From NCBI GenBank assembly GCA_002269645.1, contig NIVC01000067.1, positions 62,001-126,000 of the forward strand: 64,000 nucleotides of DNA, read 5' to 3'. The translations under genes and the position numbers were made by a program. Shown in pieces: positions 1-64,000 of the stretch. The notes under the pieces were generated by a model. The model ran no database searches, was not told the DNA's origin, and was given only the letters and a program-made list of their open reading frames with translations. This stretch comes from Macrostomum lignano (lineage: Eukaryota). How positions within the stretch are numbered: the stretch's first letter is position 1; every line of letters begins with the position of its first letter.

Positions 1-970
1 AGTCAAAAGTTCCATTCTTGCCGTTTGAGAGTGTGGTGCTCGCCTCCTCACTGGCGCGCGGATAAACTATTGCTTTGATTTTTGACAGCATCAAAACCCC
101 TCTTATACTCTACTCGCTCTGCGTGTGCTATTTTACTTCTTCTGTACGAGCTACATTGAGTATGCAGTGTTTAGTGTGATAAATGCTCAAGCCGGTGTTA
201 TACTTTCGGATATCCGTGTCTGGTGTTATCCGCCCAGATAGTACAAGTGCTATCTGATCTCCCCCCAAACATTTTAAGGATCTTAAAGTATCCGGTCTGG
301 ATATCTCAAGCTGCATTGCGTTCTCCGGAACTGGACATTTGTCTTGCGATGTCCGATCAGACGGCAAACGCACGGAGATAGCAAAACCTAACACCGGGGC
401 TAACGTCCGATTTACGAGTATTTATCTCCGCCAAGGGGGTTGCGGTGTCTCTAACGACCAGTCACTACAGCCTCCTTGGAACTAACAATTAGCTAACTAA
501 AGTCAGTACTTTAGTATTTTTGATATAAAAATAGTGAAAGATTTTGTCAAGGTATCCAGGTGGCGGGGCAGAGCAGCTCAGCGGTAAACACGTTCGACTT
601 CCGTGCCACATTCGTTTGGGTTTTTTTCGCGAAAATAAGCCGGCGGGTTGTCTTGCGATTGCCCGTCCCCAAGCCACTAGAAGTGTACACGCCTGACGAT
701 TAGAAAGTCAAATTGCTGCTGTACACCCTGGGTGAGAGTGTATATGAGTGCGTGCCTCATACAGTATTGGCGCGCTTGTGTGTACTCAGGAGTCAGTAGA
801 ATGGCGCAGAATTGTGGACGATGTCACCGAAGTGGTTGCGCCACGGTGTCCCCAACCCTCCTGCAAATGTTTATTTTTTATTCGGTTCCAGCTCCCATGG
901 TCCCAAGATCCTAAGATTCCCAAGATTGAGTTTTTTATAACAGCTGAACCTATCACCCTTTCAACTTAAG

Positions 971-3900
971 ACCTGGCTTGCTTCAACATCCCGGTGGTGA
1001 TGAACGCAACTCTAGTGGGTCCAGTACCCCCGTACAAGCGAGTCGGTGAATTCATTCAATTTGACTGCGCTTTTGGCTACGAATTTCTGCCGGAAGTGGC
1101 CGACGCCAGGAACTACACGTGCGACCAGACTGGGAAGTACGTCTACGTGACCAGCAGTGGGTGGCACTATGAGAAGGAGGTGGATAGCTGCGTTCGTAAG
1201 TATATTTTCTTATCAGCTCGCCGACTTAGCAGTGTGTAGCTCGTTTTGCATACAGGTAGGCTTATTTACGATTTTCCTCAAGTAAAACCCTTGGCTACAA
1301 GAAAGACTAGAATATCACCTTATGTCGTCTTATATCTAAAGCTGAGTGGATCGACCGGTGGGCCGGGTTTAACGCGGAGAGAAAATAGGTAAGAGAAAAG
1401 GGGAGATGAGATAGGAGAGAGGAGAGGGGGTAAGAGAGGAGAGAGAGGAGAGAGAGAAGAGAGGAGAAAGGAGAGGGGAGAGATAAGAGAGAACAGGATT
1501 GGAGGAGAGAAAGAGACAAAAGGAGAGGAGAGATAAGATAGAAGAGAGGAGAGTAGAGAAAATAGGAAACAGAAAAGGGGAGAGATGAGATAGGAGAGAG
1601 GAGAGGGGTAAGAGAGGAGAGAGAGAGAAGAGAGATAAGAGACGAGAGATAAGAGAGGTGAGATAAGAGAGGAGAGAGTAGAGGGGAGACAGGAGGGAGT
1701 AGAGACCAAAGACGAGATTGAAGAGATGAGAGGAGAGAATGGATGAAAGAGGAGAAATGAAAGAGTAGGGAGGAGAGATGAGAGAGTAGAGACGAGAAAG
1801 AGAGTAGATATGAGAGCGCAGAGAGGAGAGATGAGAGATAAGAGATAAGAGATGAAAGATGAAAGAGGAGAGATGAGAGCAGAGAGTATAGAGGAGAGAT
1901 TAGAGATAAGAGACCAAAGAGGAGACAGGATACAGGAAAGGATTTGGAGAGGATTTGGAAGATGGGATTCGGGTTATGGGATTCAGCTGACGGATTTCAG
2001 GGAATGGAATTCTGGCGATGGGAGTTCTAACCCCTTTCTCCTCCAGCGGAGGAGTTGGCCTCGTTCTTTATATTCCGTATTGCTTACATGGGACACTATA
2101 CGAGCTACAACTATTCATTGGGTAAAGTCCTCTGACGCCAAAATTAATTTGGGGCTCGGGAAAGAAGGTTGACCTGGGCCAATTGGAGAATGTACATGCC
2201 TGACAATGAGAGTCAGGTCCGCTGTACACCCTTTGTAAGTGCCTGTCTGCGTTTAGCTGCTAGTTAACTTCAAATTAAAATTTTCGCATTTCAGTCAAAC
2301 GCTGTCCCGTGCTCACAAATACAACTCTATCGCTGAGCTCAACGGAGCTGTCCGCATCAGGAACTTGGACATCGACTAGTCAAAATTATCCAGATGTGTT
2401 TTATTACTACGACAGCTCAGATCCGTACTGCAACGCCTTCAACTACACCGTGATAAGCCACTGCGCTGATGGTTTCCTGCCGGAAGCAGAAAGAATTCTC
2501 ACCTGCTTGGACTCAAAGAACTGGTCCAACAGCTTGCCGAGTTGCTATAGTAAGAATCAATGAGTTTTCTAATTTTAATTCTGGGACAAATCGACGTTTT
2601 TCATACGATGTTGAGGCCTTTGTACTGCTTATGATAATATCGTGATAATAGGAATTAGGACTCAGGAGAATTACACTCGTAGGACTAATATTTAAGGAGA
2701 TATTTTTGCATCTACGATAAATTATTAAATTGCGGTAAAGTGCGGTAAACTTTTTACAGAGTCAACGATAAGAGAGAAAAAGACTGACATTAAAGTGGTT
2801 GATCGTCACAGAAAAATGAGCTCAACCGGCTCAATCGCATACTCAAAATAACGGGACCGATTGACAGCACATAGGCATAAAGCAAAGGCAAACCTCGAGC
2901 TCAAGATAGAATTTTAACATTTTACAATCACCATATTTTTCAGCTTCTCAAACATCAGATTAGATGCTACAACTTCGAAGCTATTTGGATGATTCAATGA
3001 GCGATCTGCTTCCCTTTCCTCTTTTAAACAGGAAAAAGCTGCTCAGCACCGCCGGAGATCCCTAATGCGTACATTGATTTGCAGTTCAACAACTCCGCTG
3101 CATCGCCCTGGTCGTACATGGATTATGTTGTATACAAAACTGTACCTGGCTATGAGTTTTTCTACGTTCCCGGCTCCACTGACGGGCTGACAGAGTGGCG
3201 AAGCGTCTGCCTGGAGAATGCATCTTGGGCTTACATACCGACGCCTGAGAGTACGAATTATTTTCGTGTTTTTTTGCTGTTTTGCAAGCCAAACAAAATT
3301 TGTCTCAGAGTAATGCGCAAATTTAACAGTTACTGGAAGATAATAAATATTTACCCAATCATTCTCATGCTTGCCTTTAGGTGCACTGTAAAAAACTTTA
3401 AGTCTTAAGCAGTCTTCAATTATATCATTTTAAATCCACAATTTCAGGAATTTACTGTAAGCTGTCGGATCAGAACCTCACAGCCATTGCCAATGTGACC
3501 GTGTTGAACCTCACCGGCCGTCGCTACCAAGACAACGCTTCTCTAGTCTGCTTCAATTCAACAACGCACGAATTTTCTCTAAGAAATGACGAGCTGCAGT
3601 TCGACATCACTTGTATGGCTGACAAGCGATGGACGGATGAAATCGCCGGAGTCTGGATAGCGGGATGCAGAAGTAAGCCCACTTCTAGAACATAGTATGC
3701 TTTTGCTTTTTTCAATATTGCGGAATATGATTAATCAGTTAATTTCATTTATAACTATTTTTCAGTAAAAATGTGCCCCAGCCCGACAATACCAACTGTT
3801 CCATATCAAATCGTCCGGGAATCGTCCAACGTTAGCCAAAATCTGGCGATAATTACGACAGTGCCACCTGTAACTGGGGCCCAAACGGTCTTTACAGAGC

Positions 3901-6900
3901 TCGGCGTTGCCTGTCTTGAAGGATTTTGGCGTCCCGCTTCAGCGCCAGCTGCAATAATCTGCCAAGCCAGCAAAAATTGGACCAGTTTTGAGGGATGCAT
4001 CAGTAAGTGAAGTATTGTAACCTTTCATTCTAATGGTTGCTGCATCGAGATATATCGATACTGTTTAATATATTTTTTATCTAATCGCAATCGATCAGGA
4101 CATGCTTGCACGGAGCCGCCTACCGTAGAACACTCAATCATCGGGAGAAATTACTCCAACCTGCCTGAGGAGCGGTTCCGACTTTATGACACCACGTATT
4201 ACGATTCGGAGCCGGGATACAGATTCTCAGTGGTAGAGAGAAACTGGCATTTCGCTAGCTGCCTGTGGAACTCAACATCAAACACGACATACTGGACAGA
4301 AGTGTACAGAATGGAGCGTGAGTCCAAACGGCTTAGCTTTCAGCAGTTTTGACAAAATTTCAAATTTAATTTATTATATGCGCATGCACTTTTTCCCGAA
4401 ATTTCAGTTCGAAAGTGCTCTGCACCAAGCGTGGTAACGACAACTTACACAATTCCAAAGTGGAACTCAACAACGAATATTCGACTGAATCAGACCAAAA
4501 CTGTTCAACTTACAGTGTTGCCATCGAATCTGTCGTTAGATTGCTTTACCTGGAACAATATCAGCTGTGAGGAGGGCCACTATGAGCCCAACGGGATCGA
4601 CTCTATTCAGTGTGAACCGTTAGGGTATTCAGTGCAATGGTCTGCCTACAGCAACTGCATTCGTGAGTTTTCGGAGTTTTATCTTCGTTATTTTTTGTCC
4701 AAACATGGTAAACAGCTATTGGCAGTCAAAGGAGAGTCATAAGGCTGTCTTAAGACCTAAATTCGAATGTTGGCCGTGCCGCTGACAAAAGTTGGGTCAT
4801 CAGCCTCCAGTTTATCGGCGAAACCACGAGTAGGTGCCTTTCTGCACTGACTGTGAACATCACGACTGCTAATGGATTCACTGAGCGCAGTTGTTTAGAA
4901 GAGCCAGGCCCGCGGGGCGCTTGTAGATCATAACCACCCAACTGACCGGCGACTCCATCAGGACTAAGTTTCGGTTTGGCATGTGGCCTGAGCGCATAGA
5001 GTACTACATCTATACTGCCTAGTCTATTCAGCCACGAAGCTGTACTTTAATCCAAAACAGCAGCCGAGGATCTAGGGAGGCAACACTGCTGCTCTGCTTT
5101 AGTCTCAGAATGATCAACGCTTTAACCCTTCCTTGGCCTCATTAGTCGTCTATCTATGTATGAGTGGGTATGATAGAATTCCAGGTTTATTACGCATCCT
5201 AAATGAGATAAAACCACAGCTTCGTTCCAGCGCTAGCTTTGTATTTACCTGGACCCGCACTGCAGCAGCTCAGCGGCTAAAGCTGATGCTCAGGTTGCCT
5301 CAGTCAGTAAAGTTCGGCTCACTGTCTCGACTATTTTGACGTCACGTCATTTAATCATTATAATACGCCGGGTGCAAATAGTATATAGAGACATTTTTGA
5401 AGAAAACTTCAAGTTTAAAAAGTTATTACATTCACGCTCGTATGTTAGTCTAAAATAAAATAGCCTACTTGAAAATAATTTCAGGTCGGAACTGCAGCCA
5501 ACCGCCATCGGTGTCGAACGCAAGCGTCTACTCCGCTGTCAGACAGAACGGTGGCAGCTCAAACCCGGCCCTCGGGGATTGGAGGCTTTACGACTTTGCT
5601 CTGTACAGAACTGAGCCGGGCTTCCAGTTCGCCGAAGTCAACGGTTCCACCTGGCTTAGCCTCTGCGAGTGGGACGCAGGCTCTGAGAGGACGAGGTGGA
5701 CCGATGTGCTTCCCGTGATTAGTAAGACTTTTTATCAACCGAGATGACGTAATGCTGTTGTATCTGAGGAAACTAGCCGACTTGCCGCGAGCGTTGTACT
5801 TTACTAAAAATCGATTTTAACTCTGCTTAAAAGTCCGAATTCTGAATTTATTTTAGGAATCCAGTGCGCATGGACTCGAGCCCAGCTGCAGGCCTTACCA
5901 AAGGTGGCCGCAACATTTTTCGCTACTCCTGGAGACCTGTACAGCGATCAGGTGCAGCTGAAGTGCTCCAATAGCACCACAGAAGAGTTTATACTCAAGC
6001 CGACAGTTGTGGAAAGCCTGGTAGTGTGTCAAGCCAATGGCACTTGGACTAATGAGAGTACCTGGCAATCTGGCTGTCAGGGTAGGTCTTGCAGTTGCAT
6101 TTTCCTGTCATAGAAAAGACAAATTCGTCCATGTTCATTCGCCTGATATTGCGTCGTTGCTTGATAATTCTAGATAAAAAGTGCCCGGTTCCCGCGACTC
6201 CCGTCAGCACGGCCTACTCCACGCGAACATTTAACATTTCAAATGGAGAAACTGGCCATGTTAGTCTAACAGTTCCGCGAGGATTCCTGTCTCCAGCAAT
6301 ATCTGCTTCGGTGAACGTTTTCACTGTCTTGCAACTCTCCTGTCCAGAGGGCCACAAGCTTCCAGTGGGCAGTCCTAGTGAAATTTCTTGCTTACCGAGC
6401 AAAGCGTGGAGTGCCTACCAGCTGTGCGAACGTAAGCTGCCCTATTGTTCTTCACATGTTTAAAGCAGCTAAAAGCAGAATTGACAATCAACTAGCAAAA
6501 CTTTTTTATTGCTTTCATTCGTACTTTTGAGCATTATTATCTTGTGTTACTCCATTTGTGCAAAGCGATGCAGGAATGCTTGAACCAACGTATCAATGCC
6601 GATCTGTCAAAGAATAAATTTTTATTTGAAGTACCGCTAAAGTGATGCAGTTTGACGTCAGGAAACTGAGAGAGACAGACAGACAGAGGGGGGGGGAGAG
6701 AAACGGTAGGACAGCCCATCGGGTAGTACGGTGCGCGCCAGTCCGGCAACGGCCGCTTAGTAGGAAGGTTCTACAGTTGTATGGTGGAGCCATGGCAACA
6801 TGGGAGAGAGGGAAAACTTTCCGTCCCGTTTCTCCTTTCCTATCCCTCTCATTTTGCATAAATTATTCGTTAACTTAAATGCTCTGAAAATTGACGCAGG

Positions 6901-9900
6901 CTTCTCACATCGTTTCCATCATGTGGGCTCTCAAGCAGATGTCAATTCAGCCCAAAGTCCTTCGCTGTAGATGGGAGAAAAAGCAACGCATTCAATTTGT
7001 TTTCAACGTGTTTAACAAGTCAGTTGATTATCTGAGGTATTGCTGATTTATGCAAATATAATGAGGCAACATAACACTGAAAACGTCTAATAATCTTTTA
7101 ACTGTAAAATTTTTTTATTCACGTTGTGAAACCCTTCGAATTCAACTGTGCTACATGTACCTTGCCCACTCTCACAGGTTATCAGTGCACGGACCCGCCC
7201 GTTCTCAGCCATGCATCAAACCAGAGCAGTTTCCAGAACAATCCAGCTGAGAATTGGAGAGTCTACGACTGGATCGAGTATGCGACAGATCCAGGATACA
7301 GATTCTCCGTGCTTAATGTGACAAATTGGATTGCCATTTGCCAGTTTAATTCATCGACGACATCTGCACATTGGAGTGAAATATTCCCTGTTGAAAGTAA
7401 GTCATATACCTGTAGCATTACTCGAATATTTTAGTTTCAATCTCGGCCCAGGTAAATGGAAGATTAATAAGAGCTCTAAAACGTCGCTTCTAGGAGTTCC
7501 GTGCAATGCCACTAGGAGTGACCTGCTGTCTCTACCAATGATCAGTGTCACATTCACCGACTATCCTGGAGACCGGTTCACTGACACAGTCAGCATTGCC
7601 TGCGCGAACGCATCGACTCAGGAGTTCGTGTTGTCACCGAGCGTGACACAGTCTTGGGCGGTGTGCACAGTTGATGCAGTGTGGTCGAATCAAACAGTAT
7701 GGGGAGCAGGCTGTAAAGGTACAGTAGATCTTTTGTCTTTATCAATTCCACAAGACCTATGATACGAGTAAACTAGACCATTGCTTCCATTTTGCTACAG
7801 AGAAACTGTGTCCTGTGCCATCAGCTCCTCCGAGTTGGACTTACCAAACAAGATTTTTCAACGAGTCGGAGCGCAACTTTACTCCACTAAATGTATCGGC
7901 TAATCTTGCTACCATGACGCCTTTTCCAACTGGGCAGGTTGCAATTTTCAGCCTTTTGCAGCTGTCATGCCCCGTTGGTCACAAACTGCCAGCAGGCGGT
8001 CCCAGTGAAATGACGTGCCAGCCAAACAAGACCTGGAGTACCTATCAGTTGTGCGAACGTGAGTTCTAACTTGGGGAACCGGGTCTCATGCTATTCTATA
8101 CGGAGAGATATATTTACATAATTTTATCTAACATTTAATCTTAAATATTGAATCTTGATATCTACCGGTAGTTTATTGTTTCTAGATAAAAGCAAATAAA
8201 GTTGAATTGCAAATATTAACTGGGTCTCAGTGCTTTGTAATCCATGCACAAAATTTACGCTTGTACAGGTTATCAGTGCGCGGACCCGCCCACTCTCAGC
8301 AATGCATCGATCCAGAGCAGCTTCCAGAACATTCCAGCTGAAAGTTGGAGAGTTTACGACTGGGTTGAGTATGTTACACAGCCGGGATTCAGATTCTCTG
8401 AGCACAATATCACAACCTGGTTTGCAGTCTGTGAGTTTAATTCGACACAGGCCTCTGCGCAATGGAGCATAATACCTCTAATTGAAAGTGAGTTGAAATT
8501 GTTTTTTATGAGCTAACATGCTTAGAATGGTTCCTCATAAGTAGATATCAAAAGTAAATGAGAATTTCAATAAAAAGTTACACCATAAACTGAACAAAAT
8601 TATCTGCAGGAGTTCCGTGCAATGCCACTAAGAGTGACCTGCTGTCTCTACCAATGATCAGTGTCACATTCACCGACTATCCTGGAGACCGGTTCACTGA
8701 CACAGTCAGCATTGCCTGCGCGAACGCATCGACTCAGGAGTTCGTGTTGTCACCGAGCGTTACACAGTCTTGGGCGGTGTGCACAGTTGATGCAGTGTGG
8801 TCGAATCAAACAGTATGGGGAGCAGGCTGTAAAGGTACAGTAGATCTTTTGTCTTTATCAATTCCACAAGACCTATGATACGAGTAAACTAGACCATTGC
8901 TTCCATTTTGCTACAGAGAAACTGTGTCCTGTGCCATCAGCTCCTCCGAGTTGGACTTACCAAACAAGATTTTTCAACGAGTCGGAGCGCAACTTTACTC
9001 CACTAAAAGTATCGGCTAATCTTGCTACCATGACGCCTTTTCCAACTGGGCAGGTTGCAATTTTCAGCCTTTTGCAGCTGTCATGCCCTGTTGGTCACAA
9101 ACTGCCAGCAGGCGGTCCCAGTGAAATGACGTGCCAGCCAAACAAGACCTGGAGTACCTATCAGTTGTGCGAACGTGAGTTCTAACTTTAGTATCAGAGT
9201 CTCATGCTATTTAATGGGAAGAGATATATTTACATAAATCTATCTAACATTTAATCCTAAACACTGAATCCTATTGTTATCTAATATATATTTTATGTAA
9301 AAAAGCTAATAGAGTTGAATTTAAAAGATGAATCCGGCTTCAGAACTTTGTAATCCATGCACAAAATTTACGCTTTTACAGGTTATCAGTGCACGGACCC
9401 GCCCACTCTCAGCAATGCATCGATCCAGAGCAGCTTCCAGAACATTCCAGCTGAAAGTTGGAGAGTTTACGACTGGGTTGAGTATGTTACACAGCCGGGA
9501 TTCAGATTCTCTGAGCACAATATCACAACCTGGTTTGCAGTCTGTGATTTTAATTCGACACAGACCTCTGCGCAATGGAGCATAATACCTCTAATTGAAA
9601 GTGAGTAGGGGTTTTAATAGCAAAATTAACTTTGTAATTAAAAAATTACACCATAAACTGAACAAAATAATCTGCAGGAGTTCCGTGCAATGCCACTAGG
9701 AGTGACCTGCTGTCTCTACCAATGATCAGTGTCACATTTCCCAACTATCCTGGAGACCGGTTCACTGACACAGTCAGCATTGCCTGCGCGAACACATCGA
9801 CTCAGGAGTTCGTGTTGTCACCGAGCGTTACACAGTCTTGGGCGGTGTGCACAGTTGATACAGTGTGGTCGAATCAAACAATATGGGGAGCAGGCTGTCG

Positions 9901-12900
9901 TGGTAGGTTTTGAGTTTTGCACCGACTTCACTTAGCTCGTATGTATGCTATTTAGTCTTCAGTCTTTTTATTGATTTTAAAAACTCATTTAGCTCGTAAT
10001 TCTCTTCCGTTCCTTTTCAGCAAAGCTTTGTCCCGTCTTAGCAGGCGTGCCAAATCAGACTTATCAGTCAAGGGTCTTCAACTTGGCATCTCAAAAATTC
10101 GAAAGCGTAAATATCACTACTCAGCTAGCTGTCCTGACACCCTGGCCTTCTACGCAAGTTCCCGTGTATACTCGAGTGTCAGTAACATGTCCAGAGGGTC
10201 ACGTTCTGCCTCCGGCTAGTCCTTCAGAAGTGCTCTGTCAACCAAATAAGACATGGAGTGACTATCGACTGTGTGAACGTACGTTTTATAGCCGTGGGAA
10301 GCTTTGAAATTCTAAAAATTCAGTGTACTTTGGAATGATTTAGACATGTTTGTGTACGTATTCTTTAGGGCTGTCCTGTCCAGCACCACCACAGCTGGTC
10401 AACGCGAGTTTGAATGGCAGCCTGATTAACGACCTCGCTAATCCAAGCGTCTGGCGAGTTTACGACGCAGCTCACTACCGTGCAGGCAAGGGGATGTACT
10501 TTGTCGACTCGCTGACCAAGGATTGGTCGCTTGTTTGCCGCTACAACAGCACCAGCAACTCCGTCTATTGGTCGGACGTGTCGAGCGTGGCGAGTGAGCA
10601 TTTAGCTAGGAAAAATTCAATTTTTTGCCATCGCCATTTATTTTGTCCCGAATCCGCCCTCATTGTTAAAACAAATTAACCAGTCTGACAAGAACTAAGG
10701 CCTATTCCCTGAGTGAGAATGAAATGCAGGCTCATTTGAAATCCAAAACTTTGTGCAACCACATTTCTAAAACGAAGGCATTGCATATTACTACCAGTAA
10801 TACTCTGCTGGGTAGTTTGTCTCAATATGAATCATGGAAATCATCCGTTTATGAAACATATATCGAAAAATTTCAGGATCGGCATGTCATCGCAACATCT
10901 CCAGTATCTCCACCATCAACCTGCTAATTGTTGCGTCTAGCACTGGTGACCTGTTTGCCGACACGGCGCATCTGCAGTGTAGCAACACCAGTCAACAGGA
11001 GTTCTTTACGTTGCCAGGAACTAGCGAGCTGACTACAGAGTGTTTGGTGAATGGCTCTTGGTCGGACGAGTGGAAGTGGTCCAGCGGCTGCCAGGGTTAG
11101 CTTTTTAAACTCATACAAATATACGAGCGTAGGCCGATGAAGTAAAGATGATGTAAAGTGTAAAGTAGAGAACTTTATAGTTTGTCATGCAATTTCATTC
11201 AATTTCAGTAAAATTCTGTCCCAGCATTGTCCAGCCCGCAATGGTACAGTTCAGTGTCCAGATGCACAGCGACACCGCGGCCTCAGTGCGGAACGAGACG
11301 CACACAGCCGCAGGCGTTCAGTTCTCTAGCACCGCGTCGGCGCCCGTCTTCACCGAGGTGGCGCTCTCGTGTCCGCCCGGCTTTAAACTGCCCGCCGGTG
11401 CTCCAAGTTTTGTCATCTGCCAGCCAAACCAGACCTGGTCCGACTATCGGTTCTGTATCAGTAAGCTGTTGCGTCCACTTTCATTGTATTACTACTGAGT
11501 CTGTCATTTTCAACACTATTTGCTCCTGATTTCATTTAGCTGTTACCCATAGCTCTGAGGTAGCTAACATTCTAGTGATTTCTACTTCGCGGATAAATAG
11601 AAGTCTGCCTATACCTGAAGATCGAAACTGTTGATAGCAAATCTCCATGGCTTCGTATCACTAGTAGTTAGTTAATACGAAGCCATATTCTAATTTTCTG
11701 TATCAAAATAATCTCCTATTTTATAGGGATTCCTTGTCCGGCTCCGCCAATCCCCTACGCTGCCGCCATCGTGAGAAACCGAACAAGTCAGCCAGGTAGC
11801 CAGTACTACCTGTATGACACCGTCTACTATGCTACCGCCGTTGGCGCCATCTTCACGGAAGTGAACACCACCTGGTGGTTCAGCACCTGTCTCTGGAATG
11901 CAACTGGCTCGGGTGAAACCTATTGGACGTCGGTTTTTCCTGTGGATGGTGAGTCACCAGACACTCGGCCTGGATCGCACATGAAAGCAGAAAGTTTATT
12001 AAATAGTCATAGTATACAATAAAACAAACAAAACTTCTCCAGCTGGCGAGTGCACCCCAAATGTGGAGACTCTTCGATTGATTCCCAACATCGCTATAAT
12101 TGGAAATTCGAGCCAGCTCAACCAGAGCATCACGGTGCGCTGCACCAATAGCACCGGCCAGGAGTTTGTTGATTCGCCCTCAATCGTGGAGTTCAGCTCT
12201 GTGTGCCAGTTCAACGGACTGTGGGCCAACTTCAGCCAGTGGTCGCGGGGTTGCACTGGTTTGTAAATGCGTTCGTATCGGAGCTGGTTGTTGAGTGACG
12301 GACAGAATAGGTTGTGAGATGAAGCAGTGCTGTGCAAAAAATTCCGCTTACTTACTGATAGCGAAAAAATCAATTTATAGCCAGTAACTAATCTAACAGT
12401 AGACAGTAAAATACTCAATGTCAGTTCAAATGCAAGTACAGTCTAATGTATGTAATACGAGTAGGATTTATCTATCTTAGCTACCTTAAGTATTGGTTAA
12501 AGACAGCAAATCCGATAAAAGGTTTAAGATCAAATTTCACCGGCTTCCTCTCTTTGCAGGCAAAACCTGCGACCCACCCAGCCCGCGAATCGAAGATCGC
12601 AATGTGACCGAGTTCGACAGGGTCTCCATGACCACCCGGAGGCGCAAAATTTCTCTGGTGGGAATTAAGTTCACACCAGCTCCAAATCCCAACGAAACGC
12701 TGCCTGCCGGCACAGTGCTGGGCATCTCGTGCAGTCTGGACACTCTGCTGCCTAAGGGTGCCCCCAATTTCACAGTGTGCCAGCTTGACCGGACCTGGTC
12801 GCCGTTCCAGTACTGCCAGCGTGAGTGCACAGTCCTAACCTATTATAGAAAGATACAGGGCTTAGGCTCGGATATTTACAGTGGAAGTACCAAGCAAGCC

Positions 12901-14448
12901 ATTTTTCTACCAAAGGGAGTCCCCTCTGTCAATTTTTTGCTGCGCCAAGACGCTTGGCAACGCACGCAGAAAAAATTCAAGAATGCGGCCCAACTTTTTG
13001 TTGCGCACCTTCTCAAAAGAAAAAAGTCGCCAGCCCTCTGGACCGTCGATATATTTCAAAATTCTTCCCGAAGGTCGGATTTTTGCCATAAGCGCCATAA
13101 GCGCTAGTGCATTGAATACACTCTCCCTGTGCACCAATCAGCACTGCGCCTCAGCGCAGCCCTGTCAAGCCTCCAAATTTCATCAGCAAAGTCGATCAAC
13201 ATGTTTGCATCAGCTCTGACTTCGTTAGTTTCTGACCTTCACCCAGGCGGAGCTTCTGGACCTTCAACAGGCGGCTGCTGAAGGCGATTATGGGCACCCT
13301 GTTGCAAATTTATCTAGTTTCGCTGATCAATCCTCGACAGTGGGCAAACCTCAACTGCTGGACATCCTTAATCCTTATCTAGTCTCTCAAGCATTCCGTC
13401 ATCACCCTGACGCCATCGGCACCTTCAACAAGTTCTTATGCTCATTAAACTTTAAAATTGAATCAAATTTTTTACTCAGGAAGGGTTTTAATTTTAAAAA
13501 TTAAAAAAAGCTTTTTTTGAATTTATGTCACACAGATGGAACTTATGATCAAGTAAAAGTACTGTTACAATAAAAAACGAAGGCATGTTAAGGCAAAAGT
13601 ACGCTAGTTACAATAGCTAAAACGTACTGTACAATAACAGGAATGACTACCTTGCATGTAGACGGTTTCTTTATCGTCATAACAATTTTACTTGATTTAA
13701 GTGTCACCTGCATAAGATTTTTTTAAATACCGTTTGGGTTTCTACATTGTATTCGCCTGTTTCCTACGGCGTCGGGATGGTGACGCAATGTTTTAGAGAC
13801 TAGTTGAGAATGCCCACCAAAATTCGCAACGGGGTGTCCATAGTCACCTGGTGCCATCTTTTGAAGGTGCTGACGGCGTCAGGGTGATGACGGAATGCTC
13901 GAGGGTCTTCCCCTTGGTAGTTTTACTGTTACGAAAGAACTATGGACTGCTGTTTTCCTTCCTGACAACCGAGTAATACTTTAGGCCACAATTTTATTAT
14001 CAGGGATCAAGTCTCTCGAATTTATCCTTTACTCGTTTAGTTCCTGATGGATATTTTCCGGTGTTAACTATGGTACAAAGCGCAAAAAAGAAGTAGCTCA
14101 GACAGATGCTGTAGCAGTGCCGCGGAACGCACCTCAAAGCTCGGGTGCGTGTTCGGCGCCCGAGTGAGGGTTGCTTGGCAGCGCATAATTCATGTCTCCC
14201 ACGCTTGTAACCACACTCAGGTCAACCCTGTCGCCTTCCACCGATCATCGGCCACACAACAATGGAGAATTTTGACATCCTGGAACAGTTTGAACGTTAC
14301 CGAGTTCACGATGTGGTCAGGTACGAGACTTACTGGAACTACAGGTTCCGCAGCAGCAACCAAAGCGTAATTTTCGCAGTGTGCGAGGCACGCACTGGAC
14401 AGCAGTACGGAGAATGGAGTCCTGTGTCCGAAGCCTACCTATACGATG
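971..14448 (+). CDS. Multi-exon sushi/CCP-like repeat extracellular protein, 26 phase-1/phase-1 exons with one module each; 5' and 3' ends not resolved
   Basis: AG/GT-bounded exons read by hand: 971-1195, 2295-2549, 3032-3250, 3448-3672, 3766-4002, 4099-4317, 4408-4662, 5485-5721, 5857-6081, 6174-6431, 7178-7396, 7494-7718, 7801-8058, 8269-8487, 8610-8834, 8917-9174, 9382-9600, 9678-9902, 10021-10278, 10369-10593, 10877-11095, 11209-11460, 11727-11948, 12043-12258, 12560-12820, 14221-14448. Each encodes a C-x-x-P...(C)xxG(Y/H)xL...C...W...(C) module of about 70-87 aa with many NxS/T sequons. No start codon, signal peptide or TM segment was found. A possible short last exon is 14689-14720 (DSFVRVCHVV*), low confidence. 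Confidence 0.9.
1377..1930. repeat. GA-rich low-complexity tract in intron 1 of the sushi gene
   Basis: Almost pure purine on +, with an internal direct duplication (aaatagg..agaaaaggggagatgagataggagagagg near 1382 and 1560). Confidence 0.9.
7494..9902 (+). repeat. Recent ~1.11-kb tandem duplication inside the sushi gene (exons and introns)
   Basis: Exons at 7494, 8610 and 9678 are near-identical, as are 7801/8917 and 8269/9382. Intron 7719-7800 matches 8835-8916. Offsets are 1116 and 1113 bp. Confidence 0.9.
13386..13903. mobile_element. MITE-like inverted-repeat element in the last sushi intron
   Basis: 13386-13428 (ctcaagcattccgtcatcaccctgacgccatcggcaccttcaa) is the reverse complement of 13861-13903 at 40/43 positions. 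The interior is AT-rich and non-coding. No target-site duplication was identified. Confidence 0.5.
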
Positions 14449-16342
14449 GTAAGGTGTTGAATTTTGCATGCATATCACTGCTTCATAGTCATTTCCAGAT
14501 TCTGTTTGGCCTCTGTGAGACCTCAAAACTTTTCCGGCGGTCCATGCAAACGGGCCATAAGACACGGTAAGAAAATTAAAAGAATGCATTTATTTGAATA
14601 CTTACTGTACATACTTGTAAGCTGTTTAAACATTAAAACTGAAGTAAGTTTCGGTAAGTAAAAGGTAAACGTCTCGTTTGTACCACAGATTCCTTTGTCC
14701 GTGTATGTCATGTTGTATGAGTATTCGATGCGTTGATTTTTCGACTTTCCGATAAGCTTTTAATTGATATTCAAGCAGCGATCATGTTTCTGCACACATT
14801 GTTGTTATCTTCATAGTTTTTAATTCATTTAACACTGTGCGTTTTTTAAAGATGATTTTTATTATTGTTGACATTTTAAAAGTACAATACACTATTGGCT
14901 TTTCGAAGTTCGAATACTTCAAAGCACTTTCTACGTGTACAATACCTTTACCTTTTAAAGATCCAAGTTTTTCATATACTTTTTTAAGTTTGACATCTTA
15001 GAATATTTTGCTTTCCTAAATGACACCAAAAGTCAGTTAGCCGTGTTTCTTTGCCGCTCACCGCATGTTTGTACTGCTAAGCCCATGATGCGGTAACAAG
15101 GCTTCGTCACGTATCGCTCGCTTAAGACGCTCCTTTGAGTGCCTGTAAACAGCACTTATCCATTCTGCACTTGAGAATCCTTGGATTTTTTCCTATCTCT
15201 CTTAATCCCGTACACTCACCCTCGAGAGCCTCTGTTCTCCCTCTCATTTTCGCTAAAATTTAGCTTATCTTAGTGAAAACTTAAAGTATACTATTGGAAT
15301 GGCTCGCAAGAATTGTTTACATGAGTAACCTACCAGTCGTTTAACCCGCCTAAAAACATTTTATTCCAATAATGCTTCTCAATAGACACACAGGTGCTAA
15401 AGTTGTGGCTTTACATTCGTGTACTCTATGTTGATTGCCAATGCCAGTGTCAAATAAAACAATGATGCAAACTTACTCCATTTAATGCTTTTCGGAAGTT
15501 CTCTTTTTCCTTATAAATCGGTTGTTTTCTGTTGCTGAGAGAAAATCATCAAACTAGAAAAAAGCAAAGGCCAAATTGAAAGCGAAAAATAAGCACTGAT
15601 ACACACTGAGTATATACGTGCTAAAATCGCTGCAGCATCAACCATATTTATGCTAGCATTGAAGCCAAATTTGACTCTTATTTGCGATGCATGCTCCCAA
15701 GATCCCTACAAAAAATGTGTATTTGTTGAAACATTTGAAAATGCTAAACCTGGTTTTCTTAGGTTAGTTTTAGAATGTCTGAAGGTTCACTAAGCTGTTT
15801 TTCTCACAAATTTGTGTAGCATGCGTGTCATGTCAACTCTCAAGCATAAAAATGGCGGTAGAAACATCTGTCAACGCAGTTTATCAAAAGTACATTGTAA
15901 TACCCTGTTGTTGCACATATGCAAGTAACAACCAAGCGAGGTATTGCAACCAAATAAAGAATGACCTCCGGAAACCCTCTTGAACTGTAGTAGCAAAAGT
16001 TTATTGAAAATTCCAGCTTATCGGGGCTCTTCGGCTCGTAATGGTTTTCTTGGAATTATTTTTCGTATTTTCCTCTAGTTGTCGAAACTTTTCCTAAAGT
16101 ACATGTAAGTCTACATGGATCGCAGAATTCACATGCATTGAAGTTTCTGTTAAAGTTTTGGCTGATTTAGTTGGAAGCATTCTGCTTCCTCTCCAGGACT
16201 AGTTTTTCTTCGCTTCTGTAAAGAAGGCCTGATTGGCTGATCTCACGCACGCCATCTATCCTCGAACTTCGATGTAGAGTACATATATTACTTCGTAGAA
16301 CAGAAAAGTAAATCAGAAAGTGTAAGTAAAGCAGAGGTCACA

Positions 16343-17391
16343 ATGGGCATTGAAAGTCACAACGGAACAACCAGCACTGCTGGCGGGCCAGCGAGTGGTT
16401 CGGCTCTATCGAACATCCAAATTTCCCAAATTGTACTCGAGCTAATCATCGCCGTGATCGCTGTGCTTGGCAACTCGCTCACGATTGCCGCCGTCCTGCT
16501 GGACAGATCCATGAGGCGGCCGACCAACTATCTAGTGGCCAGTCTGGCTGCCACTGACCTTCTGGTGGGCATGGTGGCGATTCCGCTATCCTTGACTGCA
16601 GGTGACGGGTTCCCCAGGTGAGGCTGTGGACTCTGCAATAATTTAGCTCGCACTGAAATATAAAAAGTTTCTGTAGCAATCAGTTTTGATTCTTCAGGAA
16701 CAATTTTCTGGGCTGCCTAACGGTCAACTCGCTGATCGTGAGCTTTACGCAGGTTAGCATCTTCGGATTGCTGGCGATTTCGCTGGAACGCTTTGTTGCT
16801 GTGCGCTTTCCGCTGCGGTACCGACTCCTGTGTGACAGCCGCTGCGTCGCTGTGACAGTGGTCATGACCTGGAGCTGCGGCGCCGCTGTTGGCTTCGTCC
16901 CACTCATGGGCTGGAACCTCGGTCCGCCGTCTGACGGTTTCTGCAGCTTCGCCAGCGTGATAGACATGAAATACATGGTGTACTTTATATTCTTCGGCTG
17001 TCTGCTGGTGCCGCTGTTGGCTGTAGTCTGCGTCTACAGCTACATATTTAAAGTGCTGATGCAGCGTCGCTCAAGCCGTTCGTCGAATGCACAGTCGGAG
17101 TCGGCTGATGAACGTCGAGCAGCGCGTAGCCTGGCGCTTGTCGTTCTGCTATTCGCCGCTTGCTGGGTACCGTTGAATGTGCTCAACTGTCTCAGCCTTC
17201 TGTGCGGCAGTCGGTGCAGCTTCCCCTACGAGTTGCTGGTGTTCGCCATCCTGTTGAGCCACGCAAACAGTGCGGTCAACCCGTTTGTGTACGCATTCAC
17301 TAATACGCAGTTCCGAAAGGCCTACCGTCGGCTGCTGCTGTGCCACAGGTGCAGAGATGTGTCTCCGCTGCACACGGTTGCGCAAGCATAG
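16343..17391 (+). CDS. AdoR: Adenosine-receptor-like class A GPCR, 2 exons (16343-16617, 16698-17391), 322 aa
   Basis: Seven hydrophobic helices with GN (TM1), SLAxxD (TM2), C...TQVSIFGLLAISLERF (TM3), CWVP (TM6) and LSHANSAVNPFVY (TM7). The TQxSI, LNC and SHxNS motifs are typical of adenosine receptors. The splice CCCAG|gtgag...ttcag|G restores the frame. Confidence 0.85.
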
Positions 17392-18401
17392 CTGCTTAGG
17401 CCTGCATGCATAACGGCATGTGGCTTCTTCGAACTGCAATTTTTTGTTTTTACCATCAATATTTGTAATAGTACTACTAGTACTTTTAGTATTATAGACA
17501 CTTAGACACTTTCGGTATGGCTGTAAAGGTTCGAGACCCTGTTAGTGACACTGTCAGATCAAATTAGAGCTACAAACCTTCGTAGTTCTGTTTTACTTCT
17601 TCTTTCTACTTTTCTTCTTCTACTCTCCTTCTACCAAGAAGATAGAGACTTGAAGAAAGGTTCTACTTATTTTTATGTACCATATGAGAAGAAAAATCTA
17701 TATTTCTTCAAATTCCCGCATCCACAGAAATGCGAAACCTGCAATTATCCCCAGTATCATTGCTACTAGAGCACGTTCCATGCGAAGCCGCGTAGTTACG
17801 ATTCGAGTGACCTATGAAGCATGCGAAATAACAAGCAAATTCACCACTCTTTCATGTCTATGCGCATAGATGTTACCGTAGCCTCATCAAGTGTCTGGTT
17901 AATCAAAGTCATTCATCTGCTTGGTCACGTCCCAGAGTCAGGATTTTCTTTGACTTAAATTCTGATGCAGGGAGAGTTCTTATTGATTGAAAAACCTTGT
18001 CTGACAAAAATATAGATATCAGCTTGACCTCGTGCAAGAATTTCCTGGTCAAAAGATTTCTGAAGTCAAGACAACACAAATATCAGATAGAAAGAGAATA
18101 TGAAAAACAACTTTGAGAGCAAATTTTTCGAAATAGCTCGTAGATACTGCTACGAATAATAATATGTTATTAAATTTAATTAAACCAAAACTCAAGCTGA
18201 TCCCTTCAGTACTCTTATGAGCTATTTTCCCACCACTCAATTACGCGACGCATCAAAGCTTTAACTGAAATGGAGCGGGAGAAGTGCCTTAGGCTTAAGC
18301 CAAGCTCATTACACAGCGGGGGCACTTCGAGATTAAAGACGAGACGCCAGGGTGGGGGATGACTCTGTGGAGAGCCAGTGTACATCAGCTGAAATGTTGT
18401 A

Positions 18402-20465
18402 CTACTCGAAACCACCGAGGGTAAGTCGGATAAAGTCACGAAAGTTGATCTCCCCACTAGCTTGACCTTCGGCTGAGCCGTTAGCCACCGCTTCGGCCAG
18501 CATCCATCCGGTCAACTGGCTCTCCGTCGGTTCGCCAAGACCGGTCAGACAGTTCGCTAGTGAACTCGCCGACCAGACCATCTTCCCACTGCTCTGGACC
18601 TCTGCAAGCAGCTGGAAGGCCTGGCCAAGTGTGCGGCGGCGCTCGCCTCCTGTCCGGTCTGTGAGGCCGCGGCACACCCGAGTGACGAACTCGGGATATC
18701 CTAGCGTCCCAGTAGCACCGTCTCGAGCGTACTGCAGCCATTCCTGGTGCGAGGTTAAGCAGACGAGGATACTATGCTAGAACATTAGTTAACTCTGTAA
18801 GAGCTGGGTAGGGATATCACTATTACTGGACCACAACTCCAAAAGTGCGGCCCATGAAATCAACAGTAATTCTAAAAAGCTGAACAAAAGAATGCGTACA
18901 CATTTTGGCAAAATCAGATTTCCATATGCTCTTTTCCGGATAAAAAATTTACCATTTCACCAGTTTCACCTTCGTGTAATTATGGAACTTGATAAAGCTC
19001 ATAATCGAGCGCTGAGAGTAGAAAGTTGAGTTGGATACAAGTAAATTCCATTGTTCAAACAGCACTATACCAGTGTATTTGCTCAAGCTACCTGAAAAGT
19101 AGCCGAGCTACGTGGTTCTGTACCCAAGAGCAGTTCACCAAGAGCCAGTAGCTCTGCCAGAAGCTCTGCGAGTCCAAGATTTGTTAAATCAGTTGGCAAT
19201 TGGTTCAGGCCCATTTTATATTTGATTTGAGCGATCGGTGACCTGCGAAGCTACCAGCAATAATGTGAACTGGCCTTAAAATGAGGTTGAAAAAGCAGTC
19301 TGAATGGTGGAGTTTTGCAAAAGCTCGCTTCCACAATCAATTGAAAATAGTTTCCACCTTTGACAACGGAGTTATCGCGGAAACATTTATATCATCGCGA
19401 GGATAGCTACCAATTCAAATAAATGTGACCTTGTCCATGTGACCTGACCTTACCCAAGCTCAATCTTGCTCGAACTCAAGGTAAAGCACCCAACCAATGT
19501 CGAACTCAGACAGTGCAAATCCTTTGCTACGTAACTGGAGGAATATCCTGTTTAGCAACCGGTTAAGCTTCGTGAAATACTAGAAGTTTTACTTTCTTGC
19601 TCTCCAACTCCAATTCAGCAGCAATTATAGCATTAGTTTTACTCGTACCTATTGATAATCTATGCATGTATGTCATTGAGACTTTTACATCAATTTTAAC
19701 AAATTTAATCACCATCAAACTTATAGTATACTTCCTATAGTAGTATACTCCGAAAATGTCCTTATTTTCTATTTCATACACATGCAGCATGCCGAAAAGT
19801 TATGCTCATTCTTTTTTTTCAAGCGATTGATCAAATGATGGATGATATATGGAGGAGCACTTTTACGAGTACGAGCTATCTCAACCAGCAGAACCCCACA
19901 GAAAGCCAATAGCACGGTTTTTAATTCCCACCATATAGTTTCATGCACGATAGATACCAGTGTATAAGGGTTTATTGGTGAACTCAGGCAAGACGAAAGC
20001 AACAGGTGAGGCAGCCTTCTCGCAGAAATTAAAGTCCCATAGTAGCGAGCTTCTATTGATGAATGATGATTGCCTGTGTCACCCACATCACACATGCCAC
20101 GCCTAGCTTAGGAATAATTTTTCGAGTCTAATTTTATTAAAGAGCTAAGGATTTGCTGTAATTTGTCATTGATTTTAATGCTTCATCAATGAAATCATAC
20201 ATACAACGGGTCAGGCAATGAAGCTCGTTAATCCATAGCTAGAGAACTAAAACCGAACTTGAACCCCATACGCAGCCTTCGCTCTCACCCTGGCCATTTC
20301 CTGGCTGGCTCCAGGCACTCGGAAGGCTCGCATGGCCGCCAGGAGGTCGCTCTCGCCTATTTGACCGTCTCCGTCCTGGTCCAGATGGCCGAACGCTTCT
20401 TGCAGCTCAGCTGCCAGTTCGCCGCTAATGCGCATCAGAATGTCGGCAGGCGGATCGGCAGTCAT
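18402..20465 (-). CDS. Calmodulin/myosin light chain-like EF-hand protein, 2 exons (20289-20465, 18402-18743), 172 aa
   Basis: ELQEAFGHLDQDGDGQIGESDLLAAMRAF is EF1. The spliced continuation EWLQYARDGATGTLGYPEFVTRV...LGQAFQLL...LANCLTGLGE...GEINFRDFIRL follows the four-EF-hand pattern. Phase-0 splice with GTGAGA donor and CCAG acceptor. Confidence 0.8.
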
Positions 20466-21177
20466 GGCAATGAAGCTGAGTGACTGCTTGAGGAGATGCT
20501 TGGGGAGGCCAAGCCCTTCGACTACTTGAGTTCAGTCTAGAATTTAATTTTCACGCATATGGGTTTGCTTTCACACTTTATGGGGCAAAGCCGGGCGGAA
20601 ATTTAATAAAGAACTGATGGAAGCACAATGACAATGGGGCGCCCATCGGCAACTTCCTCTCCTTTCACCCGTTCGTCATTCTGAGCGCTTCGGTTAAGTT
20701 GAAGCGTATGAATAGTGAGTTCAGGCCCTTCTGGTTTCTCTCTTACTATTCAATAGTGCCTAGAGAGAATCTAGTCATAGTCAAATATTTGCTTCTAGCA
20801 AAACGTCTCTGTAGTCCAGGGAGTGCTTCACGTTAACCGAAAAGCATGATTTGTATTTTATGGCGTGCAATTTGTCTCTCTCGCCTTTGTCGTCAAATTC
20901 GCAGCTTCGAGTTCTTTGTGTTTGCTGCTAAATACTCTGGTGTATGTGTTTAACTACTCATAAGAACCTAACACTCAAAGCATCTACATGTATAACTGCC
21001 AAAGAGTAAGAAATTGAAAAGGTAATGCTTGGCCAGCCATTTTATATTGGTGTTCTAGATATGCAATCCGTCCAGCTGCGCTTTATTTCAATTGGGGTGC
21101 ACATTTTAGCTATGAATTTTTTGCGCTAAGCTAAGAAGTTCATAATCAATGTTTAACAAGATTCGATCGATTCTTCA

Positions 21178-21859
21178 CTATTCTCGTCCGCGAACTCCAA
21201 CCTGGCTCATCAGCGAGTCCACCTGTCGCTCAAGGTTGTCCAGCTGCTGTTCGACTGCGTCAGATCGACTGTTGATGCGTTCCGTTGTTCCGCTGAAGCT
21301 GCTGATTAGCGATTGCAGAGCCGATGCTACCTGTGGTCGTTACGGTCCATATTTAGGTCACAGGATTTCAGAAGAGTGCTTAGAACTTACTCTCGTGAAT
21401 GTATGAATTTACTACCGTAAGGCTCTGTGTTCATTTCTGGAGAGGGACTGTACTTGGACTGCCTGATGTGAGACGCCGGAGCGCTCGACACTTCTGGCGG
21501 GGTGGACTTTCGTCATCTGACGCAACCGTTACCGCATGACTTTACTTTTCTGGGTAGCATCTTTTGTTATGTTGTTTTTTTGGGGGGGGGGTTCGAATAA
21601 GTGTTTATCAGAAAAGTAGTTTGACTGGCTTCCTATCAGATGCAATAGTTTCATTGTCTAATTCCAACTATGATCGATACAATCAACTGTACAGTCCTTA
21701 TAGCAGCACACTCACATGCGTCTGCAGCTCATCTACCGACTGGGGATCTGCAGTTCCATACTGCCTTCGTTGCTGCTGTTGCTGCTGGTCCCGCTGTAGG
21801 CTGAACAAGCTGGAACCGTCTGTGAAGCCGTCATTCAGTCGAAAATCTTTTGCGTCCAT
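21178..21859 (-). CDS. HSBP1: Heat shock factor binding protein 1-like, 2 exons (21716-21859, 21178-21330), 98 aa
   Basis: Spliced product ...TADPQSVDELQTH|VASALQSLISSFSGTTERINSRSDAVEQQLDNLERQVDSLMSQVGVRGRE* aligns by eye with the HSBP1 pattern [59 protein letters not shown]. Phase-0 GTGAGT/CACAG splice. The second exon is absent from the ORF track. Confidence 0.75.
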
Positions 21860-24310
21860 ATTTGAATGCAAAAAATTTATATTGATTTCAATGCAGAGAT
21901 AATTTTTCCCTGCTCCTGCAGCACTCAAAGTCGATTCTGTTCCTTATCTATCTCGCCTCCCGCTCAGCTTTCAAGCCGATTAGAATCGCAACCCCGTTTC
22001 ATTTTGTTCTCATTCTACTCTCCAATCCACTCTGCTCCTCTCGCATCACAACTCTGTCCCAAACCTTCCCTGAGAGGAGAGGCTTACCCCCCCCCCCCCC
22101 GCGGAGATGAGGTACAGAGGTTGGGCTTGAAACCCGCTAGTGCACTAAATCAAGCCAGAGAGAAGAATTGATGATGACTTGGGATCGCGATGAGGCAGCG
22201 GGGAGGCAGGGACAATGGGAAGAACGGAAGGAGGCGGCACCGCGGCACGCAAGGCTGAAGCGAGGTGGAGCAGCTCAGCGCGAGATTTGCGAGAGAGGCA
22301 TGAGAGGAGCGGAGTGGAGCTTGTAGCGCGCGCGTCTCGGTTGCAACAATTGTTTTGTTGCTGCCCGCTTTCAGGCGCTTAGACGGGCCGCCGCCCCATT
22401 CAAAGCATGCGCGAAGTGGGGAGCTGGACTGATTTTTTTCTACCTCTCTCCCATTGTTGTCACGGGCAACCAACTGATTGAGCCTGCGCGGGTTTGAGGA
22501 TTATGGATGAATTGGGAATGCGAGAAGGCTAATAAGCTATAGCCTTAATTCTATGAATATGAATGATTTCATCTCTGAATCCCTATTTAATTGTTTCAAT
22601 AAATGGTCTTTCCCTTGGCAGTCAAACATATCCACGATAAAATGTAGTTTCTGACAATGATTGATGCTTCTGTTTTTCGTTTCGTTCTGTGCCCCCTTCC
22701 ATGGTAAAAAAAGCAACTCAAAATGCAACCAGTGCTACTAATGAGTAGTGATTCAGTATTTGCATGAGCTTGTTCCTGCGTACAGCATTGGCGCTTGTAT
22801 GCGCTCGCAGTCTGTAGTTGCGAGCGTCTGTGGTTGCAGTCCGCATTCGATGCGCTCGCAGCAGAATCCACACGGACAGCGGCCTGATGTAGCGGCATGA
22901 TTGAGCCTGCGTGGGTTTGAGGATTATGGATAAATTGGGAATGTGAGAAGGCTACTAAGCCATAGCTTTGATTTGCGAAATTTGCAACATTCGCGCGGCA
23001 GTAACTCCAGTCGATCGGTGTCTGCTGAGCTTTCCAGTGCAACTGCAACCAATGACCGAACAGCTGGTCGGCATTGTCAAACCGGCCCCCAGTGTCGAAG
23101 CGAAACATCCTATGATTCGAAGTACCTGGGTGTCCAAAACTTGACATCGGAACTAAAGTACCTAAAGTACCTTATTTGAAAAGCAGTTCACTCTACCACA
23201 AACACTTTGTTCCAACTGAAAAAGCTTTCTCTACCTGGAAATCAGTTTGCTGTACCCGAAAATACCTTTGCTCTACCTTGAAGTCAGTTCGTTCGATCTG
23301 TAGATTAGTTTGCTCCACCTTTTAATCAGCTTGCTCTAACTGGAAAACAATTCTCTCAGTTTAATCTACGTCTTTGATATGGCCGAACTCCAGTTACAAT
23401 GAGAAAGTTGTTGGGTTCGATAAAATTCATACAAAAAATTGGTAAGCCTGTGTTCTCTACGAGTCCTTCCGAGTCCGTTCCCACACAGTGCAGTGCAGTA
23501 GTCCAGTCTCTAGTCTCGGTACACGAGCTACAAAGAAAACGAATTTCGAGTTGATTTCGCGCCAATCTGCGCTGCTCATAATTTCTTTGCTGTTGACCCG
23601 GCCGAATGGCTCGTCGGGTACTCATCTTCCTTTTTTAATCTGGTGCTCATAGAAATTTGCATCGAAATTAGCTTTGTCATTCGACATGTTAACGATAAAT
23701 GGAAATAATGGATGCTTCCAGCAAGCTGAATTGAATTCAACGGATATAGCTTGGCGAAATAGAGAAAAAGTGTGCTGTTAGCTTGTAGTAGCGTGTAGTA
23801 ATTTGCTTGTTCTTATTCAGTTTTTAAGATTACTTATGTACGCTAATTTTTCATATGTTTTAAAAATATTAACAAATAATATTTAATTTGCTTTAATTCA
23901 TGTCTTTATTACTCAGAAGTCGTAAAGTTGCCGCACTTTTCAAGGAACGGGGTTGGTGTGCGGGGTTGGTGTTATTCTGTGTCATATCAGGCCTACGCAA
24001 GCAATACGGGTACGGGGTACGCAGTCTAGCTTTATTCCTTGGTCTGTTGGGCTTCACCGGCCTGGCTATGCATAGAACGGGGTAGGGAGACTAACTGTAC
24101 AAAAATAGCAAAAAATTCCAGGAAAGAAAAGAAAGGACAGAGAATGTGTAGAATAAATAGACAGGGAGCAAAGCAAGACCTCTCTGCCATTGTACGCTCT
24201 CCTACGATTAGTATTTAACGTTCATTAGAGCAACCACAAGCCAGTTATAAAGCAAAAGTGGCTTGCCTCTGTTCCGTTCAACACTCAAGCCTAAGCTGCA
24301 GAATTTGTTC

Positions 24311-26016
24311 ATGGATCTTCTGGCTGATTTTGAGGTCATCAAAGCCCTCGGCCAGGGCGGTTTCGGATCGGTGCTGCTGGTGAAGGACAAGCGAGCCAAC
24401 AAAGAATACGCTATTAAGCTGATCCCATCAAGATGTCAAGAGACTGATGTTGTCGTTCGAGAAGTCGAAACTCTGGCAAAAATGGCTGGCATAGAGGGTA
24501 CTGTTAAGTACCACCACTCCTGGTATCAACAATTTGACACGCCCACTAGCTTTGAAGACTTTCGAAAAGAGCTAGAGGCAAAGACAAGCGACTCAATTCA
24601 TCTGTCAGAATGTCTCAGCTCAGGATCATCAAACGATGGCCTACAAGTTGGCATTTCTACTATTCTCTTCATCAAGATGGACTACTTTCAAGGGGTAAAC
24701 CTAAAGGAGTGGCTTCGATCCCTCTGCAAAACGGCGAACCAACAGCCAAATGGTTCGATGACGAAGCCCTGGGTGCATGGTCAGGTACTGCTCGCATTCT
24801 ATAAAATTCTGGAGACTGTGCTGCGAATTCATCATGCCGGCATTCTTCATAGAGATCTGAAGCCTGAGAACATTCTGTTCAAAGACCCCTGCGAGATTTG
24901 CATCTGTGACTTCGGACTTTCAAAGTGTGTTACTGGAAACCATAGTTTTGAAGGTTCCGACCAGGCCCAACACACTCACGACATAGGTACCAGGACGTAT
25001 TTGGCTCCCGAACTTTTGCTGAGTCCACCATCTCCACACAGCGAACAGTCTGACGCATATGCCCTTGGGCTCGTTTTCTTAGAGATGCTGACCATCTTTG
25101 GATGCGTTACGGAATCGGAAGCGTTACAGAAGAAAAACGAAATCTTCAAGTGCCACAAAAATGGCGAGATTCACGAGAATGCTAAACAATTCGAAAATGA
25201 AACGGATCTCATTCAGAAGCTCCTTCACAAGGATCCATCGCAAAGATGTAGCGTTGAAACGGCTTTGAACGACAATTTGTTTAACAAAGTGCCTTTTGTC
25301 TGTAATATTTGTGGAATTACGGAAGAAAAAGGAATTCTGGGTATAGAATGTTTCAAGCAGCACTTAGAAGGCAAGAATCATAAAAAAACGTTGAAAAATG
25401 GTTGCAAGGTACAACTCAGACAGACCCGACGCCAATTGCGCCGCAGGTCACCCAAGCCAAAGGTACAACTCAGACAGACCCGACGCCAATTGCGCCGCAG
25501 GTCACCCAAGCCAAAGGTACAACTCAGACAGACCCGACGCCAATTGCGCCGGAGGTCACCCAAGCCAAAGGTACAACTCAGACAGACGTGAGACCAATGG
25601 CACCGCAGGTCACCCAAACGAAAGGTACAACTCAGACAGACGTGAGACCAATGGCGCCGCAGGTCACCCAAACAAAAGAAGAAACTCAGACAGATCTGAC
25701 ATCAACTTCATCATCATTCGTCCAACCAGAAGGCCGTCATAAGTCGGAATATTTTTGCTCCGTGTGTCAAATATTCTCCAGTGGCCAAACAAACTTTGAT
25801 GCTCATCTAGCCGGGCAGAAGCACAAGAAGAAGCTGAAGAAAATTCCTCACTTTGAGCGACCAGCACATGCAGGTGATCAGCCACGAACCGGTGTTGACA
25901 GCAGCAGAACCGCGGAACTGAACTCTATCCGCAGTGACGTTGATGGCTTGAAGGCCAGAATGTACAACATGGAGACCAAGCTTAACCAGATTCTGGCGTT
26001 GCTACAACAACAGTGA
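24311..26016 (+). CDS. eIF2-alpha kinase family protein with ZnF - 6xTQT - ZnF - coiled-coil C-terminus; intronless; one frameshift at A7 25382-25388 (568 aa if A8)
   Basis: Motifs DFEVIKALGQGGFG, YAIK, REVE, VKYHHSW, a Ser-rich insert, LFIKMDY, HRDLKPENI, DFGLS, GTRTYLAPE and SDAYALGLVFLEM. These are all catalytic motifs plus the eIF2AK-type insert between subdomains IV and V. Then CNIC...HLEGKNH, and in the other frame KGTTQTD repeats, CSVC-x12-HLAGQKH and a heptad tail. An upstream exon is possible (acceptor-like ctgcag at 24301). Confidence 0.85.
25408..25698 (+). repeat. 54-bp coding tandem repeat (18 aa, GTTQTDPTPIAPQVTQAK), 5 full units plus a partial sixth
   Basis: Units start at 25408, 25462, 25516, 25570, 25624 and 25678. 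Units 1-3 are nearly identical; units 4-5 form a second variant (TQTDVRPMAPQ). Confidence 0.95.
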
Positions 26017-26464
26017 GTAGCTTGTATAGTATGGTCTGACAGACAGAATGCCATCTTCCTTTACTATGTTCTCTTCTTGGTTTCTAATCTGCAGTACCTT
26101 TTCCTACGTTTTGTATGGTCCTGTGAGAATGTAAGTGCTATACCTTTGTATCGCGTAAGCTTTCCTGGTAAAAATTAGGCTACGAGTATTTAAACAAAAA
26201 AATAATGTCGGTCATAAAACAGAAATCAGGTTGTTAGTTTGATTGTTCACTTTTAAAAGCGTGTATAAATCTGTTCTTTAAAATCTTTGCATTTTGCTAA
26301 TTAGACCTGTTTTCAATGTTTTCAATCCAGAAATTTCCTGTTGCACAAAATATACTTGCGCTCTGTTCCTATAAACTTTTTCGGTGTAAAAATTTAACGT
26401 TTCTTCTACAGATTTGTAAAATAGCTCGTATCTAAGAAAAAGCAAATTGGAAGTCAGAACTTAC

Positions 26465-28430
26465 CCGGATCGTCCAGATCGTGTGGCGTAGCCATTTTGC
26501 AATTTCGCCGGTAATCAACCAGAAGGGTTTTCCTCCATTGCCGATTTAGCTGTTAGGTTTAGGTTAAGGTATGGATGCCTTTGCCAAATATATTTATCTT
26601 GATGGTTTCGTATAAATTACAATGCTATCAAAAGCACCAAAGTTTCCAAGAACCATCTTAGAAACACCCTTTTGAAGACTTTTCGCCGAAAAATGAAACT
26701 AAATTTAAGAAGGCAACTTTACGAGTGAGTTTTCACTAACTCCTGCTCACCGAAGTCGTACTGCACCGCCACCTGTAACTTAGAAAAGTTGGCAATTACA
26801 TGTACATCATAGGTGGTAAACATTGGTGCTATTCGTGTCTGTCCTGGTAGGCAAAGATTCCTATCTCCTCGAGGATGCTCCTCGCACAGCGCTATGCTTT
26901 TTGGTTGTGGTTGATGTTGTCCAGCCAGACGCTGCCCGAGTCGCTCAGGTAGCAGGCCTCGTTGAGCAGGGCCGACTACAGCCAGGCGGGCAGGCTGGCG
27001 GAATCATCGCCGATTATGACCGCCTGCCACTGGTCGATGCGCTGCTGCCAGGGATGCGCCTGCAGCAGACTTCGGCAGGTGGTCGAAGGCCGCCAGTTTG
27101 ATAGAGGCTGCGCCAAAAGGTCGGCAGCTGCTCGGCGGTCGGACTTCGGTTTAAACTCGGACCACAGAGTCACTGATGTGAGCAAAGTTAGAGCGAGTAA
27201 AGTTTTATTTTTCCCTCTAACTACATGTAAGTAGACGCATCTACAAAGTAGGGACCGGACCGGATGGACATTTCGCCGTTCGCATTTTGTTAAAATTCTG
27301 TGCCAACTCATCATGACGTTAATTGACGATGATCATAGTCACAGTAAAAATGTACGTATTATCAAACTAAAGTTTTTACAAAGCGGCCATAATAAAATAC
27401 AAGTACACTCAGCTAGTGCTCCATAGAATGAAATACTTGATTAATCCACATACATCTGCATTAAATATCTAATATTAAAGTGCTAAAAATAAAATACAGG
27501 TACATCCAAGAACGTAGAGCTTCTAATCGAACAAACACTCGATAGAGAAAAGTTGTCATACTTTAGCTGATGTGTTAGATTCGCTGATAGTAGTATCGAT
27601 GATGCTCACGATGATTCCGTAGTTGCATGGCACGTCATTGCCGAATACCTGGTGAATAAGACTGCCGGAAGCAACATCGCCAGATGAGAGTCCCTTTCGA
27701 GTACTGTCTCCATTCTGAAAGCAAAAAGTCATTGCACACAGCCCAATCGAATTTTGCCAACGGTAGACTGGAATCCGAAAGATCAGGCCATAAAAAGCAA
27801 GATCTATTGATGAATGAAACAACTATCCAATGTGACCTTATATGAATAGATCTTATAATTGTGTGAAATAACCGGAGAAATCTGACGGTAGACCAGACGC
27901 AAGCCTGGTTTCAATTGGTAAACAGTCCCGCCAGCTCCATGGTAGGCGCAGTCGGCTTCCCACCTGGTCAAGATGCCCTGAACGGTACTGTGATTCAAGT
28001 CCTGAAGACAAGCGTCGAGGACCAGGACCTCCACATCCAACCCGCCGACGGCTAGTCTGGGCAGCAACTCTTTGAGATGCTAAAAGCCTTCGACTGGCGT
28101 GTAGAATTGGGTAACCTGTTCATCTACAGGGAGGACGAGCGACCCCGGACACACCAGAACCGTGCCTGGATTCCGGCTCAAAACGTCATCACTAACGCTG
28201 ACGAGATGCACCGCCTGCTGCTGGGAAACCAATCCGGACCTGCCGGCAAATGAATTCGTGGTTCATGAGACCATCTTCAAGCCGGCCGGATACGGTTTCA
28301 CGACCATCCTCGGACTGTCTGATAGCTGGATGCTCCGCTGCCCGGACATATCCAATATCTCTGCTGGAGATATCTCTGCAATATCTCTGTTGGGATCCAA
28401 ATTTTCAACTTTGAATCCGACACTACTCAT
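26465..28430 (-). pseudogene. GBA2: Non-lysosomal glucosylceramidase (GH116) pseudogene
   Basis: Collinear GBA2-like blocks: AYHG..TVYQLKPGLRLVYRQISPVISHNYK; MTFCFQNG; WQQRIDQWQAVIIGDDSASLPAWL*SALLNEACYLSDSGSVWLD; EEIGIFAYQDRHE*; MFTTYDVH...KLQVAVQYDF; PHDLDDP|gtaag. In-frame TAG stops at 26976, 26892 and 26829, and a frameshift just before MFTTYDVH (near 26824). Confidence 0.8.
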
Positions 28431-29497
28431 CTGCCGCCCCTGGAGAAGCGTAAGCGGGCAAGCGGGGGCTCCTGTGGGTCGCGACCCCCTTCGAGGACGT
28501 GGACCCCTGGAAAAGCCGCGAGAAAGCTGCAGCGACTTGCAGACATGAAAAGGGTTTGACTCAGCGCGCAAAATAGCTGCTGGATAGCTGCAAAATAGCA
28601 AAATCGCTGCCAAGGTTTAAAACAGCAGCATCCCTCCAGCCAAGGACTGACTGTGACTGGGACACTAAATGCATGTCTTAAATTGAGAATCAGAACCGAT
28701 TTCTAAGTTCCCATTTGTTGTCAACTGCTCTTAACCTTGGGCCAGATCTCACCTTTGGGCACTCACGCTCGCAGTTCCATTTAAACTATCCTTTTGATGC
28801 TACTTTTCAGTGGGCGATCTCGTATAGGGACTTTTAAAATCTTAACAGTTTATATTTATTTTCCTTTCAAGAAATTTTTTCTTCGCTTCTTTAGCTCGCA
28901 CTCTCGTTTCTACCTAAATTAGTTGTTATATCTTTTGTACTCGTTTTTCATTGAATAAGCATACCAGGTCACATATCAAGATACTAGCGTATAAATGAAT
29001 CACACTGCGCATAACGTTTTATTAAACGATAAATTCTTAGTTTAGGCTGTTCAACTTGGAAAGCCTTGTTATTGCGTTAATAAGAATTGTTAGAAAATTT
29101 TTTGAATTAAGTTTGAATTTGAATTAACATGGAAGCGGTACATTGCGCTACTAAATTAACAAGATCAATTTACAATTAACAAAACAAACCTTAGATCGAG
29201 TACAAGTTGATGGGGTGTCAAAATTTTCATGGGTTGTCGTACATTCATCACCACTAGCTACTACTGAATTAGTTTCTGAGAATGCAATCAACTAAATTAA
29301 GATGATTCGAATACTTATTAGACAGTGGTTGTGCTGCTAATGTTACCTTTGTGCACACTGAAGCTTTACATGTGAGATTATTTATTAAAAAATTGTTTCA
29401 CGAACACGTGAAAAAATAGAGCGAAGAAGATTGTATCTGGTTCCAGTTAATTATGAATTTTCCTTGATACAACTGGAAGGCAAAGCTTCGACAGTTC

Positions 29498-32400
29498 TTA
29501 GCCCAGGTAAGCAGAAAAACCAGCGCTGCTCCGAATAACGCTGTTGGGCTCCTCGTAGCTGCAGGTAGAGTCGGCAGCTGACGATAAGTTCGACATCTGC
29601 TGGTAGGGCAAACCGCCAATCAGCGCAACCTGCGGCCGTGGCGGCAGCTGAGGCGGAATCACCGAATTCCGATTCTCGCTCTGATTTGAGCGATTTGCCG
29701 GCCCGGGCACTTCGTAGACAGCTGCGGATGAAACATTGCCGACATCTAGTGTCGCTTCATCGCCAACGTCGTACACTGGGTTTTCAGCCTCGGTCGAACC
29801 GCAACCCTTAAAGACTGCGGTTGTGTCAGACAAGCGACGGAACCGCCAGAACGGCAAAAAATGGCAAAATGACGGTCTCAAATATAACAGAATCAGTAGC
29901 GCTGAAGATAAAATAGTAATTGTGATCACGAAAGCGATCACAAAGGCGATCACTGGCGTCCACCAAGTGCTGTCATCTTTGCTTAGCTGCAATGTTGGGT
30001 CTATCGGTGCAGTGCAGTTGGGACTCACCTGGCCATCGCGGCAAAGACAACTAAAGCTACCAATCAGGTTTTTGCATACATGGGTCTCGTTATTGCAAGG
30101 TCCGTCTCCTTCCAGGCACTCCTCAATATCCTCCTGGCAACGATCCCCTCGAAAGCCTGTTTTACAATGACATTCAAAGCTCCCTGGCAGATTTGCGCAA
30201 ACACCGCCATTAAGACACATCGTTGTGTAATTGTTCAATTTGCACTCGTCGATGTCCTCTGCGCAGTGCCTTCCTGTCCAGCCTGGACCGCAGATGCAGC
30301 TATAGTTACCTGGTAAGTTCTTACAATAGCTTCCGTTGCCATTGCACAATAGGCTCTGGTGATCAAATTGATTTGTGCACTCGTCGACATCTACTTGGCA
30401 GTGATCCCCACGAAATCCGAGTTTGCATTGGCATTTAAAGCTCCCCGGTAGATTTACACAAACGCCGTCGTTAAGACAAATTGCACTGGAATCGTTCAAT
30501 TCGCACTCGTTGATGTCCTCTGTGCAGTGCCGTCCTGTCCAACCTGGACCACAGATGCAGCTGTAGTTTCCTGGCAAATTCTTGCAAAAACTGCCGTTGC
30601 CATGGCAAAGTAGGTTGTGGTTGTCGCCATCGGCAGCTTGGTTAGCGCACTCGTCTACATCGTCTTGGCATTGCTCACCGCTAAACCCAGTCGGGCAGAG
30701 GCAGACGAATCCACCAAGGATATTACGGCATGTGCCACCGTTTAGACATACTGACGAGTCAAATCCACTTTCCAATGCGCATTCGTCGATGTCCTCGGTG
30801 CAGTTTTGACCTCGCCAGCCCGGACCGCAGACGCACTTGTAGTCTCCGATCAAGTCTTCACAGATGCTGCCATTTCCGTTGCACGGCGAACTCAACTGAC
30901 CGTCATCAATGGTTTGAACCGCGCACTCATTTATGTCCTCTTCGCATTTTTCGCCCCTATAACCCAATGGACAGTGGCAGGTAAAGCTGCCTGGCGTGTT
31001 CTCACATTTTCCGCCATTGAAGCAGGCAGCTAAGCTTGACTGCGAGCACTCGTCGATGTCCTCTGTACAGTTCTGGCCGCGCCAGCCTGGCCCGCAGTGG
31101 CAGCTGTAGGTGCCGAACCAGTTCTCGCAGACGCTGCCCTTTCCCCGACACGGCGAGATCGATCGGCACTCGTCGACGTCGAACTGGCAGGCGTCGCCAT
31201 GGAAACCAGCGGGGCAGGCGCAGCCGACACGGGCGATGCAGGTACCACCATTTTGGCAGGGTCTGCTGTGCTGGCAGAGCGCTATAGGTACAGTGCAATC
31301 ATTACCTACAAGGAGTTTGATTACCACATTATAAATTTGTTCGATCCGATTCCTATGTCAATCCATGCTCAACGGAATTTTTCCCACCTACCTCCGAACT
31401 GAAGAGGGCAGGCGCAAACAAAACTTCCAGGTAAATCTTCGCACGTTCCACCGTTCTGGCATGGACTGCTGGCGCAGAAAGTCCTTCGGCAATCTCTGTT
31501 GGGATCGTAGGCTGCATAGGAAAAGGAAATTAATAAACTACTCGTATTTCTTGTTTACTTATCATTTTCTCAACTTGAAATCACACGGAGAAAGTGATAA
31601 AACTGATTTTCGCCATACTGGACTCGCAAACTTTGTTTCCGTCACTGGTGCAGCCGTAGTAACCGAGCTCAGGAGATCTCGTCGGCTGGCAGAACTTCTT
31701 GCACTCGGAACCGTAGTAGTTGACCTTGCACCGAACAGAGATTTTCAGCCACAGTCTGGAAGACACGGCGTGTGAAGATAAAGGTGATGTTAAAATGCAA
31801 AGTTGCATAAACTATTTGATTGATACTTTAGTTGGAGTCAGATCGTTGAATCAAATTAGATTTAAACCCTCCGCAGGCGTGTACGTTTAGCATAAGCCTG
31901 TAAGGCATGCAAGAAGGCAGGGTACATGTCAAGTACCGGGCTGTCTGGGTTAACCCCTACATTAACGAACATTGAGGCAGCTTTTCATAATGAAGCAAAA
32001 CAGCTTTTACAAGCATTTATTCACTGCGGCGTCGCCCCTTTCGTGCGTGTCGCGTTTGTATTTCGGTGGTTAAATTTAACATTGCATTCAACTCACTCAG
32101 CCTTCGATTTGCCTTCGTCAGTCAGTCGAATCTGTGCCGACTCAGGCGAGTTGTCATCGAACGGGCGCGCATCCGCAGAATATTTATGACTGAAAATCCC
32201 CATCAGGTCGTGATCAAATACGGAGTCGTAGTCGTAGACTCGAACCGTGACTTTTACCCAGCGCTGAAAAATTGCGAGCAAGTAAATTGAAAGCAAATCT
32301 GAAATCTGCTTGACGACTTGCGAATATCTGAGTACATTAGCGATGTGCATTTTACCGCATAGTTGATGACTCTGCACACGATCGGGTTTCTGATGTTCAC

Positions 32401-33758
32401 TATTCGGCTGCCAAAATCTAGCGAGTTCTTGTTTCTCACTCGATCCGTTTGGGTGCGGCACTCATACCTGTGCAATAGAGGCAGGGATTGCTTTCCTATT
32501 TCCGATTTAACTATTCCAAACACGAGTGAACATACGTAGGCTTGATGATGCAAGTCTGACAGCTCAGAATTAATATTTGCTGTGGCATCCGATACTGTCT
32601 GAACACCTGCATTGCAAATACTGTAGCACGACTGTAGCTACTGCAGCTGAAACTACTCCAAATCAACTGAAACTACTCCAACTGTAACTACTCCAACTGT
32701 AACTACTCCAACTGTAACTACCCAACTGTCACTACTCCAACTGTCACTACTCCATCTGTAACTACTCCAACTGTCACTACTCCATCTGTCACTACTCCAA
32801 CTGTCACTACTCCAACTGTAACTACCCAACTGTCACTACTCCAACTGTCACTACTCCATCTGTAACTACTCCAACTGTCACTACTCCATCTGTCACTACT
32901 CCAACTGTCACTACTCCAACTGTCACTACTCCAACTGTAACTACTCCAAATGTAACTACTCCAACTGTAACTACCCAACTGTCACTACTCCAACTGTCAC
33001 TACTCCATCTGTAACTACTCCAACTGTCACTACTCCATCTGTCACTACTCCAACTGTCACTACTCCAACTGTCACTACTCCAACTGTAACTACTCCAAAT
33101 GTAACTACTCCAAATGTCACTACTCCAACTGTCACTACTCCAACTGTCACTACTCCAACTGTAACTACCCAACTGTCACTACTCCAACTGTAACTACTCC
33201 AACTGTAACTAATCCAACTGTAACTACTCCAACTGTCACTACTCCCACTGTCACTACTCCAACTGTCACTACTCCAACTGTCACTGCTCCAACTGTCACT
33301 ACTCCAACTGTCACTACTCCAACTGTCACTACTCCAACTGTAACTACTCCAACTGTCACTACTCCCACTGTCACTACTCCAACTGTAACTACTCCAACTG
33401 TCACTACTCCAACTGTCACTACTCCAACTGTAACTACTCCAACTGTCACTACTCCCACTGTCACTACTTACCCTTCCACTGAAATTTTTATTTTAAAAAA
33501 TGGATCGCAAGGTCTGTGGAATACAAAAATTGATGGATCGCATTTGTGCCCATTGTACGCCAGACCACGACGGTTGATGTAACTCAGGAATCGAACCTTG
33601 ACCACGGCGGCAGAGTTGGCTGAGTTCAATATCTGGAACACAGAATTCGGTAAGACATTAATAGCCTGATGGGAGACATTGGGCATCTCAGGCAGCACCA
33701 ATCCACTCACCAGCAAGCTCATAAAAGTTGCCAGTGCAAGCTTGCAGCACCAATGCAT
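29498..33758 (-). CDS. Delta-like type-I membrane protein A: signal peptide - C2/MNNL - DSL - 11 EGF - TM - tail, 850 aa
   Basis: Exons 33711-33758, 33472-33632, 32356-32467, 32097-32263, 31619-31755, 31392-31511 and 29498-31305 join in frame with GT-AG. DSL is [35 protein letters not shown]. Ca-binding EGFs have the D(I/V)(D/N)EC start. TM is [29 protein letters not shown]. Confidence 0.88.
32650..33466. repeat. 15-bp minisatellite (gtcactactccaact) filling intron 2 of Delta-like gene A
   Basis: More than 50 near-perfect units. The array runs right up to the donor site near 33470. Confidence 0.95.
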
Positions 33759-34264
33759 TGCTGAAAGCTGATAGTTGGATCAGTCAGGATAAATTTGACA
33801 CTGCAGACTTGATTTGTCCACACTTTTCAGGTACTCATATATATTACTCTGCTTCGCCTTCGCCTTCGCCAGGAGATCTGGTAGCAATAACACGTGACTG
33901 TTTGCACCTAATTAAAGTTTGCGCTGCCAAATTGGCTGGCTACATTAATAATAACTCCACACTGAACCCCCCCACCCTGCATCTTTACAGAGCCTTTCGA
34001 CTCTGAACAAGCGTTACTGTTAAGGAATGCCATGAGATAAGCTTCCGATTCTCACGAATCTTGCGAGCTGTTTGGAAGGAAATCAATTAACTATTTTATT
34101 GTCAACATTACCGATTGCTTTTAATTACTTTTTTATGCATTGAATTGCGAAGATTCTAAAATGAATGCTAAATTTTACGAGCCACTTTTCTTGACGCACT
34201 GGACCAGCTGCGTGACGGTTTCTAATGGATGATATTTAGTAATGACTCCTGATCACATGCTGTG

Positions 34265-36600
34265 ATCCAATGTCTCACAGTGAGATCCACTGTCTCACAG
34301 TGTGATCCACTGTCTCACAGTGTGATCCACTATCTCACACTGTGATGTAATATATCACAGTGTGATGTAATATCTCACAGTGTGCTCTGATATCTCACCG
34401 TGTGATCTACTATCTCACAGTGTGCTCTGATATCTCACCGTGTGATCTACTATCTCACAGTGTGATGCACTATCTCACTGTGTGATCTAATATCTCACAG
34501 TGTGATCTACTATCTCACAGTGTGATCCACTGTCTCACAGTGTGATCCACTATCTCACAGTGTGATGTAATATATCACAGTGTGATGTAATATCTCACAG
34601 TGTGCTCTGATATCTCACCGTGTGATCTACTATCTCACAGTGCGATCCACTATCTCACAATGTGATCCACTATCTCACAGTGTGATCTAATATATCAAAG
34701 TGTGATGTAATATCCCACAGTGTGCTCTGATATCTCACCGTGTGATCTACTATCTCACAGTGCGATCCACTATCTCACTGTGTGATCTAATATCTCACAG
34801 TGTGATCTACTATCTCACAGTGCAATCCACTATCTCACTGTGTGATCTAATATCTCACAGTGTGATCTACTATCTCACAGTGTGATCTACTATCTCACAG
34901 TGTGATCTAAAATCTCACAGTGTGATCTACTATCTCACAGTGTGATCTACTATCTTACAGTGTGATCTACTATCTCACAGTGTGATCTACTATCTCACAG
35001 TGTGATCTACTATCTTACAGTGTGATCTACTATCTCACAGTGTGATCTACTATCTCACAGTGTGATCTAATATCTCACAGTGTGATCCACTGTCTCACAG
35101 TGTGATCCACTATCTCACAGTGTGATCTAATATATCAAAGTGTGATGTAATATCTCACAGTGTGCTCTGATATCTCACCGTGTGATCTACTATCTCACAG
35201 TGCGATCCACTGTCTCACAGTGTGATCCACTATCTCACAGTGTGATCTAATATATCAAAGTGTGATGTAATATCTCACAGTGTGCTCTGATATCTCACCG
35301 TGTGATCTACTATCTCACAGTGCGATCCACTATCTCACAGTGTGATCTAATATCTCACAGTGTGATCTACTATCTCACAGTGCAATCCACTATCTCACTG
35401 TGTGATCTAATATCTCACAGTGTGATCTACTATCTCACAGTGTGATCTAAAATCTCACAGTGTGATCTACTATCTCACAGTGTGATCTACTATCTCACAG
35501 TGTGATCTACTATCTCACAGTGTGATCTAATATCTCACAGTGTGATCCACTGTCTCACAGTGTGATCCACTATCTCACAGTGTGATCTAATATATCAAAG
35601 TGTGATGTAATATCTCACAGTGTGCTCTGATATCTCACCGTGTGATCTACTATCTCACAGTGCGATCCACTATCTCACTGTGTGATCTAATATCTCACAG
35701 TGTGATCTACTATCTCACAGTGTGATCTACTATCTCACAGTGTGATCTAATATATCAAAGTGTGATGTAATATCTCACAGTGTGCTCTGATATCTCACCG
35801 TGTGATCTACTATCTCACAGTGCGATCCACTGTCTCACAGTGTGATCCACTATCTCACAGTGTGATCTACTATCTCACAGTGTGATCTAAAATCTCACAG
35901 TGTGATCTACTATCTCACAGTGTGATCTACTATCTTACAGTGTGATCTAATATCTCACAGTGTGATCTACTATCTCACAGTGCAATCCACTATCTCACTG
36001 TGTGATCTACTATCTCACTGTGTGATCTAATATCTCACAGTGTGATCTACTATCTCACAGTGTGATCTACTATCTCACAGTGTGATCTAAAATCTCACAA
36101 TGTGATCTACTATCTCACAGTGTGATCTACTATCTTACAGTGTGATCTACTATCTCACAGTGTGATCTAATATCTCACAGTGTGATCTAATATCTCACAG
36201 TGTGATCCACTGTCTCGCCGTGTGATTCACTATCTTACAGTGTGATCTACTATCTCACAGTGCAATCCACAATCTCACAGTGCGATCCACTGTCTCGCCG
36301 TGTGATCTAATATCTCACAGTGTGATCTACTATCTCACAGTGTGATCTACTATCTCACAGTGTGATCTAAAATCTCACAGTGTGATCTACTATCTCACAG
36401 TGCGATCCACTATCTCACTGTGTGATCTAATATCTCACAGTGTGATCTACTATCTCACAGTGCAATCCACTATCTCACTGTGTTATCTAATATCTCACAG
36501 TGTGATCTACTATCTCACAGTGCAATCCACAATCTCACAGTGCAATCCACAATCTCACAGTGCGATCCACTGTCTCGCCGTGTGATCTACTCTCTCATGG
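34265..36600. repeat. 20-bp satellite (tgtgatctactatctcacag), more than 100 units with higher-order variant blocks
   Basis: 20-bp periodicity is visible as vertical columns. Variant series (tatatcaaag / tgtgatgtaa / tgtgctctga...caccg) recur. Confidence 0.97.
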
Positions 36601-36951
36601 TGTAATAAACTCTATCAAGGTGTGATCACCTCTCACATGGTACTCTCAGTCTCATTTTAAAGTAAAAATAAAAACAAATATGCTGTCTTCGATGCAGCAT
36701 TTATTGTAGATTTATGAGAATTTAGAAAAAAAACTTGCAAATACACGACTGGGGAAATGTATTATTGAAGCATATCCCTGTTTTAGGAAAATTTATATAA
36801 AGTGATTATGACAGGAAAGTCAATAGTAATTTTTTTACAAAAAAACACCAAGAGCTTATTGCAATCTGATTTGTCAGGATCCGGGATGAGTGTCCCTGAC
36901 CTTCGAAGCAAGTGTTCAAAGCTAAGAGTTAATGTTGATAGTTGTAGAGGC

Positions 36952-39900
36952 TCACGTGCGGGGACATTGCCTGCCCCACCCCGCCTCCGCCTCACATCCC
37001 ATCTGTTGCCGAGTTCGAATCGCCGCGAAATTCAGCGGCCTCGGCGGTAGAGGCGGCGGCAGCTCCTGTCCAGTATTCTCCACAGGCCTCCTGACGTCGG
37101 CAGCCTCCTGCGGCTCGTTGTAGGAATACAATTCATCTGGAGCATCGCCACGCTCATCCGGACTGTACACCGGGTTGTCCGTTGTTGAATCTTCCTTGCT
37201 GTCCTTGGACGGCCCTGAAAAAGCAGCTCGGAGTCGCCTGCGCGAGCATCGGAACACCGCCAGAACTGCTGTCAAGGCCGAAACGGCGAGCGCGGCCACT
37301 AGAACTGGCGGCCACAGTGGAATGCTGGCACTGAGGGACTCCAGCAGCTCCGGCCACTTCTGCGTGCAGTTTGGAGCCTGAAAGCCATCGCGGCACATGC
37401 AGACAAAGCCGCCCAACAGGTTCTGGCACACCTCTGTCTCGTTTGAGCAAGGCCCGCTGTCCAGGCGGCACTCGTCGACGTCCTCTTGGCACTGCCGGCC
37501 GGAAAACCCGGACGGGCAGCGGCAGGTAAAGCTGCCTGGCGTGTTCTCGCAGTTGCCGCCGTTGAAGCAGGTCGGATAGCCCATTATTCTGCACTCGTCG
37601 ATGTCCTCCGTGCAGTTCCGGCCGCGCCAGCCTGGCCCGCAGTGGCAGCTGTAGGTGCCGAACCAGTTCTCGCAGACGCTGCCCTTTCCCCGACACGGCG
37701 AGATCGATCGGCACTCGTCGACGTCGAGCTGACAGGCGTCGCCATGGAAACCAGCGGGGCAGGCGCAGCCGACACGGGCGATGCAGGTACCACCATTTTG
37801 GCAGGGTCTGCTGTACTGGCAGGGTTGGAGTTCCCTTATGCACGTGGCTCCTGTGTGATACGTGATTTATGAGCAGTTAAACTGAACTGAATCTGGACTA
37901 AGCATCGATGTCACTGCAGGACTCTCTCACCTCCAAAACTCGGCCTACATTTGCAGACAAATTTATCTGGCAGATCAATACACCTGCCTCCATTTTTACA
38001 CGGCTCACTGGAGCAAAACTTTTCTCGACAGCCGGTAGCCAGGTTATATGCTGGAAATTAAATGATCGCTCATGTTTTACGGACACAACTTTACTCATGA
38101 AAAATAGTTTGTCTCGTTAAAGTACTTGGCTTGCAGATCTTGTTGCCGTCCATGTCACAATAGTAGTGACCGCCATTGTAGTCGCTTCTGGGTTGGCAGA
38201 ATTTGCTGCAATCCGATCCGTAGTAGTGCACTTCACACTGGACTGATATCTGCAGTGCTAGACTGAAATCGTTGCATGCTTCTCGTTAAATCTTGATCCT
38301 AATACCAACCAGAGCATGCACTTTGTAGCAAAACAGTTGCCACGTCAACATGACTCACTTGGCAGCCGCCATGCCGTTGTCCACCAGATGAACTTCCGTT
38401 GGCGCGCTGAGGTCTCCAAACGGTTTGGCGGTAGCAGAGAAGCGGTGGTGGAAAGACCCCATGTAGTCATTGGAGGTCACAGAGTCAAAGTCATCCACTC
38501 TCACGCTGATGTCTAAGTGGCCCTACAATAAAATTTAATATCATAGTTCTAAAAACAGGGACCAATGCGAGAGGCGATGCTTACCCATCAGCGCCAACAC
38601 TTACTTGATAGTTTTCGATTCGATTCACTATCGGATTGTCAATGTTCACAATCTTGCTGCCGAAATATACGGTGTTTGCGCCTTTCTCCCTGTCCGTCTC
38701 GTAGCGAAACGTTTCCCTGCGTCAAGATACGTCGTTTAGATAATAGACACATCTGATAGACACTCGACGCTGATTTATCTACATCTACTGGACGCAGACT
38801 AGACACATCTGAGACACACTAGATGCAGACTAGACAGACACATCTGAGACACACTGGACGCTGATTAGACACATCTGATAGACACTCGACGCTGATTTAT
38901 CTACATCTACTGGACGCAGACTAGACACATCTGAGACACACTAGATGCAGACTAGACAGACACATCTGAGACACACTGGACGCTGATTAGACACATCTGA
39001 TAGACACTCGACGCTGACTTATCTACATCTACTGGACGCAGAATAGACACATCCGAGACACACAGGACGGAGAATAGACACACCCGAGACACACTGGAAG
39101 CAGACTAGACACATCTGAGACACACTAGACGCAAACTAGACACACTTGAGACACACTAGATGCAGACTAGACACATCTGAGACACACTGGACGCAAACTA
39201 GACACACTTGAGACACACTAGATGCAGACTAGACAGACAAATCTGAGACACACTGGAAGCAGACTAGACACATCTGAGACACACTGGACGCAGACTAGAC
39301 ACATCTGAGACACACTGGACGCAAACTAGACACACTTGAGACACACTAGATGCAGACTAGACACATCTGAGACACACTGGACGCAAACTAGACACACTTG
39401 AGACACACTAGATGCAAACTAGACAGACAAATCTGAGACACAGTGGACGCAGACTAGACAGACACATCTGAGACACACTGGACGCAGACTAGACAGACAC
39501 ATCTGAGACACACTGGACGCAGACTAGACAGACACATCTGAGACACACTGGACGCAGACTAGACAGACACATCTGAGACACACTGGACGCAGACTAGACA
39601 GACACATCTGAGACACACTGGACGCAGACTAGACAGACACATCTGAGACACACTGGACGCAGACTAGACACATCTGAGACACACTGGACGCAGACTAGAC
39701 AGACACATCTGAGACACACTGGACGCAGACTAGACACATCTGAGACACACTGGACGCAGACTAGACAGACACATCTGAGACACACTGGACGCAGACTAGA
39801 CACATCTGAGACACACTGGACGCAGACTAGACAGACACATCTGAGACACACTGGACGCAGACTAGACAGACACATCTGAGACACACTGGACGCAGACTAG

Positions 39901-40712
39901 ACAGACACATCTGAGACACACTGGACGCAGACTAGACACATCTGAGACACACTGGACGCAGACTAGACAGACACATCTGAGACACACTGGACGCAGACTA
40001 GACACACCTGAGACACACTGGACGCAGACTAGACACATCTGAGACACACTAGACGCAGACTAGACACATCTGAGACACACTAGACGCAGACTAGACACAT
40101 CTGAGACACACTAGACGCAGAATAGACAGACATCTGAGACACACTGGACGCAGACTAGACACATCTGAGACACACTAGACGCAGACTAGACACATCTGAG
40201 ACACACTAGACGCAGACTAGACACATCCGAGACACACTGGACGCAGACTAGACAGACACATCTGAGACACACTGGACGCAGACTAGACAGACACATCTGA
40301 GACACACTGGACGCAGACTAGACACATCTGAGACACACTGGACGCAGACTAGACACACACCTGAGACACACTGGACGCAGACTGTCTCAAATTCGCCATA
40401 TTTGGCTGGCTAGGAACTTACCCACTAACTTCGAGCTTAATGGTAAAAAACGGATCGCAGTGTCTGCCGAAGAAGAACCGGTTATCGCATCTGTGCCCGT
40501 TATAAAGCCAACCTCTCTGGTTGCTGTAGTACAGGAATCGAATTTTGATAACGGCAACTGAAGTCACAGCTTGAATCAGCTGAAATAATTGGTTTGATTC
40601 ATTGGGCATGACAACACTGCAGGTAAAAATTTGGGAAACATTAAGAATCGCTTACCAACTGACCCAGCAATATGATGGCGATAAGCTTGATGCAGTGCCG
40701 TGGCATTCCCAT
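36952..40712 (-). CDS. Delta-like type-I membrane protein B: signal peptide - C2/MNNL - DSL - 5 EGF - TM - tail, 548 aa
   Basis: Exons 40656-40712, 40422-40579, 38605-38716, 38359-38522, 38126-38262, 37931-38050 and 36952-37850 have the same intron phases and near-identical sizes to gene A. DSL is CEVHYYGSDCSKFCQPRSDYNGGHYYCDMDGNKIC. TM is IPLWPPVLVAALAVSALTAVLAVF. Confidence 0.88.
38745..40382. repeat. 23/27-bp minisatellite (agacacatctgagacacactggacgcagact core) filling intron 2 of Delta-like gene B
   Basis: Tandem units with or without an extra 'agac'; more diverged at the 38745 end. Confidence 0.95.
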
Positions 40713-41324
40713 TTCAAATTGGTGGCAATGGTGCCCCGGCTAGGTGAATGCAATTTCTACTGAAACTTATAGCACAGTTCAAAGCCGACGCTCTCCGCTT
40801 GTAACAATAAGCGCCATTTACACATGTAGCCAAACACAAGTAGCCAAGTAAAATCAACAACCAGGTGTGACTGCATCTGCAGACTCGTGAACAACTCAGG
40901 TATTTAGGACGCTACAACTGGCAATCTTGCAGTTTCACTGAATGCCTCAGGGTTCGCTGTTAGATAAATTACCGAGATGGAACAAATAGCAGAACCTGAA
41001 TTTCAAAGTGAGCGTTTTTTCTGAGTTAAATTTTCATGCTTTTCAATGCAATAAATTCTGAGCAAACATTTCCAGACCAACTGAGAACCCTGATCTTGAG
41101 AGTAGACGGCTTTGTGAAAGTAGTACTACAAGTATAAGGTTCATATTTAATCTAATGTAATTTAGGGACCATTAAAAATAGGAATTAAGTTAATTAATAT
41201 GGAGCCATTTCATTATTAAGCATCTAATTGGCAATGTGCTTGTCTTAATGAAAATGATGATCAGCGAAGGCTGAGTGTTGGCAATTATTAATCATTATTA
41301 GTTTGCGGCCACTAGAAACTTACA

Positions 41325-42993
41325 AAAGATCACACTGAGAGTAGATCACACTGTGAGAGTAGATCACACTGTGAGAGAGTAGATCACACTATGAGAGTAG
41401 ATCACACTGTGAGAGAGTAGATCACACTATGAGAGTAGATCACACTGTGGGAGTAGATCACACTATGAGAGTAGATCACACTATGAGAGTAGATCACACT
41501 ATGAGAGTAGATCACACTATGAGAGTAGATCACACTGAGAGTAGATCACACTGAGAGTAGATCACACTGTGGGAGTAGATCACACTGTAAGATAGTAGAT
41601 CACACTGTGAGAGTAGATCACACTGTGAGAGAGTAGATCACACTATGAGAGTAGATCACACTATGAGAGTAGATCACACTATGAGAGTAGATCACACTAT
41701 GAGAGTAGATCACACTATGAGAGTAGATCACACTATGAGAGTAGATCACACTGTGGGAGTAGATCACACTGTGAGAGAGTAGATCACACTATGAGAGTAG
41801 ATCACACTATGAGAGTAGATCACACTGAGAGTAGATCACACTATGAGAGTAGATCACACTGTGAGAGTAAATCACACTGTGAGAGTAGATCACACTGTGA
41901 GAGTAGATCACACTGTGAGAGTAGATTACACTGTGAGAGAGTAGATCACTCTGTGAGAGTAGATCACACTGAGAGTAGATCACACTGTGGGAGTAGATCA
42001 CACTGTGAGAGAGTAGATCACACTATGAGAGTAGATCACACTATGAGATTAGATCACACTGAGAGTAGATCACACTATGAGAGTAGATCACACTGTGAGA
42101 GTAAATCACACTGTGAGAGTAGATCACACTGTGAGAGTAGATCACACTGTGAGAGTAGATTACACTGTGAGAGAGTAGATCACTCTGTGAGAGTAGATCA
42201 CACTGTGAGAGAGTAGATCACACTATGAGAGTAGATCACACTGTGAGAGAGTAGATCACACTATGAGAGTAGATCACACTGTGGGAGTAGATCACACTAT
42301 GAGAGTAGATCACACTATGAGAGTAGATCACACTATGAGAGTAGATCACACTATGAGAGTAGATCACACTGAGAGTAGATCACACTGAGAGTAGATCACA
42401 CTGTGGGAGTAGATCACACTGTAAGATAGTAGATCACACTGTGAGAGTAGATCACACTGTGAGAGAGTAGATCACACTATGAGAGTAGATCACACTATGA
42501 GAGTAGATCACACTATGAGAGTAGATCACACTATGAGAGTAGATCACACTATGAGAGTAGATCACACTATGAGAGTAGATCACACTGAGAGTAGATCACA
42601 CTGAGAGTAGATCACACTGTGGGAGTAGATCACACTGTGAGAGAGTAGATCACACTATGAGAGTAGATCACACTATGAGAGTAGATCACACTGAGAGTAG
42701 ATCACACTATGAGAGTAGATCACACTGTGAGAGTAAATCACACTGTGAGAGTAGATCACACTGTGAGAGTAGATCACACTGTGAGAGTAGATTACACTGT
42801 GAGAGAGTAGATCACTCTGTGAGAGTAGATCACACTGTAAGAGTAGATCACACTGTGAGAGTAGATCACACTGTAAGAGTAGATCACACTGTGAGAGTAG
42901 ATCACACTGTAAGAGTAGATCACACAGTGAGAGTAGATCACACTGTGAGAGTAGATCACACTGTGGGAGAGTAGATCACTCTGTGAGAGTAGA
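41325..42993. repeat. 16/18/20-bp satellite (ctgtgagagtagatcaca), reverse-complement relative of the 34265-36600 array
   Basis: The reverse complement of tgtgatctactatctcacag is ctgtgagatagtagatcaca. This array uses the same unit minus 'ta', with occasional full-length units (ctgtaagatagtagatcaca). Confidence 0.95.
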
Positions 42994-43019
42994 TGTTTTT
43001 AAGGGAAGGATGCTCTGAA

Positions 43020-43420
43020 GGATTGCTGTGATGTGAAGGTTGCTGTGAAAGGAGGTGTTGTGAAGGGAGGGTGCTGTGAAGGGAGAGTGCTGTGAAGGGA
43101 GAGTGCTGGGAAAGGAGGGTGCTGTGAAGGGAGGGTGCTGGGAAAGGAGGGTGCTGTGAAGGGAGGGTGCTGGGAAAGGAGGGTGCTGTGAAAGGAGGGT
43201 GCTGTGAAAGGAGGGTGCTGGGAAAGGAGGGTGCTGGGAAAGGAGGGTGCTGTGAAAGGAGGGTGCTGTGAAGGGAGGGTGCTGTGAAGAGAGGGTGCTG
43301 GAAAAGGAGGGTGCTGTGACCAGGGTGCTGGGAAAGGAGGGTGCTGTGAAAGGAGAGTGCTGGGAAAGGAGGGTGCTGTGAAAGGAGGGTGCTGGGAAAG
43401 GAGGGTGCTGTGAAGGGAGT
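43020..43420. repeat. 16-bp G-rich minisatellite (ggagggtgctgtgaaa)
   Basis: 16-bp period, about 25 units. Confidence 0.9.
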
Positions 43421-44317
43421 TGTGAATGACTATAAAACTATTAATTTAATTCACTTCTCAGACCCTTGGCTGTTAGTTTATGTAGCTGACCAAATGGGAA
43501 TAAATAGCACAGACAGTGGCCAGGGAACTTTGATAAGCTTGTAAGGAGTAAATACGCTCTCTGCCTGGTTAATATGGATATCATATTGTTGTTTATGTTG
43601 CTACCGTTCCGTTATCAGTGCTAGGGTTGGACACAAAAATATCTCATACGCGGATCTGATATATCGGAGACTTGAACCCATGGCATACAAAATAGAGCGC
43701 ATGGATTGTAATCATTGCTGCGGGCCAGGTGAGGGTGGAAAGGTGATGGAATGGGGGAGAGAGAAGAAAGAGATGAGAGATTACGAAATAGAGGAGAAAT
43801 GAGAGGCGAGATGAGATATAAGAGAAGAGAGAGAAGAAAGGAGAGAGATGAAAAGAGAGAAGAAAGGAGAGAGAAGACAGCTGAGAAGAGACATCAACCT
43901 TGAGCGGGCCGGATTGCTATTTTCAAAATTTCAAGTTCAAAGGACCCGAGGGTCGGAGTATACCGACCCCTGGCCTAAGCTTTATGAGAATTTGATAATC
44001 AAGTTTTATATCGATACAATCAGATTTATCGAGGAACTTTACACCAAAGCCAATCTAGATGTTTTGTCCAGAACGCCCTGTTAACTACCGGAATTCAGTC
44101 TGCAGCTGCCGGCTGCACCGCTTCAATTAGAAGCTGCGGTGCTAATGCGGCTGTCTGCTCTTATCTACAAAAATTTATTGCCATCCTCATTCAGATGAGG
44201 GCTGGCGGACAGCAGAGTATATAGCTGTGACAATTAGCAGATAACTGCGTTCCTACTAATAACTCCGTTTGATTCTTCAGCCGTAGACAGCTAAGGTATC
44301 TGACAATGCTCCGAACT

Positions 44318-47300
44318 GCATGTGACTGCCCTGCCTACTTTCTTCTGCTGCTGTTGTTGGCCATCAGCTCTGCTTCAGCTCATCCGGCTCGTCTGCATCG
44401 CTGGAACCTGACCGCCTGTCGAGCAGCCAACTATGCCAAGCTGGTGAGGAAGTAAAAACAGAGCATAATATTTCCGGGGGCGCTTTCACTAGGCCGAAAC
44501 TTCACTAGGCCGAAACTTCACTAGGCCGAAACTTCACTAGGCCGAAACTTCACTAGGCCGAAACTTCACTAGGCCGAAACTTCACTAGGCCGAAACTTCA
44601 CTAGGCCGAAACTTCACTAGGCCGAAACTTCACTAGGCCGAAACTTCACTAGGCCGAAACTTCACTAGGCCGAAACTTCACTAGGCCGAAACTTCACTAG
44701 GCCGAAACTTCACTAGGCCGAAACTTCACTAGGCCGAAACTTCACTAGGCCGAAACTTCACTAGGCCGAAACTTCACTCGGCCGAAACTTCTAGTGAAAC
44801 CCCCCATCTTTCCTACTCATAGTTCAAATGAAATACTGAGAATTTTATCTCTTGATCCTGTCTACACTGTTCTGCCCTGCCTGTCCTGCTATGTCCGTCT
44901 GTCTGTTCCCTTCTGCCATGTTTGTCTTAACGCTAATTCGCAGACTCAACAGCAGCTGAACTATCAGTCGTCCAGTTGCCAACCGGAACTACCCTATTAC
45001 TGGATTTGCCCGGAAGCCCGTCCCGACTCGTACACTCTGCTCCTGTTCGTGCCAGTTGGTTCCGTACTACCGGAAGAGGTCAACGTGTTCTCAAGCAATC
45101 AAAATCCGCTCGCTAATGTTGAGCAAGAGTTCGTGACGTGGCGCGGCGTGGCGAGCAACTGCTCAGTGCGGATGCTGCGCGCCGTCATACCGCTTCCTCG
45201 GAGGGTGTATCTATCGAAAACGATGTACATTCATCTGATATACTCTAATAAAGCTAGCACCATCTACAGAATCGACGCGCAGTGCAAGCCTCCGTGCAAG
45301 AACTGGTGTAAGTCTACGTACGGGCAGATGCATATTTCGTTCAATTATTTTCTGAATCCCACGAATTGACAAATGAAAGCTTTAAAAAAACTTTTCAAAT
45401 TCGAAAACTTGTGACTTTTGAACGTTTGTCAATAGGAATGACAGTACTGAAGAAGATCGAAGTCCTGCTCTTGACTTAAAACGGAAAATTTGCATCAGAA
45501 CATCCTCTGAAAGTCTGACTCTCGCTACGCGAGCGCAGTATGCAGGTTAGATTCCGTGAAATAAAATTGGCTTTTAGGGCCAACTGTCATTCTCGCCCTC
45601 ATGGAATGGGCAAGACTGCTTGCCTTCTTGATGGCTGTCGCTCGTTCGATGGTGTCTAAAGCACCTTACCCCTGTGAAAACGAACGAACTAATCTCGATT
45701 GTATTTCACTTTTGAAGCAGCCTGTTCACGCCTGTCTAACTGCAGATCCGTCCCGGATGGAAGAGCGACCGTGGATGGGGTGGACTGGATACAAGATGCG
45801 GACAAGCTGGCGGCAGCAGAATGCCAGCAAGGCACGCAAGCAACAGCTAGACGAGTTCACCGCCTTTTTCACAGATTCTGGAGACGATCGAAGTAGAAAA
45901 GGGGTCGAGCTGAAAATGATTCTGGGAAATCAGAAAGAAACGGTGAGTTCATGTCGTGGATGTTAACAATGAAGGCTGCCTTTTATAAGTAACAGTGAAG
46001 TATAGACGATGACCTCATGTGGATGTACAACATTTCCGTACAATTTCTGCTATAGCTTGTCAATCTAGCTTGAATTCAATGTACAGTACAGTATAATGTA
46101 CAGCAAAGTGTTCTTATAGAAAAAATCCCGGCTGTAGAAAGGCTGGGCAAAGAGGGGTGTTGAATTAAAAGCGATAGTCTATGGCCAGCCCTGCTGACCA
46201 GTCCGACTGGAAAGGCCTTTTTATTATGAGGCGGTGTGGCTATCGAGGTGGTGAATGGAGTGTGAGGTTGTGTGGCCATCGAGGCGATGAGGAGCGTGAG
46301 GCTGCGTGACCGACTTTCTTCTGTGAGTGGAAAGTGAGCACCAACTGCTACAATGAGACAGAGATGTGATGTTTATTTATTGCAGATTAAGCCGAGTTGC
46401 ACGGATGGCTGGTGCCGTTTTGCCCTAGTCGGATCAGTATTCAACAGTGATGGTGGCAGCTCAGAGGTGGATAGACTTCTCCGGGCAAGGTTTGCTGTAA
46501 GTTTTTTTTACAAAAAAGTATTAATTTTAAATAAGTTTTCCGCATAAATAAAGATTATGCTCAAGATGCTTCTCCTATGCTTGCAGTACAAATTCCCGGC
46601 CAGTTACATCCGATCGAGATTTTTGCCATGGCGGGTGAACGGTGAGTCAAGTTGGTGAAGGCAAAACATTCCAATATTCCGATGCGGTCCCTTTTATCTG
46701 TGCCTCCCCCTCGTTTGTTCCTCAATAGAAAACTCGCCCGTCGCCGCTGCTGTCCAACCAAGTCCAAAAGCGGACGGCAGCAACTCCTACCGGGCACCCA
46801 TTCTCGCAGTGGTTGGCGTCGTGTGCGCCACCTTGGTCCTGGCAGTGTCGGGTGAGTTTGGAATTCATTTGTTGCCAATAATTATTTCTTATCCAATCAT
46901 CTCCTTCCTAAGACGGTTCCGACGTCTTAGGATGCTTGTTAGTCGTCAAATTTTCCACCCTTGAGACCTTGATTATCCTCTGCGACGGTACTCAAAGACA
47001 CCTCAGACAACTCGTTTCCAGTCCAGAGATTCTGGGGGTTCATGAACTTGATCGCTAGTATCAATGCAGACAGCTCGTATCCAGTCCAGAGATTCTGGGG
47101 GTCCATGAACTTGATCGCTAGTATCAATGCAGACAGCTCGTATCCAGTCCAGAGATTCTGGGGGTCCATGAACTTGATCGCTAGTATCAATGCAGACAGC
47201 TCGCATCCAGTCCAGAGATTCTGGGGGTCTATGAACTTGATCGCTAGGATCAATGCAGACAGCTCGTATCCAGTCCAGAGATTCTGGGGGTTCATGAACT

Positions 47301-48274
47301 TGATCGCTAGTATCAATGCAGACAGCTCGTATCCAGTCCAGAGATTCTGGGGGTTCATGAACTTGATCGCTAGTATCAATGCAGACAGCTCGTATCCAGT
47401 CCAGAGATTCTGGGGGTTCATGAACTTGATCGCTAGTATCAATGCAGACAGCTCATATCCAGTCCAGAGATTCTGGGGGTCCATGAACTTGATCGCTAGT
47501 ATCAATGCAGACAGCTCGTATCCAGTCCAGAGATTCTGGGGGTCCATGAACTTGATCGCTAGTATCAATGCAGACAGCTCGTATCCAGTCCAGAGATTCT
47601 GGGGTTCATGAACTTGATCGCTAGTATCAATGCAGACAGCTCGTATCCAGTCCAGAGATTCTGGGGGTCCATGAACTTGATCGCTAGTATCAATGCAGAC
47701 AGCTCGCATCCAGTCCAGAGATTCTGGGGGTCCATGAACTTGATCGCTAGAATCAATGCAGATGCCGAGAGCCGCTTCATCAAAACCGACTCCCGCAGCC
47801 GTTCCTCGACGATTGAGGAGAGATGAGGCAGTAGCAGCTGTAGAAGCCGGCGACGCCGAGGTCGGTGCCTTGAACCCAGACAGCGCTATCGGCGATCTTT
47901 CAGCGTCCGGCAGCCTCCTGGTGTCCGGGCGGGCGCTACGCATTCAACTGTCGCGCCTGTTGCGCGCCGGCGCCAAAGGCCTGCGACTGATCCGGCGCGC
48001 GCGCCAGTTCACGCCCAGCAGAGCTCGGACCGCGCGCGGCCCGCTGGTGCTGCTGCTGGACCGAGCCGCCGCCAACCGGCACCGCCGCCTGCTCGCCAGC
48101 CTGCTGGTCTGCGAGAAGCATCGCCAGACCTGCCTGCTGGTTGTCGAGCCCGATGGTAGCCTGCGCCGAGAGGCTGTCGGCCCGCGCCAAACCTGGCCGG
48201 TGGCGCCGGCGCTCGCGCGGCAGGTCCTGCGGCTGACTGCAAACCCGGAGACCGGATGGCTGGGCGACTGCTGA
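44318..48274 (+). CDS. Putative multi-exon type-I membrane protein of unknown family; exon chain only partly resolved and may be more than one gene
   Basis: Signal-like exon TFLLLLLLAISSASAHP...KL| ending at 44443 (no in-frame ATG found). Exon 44944-45307 is in frame with it. Ambiguous exon(s) lie in 45578-45941 and 46391-46490. Exon 46587-46641, then TM exon 46729-46851 (ILAVVGVVCATLVLAVS|GCLLVVK). A GC3-rich terminal ORF runs 47756-48274. Confidence 0.4.
44487..44791. repeat. 16-bp near-perfect minisatellite (actaggccgaaacttc), about 19 units, intronic
   Basis: Identical units except the last; lies between a GT donor at 44444 and an AG acceptor at 44943. Confidence 0.95.
47010..47762. repeat. 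63-bp tandem repeat, 12 copies (one unit of 62 bp)
   Basis: ccagtccagagattctggggg recurs at 47018, 47081 ... 47585, 47647 and 47710. Confidence 0.97.
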
Positions 48275-50443
48275 AGTCCATGAACAGCTGAAGCAGAATG
48301 ACGCTGCAGGATGCATTGGCGAGATGGGGAGCATTCAGTTTTTTAGCACTACGTTTGTAGCTTCCCAGTATCTCAGCTTCCGGAGTTCCGAAGACAAAAT
48401 GGTTGATTGACAAGTTTATCAATCTGATGGGTTTGCATGAACGGCTACAAGAGACCACGGATACCAGAATAACTGGATTGGCCCACTCAGCTCATTTGCG
48501 TGTAAGCTACTTCAGTTCAGTAGTGAGTTAAATAAAGGCATTTTAATGTATTTTTAAAGCCAAGGCTCAATTTATTGGCTCTTTACATCCAGCTTAAACC
48601 CTCCAACTGCGCCTTTCCGCACTACCCCCCGCCGCCCCTCCCCAATTTTTATTGCCTTTCTCGGACTTCCAGCCTAAAGCTGCCATGTACATTCAATAGA
48701 CTGGCTAATGTACATTATTGCTGAACCAATTAGCAAGTTGTTTACGCCTGCAAGCTTCGGCTTCTAATCTTATCAAAATAATTTCAGCTGACTTTATTTT
48801 TATAAAATAGCTTTTGTTTTCTTCTTTGCTACTGAACTGGAAGTAGAAAGCTGTTTTACTAAGTATATATGCCTGAGTGGCCCATCTACCTTAGTAGTTA
48901 CGAGTATTTTAGTATCTGTGCAAGAGGCATCTGTGCCAGTTGTTCCTTTATCTTTAGTGTATTTTAAAGTCTATGGCGAAACCATGGTGAAGCTATGCAA
49001 AAAAATTCTTCCCGAAAGTACAGAAGGTGAATTGAAGACCTGTAAACTTCCCGTCTCGCAAATGCATTTTTGCAGATTCGCGTTCTTTTGAGATATACCC
49101 GTAAATGCTTACAATTTTGAATTTTTTACCTACGACGATTTCTAAGAAATCTGGTTCAGTGTATTCTAGGAAATACTTGTATAAAGCTAACGCTGAATTT
49201 TTTTGGAATTTTGAATCAAAATCATTTTGAAAACTGTTTCATCGAATTTATTTATAAGGCACTAAAAATTTGACGCCCTTTTCACTGATGATGCGTTTGT
49301 TTTGTTTAATTGAATTTGTTGTTTTTTGGTTTCATTTAAACAATTAATTGTCCGTTGCTCAATAATAAAGCAATGTCCTTTTTTGCTACTGCTGTAAGTA
49401 GTGCAGTACTGCTCAATGAAATTTTACGTTACTTTCATAAGTAATAAATCTTTGTCAATGATCACTCAGCCGTTTACACCTAAAATGCGTTCGCACTGCG
49501 CAAAAGACAAATCTGCGAAATAAGAGAAATTATCGACGAAGCTCTTAGCAGCCTCGCCACGTTTTGAATATCTGATCTTCCAAGGTAAATGGAATCCGCA
49601 CTGCGCAAGCCCAACAGTCGCTCCTCAGAAAGCAATGAAGAAATTTCTGGCCACGTTCAACAGTAATGAAAGTCTGCTGTCTTCGCGCTACCAATTTTCG
49701 TACGAATAAAAGAATTAAGAGGCCGAATGTCGAGCTGCGCTTTCAGCGGTGTATTTTTAGAAGGGCAGAAGACAGGAGAAGAAAAACGGCATAAACAAGT
49801 TGAAAGGGATGAGCCAAGGAGATCCTGAAGCAGAACTTGGAGTTAACTTTCTTATTAGACTATGAACGAATTGAACGGTGTCAAACAACAACTGTTCTGT
49901 TAAGAACACGTTTTTGTTAAAATCAACTCCTGCTGATTGTGAGATTTGGTGAGTTGGCTGCTTTCAAACTCAAAATTAGCATTTAGATGAAGATTTCCTG
50001 CTCCAGATCAGAATTTTAGAATGCCTCGATTGACTAAATCAGTAGGTGGGGGAAAGAAGGAACCCGCTTCATCTAGGATTCCGCTAGCCCAGCCTCCTGT
50101 GTGGGAGGTCCAGTCAGTTTCGTTAGCAACAAAACAAAAACCGGCGTTCAGCTGCTTCTGCATCAACTGCGCGCAGATGCGGCTGCTGCTGCGATCTGCG
50201 CTGTCACGTGACAGATTGGGGTTGGCGGGGGCAGAGAGGACGGACGGGGGTGGACGAATGGGGTTTCGCCGAATCTGGGAGGCTTAGCAAGAAGCCACCG
50301 AGGGACGAAGGGACGGCAACAGTGCAGGGCATGGGATGGCATAAAAATCCCCTTTCGCTTAGCGTTGAAACCAACATCTGCGACGGCTATCCCAAACTTT
50401 CCTCGATGTTCAGACTCCGAAATTAAAAGAAAACCAGTAAGAA

Positions 50444-53400
50444 ATGACCGACCCAACGTCTGGAGAAGTTGACATTAAAAGCTGTCGAGATGAGGAGGTC
50501 CTGTCCAAGCTGGTGAGTTGGCTGGCAATGGGGACTTTCGTGTAGCTTTTCCTAACCTGATGTGACAAAAAGCTCTCCTCTACCACTGCCGGATCGCCAG
50601 CTGACTCAGACTGACGACTTTGACAAGAAGAAGCTGATCCGAGCCAGGCTGAAAGTGCTGCACGAGGAGCACGCGAGTGAGTTCATTGGAGTGCTGGCTG
50701 GTGAAGCTGCACTGTCCCCAGCTCTCATGCTCCAATCTCATCCAATCTCATCCAATCTCACCCAATGGAATCCTCACCCAATGGAATCCAATCTCACCCA
50801 ATGGAATCCAATCTCACCTAATAGAATCCAATCTCACCCAATAGAATCCAATCTCACCCAATGGAATCCAATCCCATCCAATCTACCCAAACTCATCCAA
50901 TTGAATCCAATAAAATCCAATCCCCCCCCAATCGACTCAATCTCACCCAATCGAATCCAATCTCACCAAATGGAATCCAATCACCCAATCTCACCCAATC
51001 TCACTCAATGGAATCCAATTGAATCCAATCAAATCCAATCTCACCCAATCGACCCAATCTCACCCAATCGAATCCAATCTCACTTAAATCGAATCTAATC
51101 TCACCCAATGGAATCCAATCTCACCCAATGGAATCCAATCTCACCCAATGGAATCCAATCCCATCCAATCTACCCAAACTCATCCAATTGAATCCAATAA
51201 AATCCAATCCACCCAATCGACTCAATCTCACCCAATCGAATTCAATCTCACCAAATGGAATCCAATCACCCAATCTCACCCAATCTCACTCAATGGAATC
51301 CAATTGAATCCAATCAAATCCAATCTCACCCAAACGACCCAATCTCACCCAATCGAATCCAATCTCACTTAAATCGAATCTAATCTCACCCAATCGAAGC
51401 AAATCTCACCCAATCGAATCCAATCTCAACCAATCGAATCAAATCTCAACCAATCGAATCCAATCTCACCAAATCTCACTCCAACTTGTCGCCCAGTCTC
51501 ACCCAGCTTCAGCCAAATCCACCTCTTCTAGAAGCCTACGAGGAGAAGAAGAAGTCGCACGCGACTGTGGACCCGGTTGCTATGCGGGCCAAGCAGGCGG
51601 AGGAGGCGAAGGCTCGCCAGATGAAGGGTTTCCAGGAAATGGCCAAGCAGTCGGCTGGCGCGGTGCACAAGGACGACTCTGTGAAGGCCAGGGCGGAGCA
51701 GGCGCAGAAGGACAAGGAGGCTGAGCTGAGGAACTACCAGGAGCTGGTGAGTGAGGGTGGGTGAGATTGGAGGCAGAAAGATAGAGGCGAGCGCGAAGAT
51801 TGGGTGAAATTTGGTGAGATTTCATGGGATTGGGTGAGACTTAGTGATAGTTGGTGAGATTGAGTGAAATTTGAGGAGATTTATGACATTGATTAAGATT
51901 AGGTGATAATTAGTGAAATTGGGTGAGACTGGATGAGGTTGAGTGATATTTGGTGAGATTTGGTGAGATTTGGTGAGATTTGGTGAGATTTGGTGAGATT
52001 TGGTGAGATTGAGTGAGATTTAGGTGAGACTAGATAGATAGATAGATACCGATAGACCATTTTTAGAATATGGATTGAGTGAGATTGGTTAAGATTGGGT
52101 GGATTTGGTGAGATCTGGTGAGATTTAGGTGATATTGGGTGAGATTGGGTGAGATTGGGTGGATTTTGTGAGTTTTGGTGAGATTTGGTGAGATTGGGTG
52201 AGATTAGGTGAGATTGGGTGAGATTGGATGAGATTGGGTGAGATTGGGTGAGATTGGGTGAGATTGGTTGAGATTAGGTGAGATTGGATGAGATTGGGTG
52301 AGATTGAGTGAGATTGGATGAGATTGGGTGAGATTGGGTGAGATTGGGTGAGATTGGGTGAGATTAGGTGAGATTAGGTGAGATTTAATCAGTTGTACTC
52401 TGTACACCTTCCTGAGCAATCAATGAGGATATCAGTTCGCAGTGATGGTGAAGGCCTTGGACATCGTGAGAAGGCAGGCCCAGCTTGCAGGCATCACTGA
52501 GTGAGGCTGTTCCGATGCAACTGCCGCAGTCGCCCTGATCACCTTTGCAGGCCAAGACGCCGGGCGCCGGCGCAGTGCAGGGCAGCTCGGAGCGAGTCCG
52601 CCGCATGGAGACCGAGGCGGCCGCCGAGTCCAAGGCGCGCCAGCTGCGCCAGTTCGACCAGATGGCTAAGCACGTGGACTCGCCCGGCACTATTGTGGCC
52701 AACGAGGGTGAGATTTGACTGAGAGAGAGTTAGATTGTGAGCTTGGTTGCGATTTTCTGGTATATCGGATGATATTGGGAGGGACTAGGTGAGATTGGGT
52801 GAGATTTGCTGAGATTTTGTGAGATTTTGTGGATTGGCTAAGATTTATTGAGATTGATTGAGATTGGGTGAGATTAGATGAGATTTATTGAGATTTTGTG
52901 AGATTTGGGTAAGATTTGGGTGAGATTGGGTGAGATTTAGGTGAGATTTAGTGAGATCGGGTTGAGATAGAGAGAGATTGGGTGGGACTTGTTGAGATTG
53001 TGGTGAGATTTAGATGAGATTGGGTGAGAGAAGGATGAGATTGGGATGAGATTTGGGTGAGATTGGGTGAGATTGGGTGAGATTGGGTGAGATTGGGTGA
53101 GATTGGGTGAGATTGGGTGAGATTGGGTGAGATTGGATGAGATTTGGTGAGATGGGGTGAGATTGGGGTGAGATTAGGGTCAGATTTTGGGTGAGATTAG
53201 GGTGAAATAAGAAGATGGCTGACATTAACTGAGACTGGATGCGACTGGGTGAGAAAGGAAGACAGTGGATGAGAATAGATGTGATCTATTGAGATTGAGA
53301 TTGGGTGAGATTCTCTGAAATCCTTGCAATCGCATCAAAGACTCAGGGCAAAGCAGTGCCATCGGCACTTCAAACGAGCTCCAAGTTCACAGTGGCAACT

Positions 53401-56224
53401 CAAAGCATGATGCCATTTTTGTTGCATTTTTTGGACAAATTTATTCTATTGGCTTCGCGCTAATCGGCCGCAAAATTTCTGTTTTGCTTCAAGCCGCTTT
53501 TTTTGTCTCCCCCAAGCCGACACAAATGCAATTGAAACCTTACAAACTTCCAGAGAGTCATAGTCAGAAAGTATTTGAGCACACAGTCGCTAAGACCTCA
53601 CCTGGAGGAGCTCCAGCTGGTGAGGAATCATTGGAATGTTTGCATTATCCAAAGAATTTGAAATACTGAATCAGCTCTTACCTACCTGCACAACTCTCTT
53701 ATCTTACCTCAAATCGGTTAATACCTGTGCATGAATTCCACTGCTGTGACCGGAGTGGCGAAGTTAACAAATTAAAACAATAATCTGCGCATGTCTGTTG
53801 GAGCGGTACAGAAATAATAAAAGTATCGAAAGGTGTATAAAAGTTTCAGTTAACATTCACAAGCATGGCCTGCCCTGGAAAAAATTAGCCGAAGAGCCGC
53901 AAATCACGTTCTGCACTAACCCGAAACACCCAGGCCGCCCGAGAGCCGTGGGCAGCCAACCGGGAGGGGGCCGGCCCAAGTCGGCTATGAGCGCCTTCAA
54001 GGCGATGGACAATGCCAATAATCCCGAGGCGGCTAAGGCTGCGCCAGCGTGAGTACAGTTGGTGTACATTCATGGTGTACAGAGTGGGGTGGCTTGTCAA
54101 CTGGAGTGAATGTACATTCTTGGAGTGAGGTGGGTGGTTTCTTAACTGAAGCGAATGTAACATTCTTGGGGTGATGTGGGTGGCTTGTCAACTGGAACGA
54201 ATGTACATTCTTGGAGTGAGGTGGGTGGCTTGTCAACTGGAGTGAATGTACATTCTTGGGGTGATGTGAGTGGCTGTCAACTGGAGTGAATGTACATTCT
54301 TGGAGTGAGGTGAGGGGCTTGTCAACTTGAGCGAATGTATAAGTAAGTAGGGGCTGCTGGTACGCCGTATTTCGGTGCCTCGCAAATCCCCATATTGCTG
54401 ATTCTTTCAGCTACCTGCAGGCCGGAAGTCGCCAGCCTGCGGCCAGAGGCGGAGTCACCAGAAACCCCAGCCAGATCAAGCAGATGCTGCTGGAGTGGTG
54501 CCAGGCCGCCACTAAAAACTACAAAGACAAGGTTTCATAACTATCGCTTGTAAACGTTTGTTTTCAAATGCTGATTTTTCACAACTGTTTGTGAATGATT
54601 TCAGGGCGTCTGCGTGACCAACTTCAGCAGCTCCTGGTCTGACGGTCTGGCCTTCTGCGCGCTCATCCACAATTTCCACCCGGATTCGTTCAACTTCGAC
54701 GAGCTCAAAGCCAGCGAGAGGCGGAAGAATTTCCAGCTCGCCTTCGACACGGCGGAGTGAGTGGGGGACTGAGACTGTGAGACTGGGACTGTGAGACTGG
54801 GACTGTGAGACTGGGACTGTGAGACTGTGAGATTGTAAGACTGTGAGACTGGGACTGTGAGACTGTGAGATTGTAAGACTGGGACTGTGAGACTGTGAGA
54901 CTGTGAGACTGGGACTGTGAGACTGTGAGACTGTGAGACTGGGACTGTGAGACTGTGAGACTGTGAGACTGGGACTGTGAGACTGTGAGACTGTGAGACT
55001 GTGAGACTGGGACTGTGAGACTGTGACTGTGAGACTGTGAGACTGTGAGACTGTGAGACTGGGACTGTGAGACTGTGAGACTGTGAGACTGGGACTGTGA
55101 GACTGTGAGACTGTGAGACTGGGACTGTGAGACTGTGAGACTGTGAGACTGTGAGACTGGGACTGTGAGACTGTGACTGTGAGACTGTGAGACTGTGAGA
55201 CTGTGAGACTGGGACTGTGAGACTGTGAGACTGTGAGACTGGGACTGTGAGACTGTGAGACTGTGAGACTGGGACTGTGAGACTGTGAGACTGTGAGACT
55301 GGGACTGTGAGACTGTGAGACTGGGACTGTGAGACTGGGACTGTGAGACTGTGAGACTGTGAGACTGGGACTGTGAGACTGGGATTGTGAGACTGTGAGA
55401 CTGTGAGACTGGGACTGTGAGACTGTGAGACTGGGACTGTGAGACTGGGATTGTGAGATTGGGACTGTGAGACTCTGAGACTGTGAGACTGTGAGACTGT
55501 GAGACTGTGAGACTGTGAGACTGTGAGACTGTGAGACTGTGAGACTGTGAGACTGTGAGACTGTGAGACTGTGAGACTGTGAGACTGGAACTGTGAGACT
55601 CTGAGACTGGAACTGTGAGACTATGAGACTGTGAGACTGGAACTGTGAGACTATGAGACTGTGAGACTGGAACTGTGAGACTATGAGACTGTGAGACTGT
55701 GAGACTGTGAGACTGTGAGACTGTGAGACTGTGAGACTGGGACTGTGAAACTGTGAGACTTTGACTGTGAGACTGTGAGACTGTGAGACTGTGAGACTGT
55801 GAGACTGTGAGACTGGGACTGTGAAACTGTGAGACTTTGACTGTGAGACTGTGAGACTGTGAGACTGTGAGACTGTGAGACTGGAACTGTGAGACTATGA
55901 GACTGGGACTGTGAGACTGTGAGACTGTGAGACTGTGAGACTGTGAGACTGTGAGACTGTGAGACTGGAACTGCGAGACTATGAGACTCTGAGACTGTGA
56001 GACTGTGAGACTATGAGAACATGACTGAGAATTTTACCTCCCACAGGAAAGTGGCAGACATTGCCCCCCTGCTAGACGTGGAGGACATGATGAAGATGAA
56101 GAATCCGGACTGGAAATGCGTCTTCACCTACGTGCAGTCCTTCTACCGAAAGTTCCGCTCCGTGCCGCTGTCCTCCGCTCCACCGGCGGCGGCGGATGGC
56201 GAGAAAGCGGAGGCTGAGGCTTGA
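50444..56224 (+). CDS. SMTN: Smoothelin-like protein (N-terminal smoothelin domain, C-terminal type-2 calponin-homology domain), 9 exons, 382 aa
   Basis: Exons 50444-50512, 50601-50676, 51532-51746, 52551-52707, 53554-53619, 53934-54048, 54411-54531, 54605-54756 and 56047-56224. Motifs DEEVLSKLLTQTDDFDKKKLIRARLKVL and IKQMLLEWC...NFSSSWSDGLAFCALIH...NFQLAFDTAE...LLDVEDM...PDWKCVFTYVQSFY. Confidence 0.88.
50735..53310. repeat. Decamer arrays: (aatctcaccc)-like at 50735-51500; reverse complement (gggtgagatt) at 51790-52385 and 52710-53310
   Basis: C/A-rich array in intron 2, G/T-rich arrays in introns 3 and 4 of the smoothelin-like gene. Confidence 0.9.
54085..54335. repeat. ~45-bp minisatellite (gtggcttgtcaactggagtgaatgtacattcttggagtgaggtgg), about 5-6 units, intron 6
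   Basis: ggcttgtcaactgg recurs near 54091, 54182 and 54227. Confidence 0.85.
54765..56020. repeat. 8-bp-based repeat (gactgtga with gactgg variants) filling intron 8
   Basis: Direct inspection. Confidence 0.97.
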
Positions 56225-56617
56225 GCAGGATTTGAAGAACCATAAGCACAACGCGTACGGCACTGTTTCCACACCTGCTTGCATGCAGACGCAGCTTTAG
56301 CTTTTCTTAGTCATTTTATTAGTCGCAATACGTGTATTTCTCTTTCAGAAACAGTGTGTTTGCTGGTTTGCAGTGCCCATTATTTATTCATTAAAGCGCT
56401 TGAGCCATACCGAATGCAGCAATCATTGTTTACGATTTGAAGGATCGGGAATTCGTACTAGTTTACCTTAGTGCTTTATGTACTTTTTACACAGATTTTC
56501 ACTGGACTTTATGACCTGCACCCCTACAATAACTAATGTACAATACATATGCATGATTTCTCCTAGTTAGCGATGCCGCTGGTTATTGCGTCATATCATT
56601 TTAGCCTTATTTCTTAT

Positions 56618-56788
56618 GGATAGATAGATAGATAGATAGATAGATAGTAGATGGCGAGAAAGAGCGAGCGAAGCGAGCTCTTTCGAGCTTGCTTGCCGCA
56701 GCCAATCAAGCTGAAAGCACGCACACAGGATCACCGGAAACGATTAAGGCAGCTGGAAAGCCAATGGGCGCGCTATGGATAGCTTATG

Positions 56789-56824
<36 letters not shown>

Positions 56825-56884
56825 TATAGATAGATAGATAGGTAAATAGATAAATAGATAGATAGATAGATAGATAGATAGATG

Positions 56885-56933
<49 letters not shown>

Positions 56934-57233
56934 TAGATAGCGAGAAAGAGCGAGCGAAGCGAGCTCTTTCGAGCTTGCTTGCCGCAGCCAATCAAGCTGA
57001 AAGCACGCACACAAGATCACCGGAAACGATTAAGGCAGCTGGAAAGCCAATGGGCACGGTAAGCGCTTTTATCCAGAGGAACTACCTGCTGGAACCAGCC
57101 ATGCCGAACGAAAATCAGACTACTCAAGTAGTGCAAAAGAGTACGTGCAACTACCGAGAAATCTAATTTTCGTAACCGCTCCGGTGCAGGTCCTGGCTAT
57201 AGATAGTAGATAGCGAGAAAGAGCGAGCGAAGC

Positions 57234-57313
<80 letters not shown>

Positions 57314-57330
57314 CATAGATACATAGATTA
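56618..57330. repeat. (ATAG)n microsatellites interleaved with a duplicated ~125-bp cassette
   Basis: The cassette agtagat(g/a)gcgagaaagagcgagcgaagcgagctctttcg...ggaaagccaatgggc occurs near 56646 and 56932, with a truncated third copy near 57205. Confidence 0.85.
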
Positions 57331-58429
57331 CTATGAGTAGGATAACTAGACTCTACATTTCTGAGAAAGCAGTTCAGATGCCAATCTACATTAATTTGCA
57401 CCTCAAGTCTGTGAATAAAGAGACTCCAGTGCGCCTCCCTTAAGCTGCATAAGTGTAAAAGATGAGCCAGAGTCAGGGGCCCTTGACTCCCGAGCCTGAG
57501 GTTCCCCGCGAATTCGGAGGGCAACTGTCTGATTGATTCGCTGAGCTCCCGCGGCCCTCAAAGTTGGGGCTTCTCAGCTCCTCGCGGGGTCATAAATTCA
57601 CGGACTATCTCTTCCGCGCGCCAAAGAATTTAATTTCATTTCATTTGCTTTCATTTGATTGAACAGGTCATAAAATTTGATGAACGAGCTTCTACTAGAG
57701 GGGGGCAAATTAGCCAACCGGCCTCTTCACCCCGGCATTTGGCAACTCCGCTGAAAATCCTCAGTCCGCATCGCTCTTTATTCCCACCAATATTCTTGGC
57801 TGAATATTGCGCTCGATTTCTTTGAGCCATTTTCGCAGCAGCCGGGAAATTTGTCTGCTGGCCGCTTCCAATTTGTAGAAGCGGGAGATGTTTGCCCGAA
57901 AGAGGCGGTCGGGAGGGGAGAAAAAGCAATCATAAATCCTTTGGGGATTCGGTGCTGCGAAGGAGCAGCGAGAGATGCGGAGTCGATGAGGACACCAAGG
58001 CGCCATCCATCAGGGGCGGGGTGGCGCCCCAGCTCCTCCTCCCAGCATCCGCGCAGCCTCATCATCATCATCCGGGGTCCCTCCCTCCCCTACCCTCCGC
58101 CCCATATTCACGTGGGAGAATCGCCCCCCTCGATTTCATCTAAGCGAGCAGCAGCAGCCCATTAATCGAATGGACGCGGGGTTCGCCTGATTAAAACTCA
58201 ACGCTCTGGCATGCCAATTGAGTGGCGCTTGTTCCCGATCGCTCCCAGCTCATCCCAGTGATTCCCCTATGGGTTCGCAAGCGTTGGGGTCGCTAATTTT
58301 CATTTGTTTCAATGCAATTTTATAAAGAGTCAAGTTGCTGTTACAATTTTAGATAACAACAACTCTTTCGAGCATGTTCGAGCTCAAATTCGATAAGCAG
58401 AGGGAGATAAGATGGTGAGGGAGAGAGAC

Positions 58430-59345
<916 letters not shown>

Positions 59346-59915
59346 GGGAGCCCAGACGGCAGCCACCGAGACTGGTGCGCCAAGCGCCAAGCGACATAAA
59401 AAATCGACATTCACAAAGGATTTCGGCTCGCGACAAATAAATGGAGAGATAAGAGAGAAAGGCATTGATGGAGAGACCGGCCGTGGACCCCTGAGCAGGC
59501 AGTTTGTTATCGTTTGTGCTAATCGAGGCTGGGAAATATTGCCTTGTTATCCCCACCCAGACGAGAAGCCATCGGCGCTGCAATTGATCTTATTGGCGCC
59601 CTTATCTCGGCCAAGAATTCGCTTCAATTTATCCGCAACCCTCCGCTCTCTTTAGCGAATCGATTATGATGAGGCCCTGGTCCCAGCCTCATTCAAATCA
59701 GGCTTATCGCTTAACTATTTGCTGCCTATTTGGGCCCGGGTGTTAGGGCTCACAATGACACCAGCCGCCCCATGCCGCCTTCTGCAGGCTCAATCTTTAT
59801 TTCCATCTCGCCACCGCCGCGTCAGGGACCGAATCGTGGCAACCGTGACAATTCTGCCTGTGCAATTTGGCCTCTTAGTGCCGGCATTGAGTCCGGCTGC
59901 TCGGATTGGGCCTTG

Positions 59916-60670
59916 GTGTCTCACTCTCTCAACTGGTGTCTCACTCTCTCAACTGGTGTCTCACTCTCTCGACTGGTGTCTCACTCTCTCGACTGGTGTC
60001 TCACTCTCTCGACTGGTGTCTCACTCTCTCGACTGGTGTCTCACTCTCTCAACTAGTGTCTCACTCTCTCGACTGGTGTCTCACTCTCTCAACTGGTGTC
60101 TCACTCTCTCAACTGGTGTCTCACTCTCTTAACTGGCGTCTCACTCTCTCAACTGGTGTCTCACTTTCTCAACTGGTGTCTCACTCTCTCGACTGGTGTC
60201 TCACTCTCTCAACTGGTGTCTCACTCTCTCAACTGGTGTCTCACTCCTTCGACTGGTGTTTCACTCTCTCGACTAGTGTCTCACTCTCTCAACTGGTGTC
60301 TCACTCTCTCGACTGGTGTCTCACTCTCTCGACTAGTGTCTCACTCTCTCAACTGGTGTCTCACTCCTTCGACTGGTGTTTCACTTTCTCGACTAGTGTC
60401 TCACTCTCTCAACTAGTGTCTCACTCTCTCGACTGGTGTCTCACTCTCTCGACTAGTGTCTCACTCTCTCAACTGGTGTCTCACTCTCTCGACTGGTGTC
60501 TCACTCTCTCGACTGGTGTCTCACTCTCTCGACTGGTGTCTCACTCTCTCGATTGGTGTCTCACTCTCTCGACTGGTGTCTCACTCTCTCAACTGGTGTC
60601 TAACTCTCTCGACTGGTGTCTCACTCTCTCAACTGGTGTCTCACTCTCTCAACTGGTGTCTCACTCTCTC
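59916..60670. repeat. 20-bp minisatellite (tcactctctcgactggtgtc), about 37 units
   Basis: Columnar 20-bp period. Confidence 0.97.
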
Positions 60671-61129
60671 CCATGTCTCACTCCCCGTCTGTCTCACTTT
60701 CCCCTAAACCTTTGTGTTCGGCCATTTCAGTCTCTATCTTTGCCTCTTACACAGCTGCCCCTTCATCTTCACATATGCTGTTGTGGTTGTTCCTGAATCG
60801 TAAAAATTTGCCCCATTAAAAAACGAAGTCCAGGCTCAATGACAAGCTGGCAATCAAATTGTCGCTAGACTCGAGTAATAAAAACTCAAGCTTTAAATAG
60901 TTGCTATGCGCTATGAAGGAGCGCGGAATTCTGCGAGTTCGCATTTTTGTCATGATTTTTGTGTTCAGCCGAGAAAGAGGCCTGCTAAATGGCAATAGTC
61001 TATGGCCTTGACTGCATGTGGGACAGCTCATACGAGAGCTATAAAATTGAGCTGTTCTTCTTGATTTGTTGAAGTTGCAATTCCTTTCAAGATTTTAGAT
61101 GGGACAAGAGTTGCTAGAGGTGACAAGGG

Positions 61130-62068
61130 GTGCATGAAGGCGTGCTGGAAGAGGGCTGGGGTGCATGAAGGCGTGCTAGAAGAGGACTTGAGTGCATGAA
61201 GGCGTGCTAGAAGAGGGCTGGAGTGCATGAATGCGTGCTAGAAGAGGGCTGGAGTGCATGAAGGCGTGCTAGAAGAGGACTTGAGTGCATGAAGGCGTGC
61301 TAGAAGAGGGCTGGAGTGCATGAATGCGTGCTAGAAGAGGACTTGAGTGCATGAAGGCGTGCTAGAAGAGGGCTGGAGTGCATGAAGGCGTGCTAGAAGA
61401 GGGCTGGAGTGCATGAAGGCGTGCTAGAAGAGGGCTGGAGTGCATGAAGGCGTGCTAGAAGAGGGCTGGAGTGCATGAAGGCGTGCTAGAAGAGGGCTGG
61501 AGTGCATGAAGGCGTGCTAGAAGAGGGCTGGAGTGCATGAAGGCGTGCTAGAAGAGGACTTGAGTGCATGAAGGCGTGCTAGAAGAGGGCTGGAGTGCAT
61601 GAATGCGTGCTAGAAGAGGGCTGGAGTGCATGAAGGCGTGCTAGAAGAGGGCTGGAGTGCATGAAGGCGTGCTAGAAGAGGGCTGGAGTGCATGAAGGCG
61701 TGCTAGAAGAGGACTTGAGTGCATGAAGGCGTGCTAGAAGAGGGCTGGAGTGCATGAATGCGTGCTAGAAGAGGGCTGGAGTGCATGAAGGCGTGCTAGA
61801 AGAGGGCTGGAGTGCATGAAGGCGTGCTAGAAGAGGGCTGGAGTGCATGAAGGCGTGCTAGAAGAGGGCTGGAGTGCATGAAGGCGTGCTAGAAGAGGGC
61901 TGGAGTGCATGAAGGCGTGCTAGAAGAGGACTTGAGTGCATGAAGGCGTGCTAGAAGAGGGCTGGAGTGCATGAATGCGTGCTAGAAGAGGGCTGGAGTG
62001 CATGAAGGCGTGCTAGAAGAGGGCTGTGGTGCATGAAGGCGTGCTAGAAAAGGTCTGGGGTGCATGAG
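61130..62068. repeat. 31-bp minisatellite (gcatgaaggcgtgctagaagagggctggagt), about 30 units
   Basis: Period 31 (61381 to 61412). The variant unit gacttgagt is usually followed by an aatgcgtg variant, suggesting higher-order structure. Confidence 0.97.
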
Positions 62069-62585
62069 TCAATGTTTAGGTAAAATAATTTGTATCGTAA
62101 TTTTTTTAAACACAAAAGCGAGTTCCGATTTGAAATTTATATTTTAATTATTGGCACCGGCAGGCCGCCCGCTTCAATCAAATATTGCCATTTTTGCAGT
62201 TGAGCTCCACTCGCATGACTGACGGGGCAGAATTAATCAGAGATGCAGGAAGGATACGGTTAGGATTGACTGTGATCCCCCCATTGTTTGTGCATCCCAA
62301 GCCAACTGCGCCCAAAAATTCAACACGGATGGACAGGTGAACTGTGGAACGAAATTCGACCAATTTTTATCAAGCACGCCTCGCTGCTTATTGGCCCTCT
62401 GGGACACCGGCAAAGGCCAAGCATTGGAACAATGGCGCTTTGACAGATTCCCAATAAAACTTCCATTGTTTGGCAATCCGAAGTCATCAATAAATTTGCA
62501 GAATTTCACAGCCCAAATGTCGGTCGATGCTGGCTGGCTTCGATACTTTTGATATTCAATTCGAAACTGGAACACATGCCAAGGA

Positions 62586-62950
62586 AGTGCCATTAGATGT
62601 GTTATAAGTGCCATTAGATGTGTTATAAGTGCCATTAGATGTGTTATAAGTGCCATTAGATGTGTTATAAGTGCCATTAGATGTGTTATAAGTGCCATTA
62701 GATGTGTTATAAGTGCCATTAGATGTGTTATAAGTGCCATTAGATGTGTTATAAGTGCCATTAGATATGTTATAAGTGCCATTAGATGTGTCATAAGTGC
62801 CATTAGATGTGTTATAAGTGCCATTAGATGTGTTGGAGGCGCCATTAGATGTGTTATAAGTGCCATTAGATGTGTTAGAGGCGCCATTAGATCTGTTAGA
62901 GGCGCCATTAGATGTATTAGAGGCGTCATTAGATAAGTCGGAGGCGCCAT
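62586..62950. repeat. 21-bp minisatellite (gtgccattagatgtgttataa), about 17 units
   Basis: Perfect units on the left, decaying to gcgccattag...agag on the right. Confidence 0.95.
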
Positions 62951-63769
62951 TTACTGCACGATGGCATTAAGTGCGTCAGGAAGTGTTATTTTCAAACTCA
63001 ATGAACGCCATTTCATCTGCCAAGGACATTATTCAGGTGTTGAGTTGTCACCTAAGGTTGGTGTTATGATAATTAAGGTGCCGTCAGCAACATCATTTCA
63101 GGCAGCAAGACGTCATGCAATTCATTCGTCAAGGGAGCAGAGGGAGTCAGTCTCTTTGCTGTCAATAATATTTCAAACCCGCGGACAGACGGCACATTCA
63201 AACCCTGCCGATTTGCCACAGAAGCGGGCGATAAACTATAAAAAAATCAGCGACAAAAAATATGAGTAAGTGGGGAAGAAGCGGGCGATAAAGTTGGGAA
63301 CAGATCCCTAGACTTCGGGGCATTTCGGTGACTAAATTCGGCAATATAACGCCATAAGTGTTTTTTCGGTGTCAACCGCCATTCTTATCCGGCTCTTCTT
63401 CTATAAAAGCAACAGAAATATACTCGCTGCTAAAGGTTGGCATTCAATTTTCTGAAAAAGCCGCCAAAGAGAAGAGTATCGACAGCCACAAGGAATTTGG
63501 CGCTTAATTGAGGGAAGAAGGGTGTCAAATGGCGTCAAATATTTTATTGTCTTTCACGCTCACGCCAGCCTTTGGCCATTAAATTCTCCATGGAGTGCGG
63601 CAGCCCCCCTCACTTAAACACTGTAAAAATTAAAAGCAGGAGCTGCCGTCAGCGCCTTGTGGCGCATTCTTGGCGGCTTGCTTGCTTCTGCGAGAGTGAA
63701 AGCTGAAAAAGCAATCTCGCGTGTTAACCTATCACCTCATTCTGTTCTTCATGCCAGCTCTTCATGCAC

Positions 63770-64000
63770 CCCTGCCCCATCTAGCACACGCAGACACAGC
63801 ACCTCTGTCCCATCTAGCACACACAGACACAGCACCTCTGTCCCCATCTAGCACACACAGACACAGCACCCATGTCCCATCTAGCACACACAGACACAGC
63901 ACCTCTGTCCCCATCTAGCACACACAGACACACAGCACCCCTGTCCCATCTAGCACACGCAGACACAGCACCTCTGTCCCATCTAGCACACACAGACACA
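63770..64000. repeat. 33-34-bp minisatellite (ctagcacacacagacacagcacctctgtcccat), runs off the window
   Basis: ctagcac recurs at 63781, 63814 and 63848. Confidence 0.9.

What the first reader, a model, noticed from the sequence alone, without database searches (positions are those of the whole stretch)
24311..26016. Candidate PKR analogue: eIF2-alpha kinase fused to dsRNA-type zinc fingers, a six-site LC8 (TQT) ladder and a coiled coil
Seen: an intact eIF2AK-type kinase with no N-terminal sensor evident. It is followed by two C2H2 fingers ending H-x5-H (HLEGKNH, HLAGQKH) that bracket six evenly spaced (K/Q)xxTQTD motifs, then a heptad tail (TAELNSIRSDVDGLKARMYNMETKLNQILALL). Established: U1/matrin/JAZ-type fingers bind RNA, often dsRNA (JAZ/ZNF346, Wig-1). 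KxTQT is the canonical DYNLL1/LC8 motif, and multivalent TQT arrays (ASCIZ/ATMIN, Nup159) are zippered into dimers by LC8. eIF2 kinases activate by dimerisation, and dsRBM-type PKR is known mainly from vertebrates. Inference: this could be an independently assembled invertebrate dsRNA/stress sensor whose activation threshold is tuned by LC8 occupancy and repeat number. I do not recall this architecture being described.
Basis: partly seen in the sequence, partly recalled or inferred. Interest (0 to 1): 0.92.

Follow-up and report, generated by a model that had tools for sequence, protein, structure and literature searches.

The report
Frameshifted flatworm eIF2-kinase zinc-finger gene
A single-exon gene of the flatworm Macrostomum lignano joins a divergent stress-type (eIF2-alpha family) protein kinase to RNA-type zinc fingers, a repeat-encoded linker and a coiled coil; this domain combination has no relative in the databases, but in this assembly it is split by a one-base frameshift, and the proposed LC8 "ladder" is weakly supported.

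Summary
The described features are all present, in Macrostomum lignano assembly Mlig_3_7. They do not form one open reading frame. The assembly encodes a 426-aa product (24311-25591). The TQT/ZnF2/coiled-coil half lies in another frame (25384-26016). One extra A fuses them into 568 aa, in either the A7 run (25382-25388) or the A5 run (25394-25398).

The kinase belongs to the eIF2-alpha kinase family. Its best single-domain scores are 90-106 bits to PKR, PKZ, GCN2 and HRI, against 50-60 bits to other kinases. It joins the family clade with 96% bootstrap, branching basally outside the four subfamilies. No upstream sensor exon was found.

ZnF2 is a matrin/U1/JAZ-class finger, just below Pfam thresholds. 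ZnF1 is a paralogue with a 4-residue insertion. The tail has five clean heptads.

The six TQTD sites come from one young 54-bp minisatellite, so they are not independent evidence. Their flanks (K/Q at -4, G at -3) score among the worst known LC8 binders.

None of 268 related kinases has such a finger, and the C-terminal half has no homologue. Eukaryotic eIF2-kinase/dsRBM fusions already exist in a snail and an annelid.

Verdict: a plausible new variant of an RNA-regulated eIF2 kinase, with intactness, expression and LC8 binding unproven.

The parts
24290..24301 (+). Acceptor-like site (..CCTAAGCTGCAG) preceded by a pyrimidine-rich tract. It ends 9 nt before the ATG and could be an SL trans-splice or cis-splice acceptor.
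   Evidence: Read directly from the sequence. Inference only; no RNA data.
24311..25591 (+). ORF as it stands in the assembly: a 426-aa product (P0001) made of kinase, ZnF1 and an out-of-frame Arg-rich read-through of the repeat.
   Evidence: Called as a single-exon gene on NIVC01000067.1. The kinase frame through the repeat is the least coding-like of the three (LLR -57.9).
24329..25282 (+). Protein kinase domain of the eIF2-alpha kinase (PEK) family.
   Evidence: Pfam Pkinase 1.1e-41. Top PDB sequence hits are GCN2, PERK, HRI and PKR. Single-domain scores are 90-106 bits to eIF2AKs against 50-60 bits to others. 96% bootstrap clade. AF2 model pLDDT 82.9, with top Foldseek hits GCN2 and PKR.
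24533..24664 (+). Kinase insert of about 44 aa between beta4 and beta5, an eIF2AK hallmark.
   Evidence: Alignment with PKR, PERK, GCN2 and HRI against MSK and PDK1.
25301..25381 (+). ZnF1: C-x2-C-x16-H-x5-H, a matrin/U1-type finger with a 4-residue hairpin insertion.
   Evidence: Aligns to ZnF2 (local BLOSUM62 score 59-65). Weak match to the Mod5 tRNA isopentenyltransferase finger, which has the same long spacer (E=0.37).
25382..25398 (+). Frame junction: A7 run (25382-25388) and A5 run (25394-25398). One extra A in either fuses the kinase frame to the C-terminal frame.
   Evidence: The frame-1 stop TAA at 25381-25383 lies immediately before it.
25384..26016 (+). C-terminal reading frame (210 codons plus stop) holding the TQT array, ZnF2 and the coiled coil. 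It has no ATG before 25597.
   Evidence: Codon-usage LLR is +17.2 in this frame against -45 and -47 in the others for 25729-26013. No homologue in 5.8 billion proteins.
25406..25694 (+). 54-bp minisatellite, 5.4 copies at 93% identity, encoding the T/Q/P-rich 18-aa repeat KGTTQTDPTPIAPQVTQA.
   Evidence: TRF. Unit-by-unit comparison.
25414..25692 (+). Six TQTD sites: 25414-22, 25468-76, 25522-30, 25576-84, 25630-38 and 25684-92. The 8-mers are LQGTTQTD, AKGTTQTD x3, TKGTTQTD and TKEETQTD, with 10-residue linkers.
   Evidence: Scored with a PSSM built from Table S4 of PMC6607443.
25612..25674 (+). Two extra TQT triplets in APQVTQTK (25612-20 and 25666-74), near-identical to the validated non-binder DDX1 NAQVTQTK.
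25756..25824 (+). ZnF2: canonical C-x2-C-x12-H-x5-H matrin/U1/JAZ-type finger.
   Evidence: Pfam zf-C2H2_jaz 5e-4 (20.6 bits against cut-off 22.6) and zf-met 1e-3. Best PDB hits are the Star-PAP ZnF, ZMAT2, ZFa, PRP9 and ZNF346/JAZ (E 0.012-0.17).
25909..26013 (+). C-terminal 35-aa heptad (coiled-coil-type) helix, followed by the stop at 26014-26016.
   Evidence: In one register, 9 of 10 a/d positions are L/I/V/M.

Best explanation
This is a lineage-restricted, single-exon gene of Macrostomum lignano.

Shown: it encodes a divergent but catalytically complete eIF2-alpha-kinase-family domain that starts at the N-terminus. C-terminal to it lie, in order, a matrin/U1/JAZ-class zinc finger, a disordered-looking T/Q/P-rich linker encoded by a young 54-bp minisatellite, a second finger of the same class, and a five-heptad coiled coil.

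In this assembly the two halves are separated by a 1-nt frameshift in an A-rich stretch. The most likely causes are a residual homopolymer error in the PacBio/Pilon assembly or a very young disabling mutation in one copy of this neopolyploid genome.

Inferred mechanism:
- The coiled coil makes a parallel dimer.
- The two fingers per chain bind structured or duplex RNA.
- RNA binding, possibly with stiffening of the linker, brings the two kinase domains together for trans-autophosphorylation of the activation-loop Thr.
- The active kinase phosphorylates eIF2-alpha Ser51 and shuts down translation.

In logic this is a PKR-like sensor with the sensor module at the C-terminus. LC8 binding to the TQT array is possible but is not needed for this model and is not favoured by the motif flanks.
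For: Source and gene call:
- Contig NIVC01000067.1 of GCA_002269645.1, which is M. lignano Mlig_3_7.

Kinase family:
- The nine best PDB sequence hits are GCN2, PERK and HRI (85-94 bits); the best non-family hit, PDK1, reaches 71 bits.
- Local phmmer gives 90-106 bits to PKR, PKZ-like, GCN2 and HRI in a single stretch, against at most 60 bits to PDK1 or MSK.
- In the NJ tree the query plus 29 eIF2AKs form a clade with 96% bootstrap.
- The alignment shows GxGxxG, the VAIK Lys, the alphaC Glu, HRDLKPxN, DFG, the activation-loop GT, T-x-x-E in alphaG, the VKYHHSW and LFIKMDY family signatures and a 44-aa beta4-beta5 insert.
- AF2 model pLDDT 82.9; top Foldseek hits are GCN2 and PKR.

C-terminal frame is coding:
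- 210 open codons, with codon-usage LLR +17 against -45 in the other frames.
- ZnF2 matches zf-C2H2_jaz and zf-met and RNA-binding fingers in the PDB.
- ZnF1 is a paralogue of ZnF2.
- The heptad pattern is clean.

Context:
- No sensor domain is detectable in 6.9 kb upstream.
- A kinase-N, RNA-binding-domain-C layout has a precedent in Pomacea XP_025115876.1, which is kinase plus C-terminal dsrm.
- The GenBank annotation of this assembly is RNA-seq derived (PMC5730564), so the gene call hints at transcription. This is an inference.
- GC content matches the flanking DNA, and no relatives were found on viral contigs.
Against: - The deposited sequence does not encode the fused protein. The assembly was Pilon-polished with Illumina DNA and RNA-seq, so A7/A5 may be real.
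- No second copy, orthologue or transcript-derived protein turned up in 5.8 billion and 1.8 billion protein libraries. There is therefore no evolutionary conservation to show that the architecture is under selection.
- The kinase is basal and long-branched. The Arg equivalent to PKR R262, part of the back-to-back dimer salt bridge as I recall from Dey et al. 2005, is Asp here. Substrate and dimer geometry are therefore unproven.
- Both finger hits are below Pfam thresholds.
- This finger class also serves in spliceosomal, ribosomal and tRNA contexts, so 'dsRNA sensor' is one option among several.
- A constitutive coiled coil would be expected to activate an eIF2 kinase constitutively unless something restrains it.
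Confidence: 0.45

Rival explanations
1. The frameshift is real. The locus is a young pseudogene or null allele in a redundant neopolyploid genome, or it makes only the 426-aa kinase plus ZnF1 protein with an Arg-rich tail. The 568-aa fusion is then not made from this copy.
For: - The assembly shows A7 and A5 and was polished with Illumina DNA and RNA reads.
- The only database protein is the 426-aa form, with one member on one contig.
- No orthologue or paralogue was found.
- DV1 has 180 Mb of duplicated blocks at 95% identity or more, which allows relaxed selection.
Against: - Apart from the one shift, 1.7 kb is free of stops.
- All catalytic residues are intact.
- The C-terminal frame keeps the kinase's codon usage.
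- The read-through frame is the least coding-like and hits stops in repeats 4-6.
- Homopolymer deletions are the typical residual error of PacBio CLR assemblies (general knowledge).
Confidence: 0.3
2. The TQT array is an ordinary recently expanded minisatellite that encodes a flexible linker. It is not an LC8/DYNLL ladder. Dimerisation, if any, comes from the coiled coil alone.
For: - The units are 93% identical at the DNA level; the first three differ by 2 nt; the sixth TQTD is the partial last copy.
- The window holds at least 20 other minisatellites, and 15% of the genome is simple or tandem repeat.
- In a PSSM built from 79 binders and 32 TQT non-binders (leave-one-out AUC 0.77), the motifs fall in the lowest 3-25% of binders.
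- K or Q at -4 is absent from all 79 binders, and G at -3 occurs once.
- PMC6607443 stresses that many TQT peptides do not bind LC8.
Against: - The TQT anchor with D at +2, no pre-anchor proline within the 8-mer, and a small polar residue at -2 are all allowed.
- The binder FAM83D motif RSTTTQTD is similar.
- Ten-residue linkers sit close to the 6-9-residue range that gave homogeneous LC8 duplexes.
- Weak motifs are rescued by multivalency and by adjacent coiled coils.
- The period is a multiple of 3 and the frame stays open.
Confidence: 0.55
3. One reading: an LC8-zippered, zinc-finger-based dsRNA sensor whose threshold is set by LC8 occupancy and repeat number.
For: - Every component is compatible with a parallel in-register dimer: array spacing, C-terminal coiled coil, RNA-type fingers and an eIF2AK kinase.
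- NEK9 is a precedent for a kinase with an LC8 site (HSKGTQTA); that motif is in the binder list. That it sits next to a coiled coil is my recollection.
Against: - The motif flanks are poor.
- There is no conservation evidence.
- The fusion itself is unverified.
- dsRNA specificity of two isolated fingers is unknown.
Confidence: 0.12
4. The kinase is a divergent PEK-like enzyme whose substrate is not eIF2-alpha. The matrin-type fingers would tether it to a ribonucleoprotein such as the spliceosome, pre-ribosome or tRNA, rather than sensing foreign dsRNA.
For: - It sits basally, outside PKR, PERK, GCN2 and HRI.
- The R262-equivalent residue is not conserved.
- The best finger matches are spliceosomal or ribosomal: ZMAT2, PRP9, SF3A2 and ZNF593, plus Star-PAP and Mod5.
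Against: - The family signatures and the alphaG T-x-x-E are retained.
- ZFa and ZNF346, which bind dsRNA, are among the hits.
Confidence: 0.15

Closest known systems
PKR (EIF2AK2) and fish PKZ
   Same: An eIF2-alpha-family kinase domain with a beta4-beta5 insert, fused to a nucleic-acid-binding module. Activation is by dimerisation and autophosphorylation (established knowledge). Single-domain scores of 91-98 bits to PKR and PKZ-like proteins.
   Different: The sensor is N-terminal dsRBM or Z-alpha in PKR and PKZ. Here there is no N-terminal domain, there are C-terminal C2H2 matrin-type fingers, and no dsrm was detected. The kinase is not in the PKR clade.
Lophotrochozoan eIF2AK-dsRBM fusions (Pomacea canaliculata XP_025115876.1; Dimorphilus gyrociliatus CAD5111339.1)
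   Same: Invertebrate eIF2AK-family kinases joined to dsRNA-binding domains. Pomacea has the same order, kinase first and RNA-binding domain at the C-terminus.
   Different: They use dsrm domains (PF00035), not zinc fingers. They have no TQT array or coiled coil. Identity to the window kinase is only about 30-33%.
JAZ/ZNF346, ZFa, Wig-1/ZMAT3, ZMAT2, U1C, Star-PAP (zf-met / zf-C2H2_jaz / zf-U1 class)
   Same: ZnF2 has the C-x2-C-x12-H-x5-H spacing and the HLxGxxHKK helix. These proteins are its best PDB and Pfam matches.
   Different: Scores are below Pfam thresholds. There are only two fingers, about 120 aa apart. ZnF1 has an x16 spacer, like the Mod5 finger. None of these proteins carries a kinase.
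Multivalent LC8 clients (Nup159 DID, ASCIZ/ATMIN, FAM83D/CHICA) and NEK9
   Same: Repeated TQT anchors in a low-complexity region with mid-length linkers. ASCIZ also combines zinc fingers with a TQT array. NEK9 is a kinase with an LC8 site (HSKGTQTA, listed); that it lies beside a coiled coil is my recollection.
   Different: Flanks depart from binder preferences at -4 and -3. The sites are near-identical copies of one young repeat rather than diverged, conserved motifs. No binding data exist.
HRI (EIF2AK1)
   Same: 96 bits to an HRI2_3H-containing homologue that also ends in a C-terminal coiled coil.
   Different: There is no HRI N-terminal helical or haem-binding domain.

Membership tests
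eIF2-alpha kinase (PEK) family | Kinase domain closer to eIF2AKs than to any other kinase family | tested here: met
   PDB phmmer top 9 are GCN2, PERK and HRI. 90-106 bits against at most 60 bits for other families. 96% bootstrap clade.
eIF2-alpha kinase (PEK) family | Insert between beta4 and beta5, plus the family signatures around it (..RYYxxW.., L[YF]IQME..) | tested here: met
   44-aa insert at aa 75-118, with VKYHHSW and LFIKMDY.
eIF2-alpha kinase (PEK) family | Intact catalytic residues and the activation-loop Thr (PKR T446 equivalent) | tested here: met
   GQGGFG, AIK, REVE, HRDLKPEN, DFG and IGTRTYLAPE are all present.
eIF2-alpha kinase (PEK) family | Back-to-back N-lobe dimer salt bridge (PKR R262-D266 equivalents; recalled from Dey et al. 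2005) | tested here: inconclusive
   The D266 equivalent is present (D6). The R262 equivalent is D2. One PKR in the alignment also lacks the R/D pair.
eIF2-alpha kinase (PEK) family | Phosphorylates eIF2-alpha Ser51 | not testable with these tools
   Needs a kinase assay or a yeast toxicity assay. The alphaG T-x-x-E motif is present.
PKR (EIF2AK2) proper | N-terminal dsRBMs, and a kinase inside the PKR clade | tested here: not met
   No dsrm in the protein or in 6.9 kb upstream. Basal position in the tree.
zf-met / zf-C2H2_jaz / zf-U1 (matrin-type RNA-binding fingers) | C-x2-C-x12-H-x5-H spacing | tested here: met
   ZnF2 has the exact spacing. ZnF1 has x16 and is a paralogue with a 4-residue insertion.
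zf-met / zf-C2H2_jaz / zf-U1 (matrin-type RNA-binding fingers) | Profile score above the curated threshold | tested here: not met
   zf-C2H2_jaz 20.6 against 22.6 bits, zf-met 19.8 against 21.2, zf-U1 15.2 against 22. PDB hits have E 0.012-0.17.
zf-met / zf-C2H2_jaz / zf-U1 (matrin-type RNA-binding fingers) | Binds dsRNA or structured RNA | not testable with these tools
   Needs EMSA or filter binding.
Multivalent LC8/DYNLL client | TQT-type anchor | tested here: met
   Six TQTD sites plus two VTQTK sites.
Multivalent LC8/DYNLL client | Flanking preferences of validated binders (H-bonding D/S/T/N at -4; K/R or aliphatic at -3) | tested here: not met
   K or Q at -4 occurs in 0 of 79 binders. 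G at -3 occurs in 1 of 79. PSSM percentile is 3-25% among binders.
Multivalent LC8/DYNLL client | Motifs in a disordered region, with linkers that allow stacked dimers, next to a self-association domain | tested here: inconclusive
   The linker is 50% T/Q/P. Linkers are 10 residues, against the 6-9 reported as optimal. A coiled coil is present. No disorder predictor was run.
Multivalent LC8/DYNLL client | Physical binding to LC8 | not testable with these tools
   Needs ITC or pull-down. No multimer prediction was available.

The most novel reading that the evidence does not exclude
Flatworms independently built a PKR-like antiviral or stress sensor: an eIF2-alpha kinase whose dsRNA recognition is done by matrin/JAZ-type zinc fingers instead of dsRBMs. 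Its dimerisation threshold would be set by LC8 zippering of a copy-number-variable TQT minisatellite, backed by a coiled coil.
Probability: 0.1. Interest if true: 0.85.

Novelty: new variant of a known kind. Interest (0 to 1): 0.48.

Why it matters
eIF2-alpha kinases are modular: one conserved kinase is joined to interchangeable sensors. Known sensors are dsRBM in PKR, Z-alpha in PKZ, a HisRS-like domain in GCN2, a luminal domain in PERK and a haem-binding domain in HRI.

A version with C-terminal RNA-type zinc fingers and a built-in dimeriser would add a new sensor solution. It would also suggest how an animal without a canonical PKR couples RNA sensing to translational shutdown.

Macrostomum lignano has RNAi and transgenesis, so the idea can be tested directly. 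If the frameshift is real, the locus instead illustrates how quickly novel domain combinations arise and decay in a repeat-rich neopolyploid genome.

Tried and rejected
- **Single-sequence AlphaFold of the kinase** gave pLDDT 37 and was unusable. It was redone with a 40-sequence alignment.
- **Foldseek** puts GCN2 and PKR on top, but CaMKII, CDK2 and PDK1 follow closely, so fold alone does not discriminate the family.
- **Programmed -1 frameshifting at the A-run** was rejected. The A-run is not a canonical X XXY YYZ heptamer in the zero frame. The 92 nt downstream fold no better than shuffles (z=0.42).
- **An intron joining the frames** (donor AAG|GTACAA at 25408/9 to a CAG|GTC acceptor in a later repeat, giving 38+54k nt) keeps the frame but is unlikely. 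That sequence is GC-rich and coding-like, with no pyrimidine tract, unlike the neighbouring gene's 79-nt AT-rich intron. The called gene range also equals the CDS length.
- **Upstream sensor exons**: no Pfam hit in three frames of 17400-24400.
- **Paralogues in the window**: none.
- **Homologues of the C-terminal half**: none.
- **Viral origin**: no relatives in IMG/VR, and GC content matches the flanks.
- **Literature** on an eIF2 kinase with zinc fingers or LC8: nothing relevant.
- **LC8Pred itself** could not be run. I built a crude PSSM from its published training set instead. Its leave-one-out AUC is only 0.77, so the negative result is indicative, not decisive.
Full report
**Source and observation**

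The window belongs to contig NIVC01000067.1 of GCA_002269645.1. Several papers identify this as the Macrostomum lignano Mlig_3_7 assembly. It was built from PacBio reads with Canu and polished by Pilon with Illumina DNA and RNA-seq.

- ATG at 24311.
- A Pkinase domain at aa 7-324 (E=1.1e-41).
- Finger CNIC-x16-HLEGKNH at 25301-25381.
- Six TQTD motifs exactly 18 residues apart between 25414 and 25692.
- Finger CSVC-x12-HLAGQKH at 25756-25824.
- A 35-residue tail ending at the stop at 26014-26016. In one heptad register, 9 of its 10 a/d positions are L/I/V/M.

**The fusion is not encoded as written**

The kinase frame passes the A7 run (25382-25388). It then reads the repeat as KVQLRQTRRQLRRRSPKP and stops at 25591. 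This is the 426-aa product P0001 that the database holds for this contig.

The TQT/ZnF2/coiled-coil frame is open only from 25384, directly after a TAA at 25381-25383. It has no ATG before 25597. One added A in the A7 run gives the 568-aa protein. One added A in the A5 run at 25394-25398 works equally well. That version yields HKKTLKKW after ZnF1, closer to ZnF2's HKKKLKKI (alignment score 65 against 59).

The C-terminal frame is clearly coding:
- It has 210 open codons.
- Its codon-usage log-likelihood, trained on the kinase ORF, is +17.2 against -45 and -47 in the other frames for 25729-26013.
- The kinase frame through the repeat is the least coding-like (-57.9) and hits TGA in units 4-6.

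A single-base indel at the junction is therefore the most economical link. I rejected two alternatives:
- Programmed frameshifting. The A-run is not a canonical slippery heptamer in frame, and the downstream RNA folds no better than shuffles (z=0.42).
- An in-repeat intron. The candidate has no pyrimidine tract, unlike the neighbouring GPCR gene's 79-nt AT-rich intron. The called gene range also equals the CDS length.

These tools cannot decide whether the missing base is an assembly error or a real mutation. The Pilon polish argues for a real mutation. The otherwise intact 1.7 kb and the error profile of PacBio homopolymers argue for an error. I put the chance that a fused protein exists at about 0.6.

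**Kinase family**

- Against PDB sequences, the nine best distinct hits are GCN2, PERK and HRI (85-94 bits). PKR scores 72 bits, and the first other family, PDK1, scores 71.
- The word-indexed and exhaustive library searches were dominated by multi-kinase-domain proteins. They revealed no relative above about 36% identity other than the window's own product.
- Re-scoring all 268 retrieved proteins by single domain separates the families. A short PKR-like Logan protein scores 106 bits, GCN2-like 102 and 96, PKR with two dsRBMs 98, PKZ-like 97 and an HRI2_3H-containing HRI 96. PDK1 and MSK score at most 60.
- An NJ tree on 268 trimmed columns with 200 bootstraps puts the query with all 29 eIF2AK sequences at 96%. 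It branches basally, outside PKR, PERK, GCN2 and HRI.
- The alignment shows every catalytic motif, the activation-loop GT, a T-x-x-E in alphaG, the family signatures VKYHHSW and LFIKMDY, and a 44-residue beta4-beta5 insert.
- The residue aligned with PKR R262, which I recall as part of the dimer salt bridge, is Asp.
- An AF2 model built with a 40-sequence alignment reached pLDDT 82.9. Its best Foldseek hits were human GCN2, PKR and yeast GCN2, but CaMKII and CDK2 follow closely.

The conclusion is a divergent, probably active member of the eIF2-alpha kinase family. It is not specifically a PKR.

**No N-terminal sensor**

The kinase domain starts six residues after the Met. Three-frame translation of 17400-24400 gave no Pfam hit at E<=0.05. 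A pyrimidine tract and a CTGCAG end 9 nt upstream of the ATG. This could be a spliced-leader acceptor (inference).

**Zinc fingers**

ZnF2 matches zf-C2H2_jaz (5e-4, 20.6 bits against 22.6), zf-met (1e-3) and zf-U1, all just below threshold. Its best PDB matches are:
- the Star-PAP finger,
- ZMAT2,
- Xenopus ZFa,
- PRP9,
- ZNF346/JAZ,
- ZNF593,
- SF3A2 (E 0.012-1.2).

ZnF1 is not recognised by Pfam. It aligns to ZnF2 with a 4-residue hairpin insertion. It weakly resembles the Mod5 finger, which has the same long spacer.

The class assignment is right. This class binds dsRNA in some proteins and spliceosomal, ribosomal or tRNA helices in others, so 'dsRNA sensor' remains an inference.

**TQT array**

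TRF finds one 54-bp unit in 5.4 copies at 93% identity. Units 1-3 differ by two bases, and the sixth TQTD is simply the start of the partial last copy. The six sites therefore count as roughly one observation.

The window contains at least 20 other minisatellites, about 24% of its length by summing the array spans. Simple and tandem repeats make up 15% of this genome.

To test motif quality I took the 79 binders and 32 TQT-containing non-binders of Jespersen et al. 2019 (PMC6607443, Table S4) and built log-odds matrices. Leave-one-out AUC was 0.77-0.79.
- The window's 8-mers (LQGTTQTD, AKGTTQTD x3, TKGTTQTD, TKEETQTD) fall in the lowest 3-25% of binders, and below or around the median of the non-binders.
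- The main reason is K or Q at -4, seen in no binder, and G at -3, seen in one.
- The canonical Lys sits at -3. Here it is one position out of register.
- Two extra TQT triplets (APQVTQTK) almost copy the non-binder DDX1 NAQVTQTK.

In favour of binding:
- TQT plus D at +2.
- Similarity to the binder RSTTTQTD.
- Ten-residue linkers, close to the 6-9 residues that gave homogeneous LC8 duplexes.
- The documented rescue of weak motifs by multivalency and by adjacent coiled coils.

I put LC8 binding at roughly 0.35-0.45, and the full LC8-threshold model at about 0.1.

**Novelty and context**

- The C-terminal 210 residues have no homologue at E<=1e-3.
- None of the 268 related kinases carries a C-x2-C-x10-18-H-x5-H finger.
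- No viral-contig relative exists.
- Literature searches found nothing on such an architecture.
- eIF2AK/dsRBM fusions are not confined to vertebrates. Pomacea canaliculata XP_025115876.1 is kinase plus C-terminal dsrm, and Dimorphilus CAD5111339.1 has dsrm plus kinase twice.

Placing an RNA-binding module after an eIF2 kinase therefore has a precedent. The zinc-finger, repeat and coiled-coil module does not.

**Verdict**

This is a new variant of a known kind: a modular eIF2-alpha kinase with an unprecedented C-terminal module. It rests on a single, frameshifted, orphan locus with no conservation or direct expression evidence. The RNA-seq-based origin of the GenBank annotation is only a hint of transcription. 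Interest is moderate rather than very high. The decisive first step is simply to count the A's in reads across 25370-25410.

Noticed in passing
window 25394-25398: A second A-run (A5) 6 nt downstream of the A7 run would restore the fused frame just as well if it were one base longer.
   Followed up: yes
window 25405-25591 (kinase frame): The annotated 426-aa product ends in an Arg-rich triple repeat, KVQLRQTRRQLRRRSPKP. This comes from reading the minisatellite out of frame. By codon usage it is the least coding-like frame.
   Followed up: yes
window 16343-17391 (+): An intact two-exon rhodopsin-type GPCR gene (7tm_1, E=2.6e-34). Its 79-nt AT-rich GT..AG intron lies at about 16619-16697. It is not among the called genes for this contig.
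   Followed up: partly
window 29498-31327 (-): A 609-codon ORF made of calcium-binding EGF repeats (EGF_CA, E=5.5e-53), probably one exon of a large extracellular protein gene.
   Followed up: partly
window 1-14570 (+); L001:1-260: The upstream neighbour is the end of a called 3360-residue gene with faint Lectin_C, WSC and Sushi hits.
   Followed up: no
window 32664-63999: Very dense minisatellite landscape. Examples are 20 bp x117 at 34261-36597, 31 bp x50 at 38787-40383, 18 bp x92 at 41327-42994, 63 bp x12 (97% identical) at 47004-47762, and AGAAGG x139 at 58457-59304. The last explains four overlapping long ORFs there. Roughly a quarter of the window is tandem repeat.
   Followed up: partly
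window 22475-22550 and 22898-22973: A 76-bp direct repeat (91% identity) about 1.4 kb upstream of the kinase gene. Its meaning is unknown.
   Followed up: no
window 24290-24301: A pyrimidine tract followed by CTGCAG ends 9 nt before the start codon. It looks like a splice or spliced-leader acceptor.
   Followed up: no
proteins P0016, P0021, P0032, P0035 (metagenome and Logan contigs): A group of short (about 370-470 aa), Asn/Ile-rich eIF2AK-like kinases from environmental contigs scores 82-92 bits to the window kinase. Their organisms are unknown (protists or giant viruses?).
   Followed up: no
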